Part shown: positions 1-64,000 of the stretch, piece by piece
Layout of the letters: each line of letters opens with the position of its first letter
How positions within the stretch are numbered: the first letter of the stretch is position 1
IMG/VR virus record: IMGVR_UViG_3300002219_000133
Length of the DNA: 64,000 nucleotides
Reading direction: 5' to 3' (one strand)
Origin: an uncultured virus (IMG/VR IMGVR_UViG_3300002219_000133)
Taxonomy: Duplodnaviria > Heunggongvirae > Uroviricota > Caudoviricetes
Made by a program: the position numbers and the translations under genes
Notes under the pieces: generated by a model
Seen by the model: the letters and a program-made list of their open reading frames with translations, nothing else
The model's database searches: none
What the model was told of the DNA's origin: nothing

Positions 1-210
1 AAGAACTTAACCTTTTTAAATAAAGAAGTTGATAAAATAATTAAGAAAAGTTTTTATAAAATATTATTTAATAAAGCTTAATTAGTTGTTTTTTCTTATT
101 TTTAACCATTTTATCAACTTCTTTTTTATTTACTTTATTAAAAATCTTTTAAATATATTATTATATAAATAACGTTATAGTTATCTTCATTTAAGAAGTA
201 AAGGTCCATT

Positions 211-645
211 ATGAAAGAAAAGGGTAAATTTTACTTAACTAACAAAGAGTTTCTTTATGAATTAAGAAATTATCATCGCTTAAAAAAAATCAGCAAGCGT
301 CTTCATGAAATTTTTTATCTCTTATCAGAACGCATAGCTCGTAAATCTTTATTTTATAGAAGAGTTTCAAATCAACATATTAAGTCAACTGATTTAACAG
401 ATGTATACAATGATTTTATTCATGAAGGTTACTTAAAATGTATTAAGAGAATTGAATCTTTTAATATCGAAACACACTTTAACCCATTTTCATATTTTAC
501 CTCTGTTATTACAAATACATTTAAAGATTTCTTTGGAAAAGAATATAGAAATGAGGTTTTAAAATCTATTGCTCAACATGATTATGAACACCATTTTTTA
601 ATCACATACGGATTTCCATTAACACATATAAGCGAGGAAGATTGA
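211..645 (+). CDS. gp55: Late-transcription sigma factor, T4 gp55-like
   Basis: FN...NPFSYFTSVITNTF matches the gp55 NPFAYFT motif; sits directly upstream of gp47/gp46 as in T4-like phages. Confidence 0.8.
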   Translation: MKEKGKFYLTNKEFLYELRNYHRLKKISKRLHEIFYLLSERIARKSLFYRRVSNQHIKSTDLTDVYNDFIHEGYLKCIKRIESFNIETHFNPFSYFTSVITNTFKDFFGKEYRNEVLKSIAQHDYEHHFLITYGFPLTHISEED

Positions 646-1673
646 TTATGAAACATGCAATTATTGGTGATATCCATTTTAAAAAATGTAAAGATATTGA
701 GCAGAAATATAGAGATAGAGTTTTATATTTCATTTTTAAAACTCTTCAAGAAAAAAACATAGATAACATTATTCAATTAGGTGATTTCTTTGATGATAGA
801 AAGCATATAGATTTGCAAGTTTATGATGATGTTGTAAGAATATATGATAAGTACTTTTCGGATATGAATTCGACCACTCTAATCATCGGCAATCATGATA
901 CATATTATAAAGATAACAATTCAGTTTTTTCACCAATACTATTAAAAGAATATTCCAACTTAAAAATTATAAATAAGATTCAAGAAACGAATCTAGGCTT
1001 GTTTGTTCCATGGCTTAATAATTCAAACGTTGATGAATTTACAAAAACAATTGAAAATACAAAAGCTAAATATTGCTTTGGACATTTTGAAATAAATTCG
1101 TTTGCTATGATCAAAGGATTGGAAGAAAATAATGGGTTGTCAACAACGTTGTTTAATAAGTTTGATAAGGTATTTTCTGGTCATTTTCATTTAACACAAG
1201 ATAAAATTAATATCTCATATGTTGGATCAGTTTTTCAAAATGACAGAAATGATATAAATGATATTAAACGTTTCATGATTATTGATGATCAAACGCATGA
1301 AATTGAAGAAGTTAAAATACCATTTGAATTATTTAATAGAGTTGTTATTACATCAGAAGATGAAATGACTGATGATTTGATAGATACATTTTCGGGTAAG
1401 ATCAATGATATTATCTTTACAACCGAACGAAGTTTAAAACGTGAAAAATTTATTGATAAAATCATAGAATCATCTAGCAATTATGAATATCAAATTATTG
1501 ATAATTCAGAATTGTGCAAAGAGAAAATAAATTTAATATCGCAAAATGATGATGTTAATGAATTATTTGTTGATTATCTTACTCTATCAAATAGTTATGA
1601 TCAACAAAGAAAAGATTCATTAAAAAAATTATTCATAGATATATATTGTGATATTAAAGGAGATTCAAAATGA
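642..1673 (+). CDS. gp47: Recombination endonuclease subunit (Mre11/SbcD-like)
   Basis: Metallophosphoesterase motifs GDIH, LGDFFD, GNHD, GHFE, SGHFH; adjacent to gp46. Confidence 0.93.
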   Translation: MIMKHAIIGDIHFKKCKDIEQKYRDRVLYFIFKTLQEKNIDNIIQLGDFFDDRKHIDLQVYDDVVRIYDKYFSDMNSTTLIIGNHDTYYKDNNSVFSPILLKEYSNLKIINKIQETNLGLFVPWLNNSNVDEFTKTIENTKAKYCFGHFEINSFAMIKGLEENNGLSTTLFNKFDKVFSGHFHLTQDKINISYVGSVFQNDRNDINDIKRFMIIDDQTHEIEEVKIPFELFNRVVITSEDEMTDDLIDTFSGKINDIIFTTERSLKREKFIDKIIESSSNYEYQIIDNSELCKEKINLISQNDDVNELFVDYLTLSNSYDQQRKDSLKKLFIDIYCDIKGDSK

Positions 1674-3862
1674 AATTTAAAAAGATTAGATTTAAAAACT
1701 TTCTTTCCTTTGGAAATACCATTACAGAGATTGACTTAGATTCAAACCAATCTATTCTTATCACTGGTGAAAATGGAACTGGAAAGACCACAGCATTAGA
1801 AGCATTTTACTTTGCTATTTGCGGTAAGCCATATCGCAAAATAAAAAAAGATGAACTCATAAATTCAACTAATAAAAAAGAATTGTACGTTGAAGTTGAA
1901 TTTAACCACGAAAACCATGAATATATAATTAAGCGCGGAATCAAACCAAATTTATTTGAATTGTATCAAGACAATAAACTAATTGATTTAACCGCATCTA
2001 CAAAAGATTATCAAACAATTCTGGAAAATCTTATTGGTGTTGATTCAGATACATTTGCCAATACTATTTTTATATCATCAAAATGTTACACACCATTTTT
2101 AAAATTGAAAGCAGAAGACAAAAGAAATTTCATTGAAAATGTTCTCAATATAAAAACATTCTCACAAATTCTTGATGAAACAAAAATTAAACGAACATTA
2201 CAGACTGAAAAACATAATGAAATTAGTTTCAACTTAAAAAATTCTATCGATAAGTTTAATATTGCAAAAGAATCGAATGAAACATATGCAAAGAATAACG
2301 AAGATGAAATAGAATCAATTAAAAAACTTATTGATACTGAAGAAACAACGCTAATCCCTATCAATGATGAGATATCCAGAATTGAAGCTTATTTGAATAA
2401 GAATAAATTTGATGCTAAGCTCGTTGAAATTTTCAATGAACAAAATAATGTTCATAATGAAATTAACAGTGCAACTCAAGCAATAAATGATGATACAAAA
2501 CTTATAGTTGATAAGCACAATGATGAAATAAGTCTAATAAGACAACAAATATCAGCAGAAAATAAAAAACAAATAGTATTAATATCGAATAAATCAGCAT
2601 TAGAAAAACAATTTGATATGCTTTCTCATGAGCACACAAACACAATTGATAAATTGAAACAGATATTAGATAAAGAAATTGTCTTGATCAATAATGAATT
2701 CATTATTAAACAAAACGAGCAAGCTTCTATTATTGATAAGAATAATAAAGCTATTGAATTTTATCAACATAATACTGAATGCCCAACTTGCAAACAAATA
2801 ATATCATTAGACTCTGATATTATATCCAAACATGTTTTGTCTCTTAAAACTGAAATAGAACGTTGCAATAGATGCATAGAAGTGGCTAGAGATAGTGCCG
2901 ATGAAAGAATCAAACATATAACTATTGAAACGCAAAAACAAAGTGATCTTACCAATGAATCTTACATATCTAAGAAGGAAGATGTTAAATTTCAATTATT
3001 TAAAATAAATGAAGACATTAGAAAAATAGAAGACTTGGTTGTAGATCTAAACGCTAAGATCATAAACGTTGAGCCTTTTATTAAAAAAGCTGAGGCTGAA
3101 AAGCAAATTAAAATAGCTGAGATGTTAAAAGAATTCGATGATAAAATAAATAATCTTCAGCTCAAAAAACAAGATATTGAATCTAAGATAAAACAAGCTT
3201 CAAATAAAAGTTCTGAACTCTTAAACAAAAAAACAACATCAGATACTAAAATAAATTCTTTTAATGATAGAATAAAAGAATTGAGCTCAATAGAAAAAAA
3301 ATCATTGATTGATACGGTGCCATTAGAAAAAGAAATAGAAATAAATAAAGAAGAACTGAACAAATCTGATTATGAAAAAGAAACTATTGCTGAATTGATT
3401 AAAATACTTTCAGACAAAGGCATCAAAACATACATCATTGCTAAGTATATTCCATACCTCAATGAATTGGTTAATAAATATCTTGAAATATTCAATGCAA
3501 ATTATCGATTGCAATTTGATTCTAATTTTGATATTCAAATTTCTGGTAGAGGATATGAAAAGCTTGGTTATTATTCATTCTCATCTGGCGAAGAACAACG
3601 TGTCGACTTAGCATTATTATTTTCTTTTTATGAGCTCGGAAAAATGAAAAATAGTATTAACACAAATGTTTTAATGCTTGATGAAATTAGTGACAAGAGT
3701 CTTGATTCTGATGGCTTATCTGGTTTATTTTCAATATTTAAGAATATGAAACAAAAAGGAATGACAATATTCAACATTAGTCATCGTCCAGAAGTTAGAG
3801 ACAAATTTGATAAAGTATATAAAATTACAAAGACTACATTTAGTTCTATAACTGAGGAATAA
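1670..3862 (+). CDS. gp46: Recombination ATPase subunit (Rad50/SbcC-like)
   Basis: Walker A GENGTGKT, long coiled coil with CPTC zinc hook, signature FSSGE, Walker B LMLDE, ISH. Confidence 0.95.
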   Translation: MKFKKIRFKNFLSFGNTITEIDLDSNQSILITGENGTGKTTALEAFYFAICGKPYRKIKKDELINSTNKKELYVEVEFNHENHEYIIKRGIKPNLFELYQDNKLIDLTASTKDYQTILENLIGVDSDTFANTIFISSKCYTPFLKLKAEDKRNFIENVLNIKTFSQILDETKIKRTLQTEKHNEISFNLKNSIDKFNIAKESNETYAKNNEDEIESIKKLIDTEETTLIPINDEISRIEAYLNKNKFDAKLVEIFNEQNNVHNEINSATQAINDDTKLIVDKHNDEISLIRQQISAENKKQIVLISNKSALEKQFDMLSHEHTNTIDKLKQILDKEIVLINNEFIIKQNEQASIIDKNNKAIEFYQHNTECPTCKQIISLDSDIISKHVLSLKTEIERCNRCIEVARDSADERIKHITIETQKQSDLTNESYISKKEDVKFQLFKINEDIRKIEDLVVDLNAKIINVEPFIKKAEAEKQIKIAEMLKEFDDKINNLQLKKQDIESKIKQASNKSSELLNKKTTSDTKINSFNDRIKELSSIEKKSLIDTVPLEKEIEINKEELNKSDYEKETIAELIKILSDKGIKTYIIAKYIPYLNELVNKYLEIFNANYRLQFDSNFDIQISGRGYEKLGYYSFSSGEEQRVDLALLFSFYELGKMKNSINTNVLMLDEISDKSLDSDGLSGLFSIFKNMKQKGMTIFNISHRPEVRDKFDKVYKITKTTFSSITEE

Positions 3863-3864
3863 CA

Positions 3865-4494
3865 ATGGAAAATCAAGAATCTCTAAGCCGAAATATTCTT
3901 TTATTTGGTGATATAACATCAGAAAAAATTGAATCCATTATGCAGTATATTATAGATATCGTGGATCATGATGATTATATGTCAGACACCTTGACTAATT
4001 ATGAACGAGAACCTATAAAATTGTATATTTGTTCTGGCGGTGGAGAAGTAATGCCGACAATTGGACTCTGCGAATATATAGCATATTGTGGAACTCCAAT
4101 TGCAACAATATGCCTAGGCGAGGCTTGTTCAGCAGCATTTATGTTATTAATTGCCGGTCATAGAAGATATGCAGTTAAAGGCAGTTCTTTGATGGCTCAT
4201 CAAATGGCTGGCGGCGCAATTGGTTCTGCTAAGGACTGCGAAATTCATTTACAACACATGAAAAAAGTAGAATCATATATGATTGATTTAATTAAAGAAA
4301 CTACTGAACTTCCTCAGTCTTTAATTGATGAAATTTATTCTAGTCAAATTGATAAATTTATGACAGTTGAAGAAGCCTTAGAATATAAAGTTATTGATTG
4401 CATTTATGGACAAGTTGATAGCGAAGAAACTGACGAAGAAGATGAAGAAATTTCTTCTGATGAAGCCAATATTAATGAACCTTGCAACACATGA
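3865..4494 (+). CDS. clpP: ClpP-like serine protease
   Basis: IKLYICSGGGEV, ACSAA catalytic Ser, MAHQ catalytic His, DKFMTVEEALEYKVID. Confidence 0.88.
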   Translation: MENQESLSRNILLFGDITSEKIESIMQYIIDIVDHDDYMSDTLTNYEREPIKLYICSGGGEVMPTIGLCEYIAYCGTPIATICLGEACSAAFMLLIAGHRRYAVKGSSLMAHQMAGGAIGSAKDCEIHLQHMKKVESYMIDLIKETTELPQSLIDEIYSSQIDKFMTVEEALEYKVIDCIYGQVDSEETDEEDEEISSDEANINEPCNT

Positions 4495-5111
4495 GTGAAT
4501 ATATGAAAAAAGCTTTTCTTGGAATAGATCCTGGCCGTAATGGTGGATATGCATTACTTGGGGAAGATGGAATTCTAATTGATTATTCCATCTTCCCATA
4601 TAAACTAGAAGAATTTGATTCTAAAACCTTTATAGACTACTTAAACAAAATCAAATTGGAATATAATGTTTCAGTCATATTTGAATATGTTTTTGGTATG
4701 CCCAATCAATCTTCTGTAGCAACATTCAATTTTGGTAATAATAGAGGAGAAGTAATATCTCTCATTAAAGCTGTTGAATTACCATATCGTGAAGTTCAGC
4801 CAACTGAATGGAAAAAGAATGTATTAAAAGGTTTAAAATGGAAAGCTGAAACAGTTCGTTTTAAAGCACCGAAGGGTATATCAAAAGAAGAGTCAGAAAT
4901 CTTAAAAGCTGAATTTAAAAAGCTTAATAATTCCAATAATAGCAAGGCTAAACGAGAAGCTAAGTTAGTATCAGCAGAATTTGTATTTAAAACGTTTCCA
5001 CAAGCAAACATATATATTGGAAAGAATCCTCATGATGGAATGTCTGATGCAATTTGTATGGCGTATTATGGATACTTATATGATAAAGGACAGTTATTAG
5101 CAAAAGAGTAA
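4491..5111 (+). CDS. RuvC-like Holliday junction resolvase
   Basis: FLGIDPG, IFEYV, P-x-x-WKK, HDGMSDAICMA motifs of the RNase H-fold resolvases. Confidence 0.8.
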   Translation: MSEYMKKAFLGIDPGRNGGYALLGEDGILIDYSIFPYKLEEFDSKTFIDYLNKIKLEYNVSVIFEYVFGMPNQSSVATFNFGNNRGEVISLIKAVELPYREVQPTEWKKNVLKGLKWKAETVRFKAPKGISKEESEILKAEFKKLNNSNNSKAKREAKLVSAEFVFKTFPQANIYIGKNPHDGMSDAICMAYYGYLYDKGQLLAKE

Positions 5112-5118
5112 ATAAATT

Positions 5119-5601
5119 ATGAATGATAACAATGTTACAAATTTTTCGAACAGAAATAAATTCAAAATATTAGTTCATTTTGATGATGTTAATACATTCG
5201 AAATGCTGGTAAAATCAGTGACATTTGGTGGAATAACACTTGGAACTACAATATATTCAACACCAATGCGAAATCTTGAATATCCCGGAGATTCATTCCA
5301 AGCAGAAGATGCGGTTATCGATTTTTACTTAGATGAAAACTGGGAGTCATTTAAAGAATTGTTTCGTTGGATGAAAAGAATAAAATCAACCAAGACAGCT
5401 AATCAAAATCCTCTACTATTAGCTGATATGACAGTTCAGATTTTAAACACAAAATTTCGTGATACATTTAACATTATATTAGAAGATTGCTTTCCATATT
5501 CATTAACAACAATAAATCTTGATACGGATGATGATGCAATGCCGTTGATGGGTCAAGTTATAATGAAAGTAAATGATATGGATATTGTGGATAAAAATTA
5601 A
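5119..5601 (+). CDS. Tail-tube-fold protein (gp3/gp19-like, tail completion)
   Basis: YPGD...IDFYLDENWESFKELFRWM...DCFPYSL pattern typical of the T4 gp3/gp19 family; preceded by GTAAATAAAT. Confidence 0.65.
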   Translation: MNDNNVTNFSNRNKFKILVHFDDVNTFEMLVKSVTFGGITLGTTIYSTPMRNLEYPGDSFQAEDAVIDFYLDENWESFKELFRWMKRIKSTKTANQNPLLLADMTVQILNTKFRDTFNIILEDCFPYSLTTINLDTDDDAMPLMGQVIMKVNDMDIVDKN

Positions 5602-5661
5602 AAATTTTATTATTGTGGTATAATAATTTTGATGGAGTGATTCATTTTCAATCTCTTTTCG

Positions 5662-5693
5662 TTCCTCGGATAAAACCGAGGAATTTTTTTTTT
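5662..5693 (+). terminator. Intrinsic terminator
   Basis: TTCCTCGG-ATAAAA-CCGAGGAA followed by a T10 run. Confidence 0.8.
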
Positions 5694-5749
5694 AATAAAA
5701 AAATGCATTACAATATATAATGAAACAAATACATTGAAAGAGGTTAAAA

Positions 5750-7042
5750 ATGGATAAAACAATAGACAGTTTTTTAGACAATGAATATAAAAACTATGCT
5801 GAAGAAGTATCATTTAAACGAGCTTTGCCTTCAGCCATTGATGGTATGAAACCAGTTAGACGTAAGATTTTTTATTATATGTCAAAAAATAAAAACTCTG
5901 GCTTTATAAAAGTATCAGCCATTGCTGGTGGTATAGCCGAAAAATGTAATTATCATCACGGCGATGCATCACAAGCTATTATAAATATGGCAAAAGACTT
6001 TCCATCATCAAATAACTATTCTATGTTATTACCAAAAGGCATGTTTGGTTCGAAATTACTTCCAGGATCATCAGCAGCTTCGAGATATATTCATGCAAAA
6101 TATAATTCAATAAATGATCTTATATTTTTAGATAATGATTTAATAGAACCAAATCATGACTTAGAATCTCCAGAACCAGAATTTTATCTTCCGATAATTC
6201 CAATTCATCTTATAAATGGAATGAATGGAATAGGAATTGGTTATGCTGTTAAAATCTTTTCAAGAAAATTGTCAGATATTGTAACTTCAATTTTGGAATG
6301 TATTGATAATGTTGATATAACCAATGCCGCTCCATATTTTAACAAATGTAATTATAACATTCAACAACTAACAATGAAATCATTTGAAATATCTGGAAAA
6401 TATCATATTGAAAAGGATAAGCTTGTTGTCACTGAATTGATCCCGGGTATGGATCGAAATAAATTTGTTGAACATTTGATCAAATTACAAGATAAAAACA
6501 TTATTAAAACATATAATGATGAATCAAAATTAGACTTTAAATTTGTTATTAAGTTGAGTGATAATCTAACGCATGATAAAATTCTACAAGTATTTAATTT
6601 GACTAAAGTGTTTCATGAAAACTATACAATGTTAGATCATCTTAACAACATAATAACGTTTGATAGCTATAATGAGATCATAAAATATTTTACAGATTAT
6701 AGACTTAAAATTTATACTAAACGCAAATCATTGGCTATTAAAAAGTTGAATGAAGAAATCGAAAAAATAGAAGCAATTATTATATTCATAAAAAATATGA
6801 AAGATATTATAAATGCAAAATCAATAGATGAAATAAAAATACTATTCAAAGATAAGCTTAAACCTGAATCGATTGAATATTGTTTAAAGAGACCTTTATC
6901 GAATTTTATGAAAATGAATATTGATGATTTAAATAATAATATTAAAGAACATCAAAATATGATACAATATTATTCATCGGTAGAAGAAAAAACATTGTAT
7001 AAAAATGATTTGAACACATTGCTAAAAGCAATGAACGAATGA
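5750..7042 (+). CDS. gp52: DNA topoisomerase II medium subunit (GyrA/ParC-like)
   Basis: RALPSAIDGMKPVRRK, YHHGD, AASRY catalytic Tyr, GIGIGY. Confidence 0.93.
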   Translation: MDKTIDSFLDNEYKNYAEEVSFKRALPSAIDGMKPVRRKIFYYMSKNKNSGFIKVSAIAGGIAEKCNYHHGDASQAIINMAKDFPSSNNYSMLLPKGMFGSKLLPGSSAASRYIHAKYNSINDLIFLDNDLIEPNHDLESPEPEFYLPIIPIHLINGMNGIGIGYAVKIFSRKLSDIVTSILECIDNVDITNAAPYFNKCNYNIQQLTMKSFEISGKYHIEKDKLVVTELIPGMDRNKFVEHLIKLQDKNIIKTYNDESKLDFKFVIKLSDNLTHDKILQVFNLTKVFHENYTMLDHLNNIITFDSYNEIIKYFTDYRLKIYTKRKSLAIKKLNEEIEKIEAIIIFIKNMKDIINAKSIDEIKILFKDKLKPESIEYCLKRPLSNFMKMNIDDLNNNIKEHQNMIQYYSSVEEKTLYKNDLNTLLKAMNE

Positions 7043-7062
7043 ATGAATTTGGTTAATAAAAG

Positions 7063-7212
7063 ATGAAAAAATTAATTATATTTATATTGTTATCTATGTT
7101 ATTTTCTGGTTGTCAAAAAGGTGAAAACATTTTAGTTGGTCCAATATTGATTGATGAGACGTTTTTACCTGATAACGTTACTATCAAAAAGGAGATTGAT
7201 AATGACAAATAA
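7063..7212 (+). CDS. Small lipoprotein (49 aa), absent from the ORF track
   Basis: Translated by hand: MKKLIIFILLSMLFSG-CQKGENILVGPILIDETFLP...; lipobox FSGC; paralogous to 9440..9565. Confidence 0.7.
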   Translation: MKKLIIFILLSMLFSGCQKGENILVGPILIDETFLPDNVTIKKEIDNDK

Positions 7213-7903
7213 TATTATTGAAACAAATGGAAAGAAGTATAAATTAACAAATGTTAAGAATCTAATTGATTGCGACAAAATAGATTGTGCTTGCACTATT
7301 TGTGATTATGATTTTAGTGAAAGATGCGATATTCCTTTAGATGTATGTCCAGATTATCACTGTCTTAAACTTGTAGCAGCTCAGGAAAGAATGAATCTCT
7401 CAGAATTAAGTTTTAAAGTTATTACATGCTCTAGCCGCATGACAAAATTGCACGATATTCTAAAATCTCTAGGAGTCGTTTTACCAATCAATTACAATAA
7501 TACCGTTTTTGTTATATGCGATGAAGGTCATTTTCAATTCGGCGGGTCCTTTATTCACTTTGATAAATTTTTGCAAGAAGAAATAACATTTGATCAAGCT
7601 ATTTATTTGTTAAACAAATGCTCAAATGATATTAAAGAATCGAAATTAGGAAAATTCATTGAATATGATATTGCGCCAGATGGAAAATTTGATTCAGGAA
7701 GAACATATTGGGCTGATTTTAATTTTGAAGAAAATGAAAATAGTATTTTTGCTGGATGGCTTTGGGAAAATCCAAAAAATCCTAATTGTAAAACGTGGTC
7801 AATGAATAGAAAAGGAATAAAAGGATCGCGTATGATATCAAATTGTAATGAATGGGAATATCCGATTATTCCAAAGAAAATAAGATATTGGGTAAAGGAG
7901 TAA
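7202..7903 (+). CDS. Hypothetical protein, Cys-rich N-terminus
   Basis: Long ORF; AGGAG RBS near 7190 favours the ATG at 7202. Confidence 0.55.
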   Translation: MTNNIIETNGKKYKLTNVKNLIDCDKIDCACTICDYDFSERCDIPLDVCPDYHCLKLVAAQERMNLSELSFKVITCSSRMTKLHDILKSLGVVLPINYNNTVFVICDEGHFQFGGSFIHFDKFLQEEITFDQAIYLLNKCSNDIKESKLGKFIEYDIAPDGKFDSGRTYWADFNFEENENSIFAGWLWENPKNPNCKTWSMNRKGIKGSRMISNCNEWEYPIIPKKIRYWVKE

Positions 7904-7999
7904 TGGTATGAGTTGTTCCAATTGTCCATGGAAAAATCCAGCAAGTATCGAATATGAAGTTTTTGAAGAAAATGGAATGATTGGCATTGAGACAAACAG

Positions 8000-9439
8000 A
8001 TGAAATTAACAAAAATTGTTTACAATCAAATAGATGTTGAATTGGTCAGATTAAAAAAAGCAATCATTAATACAAAAGAGATGTGGTTATTTAATGAATT
8101 AAGATGTCCTAATTGTGGCGATTTCATTCACTTTTATCATGATGAAACAAAATTTGCCAGAGGTGTTGTTCAAGTTCAATGCAATAAACAATTATGCAAC
8201 TGTGAATTTATTATAGTTTGTTGGCACCATTTCATACCGCCAAATAACTATTGTTTAATTAAAAAGGAAGATTTAAAATGACAAATACACCAGAATTAAT
8301 TTCACTTTGTGGTGGAAAATACTCTGTTAAAAATAACAATGGGGTTCTTGAAGTTTATAGGCATGGTGAACGCTGGCCTGAAAAAGAGAAACAACTAATT
8401 GGTGATGGTTTTGTATTAGCTTTGGTTCAAGAGATTGAAGAGTTAAAAGAAAAATTGGGCTTGCAACGAGGAAATGGTAGACTGGTTTGCAATACAGTTA
8501 TCGAAAATCTATAAAGCAATGAAAGAGGCAAAATGTTTATGAAACAAATCAGCATGAGTGTCGAAGAATTGATTACGAATCTGAGCAAATATCCACCATT
8601 GGCAAAGGTTTATTTTAATAGCGATGGATGTTATGCTGAAATGGCAATCATGATCTGGAAACTGGTAGAAATCTCCCTTCGCTGTGATGGTGAAATTTCT
8701 GATGATTTGAAAATGTAAAAAGGAATAAACTATGAAAATTATTGCAATCGTTGATATTGATGATAACCCTGCACGTGTCGTACTCATAGAAGATGATATT
8801 GTCGAAATGATTAAAAGCAAAGTGTCGGACAAATACCCAGACGCATATGTAAAAGTTAAATCATTTAATGTGGACACAACAGTCCGACTATAAATGATAA
8901 AACGAAAAACATATGATATTTGTTTTAACATTTTTAATCGGTGTCTTTGTCGGAGCAATGATCTGGGCAATGCAGGATTACATTCGAAACACAAGATTTC
9001 ATGGTGGAACTACACAAATAAGATTACAGTTGACAAGGATGTTCAGGTTCCAGAACCGCTATGATCGGCGTAAATACATGAGAACCATTCCAGAACCGGA
9101 CAGAACGGCATTAATCGACATGTACAAAGAAATAAAGAATGGTCATGAAGATTTGGATATTGATAAATGGTTGGATAATCATCACTATGAGGTAATAAAG
9201 AAATGACGATGTTTAAATTATTGGAATATATCTTCAACCGAATTGGTCATCTTGGCTGTTTTGTTACAATCATAGATATAAAATCTGGTCAAATGGTGCT
9301 TAAAGTATGGAACAAGGCTAGATATGGCGTTGTTTCGATAACAGAAGAATTGTTAAATGATTTGTGTGATTCTACCAATGAAAAGCGTAATGAAATGATT
9401 GATACAATTCTTCTGTTAAGTGCTTTAAAGGAAAGATAA
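8000..9439 (+). other. Cluster of small, translationally coupled hypothetical genes (8000-8281, 8278-8514, 8533-8718, 8913-9206, 9203-9439)
   Basis: Overlapping start/stop codons, same strand; 8000-8281 has a CPNCG zinc-ribbon motif. Confidence 0.55.
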
Positions 9440-9565
9440 ATGAAATTTAAAATCATAATCACAATATTAATTCTCATCTTCATAACTGCCTGTGAAGATA
9501 AAGGTAATTATGTTGATGTTGGCCCTGTTTTGGTTGATGAAAATCTTTTACCAAAGGATAAATAA
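9440..9565 (+). CDS. Small lipoprotein (41 aa), absent from the ORF track
   Basis: Translated by hand: MKFKIIITILILIFITA-CEDKGNYVDVGPVLVDENLLPKDK; lipobox ITAC; paralogous to 7063..7212. Confidence 0.7.
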   Translation: MKFKIIITILILIFITACEDKGNYVDVGPVLVDENLLPKDK

Positions 9566-9731
9566 TGAAATGTTTCTATTGTGATAAGGAAGCAACCCAC
9601 AAATCCACAGATATTAAATCAACAGTTTACCATTGTAAAGATTGTGGCTTTGAATTAGTTACAAGATATTTGAAAAAGTTTCCAGGTACATTAATTTGTA
9701 CAATGAATCTAAATGAACAGGAGAATCTAAA

Positions 9732-10367
9732 ATGATTGATGTATTTGAACAGATTAAGCCCTTGTTGAGTTTCGACACCCCAGACGACTTCTACTATGTT
9801 CAAGTGTTCCAACGGCGTAAGGACATGCCAAATGGAGCAAAGAAGAATACAATTATTATCAAGGATTATTACATACATTCTCTTGATTATTTTGAGAAAA
9901 AATATCCAGAGATTAAAGCATTGTGTAATTTCTTTGGTGCAAGAGCTGGACTACGTTTAAATAAACGATCATTTAAGAAAGTATCGTTTAGAACTATGTT
10001 GAACATTACTTCCCAAATGATGCAAGAAGATTTTCATTCAACTAAACAAGCATTTTCTAAAGCATGTGGGCAATGTCACAATGAATCGTCTGGTAAAACA
10101 TGGATTGTTGATATTGATGTAAAAGAAAGAGATGTTATTGAGTCTGTAAAAGATCACATTAACAACAACTGTAGACCAGATGATACAAATAAGGTTATCA
10201 TTGAATTACCAACGAAGAATGGTGTTCATCTGATTACAAAACCATTTGATAAATCTCAGTTTGTAAAAGTGTTTCAGATGGATATTCAATGCGATAATCC
10301 AATTAATTTGTATATTCCAGATATGGTTAATAAAGTTGATTTATATGAAGAGGAAGAAATAGCATGA
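9732..10367 (+). CDS. Conserved phage protein, possible AEP (primase-polymerase) fold
   Basis: WIVDID and PTKNGVHL resemble AEP motifs I and II. Confidence 0.4.
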   Translation: MIDVFEQIKPLLSFDTPDDFYYVQVFQRRKDMPNGAKKNTIIIKDYYIHSLDYFEKKYPEIKALCNFFGARAGLRLNKRSFKKVSFRTMLNITSQMMQEDFHSTKQAFSKACGQCHNESSGKTWIVDIDVKERDVIESVKDHINNNCRPDDTNKVIIELPTKNGVHLITKPFDKSQFVKVFQMDIQCDNPINLYIPDMVNKVDLYEEEEIA

Positions 10368-10899
10368 AATTATTTAAGGTTCATTTTATTGATAAAAGAA
10401 CATATCCAGTTTATGTTGTTGCAAAATCATTTGATGATGCGTCTGAAGAAGTAATATTTCAAATAAATTCAATGATCGCAAAATCACCAAAAGTTGAAAA
10501 AATAGAGATTATTGCAGATGAGAGCGGTGCATTAAGTTACACATGTCAAAGTAGTTCACCAAGACTATTTATTGCTAGAAGTTATGATGAATCCGTTAGA
10601 AGGAATGAGTAATGAAAAACACAAGAAAACAACAACTTTTGAATAGTATTTTAGCAGCAAATCAATTCATTCAATCGGCGGAAATAGCTCTTGATGAAAT
10701 AATTAAATACCAGAATACACAATATGAAGAAGGATATAAAAATGAACCTAAGCCAAGTATAAAGTTTGGAAGATGCAAAAATCTAAGTTCAGAACTTAGT
10801 TATCAGTTGGTTGAATTGCGTAGAACCAATCTATAAAACCATAATTAAAATTTACGCAAACGTTGTATAATAAACATAATTTAAACTAGGAGAAATGAA

Positions 10900-12123
10900 G
10901 TGGCATTGAAACTCAATCAAATTAAAAAAATTAGTTCTAATCCTTGGGCATTTACACTTTCAGATGAAAACTCACCTTATTCAATCGATGAATGTGTTGA
11001 TACAAACTGTTATGCTCTTAATGCTTTTTTGTCAGATGGTGATATCTTTAAAGGTTTACCAATGGGTAAAAGAATCTCATTTTCTGGTGAATCATCTACA
11101 GCAAAATCATATTTTAATGCTTTCATCATCAAATCATTTTTAGATAAATATGAAGACGGTGTGGTAATTATATTTGAAACAGAAGGATCATCACTAAGAC
11201 AGCAAGCAGAATCAATCGGAATTGATATGACAAGAGTCATTGTTGAACCAGTTAATATCATCGAAGAACTTCACACAAATATAATGCAATATTTGAAGAA
11301 ATTAGAAGATGATTATATGGATACTAAAGAAAGAACAAAGATTTTATTTGCTCTCGATTCGCTTGGTATGCTTAGTTCAAATAAAGAAATTGATGATAAA
11401 TTAGCTGGAAACAATACGAGAGATATGACTAAAGCTCAAGCTATTAAAGGAATGTATAGAGCTATTTCGTTGAAATTATCATTGCTATCAATTTCTCTGT
11501 TGACAATCAATCACTCATATACGAACATTGGTGGTTATGGTGATTCTCAAGTAGAAGGTGGCGGCTCAGGATTTCAATATAGCGGAGATGTTAGATTTCT
11601 TCTTTCAAAATCTCAAAAACGAACTGGTAATATTCAAACGGGCGTAACAATTCGTCTCAAAGTTAAAAAGTCAAGATTTATTAAAGAGAATCAAACAATA
11701 GAGATTGATCTGGACTTTGAAAAGGGTCTCAATAAGTATTCCTATATGGTAGAGTTTGCAGATGCTTGTGGCATGCTTAAATCATCAGATACCATGGTTA
11801 AATTTGAAGGCAATGAATATCCAAGAGCAATGTTTGAAGAAAAATTTGGCGAATATTTCAATGAAGAAAAAATGAAAATACTAGCTGATAGAATTAAAAA
11901 AATGCTTGGTTTTGGTGCTGATGATTGTATTGAGACAATGAATATTGATAAACTTATCAATCATGGTGTAACTCTTGGGTTCATTACTGATACACCCAGA
12001 ACAATCATTTTACCAGATGGAACTAAAATCAAGAAAAATGAACTTAGAGCCAACGAAGAATTGATTCCAAAAGAGTTAATTGAACAAATTAAAAATAAAC
12101 TTAAAGAACAACAAACGTCATAG
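10900..12123 (+). CDS. uvsX: RecA-like recombinase UvsX
   Basis: Walker A GESSTAKS, Walker B LFALDSLG, RDMTKAQ, GGGSG; GTG start after AGGAG. Confidence 0.92.
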   Translation: MALKLNQIKKISSNPWAFTLSDENSPYSIDECVDTNCYALNAFLSDGDIFKGLPMGKRISFSGESSTAKSYFNAFIIKSFLDKYEDGVVIIFETEGSSLRQQAESIGIDMTRVIVEPVNIIEELHTNIMQYLKKLEDDYMDTKERTKILFALDSLGMLSSNKEIDDKLAGNNTRDMTKAQAIKGMYRAISLKLSLLSISLLTINHSYTNIGGYGDSQVEGGGSGFQYSGDVRFLLSKSQKRTGNIQTGVTIRLKVKKSRFIKENQTIEIDLDFEKGLNKYSYMVEFADACGMLKSSDTMVKFEGNEYPRAMFEEKFGEYFNEEKMKILADRIKKMLGFGADDCIETMNIDKLINHGVTLGFITDTPRTIILPDGTKIKKNELRANEELIPKELIEQIKNKLKEQQTS

Positions 12124-12132
12124 TATATAGAA

Positions 12133-12163
12133 ATGAGGGAGAAGTTATCAGCTTCTCCCTCAT
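12133..12163. terminator. Inverted repeat / likely terminator before the Hef-like gene
   Basis: ATGAGGGAGAAG-TTATCAG-CTTCTCCCTCAT perfect 12-bp stem. Confidence 0.6.
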
Positions 12164-12195
12164 AATCTAATAACTATTGCGGAGTTACCAGACCT

Positions 12196-14160
12196 ATGTA
12201 TAATATACTACAATGCAGAGAGATTTTACAAGACTTTTTTGATAATTTTAAATCACTTCTTATCGGTGAATTGAATAATAACAACATAAATACAATCAAT
12301 TCTATCATTCGTTTTACGCAAAACAAAAATATTTTTTTATCATTTGATAAAAAATACCCAAAATTTTTTACCAAAATTTTAGAGATGTTTTATATTTCTA
12401 AATTTAGCATTGATGATATTTTAAATATGATTAGATGCAAACACTGTGGACAAAAAACCAAATATTATAAATTATCATATCATGATTATTGTTGTCGCGA
12501 TTGTGCATCAAAATCTGATATTCGAAAAGAAAAATTTAAAGAATCTTTTAAAAATGTCGATTATGCTGTTAGACATATTAAATCCGAACAAACAAAATTA
12601 CTTAGGTATAATGATTCAAACTATAATAATCGAACAAAATTTAAAGAAACATGTTTAGAAAAATATGGGACTGAAAGACCATCAGAGTCAGAAATTATTA
12701 AAGATAGAATTAAAGAAACGAATAAAATTCGTTATGGCGTTGAAAATGTTTTTCAATCTGAACAAATTAAACAAAAAATTAAAGATACTAATATAGAACG
12801 ATATGGCGTAGAAAACGTCTATCAATCTGAAATTATTAAGGATAAAATTAAACAAACTAATCTTGAAAGATATGGTTATGAACATGCGATGCATTCAGAG
12901 GAAATTAAAGAACGACATAGACAAACATGTTTGGAAAAATATGGTGTTGAAAATAATTTTCAATCTGAATCATCCAAAACTAAAATGAGAGTAACATGTT
13001 TAGAAAAATATGGTGTAGAATATTATGCACAAACAAATGAGTGTCAAAAAAGAAAGTGCGAAACCAATCAAATTAGATATGGGTCAAATACATTTACTGA
13101 AGCTCATTTAACGAATGTTGATGATATGAATTATGATTTCATAAAAGAAAATTTTATAAAAGATGGCTTCATATCACTTGATAAATTGATGGAATATTTT
13201 AATTGTTCAGCAAGTTTTTATTATCAAATGTTACGTGATAGATTTGGTTTTGATGAAGGCGTTAAACCATCACAACACAGAACACAACTTAAAATATATG
13301 AATGGATATTATCATTAAATATTAACGCTAAAAATGATGATAGAAAAATTTTATCAGGTAAAGAGCTCGATATTCTATTACCTAACAATAATCTAGCCAT
13401 AGAATATGACGGATTAATGTTTCATTCATTTGGCAAATCGAATCACTCAATGTTTAATAATCATTTAATTGAGAATTCTAATAAGCATGTTATTAAAACT
13501 GACGAATGTAAAAAACAAGGTATTCAATTGTTACATATTTTTGAAAATGAATGGTTAAATAAAGAAAATATTTGGAAAAGTGTCATCAAATCTAAATTAG
13601 GCTTGAATGAAAGAATATTTGCTAGAAAATGTGCCATTAGAAAAATTGACAATGTTATTAAAACAGAATTCTTAAATAATAATCATCTTCAGGGCAACTG
13701 TTCAAGCTCAATTAATATTGGACTTTATTATGATAATGAATTGGTATCTGTTATGACGTTTGGCAAATCGCGTTACAATAAAAATTATGAATATGAATTA
13801 ATAAGATTTTGTAATAAACTTAATTTAAACGTAATTGGAGGTGCTTCTAAGCTCTTATCTTACTTCATTAAGAATTATACACCCAAGAGCCTAATCAGCT
13901 ATGCTAATCGGCGTTGGAGTGATGGTAATATGTATAATAAATTAGGATTCAATTTAATAAATACTTCAGAACCAAACTATTTTTATTTTTTACCAACAGA
14001 ATATATATTGCATTCTAGATTAAAATTTCAAAAACATAAGCTGAGTCAAATATTTCATAATTATGATGAAACATTAACTGAAACAGAAAATATGTACAAT
14101 AATGATTATAGAAAAATATATGATTGCGGTAATTATGTCTTTATAAAAATATTTTATTAA
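12196..14160 (+). mobile_element. Free-standing Hef-like homing endonuclease with tandem KYGxEN repeats
   Basis: CKHCG/CCRDC zinc finger, about 6 repeats of T(C/N)LE(K/R)YGVENxxQSExxK, then ELDI...LAIEYDGLMFHS (PD-(D/E)xK/Vsr-like) and a C-terminal YELIRFC...SYANRRWSDG..Y domain; lies between uvsX and uvsY. Confidence 0.75.
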
Positions 14161-14526
14161 ATATTATTATAATGTATAGATATAAAATTATTAAATCATT
14201 TAGCGATGAACAAAAGAAATTTATAAGTAGAATAAAGGAATTGGCTAATAAATATGATAAAATTTCCAATAGTTGATGTTATCAATAAATATAATGTCAA
14301 AGAAGAATGTTTCGAACAAATTTTCACAATTAAAATGTTACAACAATCTGGTTCTTTAGTAATAAAGTGTATACATGGAAATAGTATGGTTGGCTCCAAA
14401 ACATGTAATGATTGCGAATACAATAGTGGATTTGATTATGCAAAAGCTGAAATAAAATGCAATTGTTCTGATTGGGTAAATTATATTGTTAGCACCGATA
14501 ATATTTCTAATTTGGTTGAATAAAAT

Positions 14527-14940
14527 ATGAGTAAAGAAAAATTTAATTACGCTGAATTTTTTAATGAAATTGAATCCAATTTATCTGTTCATGCACATGA
14601 TCTCGATAAAAAGATTTATGAAGCGCCAAATGCACATAATAAAATTATGCGTCAAATTACATTAGAAAAAAATAAACTAAATAAATTAGAAACTAAATAT
14701 AATAAAATCTTTGCAAAGTTATATCATCATTATCGTTATGAATACGAATTTAAATTAGAATCTAAAGATGTTGCTATATTTTATTTAAAAAAAGATGATG
14801 AATTTCTGCAAATAAATGATGAATTAAATGATCAAAGACTATTGGTTGATACGCTTGAAAAGTGGATGAAGAAAGCTAATGCCATAACATTTGAAATTAA
14901 AAATATTCTAGAGTATTTGAAGTGGAGCAGCGGTAAATAA
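14527..14940 (+). CDS. uvsY: Recombination mediator UvsY
   Basis: 137 aa helical protein ending FEIKNILEYLKWSSG, like the UvsY C-terminus; near uvsX. Confidence 0.8.
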   Translation: MSKEKFNYAEFFNEIESNLSVHAHDLDKKIYEAPNAHNKIMRQITLEKNKLNKLETKYNKIFAKLYHHYRYEYEFKLESKDVAIFYLKKDDEFLQINDELNDQRLLVDTLEKWMKKANAITFEIKNILEYLKWSSGK

Positions 14941-15038
14941 AATCCAGCTATCAATATAATATGAGAAGTATTGTTTATGATACTTCTCATTATTTTTCAG
15001 TAAATATCACCATATAAAAAACTTCAGGAGATAAACTC

Positions 15039-16877
15039 ATGCTCAAACTCAATAAAACACAACTTCAAGAATTAGAAAAATTTGTTGAGCATTATCAGAA
15101 TTCAATAAACGCGGCGAGTGGATCATTAGTGGATGCGAATGCTAATGTGACTGAGAAAAATGTGATAACAATGATGGGTGAATTTGTTAAACCTATCATG
15201 ATTCAATATAATCGACATATTAGATATGATCAAATTCAAAAAAATTTCGGTAAGGAAGTAGCTGATCAATATCTAAAAGATATAGAAAATCATACAATAT
15301 ACGTTCATGACGAATCCCGCGCTAGTGTGCCTTATTGTTTATCAATATCACTTTTCCCATTCTTAAATCATGGTTCAACTTGTATTGGTGGAAACACTGA
15401 AGCACCGAAGCACCTATCTTCATTTTGCGGCGGATTTATTAATTTGATTAACCAGATTGCAGCTCAAGTTGCTGGTGCTGTTGCCACACCTTCATTTTTA
15501 GTATGTTTTGATTATTTTGCAAGAAAAGATTATGGTGATAATTATTTAGAAGATCATAAGAAAGAAATAGATCAATATTTACAAGCCGTCACTTATTATT
15601 TAAATGAACCTTGTTCGGGTCGAGATGGTCAGTCAGTATTCTGGAATATATCTATCTTTGATGAAACATATTTAAAGGGTCTCTATTCTGATTTTGTTTA
15701 TCCAGACGAAAACTTTTCGAGAGTTAATTTTGAATATGTGAATAAACTTCAAAAATATTTCCTCAAATGGTTCAATAAAGAAAGAACAAAGAAATTATTA
15801 ACATTCCCCGTTATTACTTGCGCTATGGCTTATGATGAAAATAAAAATATCAAAGATCAAGAATTTTCATCCTTTATAGCCAACGAATTATCTGAAGGTA
15901 GCGGATTTTTTGTTTATCTATCTGATAATATAGATTCACTTTCAAGTTGTTGCAGATTAAGAAATGAATCTAAGAATGAATTTTCTTATACTCTCGGAAA
16001 TGTTGGAGAAATGACTGGTTCTGTTCATGTTATAACAATCAATATGAATAGATTCATTCAGAACACTAAGAGAGAGTATAATACAAATCAACAATCGTTT
16101 GATAGTTTTCTCAATGAGAAATTAAAAGAACTTATTCAAAGAATACATAAATATCATTATTCAACAAGAGAAATTTATAGACATATTATGGAAAAGAAAA
16201 TGTATTCTGTTTATAATGCTCAATTCATTAAAATGGATAGACAATTTTCGACTATCGGTATAAATGGTCTAGTTGAGGGTGCTGAATTTCTTGGTTATAG
16301 TATCGATCCTAACGAAGCTTATATGAATTTCTGTTCAGAGCTTTTGAAAACAATTTCAACAGCCAATAAAGAAGCTAAACAGATTTATAAAGTTATGTTC
16401 AATACTGAATTTGTTCCTGGCGAAAATGCTGGTTATAAATTAGCTCAGTGGGATAAAAAAGATGGATATGTTGTTCCAAGAGAATGTTATAATTCATATT
16501 TTTATCGTGTTGAAGATAATTCTTTGAATATAATTGATAAAGGTAAATTGCATGGTGATCAAGTAACAAAATATCTTGATGGTGGTAGTGCTTATCATAT
16601 TAACTTAGAAGAATATTTGAATGCCGCACAATATGAAAAAATGTTTCATATTATGGCAATATTAGGAGTCAATTATTTCTGCACTAATGTTAAGATAACT
16701 TGTTGTGAAGAAAAAGATTGCGGTTTTATTGATAAAAGAACGCTATCGAAATGTTCAAAATGCGGCGGTGAAAATATTTCACATGCCACCAGAATAATAG
16801 GGTATCTCCGAAAAGTAAGCAATTTTTCAGAAGCTCGCCAAGTCGAAGAATCTTTAAGATTTTATCATAAAGAATAA
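15039..16877 (+). CDS. nrdD: Anaerobic (class III) ribonucleotide reductase
   Basis: YVHD, PYC, SSCCRLRN, TIGINGL, VPGEN, C-terminal CSKCG and glycyl-radical motif TRIIGYL. Confidence 0.95.
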   Translation: MLKLNKTQLQELEKFVEHYQNSINAASGSLVDANANVTEKNVITMMGEFVKPIMIQYNRHIRYDQIQKNFGKEVADQYLKDIENHTIYVHDESRASVPYCLSISLFPFLNHGSTCIGGNTEAPKHLSSFCGGFINLINQIAAQVAGAVATPSFLVCFDYFARKDYGDNYLEDHKKEIDQYLQAVTYYLNEPCSGRDGQSVFWNISIFDETYLKGLYSDFVYPDENFSRVNFEYVNKLQKYFLKWFNKERTKKLLTFPVITCAMAYDENKNIKDQEFSSFIANELSEGSGFFVYLSDNIDSLSSCCRLRNESKNEFSYTLGNVGEMTGSVHVITINMNRFIQNTKREYNTNQQSFDSFLNEKLKELIQRIHKYHYSTREIYRHIMEKKMYSVYNAQFIKMDRQFSTIGINGLVEGAEFLGYSIDPNEAYMNFCSELLKTISTANKEAKQIYKVMFNTEFVPGENAGYKLAQWDKKDGYVVPRECYNSYFYRVEDNSLNIIDKGKLHGDQVTKYLDGGSAYHINLEEYLNAAQYEKMFHIMAILGVNYFCTNVKITCCEEKDCGFIDKRTLSKCSKCGGENISHATRIIGYLRKVSNFSEARQVEESLRFYHKE

Positions 16878-16928
16878 AAATTATCCTCTGTATTATATGT
16901 TATTATATTAATACAGAGGATAATTTTT
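16876..16928. terminator. Long inverted repeat after nrdD
   Basis: AAAAATTATCCTCTGTATTA ... TAATACAGAGGATAATTTTT, 20-bp arms. Confidence 0.7.
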
Positions 16929-16964
16929 ATGAGATGTTATAATTGTTTTTCAGGAGTTGAAGTA

Positions 16965-17135
16965 ATGAAAAATTAGTCAAAAGTTATTGGAACACTATTA
17001 GACGATTTAAGTTCTTCTAATTTTGGTATTAGATCAATCGAAAGTTTCGAATATCCAGAACTTAAAAAGATTCAATCAGATTTAAAAAAATTGCGTGGTG
17101 ATGTTGATAATTTATTTTATAAAATTAAAGTTTGA
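16965..17135 (+). pseudogene. Probable pseudogene of a capsid-targeting-family small protein (TAG at codon 4)
   Basis: AGGAG RBS, then ATG AAA AAT TAG TCA AAA GTT ATT; open for 52 more codons; TAG sits where family members have TGG (Trp). Confidence 0.55.
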
Positions 17136-17145
17136 TTAAATAATT

Positions 17146-17210
17146 GTTTACATACAATCTCCTTTGGTGTATAATCTTATTATAGATAAAAACACTAAAG
17201 GAGATTTTTT
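17146..17210 (+). promoter_or_regulatory. Early-type promoter embedded in an RBS-occluding terminator hairpin
   Basis: GTTTACA-17 bp-TATAAT; AATCTCCTTTGGTGT pairs with ACACTAAAGGAGATT, then TTTT ATG. Confidence 0.8.
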
Positions 17211-17597
17211 ATGAACATATTAGACTTCATCAATGCCTCAGTTTATAATCTTGGTCGAGTTGCTATTCAATTTAGAAATGAATATCATAAAAACTTAAAA
17301 ACACCTTCTAATTCAGCATCGTGGTATGCTCTAAACTCTTTCCGCGATGGATGGTTTAGAGTAAATGATTCTTACCAGATAACGTACACATTCGGACTCA
17401 AAATAAAAGAATTTGAAATTAGTGGAATTAATAAAACAATGTGGGGCAAGGGATATGCTATAAAAGCACAACTCACATACGAAACTCCTGCCAATGTAAT
17501 AGAAACAACTCCTGCATGGTTGTATGTTGAAGATGATGTTGATCTTAATGAAGTTGAAAAATACATTGAAGATAATAAAAAGTTTTGGGTAGATTAA
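17211..17597 (+). CDS. Hypothetical early protein
   Basis: ORF behind a strong promoter and AAGGAG RBS. Confidence 0.6.
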   Translation: MNILDFINASVYNLGRVAIQFRNEYHKNLKTPSNSASWYALNSFRDGWFRVNDSYQITYTFGLKIKEFEISGINKTMWGKGYAIKAQLTYETPANVIETTPAWLYVEDDVDLNEVEKYIEDNKKFWVD

Positions 17598-17634
17598 GAA
17601 AAGTATTCCATAAACAAAAATATAGGAGATTGAA

Positions 17635-18303
17635 ATGAAATTTGAAATAAGAACCATAAAAATAAAATACGACAAATACAATGCTGAGTTGTTTGATTCT
17701 AAACTTCCACCATCTAATCAAATAAATTTCGAATTTTTCAAATCTAAGAATGCTATTGCAATGATTAGATATCCAATTAGTTGGAATCGCGATGATGCAG
17801 TAACATTTAGATTGAATTCACTGGTAGAATTTGAAACAGAACAATCTTTAAATCATACAATCATTCATGAAATGATACACGTTTCTCAGTTCTATAATAG
17901 AGCATCAGAAACTGGCCATGGCCGTGATTTTAAACGTATTGCTAATGAAATATATGGCAAGAGTCATGGTCTCTTTAATATCACTAGAGTTCACTATGGC
18001 GAAGTTGAAATGATTGCTAAACAAAAAACAAATTCAAATATAATTGAAGATTGTATTGTTGTAGTAACTGATAACAACTCGTTTAGAGTATATAAAAATA
18101 CATCTTTAGAACGAATTAAAAGTCAAATGTTGTTATTTTCGTGCAATCAAGAATATTTCAAATATTCAGGAACATTATTTAATACATACAATTCAAGTAG
18201 ATCAAACATTTGCACGTCTGTATCATTTCAAAAAAATGTAAATAATATTGTTGAAGAAATGAAGAAGACCGCCGAAGTTTTATTAAAAAGGACAATAATA
18301 TGA
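17635..18303 (+). CDS. SprT-like zinc metalloprotease
   Basis: YNAELFDSKLP, TIIHEMIHV (HExxH), GHGRDFK. Confidence 0.85.
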   Translation: MKFEIRTIKIKYDKYNAELFDSKLPPSNQINFEFFKSKNAIAMIRYPISWNRDDAVTFRLNSLVEFETEQSLNHTIIHEMIHVSQFYNRASETGHGRDFKRIANEIYGKSHGLFNITRVHYGEVEMIAKQKTNSNIIEDCIVVVTDNNSFRVYKNTSLERIKSQMLLFSCNQEYFKYSGTLFNTYNSSRSNICTSVSFQKNVNNIVEEMKKTAEVLLKRTII

Positions 18304-18797
18304 AAGAGTTTAAAGAATATATCGGTGAATCAAATGAACTTGACATAACTGATAAAGATGACATGATCGAACTTCTAATGGATCTTGATGAACAATTAGA
18401 AACTCCATTAGAAGCAGAGTTAGTCAGTTTACTTGTTTCGCTAATTAAAATGGATAAATTGGAATCTGATAGTTTTGATTCAATTGTTGATGCTATTGAT
18501 TCTATTATTGATTTTGAACACACGGATCTTGGTTATGATTATGATGAAAACTATGAAGATGATTATGATGAAGATGAAGAAGATGAAGTGGATGAAGCGC
18601 AACGCGCTTTGTATAAAAGAGCTGGATATATTAAGTGTCCAGATGGTAGAATAAGAAAAAGAGGCAAATGCGGCAAACCTCTCGATAGAAAAAGATCGAG
18701 ACAAATGGTTAAAGCACGAAAGAAATTTAAAAGATCATTTGCAAAAGGCCAGAGAAAAGCTCAAAAAACCAAAAGAAGACTAGGTATGGTAAAATGA
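18300..18797 (+). CDS. Prohead core / internal head protein (gp68-like basic tail)
   Basis: Capsid-targeting-like start MKEFKEYIGE, acidic linker, K/R-rich C-terminus ending KRRLGMVK. Confidence 0.55.
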   Translation: MKEFKEYIGESNELDITDKDDMIELLMDLDEQLETPLEAELVSLLVSLIKMDKLESDSFDSIVDAIDSIIDFEHTDLGYDYDENYEDDYDEDEEDEVDEAQRALYKRAGYIKCPDGRIRKRGKCGKPLDRKRSRQMVKARKKFKRSFAKGQRKAQKTKRRLGMVK

Positions 18798-19267
18798 AAA
18801 AATGGAATAAAATAGTTCTCGAAGGCATTAACGATAAGCGAACAAAAATTGAGATTTTAGCCAACGGAAAAAAACAGATCATTCCAATTCCCTTTGGTTA
18901 TGCAACTGATAGTGGTGAATATGGCCACAGAGACTTAGAAAAAATCAGAAACTATTTAACATCGACCGATAAATATGGTACTGTTTATCAAGTGCGACTT
19001 ATTCAAGAGGCTAAAAATCAGTATCTGATTCTTGTTTCTTGTACTGACTTTGGAGATCAAGATTCTTTTAAACGTTCAGTAGAGCGCCGAATTATTAATG
19101 CTATGCAAAAATTTCAATTTAGACCAATGCCATCGAAGCTTTCAATCGTTGATTCGAAGTTTGTATATAACAATGGAACCAACAATTATACACTCATTTT
19201 TAAAGCTATTGGCGAAAAACCAGTTGCATGGAACAATGTTGAAAATATGAAAGTTGAGATTATATGA
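18794..19267 (+). CDS. Putative internal head protein
   Basis: N-terminus MKKWNKIVLE. Confidence 0.5.
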   Translation: MKKWNKIVLEGINDKRTKIEILANGKKQIIPIPFGYATDSGEYGHRDLEKIRNYLTSTDKYGTVYQVRLIQEAKNQYLILVSCTDFGDQDSFKRSVERRIINAMQKFQFRPMPSKLSIVDSKFVYNNGTNNYTLIFKAIGEKPVAWNNVENMKVEII

Positions 19268-19725
19268 AAAATTTTATGAATTATATATTAGAATCTAAAA
19301 TGAATACGAAAGACTATAATTTTTATCTCTTAAATAAGGCCGGAAATAAAATACGTTCAGGTTGGGAATATAAAGAAGATGCTCAGGATGCAAAAGCTGA
19401 TGATCCTGAATCTGGAAAAATAGTTGCAAAATCTTTTCTAAAACAAATGGATATTGATCCGAATGATGATAAGGTTTGGTCAACTGTGAATGAAAGTAAA
19501 AGTATCGTTAAAGAAGATCTTCATAAAAATTTTGGTGATAAGAATAAAAAGATGGATGAGTTGAAAAAATTTGATACTCTTCTTGTTCAATCATTGAGAC
19601 AATTAGCTGGTGTTGCTATGTGGGCTGAAGAAGAACAAAAGAAGCTGATTGCAGATATTCAGAAAGATCTTAGAGCAATTCAAAAGAAATCTGATACATT
19701 GTTTCTGGATGTTCTTGATAAATAA
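19264..19725 (+). CDS. Putative internal head protein
   Basis: N-terminus MKNFMNYILE. Confidence 0.5.
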   Translation: MKNFMNYILESKMNTKDYNFYLLNKAGNKIRSGWEYKEDAQDAKADDPESGKIVAKSFLKQMDIDPNDDKVWSTVNESKSIVKEDLHKNFGDKNKKMDELKKFDTLLVQSLRQLAGVAMWAEEEQKKLIADIQKDLRAIQKKSDTLFLDVLDK

Positions 19726-19743
19726 CTGAGCGGTAAAAATAAA

Positions 19744-20103
19744 ATGAAAACATTTAATGAATATCTAAATATTGTTTGCGAGAATGAAGATAAAGAACTT
19801 GATAAAATAATCAATAGTCGTTTATCAGCTAGTTCTCAACAAATGAGAAAAAAACTGAAATCTGAATTGAAAAAACTTATAGCTGGTGCAAGTAGCAATC
19901 TAGGTAAGTGGATTGAAGAAAAACAATCGGGCATCAAAGAATTTCTTCCTGAGTATTGGGAAGCTGCTTTAGCTGCATTGATATATCATCCAGAATCTGA
20001 TTACGAACCACATCAAAAAATAAGAATGTATCATGCTATTGGTTCTTCATTCCATGAAAATATGAGAGATCCTCGAATGAAATACGATCCAGATGAAGAT
20101 TAA
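19744..20103 (+). CDS. Putative internal head protein, paralogue of 20557..20865
   Basis: N-terminus MKTFNEYL; shares KKL..E..KL..G..S.LGKW..E...GIK...PE with 20557. Confidence 0.55.
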   Translation: MKTFNEYLNIVCENEDKELDKIINSRLSASSQQMRKKLKSELKKLIAGASSNLGKWIEEKQSGIKEFLPEYWEAALAALIYHPESDYEPHQKIRMYHAIGSSFHENMRDPRMKYDPDED

Positions 20104-20560
20104 ATACCTTCGTTCAAATATAGTATTTCAAGAGATACCGGGTGAAATATCACTATCTTTTGAAATTACAAATTGTCCTTATTGCTGTCATAATTGTCAT
20201 TCGCCTGAATTGCAAGAAGATATTGGTATTGAGTTAACTGTAGATGTTTTGCGATATTATATCGAAAAAAATAAAATAAATAATAAAATGTTAATTTCTT
20301 GTGTATTATTTATGGGAGGTGATCAGCATCCTGAATTATTAGACTTAATAAAAGTAGTCAAAGAATACAATTTGAAGACTGCTCTCTACACTGGAAGCGA
20401 TGATGTTGATATAATACTCAAAAATCAATTAGATTATCTTAAAACGGGTCCATACATTAAAGAATTTGGCGATTTGAGATCTAAGAACACTAATCAAAGA
20501 TTGTATAAAATAGTTGGTGGTATAGAAGTTTCTAGAATTGAGTTAGGAGATTTAACATGA
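20093..20560 (+). CDS. nrdG: Anaerobic RNR activase (radical SAM)
   Basis: FQEIPGEISL, CPYCCHNCHS (CxxxCxxC), FMGGD, KTGPY, TNQRLY. Confidence 0.92.
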   Translation: MKIKYLRSNIVFQEIPGEISLSFEITNCPYCCHNCHSPELQEDIGIELTVDVLRYYIEKNKINNKMLISCVLFMGGDQHPELLDLIKVVKEYNLKTALYTGSDDVDIILKNQLDYLKTGPYIKEFGDLRSKNTNQRLYKIVGGIEVSRIELGDLT

Positions 20561-20865
20561 ATTGGAATGAACTAATAATAGAACGGAAAGAAGATATCGA
20601 TGAAGAAATGGTTAATCGACATCTAAATTCTAATGAAGTTGAAATTCAAAAGAAATTAAGAAAAGAATATCAAAAACTTTTATTAGGAGTCAACTCAGAA
20701 TTGGGTAAATGGCTAGTTGAAAATGAAACTGGCATTAAGTATTATATGCCAGAAATTTATACAAATGCTTTTTATGCCTTGACTCAAGTTAATACATCAA
20801 TTAAAAATGTAAAGGTATTTAATGAAATTGGAAGTTTGTATAAAAAATATTTGTATTCAAAATAA
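20557..20865 (+). CDS. Putative internal head protein, paralogue of 19744..20103
   Basis: N-terminus MNWNELIIE; internal similarity to 19744. Confidence 0.55.
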   Translation: MNWNELIIERKEDIDEEMVNRHLNSNEVEIQKKLRKEYQKLLLGVNSELGKWLVENETGIKYYMPEIYTNAFYALTQVNTSIKNVKVFNEIGSLYKKYLYSK

Positions 20866-20880
20866 CAATAAAATTGTTTA

Positions 20881-20916
20881 AAAATACTCTAAGATTAAGT
20901 TCTTAGAGTATTTTTT
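20881..20916 (+). terminator. Intrinsic terminator
   Basis: AAAATACTCTAAGA-TTAAGT-TCTTAGAGTATTTT TT. Confidence 0.75.
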
Positions 20917-20977
20917 ATTAAAAAAACATCAATAATAGTAATATAAATTTATCTTAATTTATGAAAGGTTTTACTAT

Positions 20978-21658
20978 ATGAAACTAAGCAAAAAAACTCT
21001 ATCTATTCTCAAATCATTTTCTTCAATTAATCCAGTTATTTATTTCGGTGATCCAAAAGCAATTAAAGTCGTAAGTCCAGATGGCGGTGTAATTGGTTGT
21101 TATCAAGCTGATGAATCTATTAACAGAGAATGTTCATTTTGGGAAACCCCAAAACTTCTAGCAACAATTGATTCTATGGGTGGAGAAGAAGCCGAATTAG
21201 ATTTTAATGATAAGTTTGTTAAAATCGTTTCTAATGATAAATCATCTCTTAAATACTTTTACACACCAGAAGCAATGATTTTATCCTCAAACCCTAAACC
21301 AAAATCGTACGAAGCATATTGCAAAGCCATGGAAATGAATGTTGAATTTGAATTGCCAGTCGAGATGTTTAATAAGATTATGAAATTGTCTCAAGTAATG
21401 CAATTGAATAATCTTAAAATTGAATTTGAAAATGATAAAGGCAAAATCTTCCTTCTTGATGATACGAACAAAGTATCTCACAACTTTGAATATGATATAA
21501 ATGGTAAAGGAACAGGTTCTATCACACTTTACATTTCATCATTGAATATTATTCCTGGAACATACAACATTGTGATTAAATCGGGTCTATTTTCCAAATT
21601 CATCAATAAAGATATTCCATTATTCTATATTGTTGCTGGCAAAAAGGAACAGAAATAA
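20978..21658 (+). CDS. gp45: Sliding clamp
   Basis: MKLSKKTLSILKSFSSIN closely resembles the T4 gp45 N-terminus; upstream of clamp loader genes. Confidence 0.92.
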   Translation: MKLSKKTLSILKSFSSINPVIYFGDPKAIKVVSPDGGVIGCYQADESINRECSFWETPKLLATIDSMGGEEAELDFNDKFVKIVSNDKSSLKYFYTPEAMILSSNPKPKSYEAYCKAMEMNVEFELPVEMFNKIMKLSQVMQLNNLKIEFENDKGKIFLLDDTNKVSHNFEYDINGKGTGSITLYISSLNIIPGTYNIVIKSGLFSKFINKDIPLFYIVAGKKEQK

Positions 21659-21660
21659 TT

Positions 21661-22599
21661 ATGAATTTAATTGATATTCAAAGAACGTCTAATGACTGGG
21701 GAATGAAATATCGTCCAAATAAATTTGAAGATATTATTTTGCCAGAAAGATATACCAATCAATTTAAAAAAGTAATAGCTCAAAAAGCTATGTGTAATTA
21801 CATTTTTTCTGGTGAACCTGGGTGTGGCAAGACATCATTGGCAATGATACTAAGCAAAGAATTAGAATATGATACGCTCTATCTAAACCTATCCAACGAC
21901 ACTGGTGTTGATGTATTAAGAAATGATATAAAATCATTTGGCATGACAGTATCATTAAATGGTGATAGAAAACTCGTAATTGCTGATGAATGTGATAGAG
22001 CTTCTCCTCAATTGAAAGATGCTTTAAAAGCTGAAATAGAAGCTATGTCAGAGAATGTTAGTTTTATCTTTATAACTAATCATATCAATGTCATTCCAGC
22101 TCCTCTTCTTTCAAGACTTCAAAAAATTGATTTCACATTTACGCCAGATGAAATTAAAACACTAAAAACGTCTATCTATAAACGAACTGTAGAAATTCTA
22201 AACCTGAATAAAGTTGAATATGAAAAAGAAGCAATTCAATTTGTTGTTAATAAAATCTTTCCAGATTTTAGAAAGATATTGAACCAACTTCAGTGCTTAT
22301 CATTTCAAGGAGCAATCACAAAAGATGTTGTCGAAACATCAATATCCGTAAATATGAAAGATTATTTTGACATACTTAAAAGAAAAAAGTATAAAGACCT
22401 AAGACAATACATTGCAAATCTTTCACTGAATCCACAGTATTTTTATTCAGAAATATTTAAAGATATTGACACTTATTTTGAAAAGGATAAACTGGCGCAG
22501 GCTATTTTAATTTTATCGAGATATAGTTATGAATCAGCTTTTGTTATAGATCATGAATTAAATTTGTGTGCTTGCTCAATGGAATTGATGCTAATTTGA
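21661..22599 (+). CDS. gp44: Clamp loader large subunit
   Basis: W.MKYRP, GEPGCGKTS, DECD, LLSRL, FPDFRK. Confidence 0.93.
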   Translation: MNLIDIQRTSNDWGMKYRPNKFEDIILPERYTNQFKKVIAQKAMCNYIFSGEPGCGKTSLAMILSKELEYDTLYLNLSNDTGVDVLRNDIKSFGMTVSLNGDRKLVIADECDRASPQLKDALKAEIEAMSENVSFIFITNHINVIPAPLLSRLQKIDFTFTPDEIKTLKTSIYKRTVEILNLNKVEYEKEAIQFVVNKIFPDFRKILNQLQCLSFQGAITKDVVETSISVNMKDYFDILKRKKYKDLRQYIANLSLNPQYFYSEIFKDIDTYFEKDKLAQAILILSRYSYESAFVIDHELNLCACSMELMLI

Positions 22600-22651
22600 A
22601 ATTATACAAAGAGGGCTTAAATATTTAAGCCCTCTTTTAAAAGGAATTAAT

Positions 22652-23050
22652 GTGGATATTTTTACAATTCTCAAAGATATTAATATTGGAAAATCATTTA
22701 ACTTGCACAATGATGCTGACTTCAATAAACAATATAATCCTTTTATGATCAATCGTTATTTGTCTATGAACCCCGAAACAGTATTAGAAGCCAATTGCAT
22801 GAATAAATATAGTCAGAATAGTAAATCGGTGCAATATTTATTTTATTCTAGTATAATTGAAAAGAAAGATAGATTTTTGAAATATCTCAAGTCCGAATCA
22901 TCAAAAGAAGATAAAGATTTGATAAAATATATTCAAAAGCTTTATCAAGTAAATAAAATAGTTGCAGAGGATATTGTTAAAACAATTCCTCAAGAAGAAA
23001 AAGACTTAATTATTGAAATGTTTGAGCAAAAAACAATAAGGAAAAGATAA
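22652..23050 (+). CDS. gp62: Clamp loader small subunit
   Basis: YNPFMINRYLS...ANCMN motif; position between gp44 and regA. Confidence 0.85.
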   Translation: MDIFTILKDINIGKSFNLHNDADFNKQYNPFMINRYLSMNPETVLEANCMNKYSQNSKSVQYLFYSSIIEKKDRFLKYLKSESSKEDKDLIKYIQKLYQVNKIVAEDIVKTIPQEEKDLIIEMFEQKTIRKR

Positions 23051-23051
23051 T

Positions 23052-23393
23052 ATGAAAAAATGGAATAATATCGTATTAGAAAATAATGGTAACGTATCAT
23101 TTAGCATAAAAAATGATACAGGAAGCTCTTTTTATAAGCACCTAGAACCAATACAACAGAGAGAATTGTTGAAAAAATTAAAATCATCTAATGATGCTAA
23201 TATTAAAAAATTTATTGACGAATTGAAAGCTGAAGATGGATATACACCATCAATAACTGTAAACTATAATAATTTTTCATTTGGAATGTATGGCGTTGAT
23301 GGTGTCATTAGTTTATCCAAAGGTGGTCCATATCCAAGCGGAGCCAAATTGGATAATTTGTTAGATATTGATGAATTCATTTCAGCTATTTAA
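23052..23393 (+). CDS. Putative internal head protein, paralogue of 24033..24371
   Basis: MKKWNNIVLE; shares D.YT..I.V..NN..FG.YG.DG and L.IDEFI with 24033. Confidence 0.55.
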   Translation: MKKWNNIVLENNGNVSFSIKNDTGSSFYKHLEPIQQRELLKKLKSSNDANIKKFIDELKAEDGYTPSITVNYNNFSFGMYGVDGVISLSKGGPYPSGAKLDNLLDIDEFISAI

Positions 23394-23397
23394 TACA

Positions 23398-23450
23398 AAA
23401 ATTCATCCTAAGTAAATAATTATAAAATCATTTTACTTAGGATGAATTTT
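23398..23450 (+). promoter_or_regulatory. Hairpin occluding the regA RBS, with a TAAATA motif at the stem/loop edge
   Basis: AAAATTCATCCTAAGTAAA ... TTTACTTAGGATGAATTTT, 19-bp arms directly before the ATG at 23451. Confidence 0.65.
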
Positions 23451-23810
23451 ATGATAAAAATAAAAATTTGCAAAGATGAAGCTATTATTATTGAAACATT
23501 AGAGAGACTTGGTATTGGTAATCGCCAAATGAAGACTATGTATCCAAGTGTTTATTTAAAACGAACTATAAATGGATATGCATTATTTCATTTTAAAGAA
23601 TTGATGGAATCAGATGGTTTAACAGTTAATATAACAGAAGAAGATATTAACAGAAGAAATAGTATCATAAAGCTTTTAGAAAAATGGAATTTGATTAAAA
23701 TTGATGATGAATCATTTCCGAAAGAATTTGAAACTGTTTTTGTATATGTATTGTCATATGTTGAGAAGGTTGAATGGAAAATAAGTCATAAGTATAGAAA
23801 AAAATTTTAA
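23442..23810 (+). CDS. regA: Translational repressor RegA (probable start 23451)
   Basis: ETLERLGIGN, HFKEL...DG, RRNSIIKLLEKWNLI, KVEWKISHKY; follows gp62. Confidence 0.9.
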   Translation: MNFMIKIKICKDEAIIIETLERLGIGNRQMKTMYPSVYLKRTINGYALFHFKELMESDGLTVNITEEDINRRNSIIKLLEKWNLIKIDDESFPKEFETVFVYVLSYVEKVEWKISHKYRKKF

Positions 23811-23824
23811 GGTGGTAGAATAAT

Positions 23825-24022
23825 ATGAAAAAGTTTTCAGAATATGTTGGAGAAAATGTTATAGACAATGGTCAATATAGAATATCAATTAAAGATGGCT
23901 CTGATATTATAACATTTGTTAATGATAACGGCGAAATTTTTATTAAATTTAATCGCGAGCCAATTCAATTAAATGCAGCGGATAGTCAAAAACTTATTAG
24001 TTGGTTTGTAAATCAATCGTAA
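23825..24022 (+). CDS. Putative internal head protein
   Basis: MKKFSEYVGE; N-terminal similarity to 37109..37372. Confidence 0.5.
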   Translation: MKKFSEYVGENVIDNGQYRISIKDGSDIITFVNDNGEIFIKFNREPIQLNAADSQKLISWFVNQS

Positions 24023-24390
24023 GGACATAAATATGAAATGGAATAAACTAGTATTAGAAGAAGCTAATAAAATATCTTTTTATAAACATCCTAGAGGTAA
24101 ATCTGGTGTATATAAAAATTTGACTGCTGCTCAGACTGATAAATTAGTTAAAAATTTAGAAGATTGGCGAGATACTGAAATAAGCAAGTTTTTGATGGAA
24201 TTAGAAACTAGTGATGATTATACCAGAACTATCGGAGTAAGATTTAATAATGTAGCATTTGGTATTTATGGACGAGATGGTATAGTTAGAATTGCTACGG
24301 GTGATATGTATTCGACAGCAAAAGTATTAAATCAATATTTGAATATCGATGAGTTTATTAATTCACTATAAGGACATAAATATGAAATGG
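24020..24390 (+). repeat. 22-bp direct repeat TAAGGACATAAATATGAAATGG at 24020-24041 and 24369-24390
   Basis: Identical stop+RBS+MKW start sequence flanks the 24033 gene. Confidence 0.85.
24033..24371 (+). CDS. Putative internal head protein, paralogue of 23052..23393
   Basis: MKWNKLVLEE; internal similarity to 23052. Confidence 0.55.
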   Translation: MKWNKLVLEEANKISFYKHPRGKSGVYKNLTAAQTDKLVKNLEDWRDTEISKFLMELETSDDYTRTIGVRFNNVAFGIYGRDGIVRIATGDMYSTAKVLNQYLNIDEFINSL

Positions 24391-24660
24391 CATCAAATAT
24401 TAATGGAAGAAAATTTTTCAATAAAAGAAAAGAAAAATAATTGGATTTTCGGAAATATTGATAAATATCGTTTTGAAGCAGAGTACACTAATCAGCCTTC
24501 GTCAATGGGTATTAACGATGGAAGAATAAGTAAATTATTTTTATTTGATAATAAAACACTAATTGCTTCTTATGAACGCGGATATGATGAAGAAATAGAT
24601 AAATCAATAATCAAAACATGGAACAAATTAATAGAATATTTGGAAAAAGAATTAGAATAA
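24382..24660 (+). CDS. Putative internal head protein
   Basis: Start reassigned to the ATG at 24382 (AAGGA RBS): MKWHQILMEE; PSSMGINDGRISKL...YERGYD domain. Confidence 0.55.
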   Translation: MKWHQILMEENFSIKEKKNNWIFGNIDKYRFEAEYTNQPSSMGINDGRISKLFLFDNKTLIASYERGYDEEIDKSIIKTWNKLIEYLEKELE

Positions 24661-24729
24661 TATAATTAAAAAAGAAAAGATTAGTATATTTTATCTATAC
24701 TAATCTTTTTTCATGAAAGGTCATTTATA

Positions 24730-25227
24730 ATGAATTTTGAATTCGCTAAAGTAAGAGAAGTAAAGTCACCATTACGTGGAACCGAAAAATCTGTTGGCAT
24801 TGATTTTTTTGTTCCGGAATTTGATGAAAAATTTGTTAGAGATTTAAAAGAAAAGAACCCAAATATTAGTATTATTGATGAAAAAATTATTCAAATTATG
24901 CCTCAAGAGCATGTTCTTATTCCATCTGGCATAAAAGTAAAACTTCCATCAAACTATTTTCTTAATGCTTTTAATAAATCAGGGGTTAGTTCAAAGAAGC
25001 AATTAATTAAAATGGCTGAAACTGTTGATGAAGATTATCAAGGTGAAGTTCACATTTCTATTCTTAATGCTGGACGAAAAATTCAGACTATTACAGAACA
25101 TGAAAAGCTTATTCAATTTATTCTTCTTCCAGCATTATATGCTAATATTATTGAAAAAGATCAAGATAGTATTTATACCAATATAACCAAACGAGGAGAT
25201 GGCGGTTTTGGATCAACAAATAAATAA
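24730..25227 (+). CDS. dut: Trimeric dUTPase
   Basis: GIDF, NKSG, TVDEDYQGE, LIQ, RGDGGFGST. Confidence 0.92.
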   Translation: MNFEFAKVREVKSPLRGTEKSVGIDFFVPEFDEKFVRDLKEKNPNISIIDEKIIQIMPQEHVLIPSGIKVKLPSNYFLNAFNKSGVSSKKQLIKMAETVDEDYQGEVHISILNAGRKIQTITEHEKLIQFILLPALYANIIEKDQDSIYTNITKRGDGGFGSTNK

Positions 25228-26386
25228 TTTAACTTGGTGTAGTATAATTCCATTGATAGGCGGTTTAACACTTGGTGCTCAGAATGTACTAAAAACGCTA
25301 CCAGAATATATAATATCCTTTGATGGATTTCAAGATAATGATAGTCACACTCTAAACCACTTTAAAAATGATAATATTCCATATCTTAATGGAGATAAAT
25401 TAGAAAATATCGATAAAGTTGATATGACCGTAATGGTTCCGCCATGTAGCGCTTTATCTAATTTAAACGTTAAAAGCGATACTGAATATGAATCAATAAA
25501 GTGGTTATACATTTCGACTAAGATAGCTATGGAGAAATGCGAAGCTAAAGTTATCATAGGAGAAAATGCTCCGGGTTTGTTTACTAAGAAGGGAAAAGCT
25601 GTCGTAGATCAACTTCATCAAATTGGTCTTGAACATGGTTATTCATTAAGTATTTTTAAAATAGATTCTAAATATTGTAATTGCCCTCAGCAAAGATTAA
25701 GATCATTTTTTGTGTTTTGGAAAGGTGATCATACATATGAATTAGAACCGAAATGCGAAATGATTAAGATAGATGATTATCTTAAAAAAACTAAGTTGAA
25801 TATGAAATATCATAATGAAAAAGAAGAAGAAGACAGACTAATTAATTCAGCTCAGTATAAGTTTATTAAATATGAAATGAAACAAGAACTTAGTCAATTC
25901 TTAGATGGTGTTGGCTTTATTCAAAGATTGTTTAAGAATAACTTAATTGATAAATTTGAACAATTTCTTATAAACAATAAATTTGATAAAGATCTAGCTT
26001 TAATAAAACATATTAAATATAAATTATCGATTGGAAAAAGTTTTTGGGATTCATATTCCATTTATGATACTCATACTAGAGGTTGCACAAACGCATTAAC
26101 GGGTAAAACGATTAAAACATTATTACATCCATATAAAGATAGATTTTTAACCAATGCTGAATTGATTGCGATTATGGGTTTACCATTTGATTATGAAATA
26201 GTTAATGATAAACTTATTCATATTACTCAAAATGTGACAGTTCAATCGGCTGAATTTATGGTTAAAGAATGTAAAAAATATTTTACAAATAATTTAAGAA
26301 AAATAAATTCTACATTAAATTATCAAGATTTAACAATAAGTGATAATATAAAACCAGAAACAATTGAGCTTAACAATTTATTTTAA
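25199..26386 (+). CDS. DNA cytosine-C5 methyltransferase-like protein
   Basis: PPCSALS (motif IV), GENAPGL (VI), PQQRLRSF (VIII), RFLT.AE...MGLP.DY (IX); atypical motif I (IPLIGG) and X (TQNV). Confidence 0.75.
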   Translation: MAVLDQQINNLTWCSIIPLIGGLTLGAQNVLKTLPEYIISFDGFQDNDSHTLNHFKNDNIPYLNGDKLENIDKVDMTVMVPPCSALSNLNVKSDTEYESIKWLYISTKIAMEKCEAKVIIGENAPGLFTKKGKAVVDQLHQIGLEHGYSLSIFKIDSKYCNCPQQRLRSFFVFWKGDHTYELEPKCEMIKIDDYLKKTKLNMKYHNEKEEEDRLINSAQYKFIKYEMKQELSQFLDGVGFIQRLFKNNLIDKFEQFLINNKFDKDLALIKHIKYKLSIGKSFWDSYSIYDTHTRGCTNALTGKTIKTLLHPYKDRFLTNAELIAIMGLPFDYEIVNDKLIHITQNVTVQSAEFMVKECKKYFTNNLRKINSTLNYQDLTISDNIKPETIELNNLF

Positions 26387-26396
26387 AGGATATATT

Positions 26397-26711
26397 ATGA
26401 ATGAGATTGCTTTTAAAGGCGAAAAAGATAGTAAAGGAAAACTTAGAGTAGATTTAGTAACGCCTGAATGTATTATTGGCATGGCTGAAGTTCTAGGAAA
26501 AGCATTAGAAAAATATACTCCAAATAGTTGGCAAAATGTGAAAGATGGTTTAAACGAGCATTACGCTGCGGTATTACGTCACCTTCTTAAATGGCGTATG
26601 GGCGAATTAGATGATGACGAAACAAAACTAAGTCATATGAAACATGTTTTAACTAATGCAATGTTTCTGTTATATCATGAAGAACATTTGTTGAGAAATA
26701 AAAATGAATAA
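26397..26711 (+). CDS. dNTP diphosphohydrolase (DUF5664 / dATP-dGTP diphosphohydrolase-like)
   Basis: K.D.GKLR.DL, KY.PNSW, AAVLRHL..W..GE..D.ET.LSH..H...NAMFL. Confidence 0.8.
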   Translation: MNEIAFKGEKDSKGKLRVDLVTPECIIGMAEVLGKALEKYTPNSWQNVKDGLNEHYAAVLRHLLKWRMGELDDDETKLSHMKHVLTNAMFLLYHEEHLLRNKNE

Positions 26712-27402
26712 AAATGAATTAATAAAATACTATAAACAATTATATCAAAAATTGATATCCGAAGATTTTATTATAGATAAATCAGGAGTTAAATTAGTTG
26801 AATTGATTGCTCCAAGATTTGAATTAGATCCAAACGAAGATTTAATTGATATTGAAATTCGTTCTAGTAATGCTAAATATGTGTTACAAGAATTAGATTG
26901 GTATTTGAGTAATGAATTGCATATTAATCGTGTTAATAATGTACGGATATGGAAAGAATGCGCAGATAATAATCAAGAAATAAATTCAAACTATGGTTAT
27001 TTGGTTTTTGGTAGAGGAAATTTTAATCAATTTAATCACTGTTTGCAGACATTATTAAATCATAATGAATCAAGACAAGCTATTGTTATTTATAATCGTC
27101 CATCGATTCATTATGAAGCAAATAGTTTTAATTGTAAAGACTTTATTTGCACTATGTTTCAACAGTTTTTTATTCGAAATAATAAATTAGAAACTATTAC
27201 TAGTATGAGATCTAATGACTGTATTTTTGGCGCGTTTAACGATATTCCATGGTTCCATTATGTTATTAAAAAAATGAAAGAAGAATTAAATAATAATGGA
27301 CTTAATATTGAATTGGGACAGCATATATTTATTCCTAATTCTTGGCATTGTTATGAGCGTCATTTTGATATTTTAAGAAAAATCGGAGAACAATGTGAAT
27401 AA
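26704..27402 (+). CDS. gp42: dCMP hydroxymethylase (T4 gp42 family, thymidylate-synthase fold)
   Basis: DFIIDKSGVK, ELDWY, EINSNYG, SRQAIVIYNRPS, DFICT (catalytic Cys), MRSNDCIFGAFND (Asp at the dCMP-specificity position), H.YERHF; all co-linear with T4 gp42. Confidence 0.88.
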   Translation: MNKNELIKYYKQLYQKLISEDFIIDKSGVKLVELIAPRFELDPNEDLIDIEIRSSNAKYVLQELDWYLSNELHINRVNNVRIWKECADNNQEINSNYGYLVFGRGNFNQFNHCLQTLLNHNESRQAIVIYNRPSIHYEANSFNCKDFICTMFQQFFIRNNKLETITSMRSNDCIFGAFNDIPWFHYVIKKMKEELNNNGLNIELGQHIFIPNSWHCYERHFDILRKIGEQCE

Positions 27403-27802
27403 ATTTGATAATTTGTATATGGATATTGCAATTCGAATAAGCCAGATGAGTTTTTCTAATAGATCAAAAGTTGGTGCTGTAATAGTTAAAGAGAATAATA
27501 TCGTTGCTTTTGGTTGGAATGGAATGCCATCTGGCTTTTCTAATTCTTGTGAAGATGAAAATAATAATACACACGACGAAGTTATTCATGCTGAAGAAAA
27601 TGCCATTTGTAAAGCTGCTAAACAAGGAATATCATTAAAAGACTCAACATTATATTTAACATTGAGTCCGTGTCCACATTGCGCAAAACTAATTATTCAA
27701 AGCGGAATAAAAAATGTTATTTATTTAGAAGAATATCGTATTAATAAGTGGATTGAATTTTTAAAAGAGTGTAATATTAATGTGAGGCATTATGATAATT
27801 GA
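27395..27802 (+). CDS. cd: dCMP deaminase
   Basis: KVGAVIV, GWNG, HAEENAI, LSPCPHCAKLI. Confidence 0.92.
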   Translation: MNKFDNLYMDIAIRISQMSFSNRSKVGAVIVKENNIVAFGWNGMPSGFSNSCEDENNNTHDEVIHAEENAICKAAKQGISLKDSTLYLTLSPCPHCAKLIIQSGIKNVIYLEEYRINKWIEFLKECNINVRHYDN

Positions 27803-28364
27803 ACATAGAATAAATACAATTGGAGAATTAAAAAATGTTGATAAAAGTAACGGAATAGAAGTTGATATAAGATATGATTCTAGTGTTAAAGATGTCGTTC
27901 TTACACATGATATTAACTTTACCCATAATAATACCTTAAATGATTTTTTACATTATTATAACCACGCGTTAATAATATTTAACATTAAATCTAGTTTGTG
28001 CGAAGAGTATTGTATTCGATTAATGGAAAAGTTCAATATAAAAAACTACTTATTTCTCGATTCTCAAATTCCAGATATCATTAAATATGCTAAGCTGGGA
28101 TATGGGGATAAATTCATAACACGTATATCTAAATTTGAAACATATAATAAAAATTTAGTTTCATTGGCATCGAAGTATATATGGGTCGACACATTTGGTG
28201 AAGCGGATATTTCTTTCATAAATCAAAATGATAATCATGACTATATTTTTGTTTCTCCAGAATTGCATAAAAAAGATGAAAATATTGTTATATTAAAAGA
28301 AATGATAAAACAAAAATTTGATGTTTATCATGTTTGTACTGATTTTAAAAATTACTGGACATAA
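27792..28364 (+). CDS. GDPD/PLC-like phosphodiesterase-fold protein
   Basis: HRIN, GIEVDIR, LTHD, NIK, WVDTF, VSPELH, VCTD. Confidence 0.7.
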   Translation: MIIEHRINTIGELKNVDKSNGIEVDIRYDSSVKDVVLTHDINFTHNNTLNDFLHYYNHALIIFNIKSSLCEEYCIRLMEKFNIKNYLFLDSQIPDIIKYAKLGYGDKFITRISKFETYNKNLVSLASKYIWVDTFGEADISFINQNDNHDYIFVSPELHKKDENIVILKEMIKQKFDVYHVCTDFKNYWT

Positions 28365-28367
28365 TAC

Positions 28368-29684
28368 ATGTTTGATTTAAGCTTTATAGTTAAAAACAAA
28401 AAATTGTTAATAATAGATATTGATGACACAGTTTTGTCATATCAAAAAGCTCATGCTATTGCATTGAACGAAACGCTATCAAAATACAATTTTACAATTG
28501 ATGAATATAACAATAGTAAAGAATTAGTTAAGAAATTTATTAAGGGTGTTAATCAACATAAAAAAGAACTTTATTTTAAAAAAATGGTTGAAGATTCAAA
28601 CCATGATTATTCATTAGTACTCGAATTAACGAAAACATATAACTATTATTTATTTAAACACTTGGTGCTTGATGTATCAATAAAAAACTTATTAATTTAC
28701 TGCAAAAATAATAATATTAACATTTGCGCGTTATCCAATTTTTATTCATTAGATCAAATCAAAAAATTGAAAAAATTAAACATACTTCAATATTTTAATC
28801 ATATAATAACCAGTGAAGATATTGATATAGAAAAGCCAAGTCCATTCATTTATTCATTTATATTAGAAAAATTTAATCTTAAATATAATGATGCAATTAT
28901 GATTGGTGATTCAATAGTTGATATGCCATCATTCGGCATCGATTATTATCCATATAATTGTAACAATTTATTTTTTGCTATTTGTGGAAAATCTGGTTGC
29001 GGAAAATCTACACTAGCCATGCTATTAAAAGAAATATTTGGGGCAACAATTATTGAAGGCGATAATTATCATAAATATGAACGAAATAGCGATATGTATA
29101 AAATAATGACTCATTATGATTATAGAGCTAATAATATTGATAAAATGAATGACGATATTCGTAAGTTATTTTATTTAAAAAATATTTTATTGGCTCAATA
29201 TGATCATACAACTGGAAAATTCAATAATATATCTGAAGTTAAATATAATGACAAAATAATTTTTGAAGGTTTGCACTGGTTAAATTCAATTGAGACAAAT
29301 AAGTTTTTTAAATTTAAAATATTCATAAATAATTTTCATAGTGATGAAAATAAAATTAAGCGAGATACAAGATATCGAAACAAAACTAAAGAAACAGTAA
29401 TAGATTCAATCAATGCTCGTAGTAACGATTATGATAAGTTTATTTATATTCAAAATAAATGTAGTAATATGATATTCAATTATAATGAAACCGAACTAGA
29501 AATTGTTTTTACAAATGAATTTAATTTTGACATATTAAAAGCTATTTTTGAAAAATTAAATAATAATGTTATAATAGAACAAAATCAATTCAAAGTACGT
29601 TATTCAATTGCAAATAATATTCGTGAATATCGTTCGGTTATAGTTAAATTATTTAATTTGCTAAAAAGGAACATCTATGAATAA
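28368..29684 (+). CDS. HAD phosphatase fused to a phosphoribulokinase/uridine-kinase-like P-loop kinase
   Basis: HAD motifs DIDDT, LSN, EKP, MIGDSIVD; then GKSGCGKST, GDNYHKYER, YDHTTGKF, FEGLH. Confidence 0.8.
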   Translation: MFDLSFIVKNKKLLIIDIDDTVLSYQKAHAIALNETLSKYNFTIDEYNNSKELVKKFIKGVNQHKKELYFKKMVEDSNHDYSLVLELTKTYNYYLFKHLVLDVSIKNLLIYCKNNNINICALSNFYSLDQIKKLKKLNILQYFNHIITSEDIDIEKPSPFIYSFILEKFNLKYNDAIMIGDSIVDMPSFGIDYYPYNCNNLFFAICGKSGCGKSTLAMLLKEIFGATIIEGDNYHKYERNSDMYKIMTHYDYRANNIDKMNDDIRKLFYLKNILLAQYDHTTGKFNNISEVKYNDKIIFEGLHWLNSIETNKFFKFKIFINNFHSDENKIKRDTRYRNKTKETVIDSINARSNDYDKFIYIQNKCSNMIFNYNETELEIVFTNEFNFDILKAIFEKLNNNVIIEQNQFKVRYSIANNIREYRSVIVKLFNLLKRNIYE

Positions 29685-30345
29685 AACTGAAGCTACAAAA
29701 TACTATAAAAAATTGCAATCATTGGTGAGCAATTTATTTGATTCGCCTAGCATTGGCGGAAACATATCTGTAAAATATGATGACAAAATGTTAATAAAAT
29801 CTTCTGGTTCTAATTTAAAAAATGAAACAAAAATATCTATAATGAATAATGAAACAGACATGAATTTAAATAAGATTAAGCCATCTATGGAATATTCATT
29901 TCATAAAATTATACCATACAAATTTGTGCTGCACTATCATCCGATTTATCTTATGCCTTATCTCTGTTCTAATCATAAATTCGATTTACCTTTTAAATTT
30001 AAAATACTCGATTATCATATGCCAGGCGTTGAATTAGCAGGAGCTATTTTAAATAATTCCAAATATAATATTTATCTATTAAAGAATCACGGCATAATTC
30101 TTTGCCACAATGATATAGAACAAATTGAAGAAATGTATCGTTATATTAAAGAAAAATTTATTTCAATCTTAAAATTTAATGATTATATTTCTCCAGATGA
30201 TGTTATATTAAATAATGATATTGAAGTAATTCTTTATCATTGGGCAATAAGGGGATTATCAAATAACATCATATATTTAAATGATAATGATGTTAATGAT
30301 TTAAATTCAAATTCAGATGAAAAATATAGGAAAAATTTAATATGA
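29677..30345 (+). CDS. Class II aldolase / AraD-type sugar-phosphate epimerase family
   Basis: GGNISVK, IKSSG, KPSME..FH, LHYHP, LLKNHGII (Zn-binding histidines). Confidence 0.82.
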   Translation: MNKTEATKYYKKLQSLVSNLFDSPSIGGNISVKYDDKMLIKSSGSNLKNETKISIMNNETDMNLNKIKPSMEYSFHKIIPYKFVLHYHPIYLMPYLCSNHKFDLPFKFKILDYHMPGVELAGAILNNSKYNIYLLKNHGIILCHNDIEQIEEMYRYIKEKFISILKFNDYISPDDVILNNDIEVILYHWAIRGLSNNIIYLNDNDVNDLNSNSDEKYRKNLI

Positions 30346-31865
30346 ACATTATCATTCCGTGTACTGGCTTAGGCAAAAGATTTATTTCAAATGGTTATTC
30401 ATGCCATAAGTCTTTTTTGCCTGTTGATAATAACGATTTAGTAATAGATAAAGTTATTAAAATGTTTGATCCCAAAGATAATTTTATTATTATTGCTAAT
30501 GAATTTAATTACTCGGAATTAGTTAATCACTTTGTTAGATCAAACATTCATATCATTTTATCATATTATGAAGCCACCGGGCCAGTTAAATCTATTATAA
30601 ATGCAAAAAATAAAATATTAGATGTTTTACAAGATGAGGGATGCATAATATCATATTCGGATTTTTATCAAACATATGATTACTTAGATTTTAAAGAATG
30701 GATTAAAAACACAAATTCCGATGGCTGCATACTATCATACACAAATTATCATCCACATTTTAATGTCACAAATAATAAATATGCTTCGTCAAAACTAGAT
30801 AAAGACAATAATGTATTAGAAATAAAAGAAAAACATAATTTTGATTCAATGGAAAAAAGTTTTCATTCATCGGGAATGTATTATTTTAAATCGTTTGAAT
30901 TAATCATGAAATACTTCAATATTTTAATTGATAAAAATATTCATTTAAACAATGAATACTATGTTTCGATGGTCTATAATGAAATGATTAATGACAAGTT
31001 AAAGATAACATCATATAATAAAATTCATCACTTTCTACAGCTTGGAACACCCCAAGATTATGAATATTTTAAATCAATGGAAGATAAATATTTGAAATTG
31101 AATTCATTGTATATCAAAGAAAATAATATTAGACAAATAATGTTAATGGCTGGCCGATCAGAACGTTTTATTAATGACGGATATGATATACCAAAACCAT
31201 TTTTGATGGTATCCGATAAAAAAATGCATCTTATTCAAGATGATTATCTAAATTGCTATAAACGAACTTATATTACCGCGGATGATTATGAAGAGTATGT
31301 TGAAAAGGACATATATGACAAATATGTTTTTATTGAAAAAAATAAAATAGGACCGGCATATTCTTATTATAAAGGCGCTAAACATATAACAGGCGAAGTG
31401 ATCATAACTTCTTGCGATGTATTAGCTAATTATTTTACTAAGAATTTTTATGATAAAATTGATGAGAGCGATGTTATTATATTCGCCACAACCAATCATA
31501 AAAATTCAATAGAAAATCCTAATTCATATTCATGGATTAAACATGATAACGAAAAGGTTGAATCAGTATCATTAAAGAAACTATTGAATAATGCTAAAAC
31601 AGACTATATGTTAATTGGTTCATTTTATGTAAAAAATAATGAAACATTTATTCATCATCTGAATTCTTTCTTATCTATAGAAAAACAAAACAATGAAGAA
31701 TATTTTATTGATGAATTTATGAATTATTTATTACTTTTCGGATATAAAATTAATACTGTTCTTGTTGATGGTTATTATTCATTTGGAACACCAAAAGAAT
31801 ATAAAGAGTCTAATTATTTTTTAACCTATTTTGATAAAGAAAGTGAAACTAATGATAGAAATTAA
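30342..31865 (+). CDS. Tandem two-domain sugar-phosphate nucleotidyltransferase
   Basis: Two NTP_transferase modules: IIPCTGLGKRF...LGTPQD and MLMAGRSERF...PKPF...FGTPKE. Confidence 0.85.
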   Translation: MNIIIPCTGLGKRFISNGYSCHKSFLPVDNNDLVIDKVIKMFDPKDNFIIIANEFNYSELVNHFVRSNIHIILSYYEATGPVKSIINAKNKILDVLQDEGCIISYSDFYQTYDYLDFKEWIKNTNSDGCILSYTNYHPHFNVTNNKYASSKLDKDNNVLEIKEKHNFDSMEKSFHSSGMYYFKSFELIMKYFNILIDKNIHLNNEYYVSMVYNEMINDKLKITSYNKIHHFLQLGTPQDYEYFKSMEDKYLKLNSLYIKENNIRQIMLMAGRSERFINDGYDIPKPFLMVSDKKMHLIQDDYLNCYKRTYITADDYEEYVEKDIYDKYVFIEKNKIGPAYSYYKGAKHITGEVIITSCDVLANYFTKNFYDKIDESDVIIFATTNHKNSIENPNSYSWIKHDNEKVESVSLKKLLNNAKTDYMLIGSFYVKNNETFIHHLNSFLSIEKQNNEEYFIDEFMNYLLLFGYKINTVLVDGYYSFGTPKEYKESNYFLTYFDKESETNDRN

Positions 31866-32796
31866 TAATTCCTTTGAAAACTATCTGTCTGATCTTAATT
31901 CATATTCGTTTGTTATTGATGCTATACAATCTATGAAAGAATATGAAGAGAAAATACCAATTTGCGTGTTATCGTATAAGTATGATAAAAAACGATCGAA
32001 ATTTATTGTTCAATTGATGAATGAAATAGAACAAAACGGAAAATTAAACAGATCAATTATAATTTTTGTGTATGAAGAAGAAAAAGAACTTTATTCATTT
32101 TTATTAAAATACGATGGTATAGAACTTGTCTATATTAAAAAAGATAATGAAAATAGTACTTTATCTGGAAAAAGAAATTTTATCATTGATTATGCTAATC
32201 AACAGGGATTTAAGAACATTTTTATGATTGAAGACGATTGCGATAAGTTCTTTATTCCAATTCAAAAATTTAAAGAAACAAAATTTGCCAAAAACACAAA
32301 ATATCATTTATCAATTAAACTTACTTTTGATTTATGGGAGCATATTGCTTTAAGTAATAATTTTGTTATGACATCTCCATTGATAGAATTTGCAGTAGTA
32401 ATACAGCAACATTCTAAAATGTTTACTACTAACACAACATGCATTCAAATGTTTCAATTTAATATTGAATATTTAATTAAGAATAATTTGAAATTTGATC
32501 ATAAGAGTGGCTGGGATGATTTTGATATGAATATTCAAGTATTTGAATCAGGAGAAGATATTCATACATTATATCCATTGGGCTATTCGACAATATCTGT
32601 AAAATCAGGAAACAGCGTAATTGATAAGAATATCTTTGAACGATTTAAAAATAATTCATATATATTTTTGAACAAATGGGGTAGTAATAAAGTAAAAATT
32701 GTTGATAAACGTGGATTAATAAACGCTAGAATAGATTGGCGAAAATTAAAAAAGAATCGAAATCAACCAATCTTAGAATTATCAGACATTTTTTAG
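31852..32796 (+). CDS. GT-A fold DNA glycosyltransferase (beta-glucosyl-HMC alpha-glucosyltransferase / TET-associated GT-like)
   Basis: PICVLSY, IFVYEEEKELY, LSGKRNFIIDYA, IFMIEDD (DxD-type motif), WDDFD; ends in a clamp-binding-like LSDIF. Confidence 0.7.
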   Translation: MIEINNSFENYLSDLNSYSFVIDAIQSMKEYEEKIPICVLSYKYDKKRSKFIVQLMNEIEQNGKLNRSIIIFVYEEEKELYSFLLKYDGIELVYIKKDNENSTLSGKRNFIIDYANQQGFKNIFMIEDDCDKFFIPIQKFKETKFAKNTKYHLSIKLTFDLWEHIALSNNFVMTSPLIEFAVVIQQHSKMFTTNTTCIQMFQFNIEYLIKNNLKFDHKSGWDDFDMNIQVFESGEDIHTLYPLGYSTISVKSGNSVIDKNIFERFKNNSYIFLNKWGSNKVKIVDKRGLINARIDWRKLKKNRNQPILELSDIF

Positions 32797-32847
32797 TTTA
32801 CATACCATCTCCTATATGATAAGATAAATCATATAGGAGATTTTTTT
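32796..32847 (+). promoter_or_regulatory. Early-type promoter overlapping a terminator hairpin
   Basis: GTTTACA-17 bp-TAAGAT; ATCTCCTATATGAT / ATCATATAGGAGAT stem followed by a T run. Confidence 0.75.
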
Positions 32848-33073
32848 AAGAGTGGCAAATTAAAGGAGAAATGAAAATGAACATATTTGCAATTAAAACT
32901 AATATTGGTTTTGTTTCAGGATTAAATAGATCAATGTTGATGATTGATATTACCGAAAATCCACGTTATATTAAAACATTTAAAACAGAAGCTTCTGCTA
33001 AAAAGTATGCAGAAAAATATTCTAATGCCGGATATGGATTAACAAAGTATTCTATCGTTTCTTTAAAAAAATA

Positions 33074-33103
33074 GTTTACATATTCAGATTTTTGTGTTAT
33101 GAT
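33074..33103 (+). promoter_or_regulatory. Early-type promoter
   Basis: GTTTACA-17 bp-TATGAT upstream of the ParB-like gene. Confidence 0.7.
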
Positions 33104-33150
33104 AATTACATAAGCTATTAAAGCTTAAAAAATAAAAATTCTTAGGAGAA

Positions 33151-33960
33151 ATGAAAATGAAAAGTTCTAAAAATGTTGCAAAACCAGTAGTTGTTTCAGC
33201 TCGTGATCATGAAGCAGTTGTTGGTAGAACTGACTTCTATCGTATCGATCCTACTCAGATCAAAGTTGTTGATGGATGGAATCCTCGTGGTTCTTTTGAT
33301 GCAATCAAATTAGAAGAATTGAAAGATTCAATCAAAGAAAACGGTGTGTTGGTTCCTCTTAGAGTCAAAATCAATAACGAAGGAGAAATCATTCTTATTG
33401 ATGGCGAAAGAAGACTTAGAGCAGTTCTAATGGCGATCCGCGAAGGAGCTGAAATAGTATCAGTTCCCGCTATCGTAGAACGCAAAACAATGAATGAGAT
33501 TGATGCTCTTGTATTGGCTCTTACTGCTAATACTGGTGAACCTCTCACTATGGTTGAAGAAGCTCATGCAATTAAGAAACTTACCAACTATGGATTAAAA
33601 GTGGATGAGATTGCAAAGAAACTTGGTAAGTCAATTCCAACAATTCTCAATAGAATTCAGCTTCTTGATGCAAGTCCTGAAATTATCGATTCAATGGAAA
33701 ATGGTGAAATCAGTTTCACAGATGTAAAGAAAATTGTAAAAGACTCTGATGGTCTTGCTAGTCAGAAGGAAAAGCTTGACGAAGTTAAAGAAAAGAAAGC
33801 GGCCAGAAAAGCATCTGGTCTTTCTAAACCCGGCAAAAAAGCATTTGTTAATCTTGTAGCAGAAATGCTTGAATGGCTTCAGGAATTAAACATCGAAAAC
33901 GTTGCTCAAGTTAATGAATTAATTGAAAAAGCCAATAATATGTTGGATAATGAAGACTAA
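33151..33960 (+). CDS. ParB/Srx-domain DNA-binding protein
   Basis: NPR, ELKDSIKENGVLVPL, LIDGERRLRA, followed by a helix-turn-helix (DEIAKKLGKS). Confidence 0.85.
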   Translation: MKMKSSKNVAKPVVVSARDHEAVVGRTDFYRIDPTQIKVVDGWNPRGSFDAIKLEELKDSIKENGVLVPLRVKINNEGEIILIDGERRLRAVLMAIREGAEIVSVPAIVERKTMNEIDALVLALTANTGEPLTMVEEAHAIKKLTNYGLKVDEIAKKLGKSIPTILNRIQLLDASPEIIDSMENGEISFTDVKKIVKDSDGLASQKEKLDEVKEKKAARKASGLSKPGKKAFVNLVAEMLEWLQELNIENVAQVNELIEKANNMLDNED

Positions 33961-34022
33961 TATATAAAATATCCGGTAGTGAAATATCTACCGGATATTG
34001 TTTAAGATAAGGAGATTTGAAA

Positions 34023-34709
34023 ATGAAAAAATANNNNNNNNNNNNNNNNNNNNNNNNNNNNNNNNNNNNNNNNNNNNNNNCTGAAAACAATCTGAGTCAT
34101 GATGGAGATTGTTTTGTTTACGATGAAGCTAAAGTTTATGGAGATGCTATAGTTTTTGGTAATGCTAGAGTTTATGGAGATGTTAAAGTTTATGGTAATG
34201 CTATAGTTTATAGAGATGCTAAAGTTTATGGAAATGCTATAGTTTATAGAGATGCTAAAGTTTATGGTAATGCTGTAGTTTATGGAGATGCTAAAGTTTA
34301 TGGTAATGCTGAAGTTTATGGAGATGCTAGAGTTTTTGGTAATGCTATAGTTTATGGATCTGCTGAAGTTTCTGGATCTGCTGAAGTTTATGGAGATGCT
34401 AAAGTTTATGGTAATGCTGAAGTTTATGGATCTGCTGAAGTTTCTGGATCTGCTGAAGTTTCTGGAAACGCTCAAATATTGCATGCAAAACATACAACAC
34501 AGGTCAAAACATTTCAATTATCGAAACATTGTATCACATTGGATGGTGATTATCTCAACATTGGATGTAAGTCCTTCACAATTGATCAATGGCTCAAAAA
34601 TTATCAAAAAATTGGTCAAATGGAAGAATACAGCGATAATGAGATTGAAGAATACGGATTGACCATTAAGCTAATAGAAAAAATAAGAAGATTAGGAAAA
34701 ACTATATGA
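34023..34709 (+). CDS. Left-handed beta-helix (hexapeptide repeat) protein, copy 1; spans an N gap
   Basis: About 18 repeats of A-[KIERV]-V-[YFS]-G-[DNS]; C-terminal IGCK...WL...EEY; paralogue of 54291..54929. Confidence 0.8.
   Translation: MKKXXXXXXXXXXXXXXXXXENNLSHDGDCFVYDEAKVYGDAIVFGNARVYGDVKVYGNAIVYRDAKVYGNAIVYRDAKVYGNAVVYGDAKVYGNAEVYGDARVFGNAIVYGSAEVSGSAEVYGDAKVYGNAEVYGSAEVSGSAEVSGNAQILHAKHTTQVKTFQLSKHCITLDGDYLNIGCKSFTIDQWLKNYQKIGQMEEYSDNEIEEYGLTIKLIEKIRRLGKTI
34034..34080. other. Assembly gap (N run)
   Basis: Run of n characters. Confidence 1.
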
Positions 34710-35098
34710 TTAATAATACAAATGAATTTATGTCGCTAAGCGTTGATGAAAAAGCAGAAGTCATAACTGAAATGGTTAAAGAACTTACCATTGAAACAGG
34801 ATATCCAATAGATATATGTGTTGCAATGATTGCAGAATATAAACATTGGTCTAGATTTCAAGTTGAACAATATATTAAAAAATACGATCCTGACTTATTA
34901 TATCAAGTAGCATTTTTCATAGGCGAAAAAAGAGTTTATAAATATCAAATCGATAAAGAGGTAAAAGAAATCATCGAAGACAAACTTCTTAATATTGTAT
35001 TGGAACATCCCTTTCAAGTTAGCGCTGTATATATTCGTAAAATCATCCAAGAATATTGTTATTTGCTTGGATGGGATTATGTTAAATAAGGAATAAAT

Positions 35099-35812
35099 AT
35101 GACAAAAATTTTAATGTTTGCTGGGCAAATTGGATCTGGAAAATCATATATTGTATCAAAGAAAGCTCAAGAATTAAAAGAAGTTGGAAATTCTGTTTTA
35201 ATGCTTTCATTTGCAGATCCAATTAAAAAATTTATAAAAGATGTTATTGGAGTGGATAAACACTCAATAAACGCTCATGTTGAAAATATGAATTTATCAC
35301 TACCATTTGAAAAGTTTGTTTCAGCATTTTTAGACAAGTTCAATAGACATCCTATGAAATATGTTTCAATGATTCAATTTAAAGAACAATACGAGAAATG
35401 CATAGAAGACTTAAATTCACAATATGAAAATGATGTTTTTTCTAGAGGTGTTCGAGGTCTTTATCAATTGGTTGGAACCGATATGGCACAATCTTTGAAT
35501 AAAGAAATGTGGCCAATTTGTTTGATGAATACGTTGCAGCCAATTCTAGACGATGTACACATCGATTATGTTTTAATAGATGATTGGAGATTTATCTTTG
35601 AATATTTTTCAAATCTTAGAAACTTTTCAGATTGTGAAGTTATTCCTTATTTTGTTACAGCCTCAGATGATACAAGAGCATTGAGACGTGGAATTTCTTT
35701 TGAAGAATTGAAGATACAGTCTCAGCATGTATCTGAAAGAGAATCAAATGAAGTTATTTTTAATTGGATGAAAATATATTTTCCAGATAATATGATTATT
35801 AATGAAGGGTGA
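35099..35812 (+). CDS. Deoxynucleoside monophosphate kinase (gp1-like)
   Basis: GQIGSGKS, SFADPIK, RGLYQLVGTD, IDDWRF.FE. Confidence 0.82.
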   Translation: MTKILMFAGQIGSGKSYIVSKKAQELKEVGNSVLMLSFADPIKKFIKDVIGVDKHSINAHVENMNLSLPFEKFVSAFLDKFNRHPMKYVSMIQFKEQYEKCIEDLNSQYENDVFSRGVRGLYQLVGTDMAQSLNKEMWPICLMNTLQPILDDVHIDYVLIDDWRFIFEYFSNLRNFSDCEVIPYFVTASDDTRALRRGISFEELKIQSQHVSERESNEVIFNWMKIYFPDNMIINEG

Positions 35813-36071
35813 TATATGAAATTATTTAAACTTTTTGTATTTTGTGTTTTACAAATGCCAATTTCAGTTTTTTACTATCTAGATCCAACGAATCCAATTT
35901 ATTTCATTATCTATCAATATGCTCTAACTTTGTTTATTTTCATGATGGATAACGCAATAAGCGAAAACATCTACAACATCAATGCTTTATATTATAACTT
36001 TGAAGAACTCTTAAAAAGAATCACCAAAGTTGTTCCAGCGAATAAAGAAGAAATCGAAAAGGAATTTGGTG

Positions 36072-36725
36072 ATGAATAACATAGAAGTAAAGCTTCTTCA
36101 TTATACTCCAATGACAATTCTATTGAATGCATTAGAGATGCCTTATCATAAAGAAAATGTTGATATGTTATTGGCTCAAAGAGTTATAAATGTTATGAAG
36201 CACGAATCAGTTGCAGAACATGTTAATATGAATTTTCTAATTGATGGAGTTTCACGATCTGAGCTTCAAGAACATATGCGACATAGGTTATCCTCAACAA
36301 CATGCGAGAGCACCAGATTCACACTCCAATTGATGCTAGAGACATTAGAAAATGATATGTATTCATTTGAAGATATACTAACAAAACATTTTGTTATACC
36401 TCCAATGAATAAAGAATCAGATTGGATTTTAAATGGAAATGCACCAACTGAGAATTATAAAGAATTTATAAATGATTTGCAGTCGTGGTATAGATTGTTT
36501 ATTATTTTCTTTGAAAGATGGAAGATTCGAGGTGTTAAAAATGATTATCTTAAATATGGATTAGTAGAAGGTTACAGAACAAGATTTATATGGACTATTA
36601 ATTTAAGATCATTGAAGAACTTTTTGAATTTAAGACTGTCTGATAGTGCTCATTTTGAAATTCGTCATGTTGCCAATTTAATCAGAGAAACACTTAGAAA
36701 CACGTATATTGAATCATTATGTTGA
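36072..36725 (+). CDS. thyX: Flavin-dependent thymidylate synthase
   Basis: HESVAEH, GVSR...QEHMRHRLSSTTCESTR, INLRSLKNFLNLR...AHFEIR. Confidence 0.9.
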   Translation: MNNIEVKLLHYTPMTILLNALEMPYHKENVDMLLAQRVINVMKHESVAEHVNMNFLIDGVSRSELQEHMRHRLSSTTCESTRFTLQLMLETLENDMYSFEDILTKHFVIPPMNKESDWILNGNAPTENYKEFINDLQSWYRLFIIFFERWKIRGVKNDYLKYGLVEGYRTRFIWTINLRSLKNFLNLRLSDSAHFEIRHVANLIRETLRNTYIESLC

Positions 36726-37108
36726 ATTATAAATGGGATACCAAAGATTATGTTGTATTACCATTAGATGAAAAATCAAAAAGATTGTCAACACCAATTG
36801 ACATTGGACGACATATATGTTCTAATTGCAATAAAATAGCAGATCAGGTATTTAAGATTGCATATATGTTTTGGTGCATTGATTGCTTAATGGATAGTAT
36901 ATATTGTTTAAATAATAAAGTTGATAATGATAAATTGAATGAAAAAAGTCCTTTTAATCAAAGATCCAGAGAATGCAACATTAGAAATAATTGTTGAGGA
37001 CGTTGTTATATTTTCAGGAAATTATTATGACTTTAAATTAGAATTTGATTTAATTGATGTTTTAAAAAATGTATCAGATTTAACAGTTTTAATCAAAAGG
37101 GGAATATC

Positions 37109-37372
37109 ATGAAGAAATTTTCAGAATATGTTGTTGAAAATACAATAGCAGAAAAAGATTTATCGGGTGGTCGATTCAGTATTGAAGATACTGAAGATTC
37201 AATATCGATAACTTATACTAAGGGTAACGATTCAAATATGTTTCAAATGTGGACAAATGGTGAATCAATATCGGTAGCAGTTAAAGCTAATAATAAAGAA
37301 GTTGTTTTGAATGATATGCCAAAGCAAAAGTTTTTGTTAAAGATGCGAGAATTTTTATCTAAGATGAAATAA
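37109..37372 (+). CDS. Putative internal head protein
   Basis: MKKFSEYVVE; similar to 23825..24022. Confidence 0.5.
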   Translation: MKKFSEYVVENTIAEKDLSGGRFSIEDTEDSISITYTKGNDSNMFQMWTNGESISVAVKANNKEVVLNDMPKQKFLLKMREFLSKMK

Positions 37373-37374
37373 TA

Positions 37375-37431
37375 GTTTACTTTAAATCTCCTTTATGTTA
37401 TAATTTTAAAATAACATAAAGGAGATTTTTT
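37375..37431 (+). promoter_or_regulatory. Early-type promoter embedded in an RBS-occluding terminator hairpin
   Basis: GTTTACT-17 bp-TATAAT; 18-bp arms AAATCTCCTTTATGTTAT / ATAACATAAAGGAGATTT, then TTT ATG at 37432. Confidence 0.8.
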
Positions 37432-38069
37432 ATGAAAAATGATTTTGATTATTGCGCATTGCCAGAAGCATACAAGTATTGGATTCGCGAATATCACTCT
37501 TGGTCTAAATCCAAATGTCCAATTTCATACAAACATGCAATGTTGGAAATGTATTATCAGCGTTTATACGGCAATGATTTATTGAAATACATAGGAGATT
37601 GAATATGAATAAAATGCCAATAATTGATTTGACTAAATGCAACTTGACTTTAGAAGAAATGGCTATTGCTAAAATTGCTATTAAAGGAAACAAAGAAGTT
37701 GGACCACTCCGAGCTAGTTCAATAAAAGAACGAGTTAAAACTATCTATATTGAACCAATATATCCCGACAATAGAGAAAATAGATTAAATTTTAAAAGTC
37801 TTAACTGCTATGCTAATGAAGAAGAGCGAATTAATGCTTTGGGCCGTTATGTCTGGAGAGAATTAGCTTTTATCATGAGTCCAATTTCAGCTCATCATTG
37901 TATGCCAGTATGTAATGATTTTAATTTAGAATATTCTTATGGAGACATAAGAAGATCAGAACAACAGAAGTGGCTCAATAGTATCGTCGATAAAATATAT
38001 AAAACAATACCAATAGAACAGCTTCATGGATTGAATCGATGGAAAAATGTTTTATGTTATTAAATTTTT

Positions 38070-38099
38070 GTTTACATATTCATATAACTTGTGTATAAT
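38070..38099 (+). promoter_or_regulatory. Early-type promoter of the PARP gene
   Basis: GTTTACA-17 bp-TATAAT with upstream TG; AGGAG RBS near 38120. Confidence 0.78.
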
Positions 38100-38130
38100 T
38101 AAATTATAGATAAATTACAGGAGATTGAAT

Positions 38131-39297
38131 ATGAAAACAGCTAAATTGATTATGGTCACCGGCGACAACAACAATAAGTTTTACAACATGTCCGAAGTTA
38201 ATAATGAATTAGTTGTTGACTGGGGCAGAGTGGGATGTAAAGCTTCTCAAACCATTTACCCATTAAGTAAATGGGATTCATTGCTAAACAGCAAAATTAA
38301 AAAAGGTTATGTTGATATAACCAACCTCAAATCAGATGTTACGATAGCCAACGTTAAAGACATTTCAAATGTTGAAATAAAAAACCTGATTAACAAACTT
38401 ATCGAAAAAGCTAAAGATAAAGTAAAAGCAAATTACTTAGTTTCATATAAAGATGTTACAGAAAAACAAATAGAAGAAGCTCAGAAGATTATTGATTCAA
38501 TCTTGGAATATAGAACCAGACGTGTTGAAGTTGAAGAGCTCAATAGACGTTTTATCGAACTCTTTAAAGTTATTCCAAGAAAAATGAATAATGTTAAAGA
38601 ACATCTTTTAACATCATTTGATATTGACTTCCTTAAAAAGGCAATCAAAGAAGAACAAGAATTGCTCGACAACATGAAGTCACAAATGGTTCAAACTTCA
38701 ACCACTGATACTAATGACAAAACCATCCTAGATATTGCAAACATCAAAATGGAAGTTGCTTCAGATGACGAAATTAAAATGATCAAAGAAAAACTTGGAT
38801 CAAATTCAAATCAATTTGTTAGAGCTTTCAGGGTTACACAAGAACCAAACGAAAGTGATTTTAACAATACAGTTAATAATGCTAAGAACAAAAAAACTGA
38901 ATTGTTTTGGCATGGATCAAGAACAGAAAATTGGTGGTCAATTCTTAGTAATGGTTTAAAGATAAGACCTTCAAATGCAGTATACACCGGAAGCATGTTC
39001 GGCGATGCTCTATACTTTGCGGATAAGGCCCAAAAATCAATTGGATATACTTCATTGTCAGGTTCTTATTGGGTAAAAGGCGATGAAAATTCTGCTTATA
39101 TGTGTTTATATGAAGTTCATGTTGGTAAACAAAAAATAGTTAAAGAACATACAAGTTCTTGTAAATCATTTAATAAAAATAATATTAGCGCCGATTCAGT
39201 ATTTGCTAAAGCCGGTAAAAGTTTATTAAATAATGAATACATGGTATATGATTCAAAACAATGCACACCAAGATTTCTCGTGGAGATTAAAAAATGA
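38131..39297 (+). CDS. WGR-domain poly(ADP-ribose) polymerase (WGR + regulatory helical + catalytic domains)
   Basis: NNNKFY...WGRVG...KIKKGY (WGR); FKVIPR (PARP regulatory); FWHGSR, GSMFGDALYFADKAQKSIGY, LLNNEYMVYD (H-Y-E triad). Confidence 0.9.
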   Translation: MKTAKLIMVTGDNNNKFYNMSEVNNELVVDWGRVGCKASQTIYPLSKWDSLLNSKIKKGYVDITNLKSDVTIANVKDISNVEIKNLINKLIEKAKDKVKANYLVSYKDVTEKQIEEAQKIIDSILEYRTRRVEVEELNRRFIELFKVIPRKMNNVKEHLLTSFDIDFLKKAIKEEQELLDNMKSQMVQTSTTDTNDKTILDIANIKMEVASDDEIKMIKEKLGSNSNQFVRAFRVTQEPNESDFNNTVNNAKNKKTELFWHGSRTENWWSILSNGLKIRPSNAVYTGSMFGDALYFADKAQKSIGYTSLSGSYWVKGDENSAYMCLYEVHVGKQKIVKEHTSSCKSFNKNNISADSVFAKAGKSLLNNEYMVYDSKQCTPRFLVEIKK

Positions 39298-39728
39298 AAC
39301 AAATTAAAACGGAAAAAATTTCAATTAAACAATTTTGTACAGAAAAACCAGAGTTTATTGATATAGATAAAATCATATCTATATTAAGCGAAATTAGACA
39401 GAATAATCTGAATCAAAAAATATTATGTCGCTTCGATTCAAACATTGATGAAGTGTCTATATTAATTGCATATTTAGAACAATTAACTGAAAAAGAACAA
39501 GCCGAAGTAGATAAACAAAATTTAATCAAAAAATATAAAAATCAACTTCTTGATTGCAGAGAAACAGCTCATTATATTAATAAAATAAAAGATGAGCTGC
39601 CGCAATATAAAAAACGATATGATAATCAAATTGAAGAGTTACAAACTATATTAGACAAACTCGATGAGCTAAATATTGATTATACAAATATAAAAATATA
39701 ATGTTTTGCAATTGAATAGGAATAAATT

Positions 39729-41561
39729 ATGAAAAAAGCAGATAAGATACGTTATATTGAATCAGATATTGAATACGTTCTAACAAGACCAAGTTTGTAT
39801 ATAGGTTCAATACAGCCGAATCAATTAGACACATATTTGTTAGAAGATAATAAATTTGTTAAGAAAAGCATCGAATATATTCCAGCATTTTTAAAACTAT
39901 TCGATGAATTGATAACTAATAGCACCGATGAAGCAATTAAAACCAACTTCGTTTATGCTAATAAAATAGAGGTGAATATTGATGTTCATGGCAGAATTGG
40001 CATTACTGACAATGGTCGGGGATTATCTTCAGATATTGAAGAAAACACTAAGTTACCTCAAGCTGTAATTGCTTTCACAAAATTAAAAGCGGGTTCAAAC
40101 TTTGATGGAGATAGAATTGGAGCTGGACAAAACGGTGTTGGAGCATCATTGGTTAATATCTTCAGCAAAGATTTTATTGTGGACACGTCTGATGGTGAAA
40201 AGAAGACCCTTCTTCATTGTGAAAATAACCTCTCCATAATAAACCATTCCCAACGAAAGAATTCACAACAATACACATCTATTTCATATTTAGCGGATTT
40301 TGAAAAGCTGAATATGACACATCTTGATGATGTTCATAAATCATTAATCGAAAAACGTATTATCAATATGTCACTCTGTTTTCCAGAAATAACTTTTACT
40401 TACAATGGAAAGAAACTTCCAAAGTTATCATTAAGAGATTATGTTAAAATGTTCGATTCTGATCCAATTATTTTTCAAGATACATCAGAATTCGTCGACA
40501 TAGTAATAGTTCCATTTCAGCAATCATCAGAAGTAATATCATTTGTTAATGGTGTTGATACAACAAAACATGGTCAGCATTTAACATTGTTTAATACTCT
40601 TTTAAATAAAGCTCTGAAAGAAAATAAAAAGACTGCTGATATATCATTAACGCAGTTTTTGACAAATTGCAAAGTTTTTATTCTACTAAAGAAAATTAAA
40701 AATGCTTCATTCTCAGCTCAAATAAAAGATGAACTAACAAATCCTTATAATGAAATAAAATCATATTTTAATAATGATTTTGACAAGCTTCTTTCAAACA
40801 TGCTCAAGAATAAAGAATTTTATGAAGCGGTTAAAAACTATGCAGATGCTATTAAAAATTTGAATGATAGAAAGTCATTAGAAAAAGATGAAAAAAAATT
40901 AAAGAAACTTAAAGTTGCAAAGTTCATTCCTTCAATAAGTTCGAAACTTGAATATTGTAATTTTTATATTTGTGAAGGTGATTCGGCTATTGGGCAGCTC
41001 ATCAATGTTAGAAATAATTTTACCGCCGGCTATCCATTAAGAGGAAAAGTAATTAACCCAAGAACATCATCAGCGAAAAAATTATTAGATAATGAAAATA
41101 TTTGTGATCTTGTAGCTCTGCTTGGTTTAAAATTATCTTCACCATCAATTGAAAATTTTAAGTATAGAGCCATTTATATTTTAACCGATGCTGATACTGA
41201 TGGCGATTGTATTGCCGCTCAACTTTTGAATATATTTTATACGTATTGGCCAGATCTTATAAATAAAGGAAAAGTATTTCGAGTTATATCTCCATTGATA
41301 ATTGCAAAGCATAATCAAACGAAACAAGTTGACAATTTTTATTCTTTAACCGATTTTTATACAAAACAAACAGAATATAGTATATTGGAATACAACAAAG
41401 GGCTAGGCTCTTTATCTCAAGAAGAATATAAAAAATTGATTGATAATCCAAAGTTGGTAAAGTTTTCACACACGGATTGCACCGAGCAAAAGTTAGAAAT
41501 GTTATTTGGAAAAAATTCAGCTGATGAACGAAAGGATTGGTTATCAAATGATGAAGAATAA
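39729..41561 (+). CDS. gp39: DNA topoisomerase II large subunit (fused gp39+gp60, GyrB-like)
   Basis: RPSLYIGS, ELITNSTD, DNGRG, GQNGVGA, CEGDSA, PLRGK, TDADTDG, KGLGS. Confidence 0.94.
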   Translation: MKKADKIRYIESDIEYVLTRPSLYIGSIQPNQLDTYLLEDNKFVKKSIEYIPAFLKLFDELITNSTDEAIKTNFVYANKIEVNIDVHGRIGITDNGRGLSSDIEENTKLPQAVIAFTKLKAGSNFDGDRIGAGQNGVGASLVNIFSKDFIVDTSDGEKKTLLHCENNLSIINHSQRKNSQQYTSISYLADFEKLNMTHLDDVHKSLIEKRIINMSLCFPEITFTYNGKKLPKLSLRDYVKMFDSDPIIFQDTSEFVDIVIVPFQQSSEVISFVNGVDTTKHGQHLTLFNTLLNKALKENKKTADISLTQFLTNCKVFILLKKIKNASFSAQIKDELTNPYNEIKSYFNNDFDKLLSNMLKNKEFYEAVKNYADAIKNLNDRKSLEKDEKKLKKLKVAKFIPSISSKLEYCNFYICEGDSAIGQLINVRNNFTAGYPLRGKVINPRTSSAKKLLDNENICDLVALLGLKLSSPSIENFKYRAIYILTDADTDGDCIAAQLLNIFYTYWPDLINKGKVFRVISPLIIAKHNQTKQVDNFYSLTDFYTKQTEYSILEYNKGLGSLSQEEYKKLIDNPKLVKFSHTDCTEQKLEMLFGKNSADERKDWLSNDEE

Positions 41562-41931
41562 AAGAGGTTATGCAGCGTTATTTATTGTTCCGTCAGTTGT
41601 ATGTATTTTTGCTTTTGCAGCACTTATTTATGAAAGAATTGTAGAAATCGAAACATTGAAAGCTAAATGTATAAAATATGGATATGCGCAAATGGTATCT
41701 ATTGATAATAAAATTGTATTTAAATTTATGAAAGAATTAGAAGGAGAAAAGAAGTAAAGTGGCTGAGAATCATAATATGATTGAATGCTTTTGCGATGAA
41801 TGCTATGAAAATTTTTGGTCTTATATTGGAAAAGATATCTGTCCAGTATGTGAGAAATTGTTATCTGATAAAAGATATGAAGAAACGAATAAATTTGAAA
41901 AGATTAAAAAAACTACAAGGAGCATTGAACA

Positions 41932-43905
41932 ATGAATTGGTTTACTGATATTGATAATAGATTAGCCATAATGCGTCAATATTGTATTGATGCTTCTAAT
42001 GCTGATTGCACGCCAGTAAACAAAGCAAACTCAATCGCTTCATACGAAGCTCAATTTGATGAATTAGAATCGAAGATAGCAGCATATAAAGCAAATACAA
42101 TGTTAAAAGAATCCCAGATGGTCGACATCATAATTTCAGATTTTACAAATGTAATTATATCTGATGTTACTTATGATCCACCTATTTTTAAGCCCTCTTC
42201 GCCATATCCTGTTGGGTATTCGGATTATTGGGATATGTATAAAATGAATGGTCTTGTTGATGCTATTCTAGGGTATGTTGATTCATATTTTTATGAAGGA
42301 TGTATATTAGGAATTCTTGGAACAACAATGAAACTGCAAGCCGCAATTATGACTGCAAATATGGCCGAATCTGCAGATTCAATGCTTAGAACTCAGATGA
42401 TCGATTTTGGAAGATCATTTTCTTTGTTAAACACTTTAATCTATTTGACAGAAAATTTTAATCTAACAGGTTCATTTAAAATGAAGACAGAAGTTAGTGA
42501 AAACATATATGTGAATAAGCATGCTAGAGAGATTATAGATTCATTTAACTTAGATGTTTACATTCCTAGTTACATCATTTAAGAGATAAAACATGAGAAA
42601 TAAAGATTATGAAATATTCGCAAATAACAATTTTTATGCTGTAATTGAATCAAAAACTAATTACTTAATTAATAAATATGGTTTTATAAAACATCCAAAT
42701 AATGAGAAGATGCTGGTAAAAAATGATTTAGTAATTATGATCGATATGTTATATAATTATAGTAGAGAAAAGCTAGATGTTTTAGAATTTTTGGCTCATA
42801 ACAATTTTGTGAATGATCCATTTTTTATTAAAGGCTTTATCAATGAATTTGTTCAAATGAGTTATGATGATGTTCATAATTATGAATATTGCGAATTGAT
42901 TGAAATGTATAGATATGCTCGTGAACAGTTTTATGCAGACAAAAAATTAACTGAGGTGACTATATGAAAATTACTGAATACCGAAAATTTGTTACTAATA
43001 AACTTAGAGCCAATGATATTGGACCAATTAGGAATTATCTCGTTAGATATTCTGAAATAAATGATGTTAGAGCTAAATTAGTATATGATGAACAAAATTC
43101 TAACTGGAAGTTAATTCCATCTAAAATTAATCATAATAATAAAACATTTGATTTGATGGCTATGCTGACTAAACATGAAGATATTGGTCCATTACTAACA
43201 TTCTTGATCAAAACACATTCCTATGATGTTATATTTCAAATTCCTGAAATGAGCCGATTTCCAAACATTTATGCGTTTCTCGAAGAAAATGAAACAGCTA
43301 TAAAACTTGTTGCTGAATATAATGAGACAAATAAAATAGTTGCTCACACGTGTTTTGATATTAGTCAATTCATTATTGAATTAACAGATATTGAAGATGA
43401 AAATCATCTATTACAGGTAATGGAAAAATTGGATTCTATTGGTTCTGGATTTGATGGCGTAGAATTGGTTGATTATACAAATAATAAAATTGTATTCATA
43501 CCATCTCACTCATATATTTTGATGGATACAATTCACTCTAGTCGTGATATATTTGGGCCACAGTATTTCGCATTTGAACTTATAAAAAGAAGTGAAGCAA
43601 CGATCTATAATGAAATTATAAATGACGTCATTATGAAAGATGCCACCGAATATGTATTGAATACCGTTTTAAAAGAAGTGTTTGTTATATTTCAAAATGG
43701 CATGAATGTTTCAAATACACAGATTATGAATATTGCATTGGATAAAATAGCTAAAATGCCAGACGAAATAAAACAACTTTTTAATGATTGTCTTGGCCAA
43801 CTATCAGAAACAAGACTCTCTTCTAGCATTATTATTTGGCGTCAACTTCTTGAAAAAGATATTGATTATTCAAGCTTATTTAATGCTTATTCTGCTATAT
43901 CTTAA
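41932..43905 (+). other. Three hypothetical genes (41932-42582, 42593-42967, 42964-43905)
   Basis: Long coupled ORFs with no motif I can assign. Confidence 0.55.
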
Positions 43906-43919
43906 TTATTAAAATTTCT

Positions 43920-43956
43920 AAATACGTGGTATTATAAATAATACCACGTATTTTTT
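43920..43956 (+). promoter_or_regulatory. Terminator-like hairpin with T4 late-promoter consensus TATAAATA across the loop
   Basis: AAATACGTGGTATT-ATAAAT-AATACCACGTATTT TTT; TATAAATA at 43933-43940. Confidence 0.65.
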
Positions 43957-43975
43957 ATATCTGAAAGGAACCGCA

Positions 43976-46588
43976 ATGTTCTATACATTTGTTGGAAAAA
44001 AAGGAAATGAAATTCATCATATTGGATATGATAAAGGGAAAAAGTTTCATTATAAAGAAAGTTTCAAACCATCAGTCTATTATGAGATAAGTAAAACTAG
44101 TGACATCTTCGCATTGGATAGAACCCCGTTAAGACAGAAAACATTCGAAAATTTAACTGAATATTATAAATTTACAAATCAGAATAAAGACTTAATTCAA
44201 TTATACGGGCACATTGATCCAACGCATCAATTCATAGCCGCAAATTATAAATCTCCTATAGAATTTAAACAGAGCGACATAAGAATTTGGTCACTAGACA
44301 TTGAAGTCAATTCAAAAGAAGGCTTTCCATATCCATTCGAAGCAAAATGGCCAATTACGTCTATTAGTATTTATGATTCAAAACGAAACGAATACTTAGT
44401 ATTTTGTTTAAAAGATTATGAGTATGATACGGAGCGTTTACCACTGAATACTAATAAAGTTTCGGTTAAAGTTTGTCAAACGGAAAAAGAATTGATAATC
44501 AACTTTATTAAACTTATTCAACATCTTAGACCCGATATATGGATCGCTCATAATGGCGATGGATTTGACTTTCCATATATTGTCAACAGAACTGAAAACA
44601 TTGGTCTGAATAAAAACGATTTATCACCAATTGGCAAAGCAAACTCAAAATATACTGAAATTGAAGATAAGTTTACATCTGGAAAAGATGAATATCGTAC
44701 ATCAATTGATGGAATATCTCTTTTAGATAATTTAAAATTGTATAAAAAATACGTATCAGATCCTCGTGAATCATATTCACTATCTAATCTTGCTGTTGAA
44801 GATTTAAATATGGACAAATTAAATTATGAAGAATATGATAATCTTACTCAATTGTATGAATTAGATCATACGAAATTTGTGGATTATAACATAGTTGATG
44901 TGCATTTGATGGTTATGCTTAATAAGAAAAGACGTTACATTGATATTCATATTCGAAATACTTATAAAGCCAAGGCAGCCAATTTTGAAGAATGTATGTC
45001 GCCAATTAAACTATGGGACATTTACATCTATCATTCATTATCTGAAAAGAATGTACAAATTCCACCATTGAAATCAGATGTTACAAAATTTGCATATCCT
45101 GGTGCATGGGTAGTTGAACCGGTTATAGACTTATTGCAATGGGTAGTAACATTTGACTTGAACAGTCTATATCCACATATTCACATGCAATGGAACATAT
45201 CACCAGAAATGCTTGTAGAAGATTTGACTGTAACCGATTGGCTTCAGTCTTTGAGTGAATCTGAAATTGATGAATATATTAAAAAATCTAAATCTCAAAA
45301 ACAAATCAAATTTTTAAAAGAATTAAAAGAACTTAATAATCTTGGATATTCGATTATACCTATAGATCGAGAACAATTGGATGATAGAATATTGAATAAA
45401 CTAATTCCAACTCATCCAGATTATATTATGACGGCAAATGGATTTTATTTTAAAAAAGATGATGTTGGCTGCATTCCAAAACTATTAAAAGAAAATTATG
45501 CTGAACGCAAAGCAATCAAGAAAGAAATGGAATTATTAAAAGCTAAACAGGATAAAGCTTTTGATGATCAGCTTTCTGGAATGTATGTTGCTGAACAAGG
45601 CATCAAGATTATGATGAACTCAGAATATGGTGCATTAGCGAATGAGTTTTTTAGATATTGCCGATATGAGCTTCCATCTTCAATAACGATGAATGGACAA
45701 TTAGTTTTAAAAACACTTATAAATGCTTTGACAGCTAAGTATGGTGAAGAAATAATCTTGTGCGCTGGTGATACCGATTCAATTCTAATTTCGGTTGCGC
45801 CATTAGTTAAAAAACATTGTAATGGATTTACTGCAGATCAAATTATTGATTGGATCCAAACATTTGCTAATACAGAATTTCAGCAGCTAATAAATGATAC
45901 ATACCAGGATTTGTCAGAATATGTTGGCGCTCCAGAAAATTATATGAAAATGAGTTGCGAAAAAATTATATCTAATGCTTTCTGGACAGCAAAGAAACAT
46001 TATGCATATCGATTAGTGGTTGAAGATGGTATTAAATTAAATACTCCGAAATTTGGATATAAAGGACTTGAGTGTGTTAAGTCTAGCATTCCCAGAGCAA
46101 TTCGAGCAATGCAAAAAGAAACGATTCAAACTATATTAACTAATAAAGAAGATTTATATAATGTTGTTAATAGATGTAAAGAAAAAATAATGGCTCTTTC
46201 TCCAGAAGATATAGCATTGCCGAAAACATGTAATGGATTATACAAATATGCAGATGGCAAAGGTGGATGGATAAAAGGCGCTCAAGCTCATGTTAAGGCT
46301 GCGATGAATTACAATAAATATGTATTAAATAATAAACTAATCAATCAGTATTCATTGATAAAAGATGGTGAAAAAATTAGATTTGTTTGGATGAAGCAAC
46401 CTAATACACTTAATGCTGAAACATTTGGATTTATCAATAGATTGCCAAAAGATAATATGATTCTTGACTTTATTGATTACGGAACAATGTATGAAAAGAC
46501 TTATGGTAAAATTATTGATGATATGTGTGAAAGATTAAATATTCAAAACTTATTATCAACAACGAATTCATTAGATGATTTTTTCTAA
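43976..46588 (+). CDS. gp43: Family B DNA polymerase
   Basis: Exonuclease DIEV, HNGDGFDFPY, YNIVDV; polymerase DLNSLYP, KIMMNSEYG, GDTDS, KKHY; C-terminal clamp-binding SLDDFF. Confidence 0.96.
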   Translation: MFYTFVGKKGNEIHHIGYDKGKKFHYKESFKPSVYYEISKTSDIFALDRTPLRQKTFENLTEYYKFTNQNKDLIQLYGHIDPTHQFIAANYKSPIEFKQSDIRIWSLDIEVNSKEGFPYPFEAKWPITSISIYDSKRNEYLVFCLKDYEYDTERLPLNTNKVSVKVCQTEKELIINFIKLIQHLRPDIWIAHNGDGFDFPYIVNRTENIGLNKNDLSPIGKANSKYTEIEDKFTSGKDEYRTSIDGISLLDNLKLYKKYVSDPRESYSLSNLAVEDLNMDKLNYEEYDNLTQLYELDHTKFVDYNIVDVHLMVMLNKKRRYIDIHIRNTYKAKAANFEECMSPIKLWDIYIYHSLSEKNVQIPPLKSDVTKFAYPGAWVVEPVIDLLQWVVTFDLNSLYPHIHMQWNISPEMLVEDLTVTDWLQSLSESEIDEYIKKSKSQKQIKFLKELKELNNLGYSIIPIDREQLDDRILNKLIPTHPDYIMTANGFYFKKDDVGCIPKLLKENYAERKAIKKEMELLKAKQDKAFDDQLSGMYVAEQGIKIMMNSEYGALANEFFRYCRYELPSSITMNGQLVLKTLINALTAKYGEEIILCAGDTDSILISVAPLVKKHCNGFTADQIIDWIQTFANTEFQQLINDTYQDLSEYVGAPENYMKMSCEKIISNAFWTAKKHYAYRLVVEDGIKLNTPKFGYKGLECVKSSIPRAIRAMQKETIQTILTNKEDLYNVVNRCKEKIMALSPEDIALPKTCNGLYKYADGKGGWIKGAQAHVKAAMNYNKYVLNNKLINQYSLIKDGEKIRFVWMKQPNTLNAETFGFINRLPKDNMILDFIDYGTMYEKTYGKIIDDMCERLNIQNLLSTTNSLDDFF

Positions 46589-46600
46589 AGGGAGAAAACG

Positions 46601-47224
46601 ATGATTACAAAAGAAATGCTTGATTATTATATGGAGCGAACAAATAAACACATTAGTCTAGTGAAAGATGTGTTTTATAAGAGCTATTTAAAATTGGATC
46701 TACATTATACCGAATTGCTAAACTTATCTGATGAAATAGAATGTCACGATAAAACCAAATTCAGCAAAGAACTTATGTTTCATTATATATTGATCACTTG
46801 GAATTATAAATGTATAAGAGAAGGTATTGATTTTATTATTCCAAACAACATAGCAATGGAAATGACAAAAGCAACTGAACTACATTGTAAATTAGAAAAA
46901 CATCATCCTGAATATTGGTCATCTCAGACAAATGTCGTAAATCCAGATAATAGAGATGTTCCATTAAAATGTATTAATGTTACTAATATGAATAAGCTTT
47001 CTATGATTCAGATGGTTATTGATTGGTGCGCTGTAAGTATTGAACGAAACAATACACCAATGAGTTGGTTCAAATCAAATTTAAACGTTAGATGGCATTT
47101 TAATGAAGATCAAGTTCAATTTATTAATAAAATGATAGATATTTTTTGGAGGCCTTATGCAAAAATGGTACGAAATAATATTCGAAGGAAAAGGATACGT
47201 TGGTTTAAAAGTCTGCAAAGATGA
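46601..47224 (+). CDS. HD-like metal-dependent phosphohydrolase (DUF5662-like)
   Basis: T.KHI..V, HDKTKFS, H...EKHHPEYW, MVIDWCA. Confidence 0.65.
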   Translation: MITKEMLDYYMERTNKHISLVKDVFYKSYLKLDLHYTELLNLSDEIECHDKTKFSKELMFHYILITWNYKCIREGIDFIIPNNIAMEMTKATELHCKLEKHHPEYWSSQTNVVNPDNRDVPLKCINVTNMNKLSMIQMVIDWCAVSIERNNTPMSWFKSNLNVRWHFNEDQVQFINKMIDIFWRPYAKMVRNNIRRKRIRWFKSLQR

Positions 47225-47630
47225 TGTTATTCGAATCACTAATATTCTTAGTGAAATTGGAATTGATGTTCCGTTAGAAGGTCTTCATGTAACATTAATA
47301 TACGATAAGACGAATCCAGATATTAATTACAAGCCGGATATTAAAAAATATGTTGCATATCCAATTGATATTCATGTGATGGGAAAACCTTCATCAGACT
47401 TCTATTCGATAGCTCTAATACTTGTTTCTGATGAATTAATAAGCAAATTTAATTCTCTTAAAGAAACTGGATTTAAACATTCATATTCAGAATTTGTTCC
47501 TCATGTTTCGTTGATATATAAACCTACAGAAGATCAGATAAATACTATTTTGACAAATAAGGACTATATTATACATAGTCTCAAATCAATTTCGTTTGAT
47601 TCTGAATGGAATGAAGAATTGCACTCTTAA
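47157..47630 (+). CDS. 2H phosphoesterase, T4 gp57B/Acb1 (anti-CBASS)-like
   Basis: GYVGL, LHVTLIY and HSYSEFVPHVSLIY (two HxT/S motifs); about 157 aa. Confidence 0.75.
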   Translation: MQKWYEIIFEGKGYVGLKVCKDDVIRITNILSEIGIDVPLEGLHVTLIYDKTNPDINYKPDIKKYVAYPIDIHVMGKPSSDFYSIALILVSDELISKFNSLKETGFKHSYSEFVPHVSLIYKPTEDQINTILTNKDYIIHSLKSISFDSEWNEELHS

Positions 47631-47697
47631 ATATTAAAAAAAATATTGTTGTAGTATAATTGTTATATCAAATAAATACATTCGAAAGGGAAACTAT

Positions 47698-48042
47698 ATG
47701 GGTAGAAATGCCGGATATGGGCAGAGACCGACAACTAGAGTTAAATCAAAAATCAATTGGATTGAATATGATATTAATTGGTTTGCTATGGCTAAATCAA
47801 ATTGCCCGAAATGCTATGGCCGTGGATATGAAGGTTTTGAAGTTCAAACGGAAGATGAAATTGCGAATAACGATGAAAAAACTAAATTGCTTTGTGATTG
47901 CGTGGCTAAAAAGTGGACAACTATGAGCGATGAAGAAAGATTGACATATGCAACAAGAAAAGAAAATGCTGATGAAATCGTGATAAAAGCAAAGGAAGAA
48001 CTTCAAAGAGTAATTGAAGAAGAAAAAGAAAAAGTAGCATAA
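47698..48042 (+). CDS. Zinc-finger protein (DnaJ-type CxxCxGxG)
   Basis: CPKCYGRG ... LCDC. Confidence 0.55.
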   Translation: MGRNAGYGQRPTTRVKSKINWIEYDINWFAMAKSNCPKCYGRGYEGFEVQTEDEIANNDEKTKLLCDCVAKKWTTMSDEERLTYATRKENADEIVIKAKEELQRVIEEEKEKVA

Positions 48043-48053
48043 TTTAATTTATT

Positions 48054-48127
48054 AAAAAAATAGATAACATTTTTATAGTGTTATCTATTTTTTTTTTGTT
48101 TACATTTTTAAAATTATATGGTAAGAT
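48054..48127 (+). promoter_or_regulatory. Terminator followed by an early-type promoter
   Basis: ATAGATAACA(T)...(G)TGTTATCTAT stem plus T run, then GTTTACA-17 bp-TAAGAT. Confidence 0.72.
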
Positions 48128-48343
48128 AAATTCATAAGGAGATTTAAAAATGCTTACAAAATCAAATGGAAAGACAAAAGATACACGAGGGTGCGAGTTT
48201 CATTATCAGCGTCTCCATACAAGACAATTCAATGCATCTAAATGTATTACGGAAGAATTTTCATTATATGTATGCATTGAATTTCCATCAGTAACGTCTA
48301 ATTCTTTGAAAGAACTTAAAATAAAAATGGGGGAGATTTGAAA

Positions 48344-49192
48344 ATGAATATTTTCGATTTTAGCGAAAAACTGAACAAAGAAATTGGTGGAGTCTTATAC
48401 TTTGTTGGAGGCTGCGTTAGAGATTCAGCAATGAATATTATTAACTTTAGAAGCAATAAACCGGCAGTCATATCGAAAGATCTTGATTGCGAGCTTTTTA
48501 ATTGTACAATTATAGATTTTGAACTATTTTTGTGCAGTAATAATATTCCATTTGATATTGAGCCAGAATCCAAGTTCCCAGTCTACAGAGTTAATATAGC
48601 TGATGAAATAATAGAAATTGGATTTCCTAGAAAAGATAATAAAACAGGAAATAAACATACTGACTTTTCAGTTGAAGTTGATCCATTTATGAGCATAAAA
48701 GAAGCCGCAAGACGAAGAGATTTTACTTGCAATGCTATTCTTCAACGGATAGATAAACGAGAATGTCTCCATGATGATCCATTTAATGGTATTGAAGATA
48801 TTCGTTATAACACGCTAAGACCCGTCGATGTTAATACCTTTAAGGAAGATCCATTGAGATTGTTTCGAGCATTCCAGTTGATAGCTAGATTTGGTTTCAA
48901 CTTTGAAGAAGTATTAAAAATAATTGATCAAGATTTTTTAGAATCGACAAAGCATTTATCCAAAGATTCGATATTTAAAGAATTTGAAAAGGCAATTTTA
49001 CACGGTAAATCTAATCATATATCCAAAGCATTAGACTTCTTAAAAGAATCTGGTCTATTAAAGCTTCATTTTCCAGAATTAGATTTGTTAAGCTCATGTG
49101 AACAATCACCAAAGCATCATAAAGAAGGAAATGTCTGGAACCATACAAAAGCTGTTGTTGCTGAAGTTATGAAAATATTTGAAGAGGAATAA
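48344..49192 (+). CDS. cca: CCA-adding tRNA nucleotidyltransferase, N-terminal part (NTase + body + start of HD domain)
   Basis: VGGCVRD, KDLDCE, RRRDFTCNA, DPFNG, EDPLRLFRAFQLIARF; ends just after HHKEGNVWNHT. Confidence 0.9.
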   Translation: MNIFDFSEKLNKEIGGVLYFVGGCVRDSAMNIINFRSNKPAVISKDLDCELFNCTIIDFELFLCSNNIPFDIEPESKFPVYRVNIADEIIEIGFPRKDNKTGNKHTDFSVEVDPFMSIKEAARRRDFTCNAILQRIDKRECLHDDPFNGIEDIRYNTLRPVDVNTFKEDPLRLFRAFQLIARFGFNFEEVLKIIDQDFLESTKHLSKDSIFKEFEKAILHGKSNHISKALDFLKESGLLKLHFPELDLLSSCEQSPKHHKEGNVWNHTKAVVAEVMKIFEEE

Positions 49193-49194
49193 AA

Positions 49195-49542
49195 ATGAAA
49201 GTATTATATGAATACCATTTACAAACAAATCTAAATTGGACATGCTATAAAAGAGAAGTTTTTGAAAATACACCAGATAATATTAGAATAATTATTGGAA
49301 AATATTCTAATCAAATATCAGTATCTGAACTAAACAAAATTAGATCTGATTATCATTATTACTCATTACATAGATTATCTGAAGCTGAAGAAAAAGCAAT
49401 TCATCTTATATATCTAAGGTTAAAATCTAAGGCTATTGAATGTAGTCTTAAAGAATTGCATGATGAAATGAATGCAAGGAGAAGTATTATAGAAACTCAT
49501 GAAGATAATGTGTTGATGGAAATAAATAAATTAAAGGAATAG
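49195..49542 (+). CDS. Hypothetical protein
   Basis: ORF coupled to the cca N-terminal gene. Confidence 0.55.
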   Translation: MKVLYEYHLQTNLNWTCYKREVFENTPDNIRIIIGKYSNQISVSELNKIRSDYHYYSLHRLSEAEEKAIHLIYLRLKSKAIECSLKELHDEMNARRSIIETHEDNVLMEINKLKE

Positions 49543-49544
49543 AT

Positions 49545-50228
49545 ATGATACTATTTGTTGGAGATACGCATTGTGATTTCCCATTTTTATCAAAAGCATT
49601 GTCAGTTGCCGCAAACAATAATATAAATAATGTTATTGTTTGCGGCGATTTTGGATATTGGCCAGATGATAATGAGGGTTTTGTTTTTCTTTCATATTTA
49701 AATACATTTATGAAAGAAAAATTTGTTTGTATGAATTTATATTTTGTTGATGGAAATCATGAAGATTTTAAACACATTAAAAAACTTCCTCAAAATAAAG
49801 TTAGCGAAATTCCAGAGGTAGAACGATGTTTCTACATTCCTAGAGGTGTTGTTCATCAAATTGATGGAAAGAATATAATGGGATTCGGCGGAGCATATAG
49901 TATTGATCGTTTATATAGACAAATTGGCGTATCATGGTTTGAAGAAGAGACTATTAAAGATGATGAAATAGAAAGAATCAATAATAACATTCCAATAGAT
50001 ATATTAGTTTGCCATGATGCTCCATTGAATATTCTTGGAACTAATTATAAAAATGATATGCTGTCGCTTTTAAATCGTTTTCAAATTCAAAAAATATGTA
50101 AAATTGTTCAACCAAAAACATTAATTCATGGGCACTATCATATCTTTAAAGAATACACATATAATGATATTGAATGTATTGGATTGGCGCATAATCATTC
50201 TTTGCAACAGAATTGTTTAATAAAATAG
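49545..50228 (+). CDS. Calcineurin-like metallophosphoesterase
   Basis: GDTH, CGDFG, DGNHE, GGAYSID, CHDAP, HGHYH. Confidence 0.88.
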   Translation: MILFVGDTHCDFPFLSKALSVAANNNINNVIVCGDFGYWPDDNEGFVFLSYLNTFMKEKFVCMNLYFVDGNHEDFKHIKKLPQNKVSEIPEVERCFYIPRGVVHQIDGKNIMGFGGAYSIDRLYRQIGVSWFEEETIKDDEIERINNNIPIDILVCHDAPLNILGTNYKNDMLSLLNRFQIQKICKIVQPKTLIHGHYHIFKEYTYNDIECIGLAHNHSLQQNCLIK

Positions 50229-50240
50229 GTCTTAACAAAC

Positions 50241-50277
50241 AAAAATCCCAACTTATTAATTTAAGTTGGGATTTTTT
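50241..50277. terminator. Bidirectional terminator at the +/- convergence point
   Basis: AAAAATCCCAACTTA-TTAATT-TAAGTTGGGATTTTTT, with A and T runs on either side. Confidence 0.85.
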
Positions 50278-50279
50278 AT

Positions 50280-51734
50280 TTAGAAGCTATAAATTAGTTC
50301 TTTATTCTTATCACAATATTCTTCTTTTAATGGAACCATGTATTGTCTATTTACGGCACAATATCTCAAGATTATTTTATAATGCTGATCAACAATGATT
50401 AATAAACAATTGTATGGATCATTTCTTAAAATATACTTTGGCTTGAGATTTAGCATATATGTTCCACCACGCAAATATTCAAGTAATGGCTTTAAAATGC
50501 TTTGCATAATTTCTCACTTTATAAACAATTGTATAATGCGCAAAATATAACTTAGTGTTGTATCCAGAGCAAGACCAGCTAATACACACAACACTAATAA
50601 AATTGTAGGATCATCCACTATTTTATTGCACAATGTTATCAAAGGACTCGGCTCTTTATTCATATTGTTATTCCTTGTAATTTCAATTTTTTAAATATAT
50701 AATCTCGAGCAACTTTACAGTCTTCAATTGATTCAAATAATATCTCTATGGATTCTTTGTCATTCAAGTATTCAATATGAATTTCAGTATCATAAACAAA
50801 AATCGCTTTTATATTGTTAATACTAAAAACAATCAATGTATTAAATTTGTCGGTAAGCATTATCATTTGTATTATCCTTTAAAAATCAATGCATTTTTGG
50901 AGAATGCTATCAATTTTATCTTCAATTGATAGACTCAATTTACATTCAAATCGAATTGTTTTTAAACATTGTATTGCTTCAGTTAGAGCTGACATATCCA
51001 CTGGTTCTTCTGATACTCTATCAGCTCGTTGCATTACTGTATTATACACATAAATATTTCCATATTCATCAACTGAACTGATGGGTCTTTTACATTCTTT
51101 ACAATAGCTGAACCGATTCATTTAATACTACTCCTCATTATTTCAATTATTTGTTCAACTTCATTGCAAAAACAATTTTTATTGCAATCTAACATATTTT
51201 CAAAATTGTGATTGTCAAATTTAATTATCAATTCAGATAATAAGTTTTTATATTCCATCATCTGAGAATAATTACATTCTTGCTCAGTGTGTTTTGCATA
51301 ACATATATATTCTTGAATCTTCTGATTAGCCTTATTTAATTCTTCAGTAAGAAACGATATTCTTTTTAATAGAGCGCATTTTGTCGTATTCATATTAATT
51401 CATCCTCATCAAAAAGAAAATCATCTAAATCTAATTCTAATCCGCGAACATTTTCAAGAGTAATTCCTTCAGATCCATCAACTGGATGAAATCCTTCTAC
51501 ATATTTCATTTCTTCAATTACGCCATATTTATTCAAACCTTCAGTAATTGCTAAACTTAAACATTTTGTTGCATGCCGTTTAATAGCATGTTCTAATGGA
51601 TCTTCTTCCATGTTTCTTTTAATAAACCAATCTAAATGTTCTATAGCTTTTTCTTTTGTAAATTTCTCCGTATCAATTCTAAGCTCTACTTCCATATCAA
51701 ACGTATCTTCGCACCATTTATACATTTTAATCAT
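50280..51734 (-). other. Cluster of small hypothetical genes
   Basis: Coupled ORFs 50280-50507, 50660-50866, 50879-51121, 51118-51393, 51390-51734. Confidence 0.5.
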
Positions 51735-51774
51735 AAATTCTCCTTTTCATAAATTATAAGTCAAAAATAAAATT

Positions 51775-52761
51775 TTATATAAGTCGTATTAAAGATTCAG
51801 CTTCAAATCCTTTATAAATGTTATTATCAATAGTTGTTTTAATATTCTCAACAGAGTATCCATTTTCGACCATTTTATTGATATCTTTACCCCACGTATA
51901 AACTGACTTTGGCCACAATGCAATTTTAAAACCTTTTTTAGCAATATTCAGCATTCGTTGTTTTATTTCTTTGTTACGTCTTTCATTATCGTACACGAAT
52001 ACGAAGTTGTCTTTATTTGAAATTTGAAGCAATTGATCAACGTCCACGCTAGATGAATTCATAGATATTGCATTTGGCAAAAATAATGAATCAATATAAC
52101 CTTCTGTGACATATATCATTTCATTTTTATTGACGCGTTCTAATCCAGAAACATTCAATTCATTCTCGTTGAATAAAATTGTAATATATCGAAGCTTAGC
52201 AAATTTATCTATGCTTCTTCCTTGTGCTCCAACAATTTTCTTGTGAATGTTATAAATAGGAAGCACAATACGAGCATCTTGATGCGGCGTACTGATGAAC
52301 TTACCGGGCATCTTATTGTTTATCCATAGCTGATAATTGAATGCAAAATAGATGTGTTTCCAGTGATTTAAAGGTATCTTTCTATTTTCGATATATTTTC
52401 TAGCAAAATGTTCTTTGTCTAATGAAAAAATTGACGGCAAATCATCTATATATTCAAATTCAATTTTTGGCAATTCATTTGCATGATCTTCAATGTGTTT
52501 ATCGTGTTTATCGAATATCTCATTCTTAATATATTCGGAATATAAATGAGGATAATGATCTTTTAGAAAAGATTTGAATGGTTTTGCATATCCACAATTA
52601 TAGCAGTTATACCAAAATTCACCTTTATATGTATAGATCCAACCACGTTTTTTTCTAAGATTAGTTTGAGAATCTTTACAAATCGGACAACGAAAATTAA
52701 ACTTACCAGATTTCTTGGTAAGTTTGTTTAAGCCAATTTGATATATTATTGATTCATTCAT
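51775..52761 (-). CDS. gp61: DNA primase
   Basis: FRCPICKDS...KKRGW...CYNCG zinc finger, QGR, LRYITI, TOPRIM VTEGYIDSLF, DNE, KDIN. Confidence 0.93.
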   Translation of the reverse strand: MNESIIYQIGLNKLTKKSGKFNFRCPICKDSQTNLRKKRGWIYTYKGEFWYNCYNCGYAKPFKSFLKDHYPHLYSEYIKNEIFDKHDKHIEDHANELPKIEFEYIDDLPSIFSLDKEHFARKYIENRKIPLNHWKHIYFAFNYQLWINNKMPGKFISTPHQDARIVLPIYNIHKKIVGAQGRSIDKFAKLRYITILFNENELNVSGLERVNKNEMIYVTEGYIDSLFLPNAISMNSSSVDVDQLLQISNKDNFVFVYDNERRNKEIKQRMLNIAKKGFKIALWPKSVYTWGKDINKMVENGYSVENIKTTIDNNIYKGFEAESLIRLI

Positions 52762-53716
52762 ATACTAACATATAATCATCTTCAGTTATTTCAATTGTTG
52801 TAGCTTCATGACGTTCTAACATTCTTTCGAGTTTTTCCAATCGTTTAATATCTTTAAATAATTGTATAAGATCATTCGGAATCAATATTTTAATATTTGA
52901 TAATGATGATATTCCATGATTCTTAATCAAAGAACTTATATTTATAATTTCTTGTTCGTATAAGTCATTATTATCAAACCAATTTTCAACATCTTTTGTT
53001 GTGACATCTAAGATTTTAGTTTTGAATAAACGATAATATAATGTTTTTGAAATTTTTTCATTATATGTGTTTACTAATTGCGCTAATTGTTGAAACATTC
53101 GTTCCTTTTTAAAATCATATACCGATTGTTTTAGATCATGTTTCTGTTTAATATATATGCTAAATAAACTAGTTTTAACCACGATATTCATATTCATCTC
53201 CAATTGTTTATAATAATACCATCATACATCTTTGCATAGTGCTTAGCAGTCTTATAATCCATAGAATGAGATTTCATTCCATCCTTATACTTAACATAAA
53301 ACTTTCCAGATTGAATTTGTTCTGGAAGAGACAATTTTTCGAATCTATATAGATAACTTTTAATAACATTTAGCAATTTAGATATCATTGTCTTTCGTGT
53401 TCTACAATTTTGATATTATCACAATCATTCCACTCTTTTTTCATATCTAACACCTCACCAACTCTAACTATTCTCGCTTTACAAGCAACATCTTCCCATT
53501 CCATATCATTCTTTGCCCAATCTTCAATTAAACCAGCATCATTATTAAATTCTTTTGTTATTTCTTCAATAACGTTGCCAAATTCTATAATCATAGATTT
53601 GGACGCGTCGTCTTCAAACCAATGATTATCAAAAGCATATTTTGCTTTATTGAATATAATTTCATATAATGGAACTTCATATACATCGCCATTAGAACAA
53701 GTAAACTGATAGAATT

Positions 53717-54298
53717 TCATATATTCACCTTTTTAAATCTTCGCATTGTAAAATCCATTGCTTCTTCGTGTGTCTTTAATTGAAAAGAACATTGTTTGGC
53801 TCTGATCTCATCCATAATTTTGCCAATGATTTTACCAGATTTAAACCCAATAGAAATCAAGTCTTTGCCACTCAACAACTTTGGAAGAGGTTCATTAAGA
53901 ACGCCAAGATCATGAATTCTTTTATATAAATTGATGTGACTAATCAAAGTGTCTTCGCGAGATAATAAACCAATTCGTCCAATTTCATCGCGCAATTTAA
54001 GACTTAGAATTTCATTCCAACATATATCATGTTTAATAAATTCATCAGCTCTTTTTACGATAGATTTATTAGAAATAGATTCGTTGAGCATGTGCTGCTG
54101 TATCATCATTAATATTGGCTTAATTAATTTCTTGGGAATAAGATTAGTTAAGCAATCTTCGGCTATTATTGAGCCAATATTTTCATGATCTATAGCTTGA
54201 ATATCCTGTTTCTGTTCATTAAATTTAGTTGTTTGGGGCTTGCCAACATCATGATACAGCGCTGCAAAAAATAATTTAATTTTTTGATCTTTATTCAT
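53717..54298 (-). CDS. cca: CCA-adding enzyme, C-terminal part (HD domain remainder + tail)
   Basis: AALYHDVGKP, DHENIG, QHM, D..GR, LLSGKDLISIGFKSGKIIGKIM...EEA (CCA tail). Confidence 0.85.
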   Translation of the reverse strand: MNKDQKIKLFFAALYHDVGKPQTTKFNEQKQDIQAIDHENIGSIIAEDCLTNLIPKKLIKPILMMIQQHMLNESISNKSIVKRADEFIKHDICWNEILSLKLRDEIGRIGLLSREDTLISHINLYKRIHDLGVLNEPLPKLLSGKDLISIGFKSGKIIGKIMDEIRAKQCSFQLKTHEEAMDFTMRRFKKVNI

Positions 54299-54929
54299 TT
54301 CCTAATTTCCTTATTTGATCAATTGATTTGATTATTATTCCGTATTCTTCAATCTCTTCATCACTATAATTTTCTGCTTTTGCAATTTTTTTATAGTTTT
54401 TAAGCCACTGGTTGATAGTATATGACTTACAACCGATGTTGAGATAATCCCCATCTAATGTGATGCAATGTTGTGATAATTGAAATGTTTTGACCTGTTT
54501 CGTGTGCTTTCCGTTCACTATATTAGCAGATCCAGAAACTATAGCAAATACATAAACTTCAGCGTTTCCATAAACTTTAGCAGATCCAGAAACGATAGCA
54601 TTTCCAGAAACGATAGCATTTCCAGAAACGATAGCATTTCCATAAACTTCAGCATCTCCATAAACTTTAGCATTACCAGAAACTTCAGCATTACCAAAAA
54701 CTCTAGCATTTCCAGAAACGATAGCATTTCCAGAAACGATAGCATTTCCAGAAACGATAGCATTTCCAAAAACTTTAGCTTCATCGTAAACAAAACATTC
54801 GCCATCATGACTCAGATTGTTTTCAGTTTCAATCCAACCACCGATCAGACCGTCTGATAGACGTCTGATTCGATGCATTGTGTGTCCATAAAATTCTTTC
54901 GTTTCACCAGTAAATTCGTATTTTTTCAT
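54291..54929 (-). CDS. Left-handed beta-helix (hexapeptide repeat) protein, copy 2
   Basis: MKKYEFTGE...GGWIETENNLSHDGECFVYDEA, GNAIVS repeats; near-identical C-terminus to 34023..34709. Confidence 0.82.
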   Translation of the reverse strand: MKKYEFTGETKEFYGHTMHRIRRLSDGLIGGWIETENNLSHDGECFVYDEAKVFGNAIVSGNAIVSGNAIVSGNARVFGNAEVSGNAKVYGDAEVYGNAIVSGNAIVSGNAIVSGSAKVYGNAEVYVFAIVSGSANIVNGKHTKQVKTFQLSQHCITLDGDYLNIGCKSYTINQWLKNYKKIAKAENYSDEEIEEYGIIIKSIDQIRKLGNE

Positions 54930-55189
54930 TTTCAAATCTCCTTTATAATCCAAGCATTTCTGTATATTCTTCATCTGAAAATAAATGCTGATATTGATAC
55001 GAATTCAATTCCATATTTTTCAAATCAGCATTTACTTTTTGTAACTCATTAACAGCATACAACAAATTAATTGTAACAACAACTGATAATAACAATAAAA
55101 TCCATTCTTTCATTTTCAAATCTCCTTATTTATTTTCATTATAATATATATATCGGCATTTGTATACAAAAAGTTTAATGTTTTAAAAT

Positions 55190-55229
55190 AAAAGTGGTCT
55201 ACAGACATAAACATCTGTAGACCACTTTT
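55190..55229 (-). terminator. Terminator after rnh
   Basis: AAAGTGGTCTACAGA ... TCTGTAGACCACTTT, 15-bp arms. Confidence 0.7.
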
Positions 55230-55239
55230 ATAAATAATA

Positions 55240-56133
55240 TTAAATAAAATTATTGGCTTTAGTGACCAACCCGTTTAAACCAATTTGTCTAAAATAATTT
55301 CCAATTACTATAGCATTTTTTCGTTTAAAGTCTTTACTAACTCTTTCATATTCTTCACCTATTCCATTCCATATACGAGCCGGAATAAATTGTTCTGTTA
55401 ACATGATAAGCTTTTGATTTCTTTCATAGTTCTTTCTAAAAATAGCATCCTCTATCATCATTTCTTCAATACCATTCGAAAGAAATTCTGTTATCTTTTT
55501 ATCACCGCAAGCTTTTTGGCGCTTATTTTCATTAACAAATGTGTCATCATCAGAAAGCACATTTGGAATGCCATCAGAACTATCACCTTTCAATATCATC
55601 TTTTGAATAAACAAATCACGATTTTCGCAACTAATGATCTTTTGTTCGAGATGTGAATATAGACAAACCTTATTACTTGTTAATTGCTGAAAGTCTTTAT
55701 CCCCGCTAACAATATACACTTTGCTAATCATATTATCTTTTTCAAATTTGTGCGCCAAATAGCCAATAACATCATCAGCCTCAGCATCTTTTACTTGAAT
55801 AACTTTATAATTCAAATTTACAATATCTTTTTTCAAAGCGTCAATACATTTAAAAATCAAATTGTATTTAAGCGGATCATCAGCTCGTTTCATATCGCGC
55901 TGAGCTTTATAAAATTTAAATTCTTGTTTACGCCAAGATTTATCATCAATGGCTAGAATAACTTCATTAACTTTTAAACTAGAAACAACATCGCCCAATT
56001 TATTTAAGACACTATGTTTGAAGAATGTAATCTTATCTTCTTCCGTTTCAAGCTGATCATCTTTTTCAACATTTCCATAGAATTGCGCAAAACAAATAGG
56101 TGAAAAGTCAATAATGGCAACATGCAAATTCAT
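55240..56133 (-). CDS. rnh: T4 RNase H-like 5'-3' flap exonuclease
   Basis: IIDFS, SWRK...YKAQR, AEADD, SGDKDFQQL, KGDSSDGIPN. Confidence 0.92.
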   Translation of the reverse strand: MNLHVAIIDFSPICFAQFYGNVEKDDQLETEEDKITFFKHSVLNKLGDVVSSLKVNEVILAIDDKSWRKQEFKFYKAQRDMKRADDPLKYNLIFKCIDALKKDIVNLNYKVIQVKDAEADDVIGYLAHKFEKDNMISKVYIVSGDKDFQQLTSNKVCLYSHLEQKIISCENRDLFIQKMILKGDSSDGIPNVLSDDDTFVNENKRQKACGDKKITEFLSNGIEEMMIEDAIFRKNYERNQKLIMLTEQFIPARIWNGIGEEYERVSKDFKRKNAIVIGNYFRQIGLNGLVTKANNFI

Positions 56134-56869
56134 TAATTACTTCCTTTATATATGGAGATCTAATCTCTGGGCTTCATCCTGATCGAGTTGGATAGTAGTA
56201 GATTCGGATTTTTCAATAATCCTAGATTCTGTTTTTATTGTCTTATATCTTTTATAGTATTTTATAATATCAGACATGTCGTATACAAATCGTTTATCAT
56301 CACACCGAAAATATGTTTCATACCAATTATTAACAATACTATAATTCTGATTTTGTGATAGTTTTTTATTAGTGTATAATCTTTCTTTTAATTCTTTTTC
56401 TAATGCTCTAATCCAACTTATATCTCTTTCTGGAACAACAATCTTAAATAGCCAATTATACAATTTTTGATACGTGCTGATATATGGCTTATAATTTAAT
56501 AATTCTTTAATAAAATCATTAACCTCATTTATATATGAATCGACGCATTCATTCATAAGTTTATCATATTGACGTAATACCATTGGAACTTTAAATGTAA
56601 TTAATTGCATATATCACCTATATTCTGGATAATCGAAGCCAACAAATTCATAGCCTGGCATTATTGTCAAAACATTTATATGTTCGTTTAATAAAATTTC
56701 ACTTAGCCAAAACGTTCGCTGTAATAATCCTCCTTCTGAATTTTTATAATGACATACTATTTGCAAATCTTTTTTGAACATATTAACATCTTCTTTAACA
56801 TGTTTTTTTATTAGTTTAATTAATTTTATAACAATATTTGTTCCACTACTCCAACTCATTTTTATCTCC

Positions 56870-58849
56870 TTAAAAATAATTATTCAAATCATTACTCTCA
56901 ACTTGTTCGATCTTATCATCTTTTACATCAAAAGTAACTGAAATTTTTTCAAACAACCAAAATTCATCGACAATAGGAATATTCAAATCTAAAGCTTTTT
57001 TCTTTTTGTTTGAATTGAATGATGAATCTTCTTTTGAACCAATTATCAAACAATCTGTTTTTTTACTTACTGATCCACTACATTCACCTCCATTTCTTTT
57101 GACCATCAACTCTAATTCATCTCTGGATTTTGTGGCAGCGCCAGTTATAACGAACTTCATTCCGGATAATACTGTTGATTGCGCCGTCTCTTTCTTAACA
57201 ATAAATAATTCATCTATTTGATGCAATAATGCCTGATTTTTGTTGATGAATTCCATAATATTTTCTGCAACAACATCGCCAATATTCTCAATACTTCTGA
57301 GCATATTAAAATCGCAAGACATGAAATCGGAAATTGTTTTAAATTGGTTACCAAGTTTTTCACTGGTTGTTTCTCCTACATCTGGTATTCCTAGACTTGC
57401 AATGATTAGTTTAATGGGCTGAACCAAAGCTTTTTGAATGTTATTGTAAATTTTAGAAGCATTTGTTTTTCCCATTTTATCCATGTGCAGCAATTGTTCA
57501 TATGTTAGTTTAAAAATATCAATCGGTCTAGAGATCAATTTATTATCAATTAGTTTTGCAATAATTCCCTCACCAACATTATCAATTTTAAGAGTTTTAA
57601 CAAAGTGCTCAACTCTTGCTGCTAATTTACCAATACAATTTTCATTTGTACAAATCAAATATTCAGCTTCAATCTTTTTTATTTGAGTTTGATGATGACA
57701 TATTGGACATGTTGTTGGAATTTCAACATTTTGAACTGTTTTATTTTCAACAACTTTGTTGATATAAGGAATAATATAACCAGCCTTCTCTATTTCTACG
57801 AAGCATCCAGGCACTACTCCAAGTCTACGCAATTGAGTTATATTATGAATGGTTGCTCGTGATATTGTAGAGCCTTCTAAATCAACAGATTCTAATTCAG
57901 CAACAGGTGTAATTCTATCTCGTCCGCATTGCCATGTTATTGATTTAACTTTTGTGATTGCTTTTTCCTGTTTAAATTTGAAAGCTTTTGCCCAAACCGG
58001 GCAATCACTTGTATATCCAAGAAGTTCGCGGTCTTTCATAGAAGCTAATTTTATAACTGCTCCATCAACCATATATGGTCTATTTTTATATGTTTTGCTT
58101 TTCTGATATTCATCAATTGTTTCAACAACTTTGGCGAAATTGTATTTTTCGTTGTTTAAGCTTATTCGTTTACCAGTAGCATCAAAAATTTCAAACAGCA
58201 TGAATTGAACATATCTGTTTCTAACAACCGTAGAATCTAAACTTTTAATAGTTCCTGAAACAAGATTTCTTGGATTCTTGAATGCATTATTTTCTTGTTT
58301 GCATACTTTATTGAATGATTCTTTGAAAATAATAAATTCGCCACGAATTTCGCCAGTAAAATCATTTCCAATAACTTTTAATATATCATTATAATTCCAG
58401 ATCATTTTTGCATTTTCGGTAATATCATCTCCAATGCGTCCATCACCACGAGTAGCAGCGCGTTGAATAATACCATTAGCAATGTGAATAGATCCCGAGC
58501 ACCCATCGTATTTATCTTCTATAACCATTTCAATTTGATCTAGAGGACGATTTAATTTTTTAGAAATTGAATCTGCCCACTTAGTGAGTTCTTCAATTGA
58601 ATAAACATTTTCAATTGATCCCATGACTCTATCATGTTTTACTTTTTTGAATCCATCTACTAAGACCGAGCCAATCTTGTTTAACGGAGAATTTGATGTT
58701 ACAAATTCAGGATATTGTTTTGAGAGTATCTCAAGCTCTTTCTTTGTCTTATCGAATATCTCATCCGATACAATTGGATTATCAAGAACTCGATATGCGT
58801 ATTCATATTCATTGACGAGATTTTCAAGTCGAATTATTTCTTGATTCAT
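56870..58849 (-). CDS. ligA: NAD+-dependent DNA ligase with BRCT domain
   Basis: Y...DNPIVSDEIFD, KYDG, TRGDGRIGDDIT, EIRGE, NPRN, DGAVIK, AFKF, CPIC...C zinc finger, HhH, BRCT (FVITG...SVSKKTD). Confidence 0.94.
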   Translation of the reverse strand: MNQEIIRLENLVNEYEYAYRVLDNPIVSDEIFDKTKKELEILSKQYPEFVTSNSPLNKIGSVLVDGFKKVKHDRVMGSIENVYSIEELTKWADSISKKLNRPLDQIEMVIEDKYDGCSGSIHIANGIIQRAATRGDGRIGDDITENAKMIWNYNDILKVIGNDFTGEIRGEFIIFKESFNKVCKQENNAFKNPRNLVSGTIKSLDSTVVRNRYVQFMLFEIFDATGKRISLNNEKYNFAKVVETIDEYQKSKTYKNRPYMVDGAVIKLASMKDRELLGYTSDCPVWAKAFKFKQEKAITKVKSITWQCGRDRITPVAELESVDLEGSTISRATIHNITQLRRLGVVPGCFVEIEKAGYIIPYINKVVENKTVQNVEIPTTCPICHHQTQIKKIEAEYLICTNENCIGKLAARVEHFVKTLKIDNVGEGIIAKLIDNKLISRPIDIFKLTYEQLLHMDKMGKTNASKIYNNIQKALVQPIKLIIASLGIPDVGETTSEKLGNQFKTISDFMSCDFNMLRSIENIGDVVAENIMEFINKNQALLHQIDELFIVKKETAQSTVLSGMKFVITGAATKSRDELELMVKRNGGECSGSVSKKTDCLIIGSKEDSSFNSNKKKKALDLNIPIVDEFWLFEKISVTFDVKDDKIEQVESNDLNNYF

Positions 58850-59496
58850 TTTAATATTTCTCCTTTATTTATTTTATTACATTTTTGAATTATTTTCGAA
58901 ATTCTTAATTCGTGATCTTCTCTTACTTTTTGAAATTCTTCATACTCGACATCTATTTGATTATAAAGAGCATCTAGATATTTTTTTCTAAGAATTTCAA
59001 TATTTTCAACGCTATTATCCATTGTATACATAAATGGATATAGTCTGCGATCAAGTTCATATAAGCATTCATTTAAGTCAGACTTCTTAAATGAAAAATA
59101 TCTATCATTGTAATATCGTGTTGGCGTTTCATCAACATCGAAACGAAATATACTAACATTTCCATCATCTCTAAAGTGAACTTCAAACATAATCAATCTC
59201 CTTTATTGAATTATAATATAAATTTGTAAAAATTAATTAGTCTAGGTCGAATTTAAATCCTGGAAGTTCACCAGTTCCTCGTCCATCAAAAGCTGGATCA
59301 TGATGAATAACTGGATTTGCATCTAATTCTTTTTTAGCTTCAGACCACTTAGACGTTATTCTACTTCCACTAGAAGAAAATGGATCAAAACTTGGATCTT
59401 TCATTTCTTCTTCTGCCCATCTCATAATGTTTTCCAATTCTTTTCTTCGATATTCGTTCATTTCAAATCTCCTTTAATCTTTTTTTAATATGTTTA

Positions 59497-59558
59497 TATC
59501 TTATAACATTTTTCACAATATGTAAACAAAAAAAAAATACCAACTTTTGGTTGGTATT
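59497..59558 (-). promoter_or_regulatory. Terminator plus early-type promoter on the minus strand
   Basis: Read on -: AATACCAAC/GTTGGTATT hairpin and T run, then GTTTACA-17 bp-TAAGAT; AAGGAG RBS for 59237..59461. Confidence 0.7.
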
Positions 59559-59583
59559 AAAATAATCTGTTTCACCAGGAGTG

Positions 59584-60285
59584 CTAATCCCATAAGTGCT
59601 CAAAATACTTATAAAAATAATACTTTCCTTTTTTATATGCTTGTTTCTTCATCAAAGCTATATTATTCTTTGTATACAAAAATGAATCATTATCAGATGC
59701 TTTAAGCTTAAAGAATACTAACATATATCTGAGTTTTATTTTCCAATCATCAAAAGTCAAAGATCCTGGATATGAGTGAATTGAATCAATGAATGCTTTT
59801 AATCTTGGAATAATAAAACTAGATATTGTAGCATCCAAATTCCATATTTCTTCATAGCTAAAATGGTTACGTTGTAAAAACAATAACTTATTATGATTAA
59901 CCGATTGACAACAATCTGATGTTTTGATACAATATTCATTATATTTAAGTTGACATTCTGTAACATTATCAACAGAAGAAAACTTTTCACATGTTTCACA
60001 TTTATTGCAAATATCGCAATTTTCATTTATATCGAAAACATTATTATATGATGGAAACAAAATTTTACTTGGAATAAATTTAATTGGATCAGAATCTTTA
60101 AATTCTGAAGTAATGACTTGAACAACTTTAACTGGTTCAGAATATACTTCATAATATTCTCCATCATTATCCAAAACAGAACATTTGAAGCATAAATAAT
60201 TCTGATAAGATTGATTAAGTAAAGGTGCTTGTTCTGTGTGTCCACAAATTGGGCATATATAATCAATAAAAATTTTATGATTCAT
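59584..60285 (-). CDS. Cys-rich hypothetical protein
   Basis: Several CxxC pairs; C-terminal WNLDAT...PRLKAF...YP...W domain. Confidence 0.55.
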   Translation of the reverse strand: MNHKIFIDYICPICGHTEQAPLLNQSYQNYLCFKCSVLDNDGEYYEVYSEPVKVVQVITSEFKDSDPIKFIPSKILFPSYNNVFDINENCDICNKCETCEKFSSVDNVTECQLKYNEYCIKTSDCCQSVNHNKLLFLQRNHFSYEEIWNLDATISSFIIPRLKAFIDSIHSYPGSLTFDDWKIKLRYMLVFFKLKASDNDSFLYTKNNIALMKKQAYKKGKYYFYKYFEHLWD

Positions 60286-60826
60286 GATTTACCAAACTTT
60301 CGATGTATTTTCCATCAATATATTTTATTATAAACCACAACTTGCCTTTATTAATTTTTTCTGATATCATATATCCCAAATGATAAAGATCATGATTCGG
60401 TAAAAATAATATGTGCCAATTGCTAAATCCATACACAACACCATTTTTTTGAGCTATGCAAACCGCATGTCCGGAACATTTTGAATTCATAACTGTTACA
60501 ATATAAACATTTGAATAGCCAAGTTTTGGTAATAACAATTCGCAAAAACTTGCAAAATCATCACAATCGCCAACTCTATCTTTTAGAAACATCAAAGGAT
60601 GCTTGCTATAATCAATTAAATCTGACCGATATGTAAAATAATTTCTAATCCAATGTTGCAACTCTACTGGTGTTTTTTCAAACAATCGTTGATCATCAAT
60701 CAAATTTTCAAGATCCTCATCAGTTGAAACTCTATCCAATAAACAAAAGAATGCATACAAAAACATTGAATATATTGAGGACAATAAACTAATAAATCGA
60801 ACAGTGTAGATTAACATCTTATCCAT
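60275..60826 (-). CDS. Transglutaminase-like cysteine protease with N-terminal hydrophobic segment
   Basis: GDCDDFA catalytic Cys, GHAVC His. Confidence 0.72.
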   Translation of the reverse strand: MDKMLIYTVRFISLLSSIYSMFLYAFFCLLDRVSTDEDLENLIDDQRLFEKTPVELQHWIRNYFTYRSDLIDYSKHPLMFLKDRVGDCDDFASFCELLLPKLGYSNVYIVTVMNSKCSGHAVCIAQKNGVVYGFSNWHILFLPNHDLYHLGYMISEKINKGKLWFIIKYIDGKYIESLVNHES

Positions 60827-60847
60827 GATCTCAACTCCTAATATAAA

Positions 60848-60881
60848 AAGAAGAGCTTAGATATTATCTAAGCTCTTCTTT
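60848..60881 (-). terminator. Intrinsic terminator
   Basis: AAGAAGAGCTTAGAT-ATT-ATCTAAGCTCTTCTT stem. Confidence 0.75.
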
Positions 60882-60894
60882 AAATCAAATTTAT

Positions 60895-61479
60895 TTATTC
60901 AACAGTTCCATTGGTATAAATAACATACCATTCAGTGCCATTGAACATCATCATAACTCGTTCGGTAAGATTTGACATTGTAATAGTTGTACCACTAGCA
61001 AGATGAGCTGGTGTAATTACAAGTGTATTGGTTGCAAGTGCTTGTGCATGGTAGAATACTGTAAGCATCTGACCATTAACACCATCTGCCACGGTAAGAA
61101 TGTCACCAGCTGCAGTTGTAGAAACATTCAAAACAGAAGCATCGAGAGTAGCTGGAGCTGAAGCAGCAGTAATTGCAACGGTATCAACATCAACAACAAG
61201 TTTATCAACATTAAGATCTGTGATATCAGCATCGTCTGCTGTTACAAGAGCAAATGGAGCGCTTGCTGAGCCATCAGCAATAACAGGAAGAAGCTTAGTC
61301 CAATCGCCTTTTGTTGTTGAATTTGCTCTCCAAATTGAACCATTAGATGTGTTCATATAAAGATCAGCATCAGAAGTTGGTGTAATAGAATAAGGATTGC
61401 CAATGCCATAGCTAGTAGCGGCCAAAACAGTAACGACACTTGCCAGAACGAGAATCAGAGTCAAAAAATACTTTTTCAT
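60895..61479 (-). CDS. Signal-peptide-bearing, Thr/Ala-rich beta-strand protein
   Basis: MKKYFLTLILVLASVVTVLA signal peptide; strong AAGGAG RBS; own terminator. Confidence 0.7.
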   Translation of the reverse strand: MKKYFLTLILVLASVVTVLAATSYGIGNPYSITPTSDADLYMNTSNGSIWRANSTTKGDWTKLLPVIADGSASAPFALVTADDADITDLNVDKLVVDVDTVAITAASAPATLDASVLNVSTTAAGDILTVADGVNGQMLTVFYHAQALATNTLVITPAHLASGTTITMSNLTERVMMMFNGTEWYVIYTNGTVE

Positions 61480-61535
61480 TTATAAAAACTCCTTAAAATG
61501 TTTTAATTACAAATTTTTCATACTTATTTATTTAC

Positions 61536-61952
61536 TTAAATAAATTTATCCAAATAACGTCTATTCTGTTCAAGAACATTAGAACTTAGTTTATCATAAG
61601 AGTTAAAATTATCAATAAGGTTTGCTCTCCAGTTTGATACCAAAGATTTCATATATCGAACAACTTCGTTCATTAATTTTGCTCTAGCTATTCTTATACC
61701 AACTTGAAGATCAAATCCATCGTTATGGCTACATTCCGCCTTACCATACATATTATTCAATTCTGGAAACTTTTCAACAATCTGACTACTAAATCTAACA
61801 ATAATAGTATTATCAGATTTATAAACTTCTAATGGATTTACTGATTTGAAGTCATAAATACTAAGAACACCAATAGTAAGTTCATTTGCAAAGCAACGAT
61901 TTAAGCTATTCAAAACATGAACGTGTTTTTTAGAAAACTTTGTATATTTCAT
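61536..61952 (-). CDS. Hypothetical protein
   Basis: GKAECSHNDGFDLQVGIRIARAK motif, common in phage small proteins. Confidence 0.55.
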   Translation of the reverse strand: MKYTKFSKKHVHVLNSLNRCFANELTIGVLSIYDFKSVNPLEVYKSDNTIIVRFSSQIVEKFPELNNMYGKAECSHNDGFDLQVGIRIARAKLMNEVVRYMKSLVSNWRANLIDNFNSYDKLSSNVLEQNRRYLDKFI

Positions 61953-61967
61953 TTATTAATCCTTTAT

Positions 61968-62891
61968 TTACCAAGGAAGAGATTCATCTTCTTCGTGATT
62001 AGAATCATCAGCAATGGCCTCATTTGAAAATTTTTCTTCAACTTTATCCATTGCTTCTTTTTCTTGTTTCTTTTCTTCCTTTTTAACAGCTTCTTCTTCT
62101 TTTACACGTTTTGATTTATCATCAATTGATTCACCATGATTAATAGAATGAAACGTATTCCATTTTTCAATCATTTCATCATTTGAAATCAATCTGGATC
62201 TATCTGGCTCGAGATCAAACAACTGATTAAAAATTGCTTCTATTTCTGTTTCAGTTTTTGCAACTGGAGTTTGTTCCGCTTCAAAACCAGATTCACCATA
62301 ATCGCTAAAACCATTTTTACCCTTAGAAATGATGATGTTGAAATTTTTTCCTTCCCAAAGATCATGAATCATTTCTGGCTGTCTAATCAACGAACCATCT
62401 TCATCTTTTGGTGGAAAAAGTTTATTGTTAATTTTTTTAACAAGTGTATCAGCAAGATACATTTTCTTAACATGTCCAACACAATCTGGCTGAGACTTAT
62501 CTTTTACAACGAGAACATTAACAATATTTGTTGTTGATCGATATTCAGGAACTTTTGGAAATTCAACGCCATTTTCTTTTTGTCTATTCCATTCAGTTCC
62601 AGCAATCTGACACATATCACAATCTTTCATTGAACCGAATGTCGATGGGCACAGAAGATACAAACTCTTATTATTAATTCGTGCTTTATGAGCTCTAACC
62701 GTCTGAATAGGATGTTTACTAATATCTTTTTGAGGAAGAAATCTAACTACACAATTACCATTGCCATTTGCATCGAGTTTTGGAAAGTAGATGCTATCAT
62801 CTTTTTTAAATTTGTTTTCCTGATCTTCGCGCATCTTTTCAAAGTTACCGGCCATTTCATTTCGTTTCTTTTTTAATTCTTTAAAGTCCAT
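61968..62891 (-). CDS. gp32: Single-stranded DNA-binding protein
   Basis: D.NGNG..VVRFLP, CPSTFG...CDMC zinc site, NVLVVKD, DLWEGKNF, acidic tail. Confidence 0.92.
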   Translation of the reverse strand: MDFKELKKKRNEMAGNFEKMREDQENKFKKDDSIYFPKLDANGNGNCVVRFLPQKDISKHPIQTVRAHKARINNKSLYLLCPSTFGSMKDCDMCQIAGTEWNRQKENGVEFPKVPEYRSTTNIVNVLVVKDKSQPDCVGHVKKMYLADTLVKKINNKLFPPKDEDGSLIRQPEMIHDLWEGKNFNIIISKGKNGFSDYGESGFEAEQTPVAKTETEIEAIFNQLFDLEPDRSRLISNDEMIEKWNTFHSINHGESIDDKSKRVKEEEAVKKEEKKQEKEAMDKVEEKFSNEAIADDSNHEEDESLPW

Positions 62892-63192
62892 TTTTAATTC
62901 CTTTTTAAATTGGTTTTTAATGCTTGTTTATTATAAGTTTTTTAATTGTTTTTTAATATTAAATGTTGGCCTCCTTCAATTTACTTTTCCATAGAATATG
63001 TGTAGTTTCTTTTGGCATTTTATTTAATGTTTTTAAAGTAATTATAATGCTATCATCAATAAATTTTCCATATACTGGATGACCGTATTCATCATCTTTT
63101 AATAGACCACTACGAAAGCTTTTCAAAAAAGTATTCAAATCGTACAATTCTTCATGATTCATACATACCTCTTTTTAAAAATACATTAGCAG

Positions 63193-63276
63193 TGCCGGAT
63201 ATCGGACTCGAACCGATAAGAGATTTCTCTCGAGTGATTTTAAGTCACTTGCGTATACCAATTTCGCCAATCCGGC
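63193..63276 (-). tRNA. trnL: tRNA-Leu(UAA), no encoded CCA
   Basis: GCCGGAT acceptor stem, AGTGA-CT-TAA-AA-TCACT anticodon arm, long variable arm, GGTTCGAGTCC T loop; followed by CTG. Confidence 0.93.
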
Positions 63277-63283
63277 ATTTCAT

Positions 63284-63356
63284 CAGGGCCATCTGGATTC
63301 GAACCAGAATAATCAGAGTCAAAGTCTGATACACTAACCAATTATGTTATAGCCCT
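63284..63356 (-). tRNA. trnQ: tRNA-Gln(UUG), no encoded CCA
   Basis: AGGGCTA/TGGCCCT acceptor stem, TCAGA-CT-TTG-AC-TCTGA anticodon arm, GGTTCGAATCC; followed by ATG. Confidence 0.92.
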
Positions 63357-63387
63357 TTGGTTTTGTTCATCAACCTTATGAAAATTA

Positions 63388-63981
63388 TTATATCATACTC
63401 TCATAATTTTTAATAATTTTTCTAACTATAATTTTAATTTTATCGAAGAACTTTTTTCTATCATTATTTATTGAGTATTTACAATAATCGAAGAATCTTT
63501 CCATAATTGGATCTGAGACAATTAAACCGACTTCTGGTGAACAATAGAACAAGTCTATTGGCTGAATATAATTAAAAATATAACTGTTGTGTGTGATTTC
63601 AGACCACAAATTATCAGATTCAATCATTAATTTTATTGTTGTAAAATCATTATCGATCATCATAAACACATAAGCAATAATACCATTATAAATGCTTTTC
63701 ATTTTAGCAGCATTAAATGTTATATGATCAGTTAAATTTGTGATAATAGAAAACTTTCCATCATTAAGAATATTGTTCATTATCAGCAATTCATAATTAT
63801 CTTTAAAAACTTCTCTCATATAAGCTAATTGAACCAATATGCTAGATGAACAAAAACCATTTATATTCAACAAATTAGAAGAATCATTAAATGTTTTTAT
63901 TTCTTCTTTGGTGATCTCGCCCTTTAAATATAATGAAACATTATTGTAAAGTATAAATGCATATTGTTCTTTATAGTTCAT
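63388..63981 (-). CDS. Possible gp59-like helicase loader
   Basis: About 200 aa, upstream of gp32 as in T4; weak N-terminal resemblance (AFILYNNVSLYL). Confidence 0.3.
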   Translation of the reverse strand: MNYKEQYAFILYNNVSLYLKGEITKEEIKTFNDSSNLLNINGFCSSSILVQLAYMREVFKDNYELLIMNNILNDGKFSIITNLTDHITFNAAKMKSIYNGIIAYVFMMIDNDFTTIKLMIESDNLWSEITHNSYIFNYIQPIDLFYCSPEVGLIVSDPIMERFFDYCKYSINNDRKKFFDKIKIIVRKIIKNYESMI

Positions 63982-64000
63982 TAAAAATACTCGCTAATTG

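Follow-up and report, generated by a model that had tools for sequence, protein, structure and literature searches.

Does a T4-like phage known from assemblies alone carry, in one operon, both the enzymes to hydroxymethylate cytosine and those to build the sugar that would then be attached to it? The question is raised by positions 24730-32796 of a 64,000-nucleotide stretch of DNA from an uncultured caudovirus (the whole stretch being referred to as the window), for which a sequence-only reading had proposed a self-contained cytosine hypermodification operon with its own sugar-nucleotide pathway. That interpretation is partly supported by the protein families, catalytic signatures, conserved synteny and shared cassette computed here. 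On balance, we lean towards an operon that makes glycosylated 5-hydroxymethylcytosine (hmC) DNA using an NDP-sugar that the phage builds itself, probably from ribulose 5-phosphate.

Organization of the operon

The ORF list gives ten plus-strand genes in this region, which overlap or abut and form one operon; the junctions are overlaps of 4 to 35 bases, except for one pair separated by a 3-base gap. The operon is set among T4-type replication genes, in a T4-like backbone, and is closed by an intrinsic terminator-like hairpin on the plus strand (32807-32841; 14-bp stem, 7-nt loop and TTTTTT tail) that starts 11 bases past the last stop codon. Over 9.5 kb the scan picked up 3 hairpins of this kind, where shuffled sequences would lead one to expect 1.5. 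The gene order, families and closing terminator proposed from the sequence were thus reproduced by the ORF list, the profile and structure searches and the hairpin scan, and the reported lack of an arabinose-5-phosphate isomerase also stands, the profile search of the operon ORFs having returned no SIS domain of this kind. The term self-contained is only nearly true, because a dNMP kinase lies 2.3 kb downstream of the operon. GC content and GC skew are both lower in the sugar half (0.235-0.246 and 0.07) than in the nucleotide half, where they are about 0.27 and 0.20, respectively. The sugar half may have been inserted recently, and its link to the DNA pathway is an assumption.

Nucleotide enzymes and the predicted base

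The first gene (24730-25227, 165 aa) encodes a trimeric-type dUTPase (PF00692 E 9e-13, phrog_135 E 3e-24, TIGR00576 E 5e-23) which would provide dUMP and hold dUTP down; tblastn places a homologue with 45-52% identity immediately upstream of the sugar cassette in two T4-like phage contigs, L010 and L012. It is followed by a C5-cytosine DNA methyltransferase-like gene (25199-26386, 395 aa; PF00145 E 9e-18, 65 bits against a cut-off of 22), whose translation displays PPC, GENAPG, QQRLR and QNV motifs and which has homologues in the phage contigs L010 and L013, Pseudoalteromonas phage XG4 and cyanophage S-TIM54. Such a gene is unexpected in an operon that should replace all cytosine, and counts against the reading we prefer. 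The third product (26364-26711, 115 aa) is a small all-alpha, MazZ-like NTP diphosphohydrolase matching the dATP/dGTP diphosphohydrolase N domain (PF18909 E 9e-26, phrog_801 E 7e-29), and is a candidate dCTPase that may act as the functional counterpart of T4 gp56. A dCMP deaminase (27395-27802, 135 aa; PF00383 E 3e-27, phrog_174 E 1e-56) completes this half. Beyond the operon, also on the plus strand, a dNMP kinase-like protein (35099-35812, 237 aa; phrog_139 E 2e-9, and PF21448 at E 7e-4, under its cut-off) is a candidate hm-dCMP kinase, corresponding to T4 gp1, and the separate ThyX flavin-dependent thymidylate synthase noticed earlier is confirmed at 36030-36725 (PF02511 E 5e-33). As ThyX makes dTMP, the ThyA-fold enzyme of the operon is not required for it.

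This ThyA-fold enzyme, located between the diphosphohydrolase and the deaminase (26704-27402, 232 aa; PF00303 E 8e-17), is predicted to be a T4 gp42-type dCMP hydroxymethylase, converting dCMP to 5-hydroxymethyl-dCMP. Among solved structures it matches T4 dCMP hydroxymethylase best (PDB 1b49, E 2.7e-42), MilA reaching only 5e-10, and it is 37-41% identical to the enzymes of Tevenvirinae and Aeromonas phages. The signature positions (alignment A6) are the catalytic Cys at ThyA-146 and Asp at ThyA-143, ThyA-169 and ThyA-177, the last being the Asp of an FND motif that aligns with T4 Asp179 and ThyA Asn177, in agreement with the dCMP specificity previously attributed to it. Following the rule in section 28 of PMC13326640, as excerpted, position 169 is the one that matters: RB69 gp48 has Asn there in the same alignment, as do all tested 5-hydroxy-dCMP synthases in the excerpted account. 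The Asp retained at ThyA-169 hence predicts hmC and not the 5-hydroxycytosine of RB69-type phages, so that of the two bases originally envisaged, hmC or hydroxy-C, the former is favored. A product 5-hydroxy-dCMP, leading to a glycosyl-5-hydroxycytosine of the RB69/DLP3 kind, could draw on the Asp at ThyA-177 and the acidic residue at 143, which are common to both enzyme classes, but with position 169 and the far stronger match to the T4 enzyme than to MilA against it we find it barely plausible.

The sugar cassette

Between the hydroxymethylase and the glycosyltransferase lies a sugar cassette of five parts, namely a GDPD-like barrel, a HAD domain, a PRK-like kinase, a class II aldolase fold and a double nucleotidyltransferase. 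The first gene (27792-28364, 190 aa) has no Pfam match, and was assigned as a GDPD/PI-PLC-like TIM-barrel phosphodiesterase from its fold model (AF2 pLDDT 94; best Foldseek matches the GDPDs 3ch0, 3i10 and 2pz0 with E about 1e-4 and TM 0.64-0.71). Residues H5, N8, E23, D25, H39, K66, R111, E116 and D133 are invariant in 20 sequences. The gene is a fixed, fifth member of the cassette and no bystander: it is found in all six bacterial and three of the four phage loci, with a homologue of 39% identity immediately 5' of the HAD gene in C. volucris (L005).

The second gene (28368-29684) encodes a fusion of a HAD phosphatase (PF13419 E 5e-18; residues 1-190, with DIDDT) and a phosphoribulokinase-like P-loop kinase (PF00485 E 6e-22; residues 200-380, with GKSGCGKST), whose kinase domain is closest to phosphoribulokinases (NF005655 E 2e-33; PDB PRK 6gve E 2e-20). 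The class II aldolase-fold enzyme (29677-30345, 222 aa; PF00596 E 1e-12) retains the metal ligands and the catalytic Glu, with PSMEYSFH, LHYH and NHG in the alignment to FucA 2opi, and probably works on a ketose phosphate as an epimerase or an aldolase. The tandem double sugar-phosphate nucleotidyltransferase (30342-31865, 507 aa; phrog_3980 E 2.5e-62, TIGR03992 E 3e-12) keeps the G-x-G-x-R...K signature in both halves, residues G9, G11, R13 and K23, and G271, R275 and K285, being invariant in 26 sequences; full-length homologues with 34-37% identity occur in Campylobacter.

The glycosyltransferase

The product of the last gene (31831-32796; public gene calls start it at the ATG at 31852, giving 314 aa) is a GT-A enzyme and belongs to the TET-associated (TAGT) family of phage DNA glycosyltransferases: it scores 45.2 bits with PF20691, for which the cut-off is 27.5, and also matches phrog_842 (E 1.5e-10). 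It carries an invariant IEDD, a DXD-type motif. The best BFVD matches of its model are TAGT-domain proteins (E 5e-13), and the beta-glucosyl-HMC-alpha-glucosyltransferase of phage PKO111 is matched with E 7e-7, while the PDB fold matches are the generic GT-A enzymes SunS, RmlT and TarP. Relatives are scarce: a search of 5.8 billion proteins gave only 8, and 50,697 phage records gave none. Family membership points to DNA as the probable acceptor.

Distribution in phages and bacteria

The tblastn survey covered 15 of the 27 fetched loci, and its phage set consists of four non-identical T4-like contigs (L010, L012, L013 and L014) with a double nucleotidyltransferase at least 45% identical to the one described here. 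The TAGT gene is immediately downstream of the nucleotidyltransferase in all four, and the GDPD-like, HAD-PRK and aldolase genes precede it in the same order in three, L014 being a 2.6-kb fragment that begins inside the aldolase gene. A hydroxymethylase with the Asp signature is found within 5 kb of the cassette in two contigs, L010 and L012, so that the anticipated linkage of the sugar block to a gp42-type gene in related phages is borne out there with the full cassette. The block also occurs where no gp42-type gene was detected: L013 carries the cassette, TAGT and Dcm-like gene, and tblastn detected no hydroxymethylase on the whole 16.3-kb contig, and cyanophages S-SM2 and Bellamy have a partial block, the double nucleotidyltransferase and the aldolase in LPS-like clusters, with neither hydroxymethylase (0/2) nor TAGT (0/2) in their complete genomes. 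Atlas virus clusters with PRK plus aldolase, aldolase plus HAD and GDPD-like plus nucleotidyltransferase fusions are leads only.

In bacteria, all five parts occur together in 6/6 loci examined (L004, L005, L006, L034, L035 and L036), which are glycan loci of Campylobacterales or Pseudobdellovibrionaceae, L005 and L034 being Campylobacter-type capsule loci; the suggestion that the sugar genes might co-occur with capsule loci is supported, and they behave as a conserved unit. Order is conserved in L004, L005 and L034 at 28-39% identity, and two of these, L004 and L034, share the HAD-PRK fusion. Downstream of the bacterial cassettes come GT2, GtrA or capsule genes, and no nucleotide-modifying gene is linked. 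The cassette is thus not DNA-specific, part or all of it being also found in bacterial capsule or envelope loci and in cyanophages. Our literature search retrieved no paper assigning it a product, and no link between the Campylobacter cassette and any capsule sugar.

Proposed pathway and alternatives

In the scheme that follows, we infer all substrates, the sequence in which the sugar is built, the sugar itself and its DNA acceptor. Modelled on T4, the MazZ-like pyrophosphohydrolase and/or the dUTPase would cleave dCTP and dUTP to monophosphates, the gp42-type enzyme would convert dCMP to hm-dCMP, the deaminase (dCMP to dUMP) and ThyX would turn leftover dCMP into dTMP, and the downstream dNMP kinase would phosphorylate hm-dCMP for subsequent incorporation by the polymerase. 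Concerning the sugar, domain chemistry suggests that the PRK-like domain would phosphorylate a ketose phosphate at C1, the likeliest substrate being ribulose 5-phosphate or xylulose 5-phosphate, that the fused HAD domain would strip the distal phosphate, that the aldolase-fold enzyme would reset the stereochemistry at C3 or C4, and that the double nucleotidyltransferase and the GDPD-like enzyme would yield the NDP-sugar, which the TAGT enzyme would transfer to the hydroxymethyl group in DNA. A donor made by the operon would render the phage independent of a host sugar nucleotide and, if the scheme is true, glycosylated DNA should shield the genome from restriction and CRISPR nucleases. The pentulose donor suggested at the outset fits the kinase, closest to phosphoribulokinases, but is not established: the O antigens of E. 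coli O95/O97 contain xylulofuranose, yet their gene clusters reportedly have no genes for its donor, and so add nothing to the idea.

The cassette and the glycosyltransferase might instead build a non-DNA glycan, on a virion protein or the host envelope, and leave the adjoining hmC unglycosylated, as the use of the cassette in bacterial capsule or envelope loci, the nucleotidyltransferase and aldolase of cyanophage LPS-like clusters that lack hydroxymethylase, and the generic GT-A fold matches would allow. We regard this as unlikely, given that the glycosyltransferase scores above the curated TAGT cut-off, that among viral models it comes closest to TAGT proteins and to a T-even glucosyltransferase acting on hmC-DNA, that TAGT is fixed beside the cassette only in phages also bearing hmC-type genes and is absent from S-SM2 and Bellamy, and that sugar and nucleotide enzyme genes overlap within one operon.

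Rather improbable, in turn, is an ordinary glucosyl-hmC or other host-donor adduct, with TAGT taking for example UDP-glucose and the cassette product being used elsewhere or not at all. T4-type enzymes do use host UDP-glucose (PMC13326640, in excerpt), and the two operon halves differ in GC and GC skew, but TAGT directly follows the double nucleotidyltransferase in 4/4 phage contigs, across 43-48% protein identity and two genetic codes, an adjacency that makes separate functions hard to explain. The adduct could also be a sugar phosphate or alditol phosphate joined through a phosphodiester, as in teichoic acid, from an NDP-linked non-anomeric ketose or alditol phosphate. A ketose C1 kinase would give a non-anomeric phosphate, the cassette includes a GDPD-type phosphodiesterase and, in the excerpted account of PMC10918830, C. 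jejuni HS:5 turns fructose 6-phosphate directly into CDP-6-fructose; against this, a GT-A enzyme with a DXD-type motif is the usual machinery of glycosyl and not phosphodiester transfer, and the profile search found no reductase in the operon, which makes such a linkage very unlikely. Glycosyl transfer to hmC from a phage-made NDP-sugar remains our preferred reading.

Comparison with known systems

T4-type systems comprise gp42, gp56, gp1 and the alpha- and beta-glucosyltransferases. The phage resembles the T4 glucosyl-hmC system in its gp42-type enzyme with the same signature residues, its pyrophosphohydrolase, dNMP kinase and dCMP deaminase, the T4-like backbone and, as proposed here, glycosylation after replication. 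T4 relies on host UDP-glucose and has no sugar pathway, whereas here five cassette domains precede the transferase; further differences are the TAGT-type GT-A enzyme, the MazZ-like pyrophosphohydrolase, ThyX for dTMP and the Dcm-like gene. With the phage systems built on TET/JBP-associated glycosyltransferases (TAGT, PF20691), whose biology was reportedly laid out by Iyer in 2013 and Burke in 2021, the operon shares the glycosyltransferase family and a C5 methyltransferase-like gene. The window ORFs that were scanned yielded no TET/JBP dioxygenase, and the hydroxymethyl group would instead come from the gp42-type enzyme at the nucleotide level.

Concerning the arabinosyl-5-hydroxycytosine of RB69, DLP3 and HY126, as far as the excerpts of PMC13326640 describe it, the likeness lies in a phage-encoded route that leads from an intermediate of the pentose phosphate pathway to an NDP-sugar via kinase, HAD phosphatase and nucleotidyltransferase (a route we propose for the present phage), and in a cluster placed beside a thymidylate-synthase homologue among replication genes. 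According to the same excerpts, the base there is 5hoC, with ThyA D169N, whereas the Asp is retained here; a SIS arabinose-5-phosphate isomerase comes first, and kinase and nucleotidyltransferase form one fused protein, in contrast with the PRK-type kinase-HAD fusion, class II aldolase fold, GDPD-like enzyme and double nucleotidyltransferase found here, with no SIS; and the transferases match the GT-B type (Table 1 of PMC13326640), unlike the present GT-A.

The NDP-heptose pathway (GmhA, HldE/HddA, GmhB, HldC/HddC) has a comparable logic, in which a second position is phosphorylated, the first phosphate is removed by a HAD enzyme and nucleotidylation follows. It differs in that the operon has neither SIS isomerase nor GHMP or PfkB kinase, the kinase being PRK-type, and adds two enzymes, the aldolase fold and the GDPD-like barrel. 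A further parallel is the phosphoribulokinase-centred capsule cassette of Campylobacterales, with all five parts and, in L004, L005 and L034, the same order; there the next genes are GT2, GtrA or capsule genes, with no nucleotide-modifying link, whereas here the cassette is joined to TAGT and the hmC genes.

Operon and phage backbone

The window belongs to a low-GC (0.24-0.32), T4-like phage, as seen from its homologues of gp46/47, topoisomerase II, UvsX and NrdD, together with gp45, gp44/62, RegA, gp43, gp61, gp32 and a NAD ligase; no near-identical DNA was found among 50,697 phage records. Downstream of regA (23442-23810) lies the operon (24730-32796), composed of ten plus-strand genes whose neighbours overlap by 4-35 bases, one pair being 3 bases apart, and closed by a terminator-like hairpin of 14 bp followed by a T-run (32807-32841). 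The family names that the sequence-only reading had given to these genes were all reproduced with Pfam, PHROGs and NCBIfam, and the terminator it had placed after the operon corresponds to this hairpin. The sugar half of the operon (28001-32000) displays a GC content of 0.235-0.246 versus about 0.27 in the nucleotide half (24001-28000), and a GC skew of 0.07, much below the 0.20 of the latter; judging from this contrast, the sugar half may have a separate origin.

Concerning the surroundings, a ParB-like protein with ParB N-terminal and HTH domains is encoded just downstream of the operon (33151-33960), and two YdcK beta-solenoid/bactofilin-like paralogues (phrog_7964, phrog_5070) are found at 34017-34709 (plus strand) and 54291-54974 (minus strand). 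The window also contains a match to the Acb1 anti-CBASS phosphodiesterase family (47157-47630; PF23474, E 5e-14) and an ORF of 654 aa that resembles homing/HNH endonucleases (12196-14160; phrog_3339, E 2e-150) and is placed between the genes for UvsX and NrdD. The tRNA-related genes, located at 48338-49192, 53717-54298 (minus strand) and 63192-63356 (minus strand), comprise a tRNA nucleotidyltransferase, an HD-domain protein that matches tRNA nucleotidyltransferase domain 2 weakly, below the Pfam cut-off, tRNA-Leu(taa) and tRNA-Gln(ttg).

Hydroxymethylase and nucleotide half

The gp42-type hydroxymethylase (26704-27402) has the thymidylate synthase fold (PF00303, 61.8 bits, cut-off 24.3). In a search of solved structures its closest known relative is the T4 dCMP hydroxymethylase (1b49, E 2.7e-42), true thymidylate synthases and MilA being far weaker (E about 1e-9; E. 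coli ThyA about 4e-9). The enzyme was aligned with E. coli ThyA, with gp42 of AR1, a T4-like phage, with gp48 of RB69 and with its homologues on two related phage contigs, L010 and L012. Its DFICT and FGAFND stretches align with DFMCT and FGFRND of the T4 type and with APCH and LPFN of ThyA, placing, in ThyA numbering, a Cys at 146 and Asp at 143, 169 and 177; the L010 and L012 enzymes show the identical Asp signature, and RB69 gp48 carries Glu at 143 and Asn at 169. According to Lee et al. (PMC13326640), Asp at 177 confers dCMP specificity and Asn at 169 identifies the 5-hydroxy-dCMP synthases of RB69-type phages, which are flavin-dependent. Since Asp is kept at 169 as well as at 177, and since the T4 enzyme is the closest, the product is predicted to be 5-hydroxymethyl-dCMP, which a gp42-type enzyme would form in a folate-dependent reaction. 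A T4-style nucleotide scheme is completed, with presumed substrates, by the MazZ-like pyrophosphohydrolase, the dUTPase, the dCMP deaminase, a dNMP kinase-like gene (35099-35812) and ThyX (36030-36725).

The Dcm-like protein (25199-26386; PF00145, 65.2 bits, cut-off 22) contains VPPCS, GENAPG and QQRLR, the C5 methyltransferase catalytic motifs PC (IV), ENV (VI) and QxRxR (VIII). The region of the SAM-binding motif I (FxGxG) shows 'PLIGGLTLG' alone, the Pfam match begins at profile position 45, and a sequence search of solved structures returned no relative at E 1e-3. This Dcm-like subfamily has further members in Pseudoalteromonas phage vB_Psh_XG4 (L041:202-780, 5417-6526) and in cyanophage S-TIM54 (L040:3105-3947, 5977-7194), where thymidylate-synthase homologues carrying Asp at ThyA-177 likewise lie close by; this suggests that a C5 methyltransferase-like enzyme is functionally tied to cytosine modification at the nucleotide level.

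The TET-associated glycosyltransferase

The last gene of the operon (31831-32796) lies above the curated Pfam cut-off for the TET-associated glycosyltransferases, or TAGT (PF20691, 45.2 bits versus 27.5), its relatives in L010 and a further related contig, L013, also match PF20691. In PHROGs the gene hits the family of the T-even beta-glucosyl-HMC-alpha-glucosyltransferase at E 1.5e-10. The acidic DXD-type motif IEDD is invariant in a nine-sequence alignment. The AF2 model (pLDDT 78, pTM 0.81) adopts a GT-A fold, whose nearest viral models in BFVD are TAGT-domain proteins (E 5e-13), with the PKO111 hmC-DNA glucosyltransferase at E 7e-7; its PDB matches are generic GT-A enzymes, and no match was obtained in the sequence search of solved structures. 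The clade is small, with 8 relatives in a search of 5.8 billion proteins and no homologue in phage records by tblastn. A TET/JBP dioxygenase was absent from the operon genes and from the other window ORFs scanned, a set holding part of the small ORFs. We infer that the enzyme transfers a sugar onto 5-hydroxymethylcytosine (hmC) in DNA. Regarding its start, TTG at 31831 (321 aa) is possible, and public gene calls use ATG at 31852 (314 aa).

Cassette enzymes

The cassette that precedes the TAGT gene (27792-31865) opens with a GDPD-like gene without family (27792-28364), for which the predicted fold is a GDPD/PI-PLC-type TIM barrel (pLDDT 94). Among 20 sequences a His, a Glu-x-Asp and a second His are invariant and the Arg beside the first His is nearly so, and the profile matches solved structures weakly (WbbM, E 0.003; GDPD, E 0.38). 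The next protein, a HAD domain fused to a kinase, has HAD motif I (DIDDT) and the P-loop intact, and no homologue of it was found in phage records by tblastn. The kinase domain is closest to phosphoribulokinases (PRK; NF005655, E 2e-33; PDB 6gve, E 2e-20) and stays below the family cut-off (116 bits versus 236), matching only positions 10-190 of 326 in the NF005655 profile, i.e. the N-terminal core, so that the C-terminal dimerisation half of a full PRK is absent from the match; as judged by these profiles, the kinase is PRK-like and not a PRK equivalog. Glu, His-x-His and His are all present in the class II aldolase-fold enzyme, and G-x-G-x-R...K is kept in each half of the double nucleotidyltransferase.

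The module in related phages

The nucleotidyltransferase is 45-49% identical in four non-identical T4-like contigs (L010, L012, L013 and L014), in all of which TAGT is encoded directly downstream. The remaining cassette genes lie upstream in the same order in three of them, L014 being a 2.6-kb fragment. A dUTPase is found ahead of the cassette in two (L010, L012) and the Dcm-like gene in two (L010, L013). These counts refer to 15 of the 27 fetched loci, and leave aside L003 and L007, which are the window's own phage (100% identity), L011, which forms part of L010, and nine weak matches that cover half the length at 22-23% identity, their contigs measuring 1.8 to 17.5 kb (L016, L017, L020-L024, L026 and L027).

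The sequence-only reading had named co-occurrence of the sugar block with gp42 in other phages as a check. The hydroxymethylase is indeed present within 5 kb in two of the four contigs, L010 and L012. It is missing from L013, a complete 16.3-kb contig, and the cyanophages S-SM2 and Bellamy, whose LPS-like clusters include the nucleotidyltransferase and the aldolase, have neither the hydroxymethylase nor TAGT in their complete genomes; both results count against a strict link.

Whole genes in L010:1-21515 and L013:1-16328 are obtained only with TGA read as a residue (table 4), the L010 hydroxymethylase match alone including 5 in-frame TGA, and these two contigs look like TGA-recoded T4-like phages. 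The gene arrangement has therefore outlived a change of genetic code. As a separate observation, at a distance of 4 kb downstream from the module L012 encodes an extra GT4-type glycosyltransferase (L012:15802-17310; PF20706, 'GT4-conflict'), which could perform a second glycosylation step missing from the window.

The cassette in bacteria

Full-length homologues of the double nucleotidyltransferase, 34-37% identical, occur in many Campylobacter jejuni genomes, and 6 of 301 sampled Campylobacterales genomes contain the nucleotidyltransferase at E <= 1e-30. Campylobacter volucris (L005) and a Campylobacter sp. (L004) present the GDPD-like, HAD, PRK-like, class II aldolase-fold and double nucleotidyltransferase parts in the order of the window, L004 with the HAD-PRK fusion as well; a Pseudobdellovibrionaceae MAG (L006) has the five parts in a different order, and each of L034-L036 has all five. 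Hence, the five parts stand together in the window, in six of six bacterial loci and in three of the four related phage loci, the fourth being truncated. Co-occurrence of the sugar block with bacterial capsule loci, another check named by the sequence-only reading, was indeed found: L034 has the usual make-up of a Campylobacter capsule locus, including heptose genes, a DUF2972 protein and a gene resembling glutamine kinases; the neighbours in L036 are GtrA, GT2 and a flippase-type gene. Because they recur together in these bacterial loci, the five parts are one unit, which in bacteria supplies surface glycans.

In bacteria the PRK-like domain can also form the C-terminus of a larger protein (about 680 aa), whose long N-terminal part has no family assignment and whose gene lies beside GtrA and GT2 (L036:3516-5564, 10547-10912; L006:11239-13257). 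Atlas virus clusters show PRK+aldolase, aldolase+HAD and GDPD-like+nucleotidyltransferase fusions, which are leads.

Candidate sugars and proposed pathway

The literature searched assigns no product to the cassette, and no publication was found that joins PRK, aldolase, nucleotidyltransferase and hmC in a phage. No named Campylobacter capsule sugar could be linked to the cassette: the HS:1 and HS:19 capsule loci (fructose, sorbose), as described in PMC7901785 and PMC13276843, list no such genes. Xylulose is present in the RM1221/HS:53 capsule, as stated in PMC8707391 and PMC10919079, and papers on this capsule yielded no list of its genes; translated HS53 typing primers matched none of 142 proteins, a long-shot comparison that carries no weight. 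In C. coli, a gene annotated as 'HAD/phosphoribulokinase domain protein' adjoins capsule genes. The proposal that the cassette makes a xylulose donor was dropped as a supported claim, because the E. coli O95/O97 xylulofuranose O-antigen clusters and the xylulose-containing O antigen of Y. enterocolitica O:10 are both reported without donor genes.

The features given above for the kinase, the HAD domain and P-loop, the aldolase and the nucleotidyltransferase are computed; the order of the sugar steps we infer, taking the heptose and arabinose routes as a model. The kinase would phosphorylate a pentulose 5-phosphate at C1, the HAD domain would then take off the 5-phosphate, the aldolase-fold enzyme would carry out an epimerisation, and the sugar would be nucleotidylated and transferred by TAGT onto hmC. 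A more specific and rather unlikely version is that a ketofuranose, e.g. xylulo- or ribulofuranosyl, is placed on hmC via a new route to an NDP-activated 2-ketose. Here removal of the 5-phosphate by HAD would let the furanose ring close, the first nucleotidyltransferase domain would activate the 1-phosphate, the GDPD/PI-PLC-like enzyme would shift the O1 phosphate onto the anomeric O2, with a 1,2-cyclic phosphate as the intermediate, and the second nucleotidyltransferase domain would make the true donor. The need for such a shift would explain the presence of two nucleotidyltransferase domains and a GDPD-like enzyme. If true, the ketofuranose route would give a role to each of the five conserved parts and explain the long-missing ketofuranose donors of bacterial capsules.

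Implications and comparison with known systems

Glycosylated hmC is a classic phage protection against restriction and CRISPR nucleases, and a new sugar on hmC would change the set of host defences that are effective; new hmC sugars would also be enzymology tools to tag 5hmC. The donor pathway would be new to biochemistry, and the five-enzyme cassette also occurs in Campylobacter capsule loci. The phage operon offers a compact and soluble form of this cassette that lends itself to expression, with the altered mass of a single DNA base as a simple read-out, and could therefore help to solve the pathway for all cassette-bearing systems.

With T4 the window shares the type of base-forming enzyme, and with TAGT systems the type of transferase, but no TET enzyme like that of the latter was found among the ORFs scanned. 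Its donor pathway resembles the arabinose and heptose routes solely in the logic of kinase, HAD and nucleotidyltransferase. RB69, DLP3 and HY126 use a 5ho-dCMP synthase with ThyA D169N, where the window keeps Asp, and a SIS arabinose-5-phosphate isomerase, whereas no SIS domain is found in the operon. Their nucleotidyltransferase is fused to the kinase (AfhE type), in contrast to the PRK-type kinase fused to HAD and the tandem nucleotidyltransferase of the window; their HAD phosphatase acts on a sugar bisphosphate, a substrate type that the HAD domain of the window, in which the DIDDT motif is present, may share. Overall, the window system resembles the T4 glucosyl-hmC and the RB69 arabinosyl-5-hydroxycytosine (5hoC) systems, and is a member of neither.

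Follow-up and report, generated by a model that had tools for sequence, protein, structure and literature searches.

Within the 64,000 nucleotides analysed here (the window), an uncultured T4-like phage is predicted to encode its tRNA CCA-adding/repair enzyme as two genes, and the explanation I favour, at a probability of roughly 0.8, is a fixed gene fission, in which a class II CCA-adding/HD enzyme comes as two chains, encoded in convergent transcription units with one terminator in common (Table 1). A sequence-only reading of the window had already proposed two convergent half genes at this place, to be understood either as an old natural two-subunit split or as a switchable inversion; both ORFs are indeed there, and of the two interpretations the first stands while the second does not, since diverged relatives are cut at the same place and both halves keep their catalytic residues and have one and the same nearest fused relative. 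It is this conserved cut that points to an old, fixed two-piece enzyme and to neither a DNA switch nor an assembly error.

Table 1. Features in and around the divided cca gene, with window positions.
Feature	Position	Strand	Remarks
cca N-half	48344..49192	+	ORF call, Pfam, PDB profile matches, alignment with relatives
cca C-half	53717..54298	-	ORF call, Pfam, profile search, PDB match
AGGAA	49185..49189	+	5 nt before the ATG of ORF 49195; ribosome-binding motif
AGGAA	54299..54303	-	directly before the C-half ATG; ribosome-binding region
sigma-70-like promoter match	48099..48127	+	TTTACA-17-TAAGAT, TG before second hexamer; behind a hairpin with T-run at about 48063-48098
sigma-70-like promoter match	55138..55166	-	TATACA-17-TATAAT; behind a hairpin with T-run at about 55222-55185
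Terminator	50241..50276	both	15-bp hairpin with A-run and T-run, common to the two convergent units
ORF, 115 aa	49195..49542	+	downstream of N-half; no family match
Calcineurin-like metallophosphoesterase, 227 aa	49545..50228	+	Pfam
gp61-type DNA primase	51775..52761	-	downstream of C-half, in the same unit
Beta-solenoid (hexapeptide-like repeat) protein	54291..54974	-	upstream of C-half
tRNA-Leu(UAA) and tRNA-Gln(UUG)	63192..63356	-	both without encoded 3' CCA

The two halves lie on opposite strands, 4.5 kb apart, and the cut falls inside the HD domain, in the variable loop separating HD helix 1 from the HD dipeptide. The N-half, 282 amino acids from ATG 48344 to a stop codon at 49190-49192, holds the class II nucleotidyltransferase head, the neck and HD helix 1 (HHKEGNVWNHT), and ends 5 residues beyond the last conserved helix; the program's ORF list opens it at TTG 48338, and ATG 48344 is likely the start, preceded as it is by GGGGAGATTTGAAA, nearly identical to the start region that recurs in this phage. 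The C-half (193 amino acids) contains the remainder of the HD domain (HD at residues 16-17, H38, H69 and D104) and the tail, and its ATG overlaps the final codons of the hexapeptide gene upstream, which itself likely starts at ATG 54929, behind AAGGAGATTTGAAA. Together they make 475 amino acids with no part of the enzyme missing. The normal HD spacing claimed for this sum was borne out, as HH.EG and HD.GK are 45 residues apart, compared with 41-45 in nine fused relatives, and both halves are open, as had been stated; the relatives' copies examined are likewise free of internal stops.

The N-half scores 45.5 bits against the Pfam PolyA_pol head (PF01743; cut-off 23), and this score above the gathering threshold places it, by sequence, in the class II tRNA nucleotidyltransferases (CCA-adding enzyme/PolyA_pol superfamily), while its score against PolyA_pol_RNAbd, 20.5 bits, is slightly below the cut-off of 22. 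It also matches the tRNA nucleotidyltransferase family phrog_2244 (E 6.7e-50) and the CCA-adding enzymes 6ibp, 1miv and 3h37 of the PDB (E 1e-15 to 1e-21). The catalytic motifs A-D of class II nucleotidyltransferases are GGxVRD, DxD, RRD and EDxxR, and the N-half cluster P0003 has GGCVRD, DLDCE, RRRDFTCNA and EDPLRLFRAF, in columns that are invariant in all nine N-halves. I speak of a predicted CCA-adding enzyme in the sense of this class, for C-C-A versus CC-only, A-only or poly(A) specificity is not readable from sequence. The C-half scores 30.6 bits against Pfam HD (PF01966; cut-off 22) over profile positions 23-113 of 116, lacking positions 1-22, and 22.9 bits against tRNA_NucTran2_2, below the cut-off of 27; the first His motif is on the N-half, and the H...HD...H...D ligand set, as judged from these motifs, is complete only when both chains combine. 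The nearest solved relative of both halves is the Aquifex aeolicus enzyme (PDB 3WFO-3WFS, deposited as 'Poly A polymerase'), with the N-half aligning at 124-270 and the C-half at 319-507 of 3wfo_A; I take it to be a CC-adding enzyme, the PDB entries being silent on CC specificity.

Eight further N-half clusters (P0004-7, P0009, P0010, P0012 and P0013; 264-271 amino acids) stop in the same loop, 0-5 residues past HTKxVVxxxM, and the tails beyond the last conserved helix vary by lineage (IFEEE, MF, NQ, AF, AMM, SFIK). Similarly, an exhaustive profile search of 1.84 billion representatives returned stand-alone C-half clusters (P0123, P0124, P0126 and P0127) that start within 4 residues of the window C-half start, the C-terminal extension of P0124 having no similarity to the ORF downstream of the window C-half. 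HH.EG.VW.HT (H258, H259, E261, G262, V264, W265, H267 and T268) is invariant in 9 of 9 N-halves, and H16, D17, H38, H69 and D104 in 5 of 5 C-halves; because HD motif I is thus kept on N-halves, with the remainder of the domain elsewhere, it can be argued that the HD site is assembled from two chains. A relative from another assembly (G002) carries both halves at 58% (N) and 40% (C) identity to the window, its C-half start being taken from the near-identical cluster P0123 as the 5' end is lost at the contig end, and there the halves are convergent too, but 12.5 kb apart, with different genes between them, the metallophosphoesterase homologue upstream of the N-half and the primase directly abutting the C-half. 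A second member of this lineage (L020) shares with G002 both the truncation of the N-half and the small ORF that comes next. From these alignments, the cut is old and conserved, and the split is older than the 58%/40% divergence of the window and G002.

As the proposed comparison with related phages brought out, intact genes occur in the same clade: fused forms of 458-466 amino acids, with P0002, P0008, P0011, P0014 and P0015 continuous across the junction. The concern that the halves might stem from unrelated cca lineages leaves the split unrefuted, P0011 being the closest fused relative of both (60% identity for N, 47% for C), with matches in the window at 48350-49174 and 54283-53696 and at no other place. 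Genomic context came from IMG/VR, metagenome and genome-contig scans and covers two split lineages (the window with its twin record G001; G002 with L020) and one fused (L012, with the gene order cca, 147 aa, 68 aa, RNA ligase, FEN). The genome-contig scan found only cellular cca genes, at no more than 39% identity and mostly in Clostridia MAGs. Against 50,697 phage records, tblastn gave 394 matches for the N-half, all below 60% identity, one of them a full-length gene of 422 amino acids in phage PMBT37, and no match for the C-half, for which a word-index protein search gave 2 matches only. L116 was seen in this analysis to have a cca split in cis, and Rfam gave no credible intron there; in the clade of the window, by contrast, the HD domain itself is cut, the halves converge and there is no cassette.

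In both trees fused forms are scattered among split ones, which suggests, with modest tree support, that fission or fusion took place at this loop two times or more. One could go further and regard this variable loop of the HD domain as a recurrent point at which cca has switched between one and two pieces at least twice, at the same codon position, either by repeated inversions around the convergent terminator with one breakpoint in cca, helped by the in-frame Met that fused P0002 and P0008 still have at the C-half start position, or by re-fusion of separated halves. I consider this doubtful; if it were true, the two-piece state may be selected, separating control of the catalytic from the tRNA-binding/HD parts.

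A competing idea is that there is no obligate complex at all, and that the halves act separately, the N-half as a minimal enzyme for adding CCA, CC or A, the C-half as a small HD phosphohydrolase or tRNA-binding protein. This is unlikely in my estimation: all nucleotidyltransferase motifs do reside on the N-half and the genes belong to different transcription units, but the HD motif I that every N-half retains would be useless without the remaining domain, the C-half lacks the start of the HD profile, and the predicted interface is exactly this helix bundle. The heterodimer prediction that had been proposed gave an ipSAE of 0.84 in 3 of 3 runs against 0.00 for the best of 3 controls, passing a mark attained by 116 of 157 solved complexes and by 2 of 215 mismatched pairs (counts that are approximate, with own alignments used here). 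The models share at least 97% of contacts, with partner pLDDT of at least 85, and place N-half residues 243-279 against C-half residues 1-21, 99-110 and others, with H267/T268 adjoining H16/D17. This pass may be owed only to likeness to solved single-chain CCA enzymes.

The switchable inversion, in which a fraction of the population would carry the 5.1-kb segment flipped, so toggling a full-length cca, fares far worse, and I hold it to be very improbable. The arithmetic behind it is right, as in-silico inversion of 49190-54298 yields one 475-aa ORF at the left and a 342-aa fusion of the hexapeptide protein with ORF49195 at the right, AGGAA is found at both junctions, the bidirectional terminator sits within the segment, and the mixture of fused and split forms in both trees could be read the same way. 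However, the exact in-frame rejoining that served as a clue carries little information because the split predates the 58%/40% divergence and the tails differ by lineage, so that no nucleotide-level junction can have survived. The homology is merely 5 bp and is the Shine-Dalgarno motif of the two genes, with a second AAGGA 9 nt upstream on the C-half side; since 11 of the 31 larger ORFs sampled, from 89 in the window, have AGGAA in the 20 nt before their start codon, the match is not above expectation, and at the G002 junction, with its other spacing and contents, it is absent. Of the 402 inverted-repeat pairs in 47500-55500, the 25 longest include none that links the two junctions, and the stop codon of the one half and the start codon of the other are kept across lineages. 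That no site-specific recombinase is visible also held for the window, past which the genome extends: 0 of 89 ORFs match an integrase/invertase PHROG at E <=1e-5, with only UvsX, UvsY and a RuvC-like resolvase found among them. Furthermore, a single arrangement is present in the contigs of all three runs carrying the full region (X1, X2 and X3), where one Logan contig per run covers 47800-54528 or 47800-54614 without any difference from the window and with neither 49190 nor 54300 showing a joint, the three coming from one study that is possibly the window's own source, and contigs dropping rare variants. A run labelled RNA-Seq but probably DNA (X5) has only short pieces of a relative, none bridging a junction, and no RNA run is among the 9 listed for the region.

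That the pieces are decaying remnants of a gene broken by rearrangement, with both being lost, is hardly tenable: phage cca genes are accessory, but neither reading frame is interrupted, and the catalytic residues are retained in both across lineages at 40-64% identity. Least credible of all is a chimeric contig hiding an intact cca, for which nothing speaks except the tidy in-frame rejoining, and against which stand the identical arrangement in the Logan contigs of three runs and in the IMG/VR contig G001 (100% identical to the window over 20 kb and so not independent), the same truncated N-half and separate C-half in a diverged relative from another assembly, and the eight more N-half and four more C-half clusters.

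Three routes by which the pieces might be divided or rejoined were rejected. For protein trans-splicing, no intein/Hint occurs among the Pfam matches of either half, and tails of 0-5 residues leave no space for one, the heads having at most 4 extra residues. For an intron or RNA trans-splicing, Rfam (E <=1, 47000-56000) gave two chance-level matches only, to a microRNA and a snoRNA family, and rejoining at the RNA level is also opposed by the separate stop or start codon and Shine-Dalgarno motif of each half. For an endonuclease cassette, the halves are not adjacent, no endonuclease family is found in ORFs 49195-54974 (a past cassette being possible), and the genes between and beside the halves are the phosphoesterase, the primase and small ORFs.

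The fixed two-piece enzyme would then work as follows. The N-half would supply the full nucleotidyltransferase core (GGCVRD, DLD, RRD, EDPLR) together with HD helix 1, which bears the first His motif; the C-half would add the remaining HD ligands and a tRNA-binding tail. The chains most likely associate, rebuilding the helical HD/body domain; tRNA would then be bound again for CCA addition, and a metal site common to both chains would serve 3'-end healing. Co-expression would come from two probable units, one running from 48099..48127 through ORF48150, the N-half and ORF49195 to the phosphoesterase, and one from 55138..55166 through ORF55119, the hexapeptide gene and the C-half to the primase, although the 56 promoter matches of the region do not exceed chance expectation (49.6). 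Likely substrates would be damaged host tRNAs and the phage's own CCA-less tRNAs, the two tRNA genes in the window, correctly described beforehand as lacking CCA, being candidates. The fission would predate the divergence of the window and G002, with one rearrangement moving the 3' part to the opposite strand and more following later; a specific route from one ancestor to both gene orders was sought and given up, as several two-step inversion schemes fit and the fused L012 order picks none.

CCA-adding enzymes are textbook single-chain, template-independent polymerases, in which the interplay of head with body and tail has been studied via artificial chimeras and truncations. The single-chain class II enzymes with an HD domain (E. 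coli Cca type) have the same domains, order, motifs and HH.EG-to-HD.GK spacing but are one polypeptide, whereas the window enzyme is two, and Yakunin and colleagues are said to have described in 2004 a phosphohydrolase role for the HD domain of E. coli Cca. The literature searched yielded no account of a class II CCA-adding enzyme that is physically split. In Aquifex, Deinococcus and others, CC-adding and A-adding enzymes collaborate, two full-length paralogues dividing the reaction, so that two gene products make CCA there as well, but in the window one enzyme is cut into complementary pieces. A parallel comes from another T4-like phage, Aeromonas phage Aeh1 (NrdA-a / mobE / NrdA-b): its enzyme is broken up over two genes, and the two products come together with no splicing of RNA or protein and restore the divided active site, the halves being adjacent around a homing endonuclease and relying on insertion-derived tails (PMC3045599). 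Set against that account, the window cca has no cassette, extra tails of 0-5 residues only, and halves on opposite strands in different units. The large subunit of T4 topoisomerase II is likewise split, into genes 39 and 60, and fused in relatives; this is again a fission fixed in a T4-type phage, and the window too has separate topoisomerase II pieces (39729-41558 and 5750-7039), but it concerns another enzyme, and I know of no description of the 39/60 halves as convergent partners around a terminator. Halves encoded far apart are also found in the cyanobacterial split-intein genes dnaE-n and dnaE-c, which lie on opposite strands and are rejoined by protein trans-splicing, and in the split genes of Nanoarchaeum equitans, whereas the window halves match no intein family in Pfam. 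A natural, conserved two-chain version would provide a ready system for the contributions of the body/tail and HD modules and a case of an HD metal site formed between two chains, and with fused and split forms in one clade the route and cost of phage gene fission become traceable. These observations also call for caution in annotation, as 'truncated' phage CCA enzymes of 264-282 amino acids and orphan HD proteins of about 190 amino acids may be the halves of one enzyme.

The two-gene CCA/HD enzyme of this phage is real and conserved, and the split proposed in the sequence-only reading is supported as natural and probably fixed, the same cut being found in diverged relatives and both halves keeping their catalytic residues. 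The C-terminus of the N-half reads ...HHKEGNVWNHTKAVVAEVMKIFEEE and stop, and the C-half begins MNKDQKIKLFFAALYHDVGKP, so that the HD domain has its first His motif on one protein and its HD dipeptide on the other, the C-half portion being without the first 22 positions of the Pfam profile. Summed over both pieces, the HH.EG-to-HD.GK spacing is 45 residues (41-45 in nine fused relatives), and the fused relative P0011 aligns to the window only at the N-half and the C-half, with 60% and 47% identity and at no third place; no part of the enzyme is missing from the summed halves.

Positions of the split enzyme and of the features discussed with it
Feature	Position	Strand	Remarks
N-half, class II nucleotidyltransferase head and neck	48344-49192	+	282 aa from ATG; ORF listed from TTG 48338
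C-half, HD domain then CCA-enzyme tail	54298-53717	-	193 aa
N-half unit head	48063-48152	+
C-half unit head	55222-55111	-
AAGGAGATTTRAAAATG copies	34009, 48136, 48330, 32863
AAGGAGATTTRAAAATG copies	54927-54943, 55111-55127	-
Hairpin, 15 bp	50241-50276		between A-run and T-run; between convergent + and - genes
654-aa protein	12196-14157	+	PHROG 'homing endonuclease'/HNH families, E 2e-150; Pfam DUF7487
157-aa protein	47157-47627	+	52.6 bits (cut-off 27) to Pfam Acb1, an anti-CBASS 2H phosphoesterase family
DUF5662 protein	46601-47221	+	69.7 bits
Beta-solenoid protein	54291-54974	-	YdcK solenoid repeat; same PHROGs as its paralogue
Beta-solenoid protein	34017-34706	+	YdcK solenoid repeat; same PHROGs as its paralogue
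Window gene order		+	zinc-finger protein > ORF48150 > N-half > ORF49195 > phosphoesterase
Window gene order		-	50280 < ... < primase < three ORFs < C-half < hexapeptide < small membrane ORF < FEN < two ORFs < NAD ligase
G002 gene order		+	read with the N-half on +: zinc-finger protein > nucleotidyltransferase-like > phosphoesterase > N-half > three small ORFs > NAD ligase > ... > RNA ligase > ... > FEN > small membrane ORF
G002 gene order		-	50280-homologue < primase < C-half

A word-index search gave 699 relatives of the N-half at E <=1e-10, and the nearest (50-61% identity) fall into two length classes, namely eight short clusters of 264-271 aa (P0004-7, P0009, P0010, P0012, P0013), every one of which terminates no more than 5 residues past the same helix, and four long clusters that include an HD domain (P0008, P0011, P0014, P0015; 458-466 aa). 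Similarly, an exhaustive profile search with the C-half through 1.84 billion representatives returned nine proteins at E <=1e-30; five are stand-alone C-halves (the window's own cluster P0001, P0123, P0124, P0126 and P0127) whose first residues align with the window start, and the remaining four include the full-length P0011 and P0014 and junction-crossing proteins such as P0125 and P0128, P0002 from a separate search being likewise continuous across the junction. The cut is old and common to diverged relatives. P0124 and P0126 have a common C-terminal extension of about 65 aa, absent from the window's C-half and without similarity to the ORF downstream of it. Of 46 IMG/VR loci that are more distant, 42 have both matches, N and C, in a single open frame, the exceptions being L137 without an N match, L141 and L143 with shorter frames, and L116 (IMGVR_UViG_3300037086_000474, 8473-10528), an unrelated phage whose cca is split in cis. 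There the HPEG|DVW motif is interrupted: the N part (252 aa) terminates within it, and after a 580-nt gap with a proline-rich 126-aa ORF the C part (238 aa) picks up at ..GDVWEHT; an Rfam search found no intron.

Do the halves act as one enzyme? I would say yes, on the strength of residue conservation and a structural model: HD motif I (HH.EG.VW.HT) is invariant in all nine N-halves, even though a separate protein carries the remainder of the domain, the C-half ligands H16, D17, H38, H69 and D104 are invariant in five of five, the C-half HD domain by itself is incomplete, and the predicted complex passes. With my own alignments ipSAE was 0.84 in three runs (best of three controls, 0.00), no fewer than 97% of contacts were shared, and partner pLDDT was 85 or more; 116 of 157 solved complexes and 2 of 215 mismatched pairs reach the mark, counts that apply here only approximately because of those alignments. 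The interface (N-half 207-219 and 243-279 against C-half 1-21, 32-35, 45-55 and 99-110) is predicted to be a rebuilt helical bundle. Structures of single-chain CCA enzymes exist (3WFO and others), and the pass may therefore reflect no more than likeness to them.

The other proposal, a switchable inversion between the junctions at 49190 and 54300, has not found support. Its arithmetic is right, as in-silico inversion yields an in-frame 475-aa product at one end and a 342-aa fusion at the other, but the AGGAA proposed as crossover site is the phage's Shine-Dalgarno motif (no more than 20 nt from the start in 11 of 31 larger ORFs sampled out of 89), both junction copies stand before start codons, and the N-half junction of G002, a 15.8-kb IMG/VR contig with both halves, has a different sequence without AGGAA. 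No inverted repeat joining the junctions is among the 25 longest of 402 pairs, and none of the 89 window ORFs matches an integrase or invertase family, as the sequence-only reading had seen for site-specific recombinases. Given the evolutionary depth of the cut, and residues past the last conserved helix that differ in every lineage, the present junction nucleotides cannot be the original ones. The whole 6.1-kb stretch is present in three runs, all of one study, where one Logan contig per run spans 47800-54528 or 47800-54614 with zero differences and no rearrangement joint at 49190 or 54300 was reported; as these runs are possibly the window's own source and contigs lose minor variants, this excludes a gross assembly artefact and does not bear on a rare flipped form. 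The contig G001 is 100% identical over 34729-54728 and so represents the same genome. In run X5 (wastewater, another study), short contigs match parts of the N-half, of ORF49195, of the phosphoesterase and of the primase at 90-98% identity (window 48550-52867); they suggest a close relative of the phage in that sample, and none of them bridges a junction.

How often the gene was divided is a matter of tree shape. In the N-part tree (nine split and ten fused rows, with the long-branched P0017 left out and P0025, P0026 and P0029 dropped from the set of an earlier tree), seven split forms share a 98/98 branch with fused P0008 and P0011, one of which lies on a 63.5-kb contig, and the split P0012/P0013 fall outside it; constraining all split forms to one clade, which was named only after that earlier tree had been seen, costs 20.8 log-likelihood units (AU p 0.027). 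P0008/P0011 are nested likewise in the C-part tree (five split, 13 fused rows; 87-89% support), where the AU test did not reject a single split clade (p 0.089). At least two changes of state, either two fissions at the same loop or fission and re-fusion, are therefore favoured by these trees, not proven. Fused P0002 and P0008 have a Met precisely at the C-half start position, and such a codon could have made it easier to translate the 3' part on its own. The P0008 linker reads EIKEMSK, and its DNA may once have served as a ribosome-binding site.

G002 shares the N-half end point (58% identity; C-half 40%), and its halves are convergent too, but separated by 12.5 kb. Comparison of the two orders shows the block from C-half through primase to the terminator preserved, and zinc-finger and phosphoesterase genes accompany both N-halves; G002 has the ligase-FEN module downstream of its N-half, the window has it upstream of the C-half, and the two genomes are at least one further large rearrangement apart. 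In L020 a G002-type N-half precedes the small ORF that also stands there in G002, and in the fused relative L012 one strand reads cca > 147 aa > 68 aa > RNA ligase > FEN. Each window half sits in a short unit at whose head stand a hairpin with T-run, a small ORF and a promoter match of sigma-70 type, and from which it would be expressed, the promoter scan as a whole giving matches not above chance. Six copies of the translation start region AAGGAGATTTRAAAATG (17 nt) are present in the window (0.24 expected), four of them within these two units. Copies in opposing directions account for the longest inverted repeats in this neighbourhood (I1, 38 nt; I2, 31 nt) and could have been substrates of inversions that reshuffled the region.

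The function would probably be CCA addition and repair plus HD-dependent 3'-end healing, with an HD activity like that of E. coli Cca. Both window tRNA genes lack an encoded CCA, as had been noticed, and relatives have an RNA ligase gene in the same neighbourhood. Phage CCA enzymes are generally taken as tRNA 3'-end repair or maturation enzymes (PMC7824862). No class II CCA-adding enzyme in two physical pieces turned up in full-text literature searches, and the closest published analogue found is the Aeh1 'gene in pieces' NrdA-a/mobE/NrdA-b (PMC3045599); unlike that gene, the window cca has no cassette and no long tails, and its halves are convergent in separate units. The enzyme falls under a theme already known from T4-type phages, gene fission.

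The window itself belongs to an uncultured phage of the T4 type and is AT-rich (about 29% G+C), coding on + up to about 50230 and on - from about 50280 onward, and a PHROG search of its ORFs identified T4-type genes for gp43 polymerase (best identity to any cultured phage only about 31%), gp45 clamp, gp44/62 clamp loader, RegA, UvsX, UvsY, gp46/47, gp55, gp32, gp61 primase, two topoisomerase II pieces, NrdD, RNase H and NAD ligase. The homing endonuclease/HNH-like gene sits between the uvsX and uvsY homologues. The Acb1-like ORF, whose family PHROGs labels 'RNA ligase', is 0.7 kb upstream of the N-half and overlaps by 65 nt the DUF5662 gene immediately 3' of the polymerase gene. The beta-solenoid paralogues are built on 18-nt tandem repeats (12 copies), within which the Logan contigs are broken and variant.
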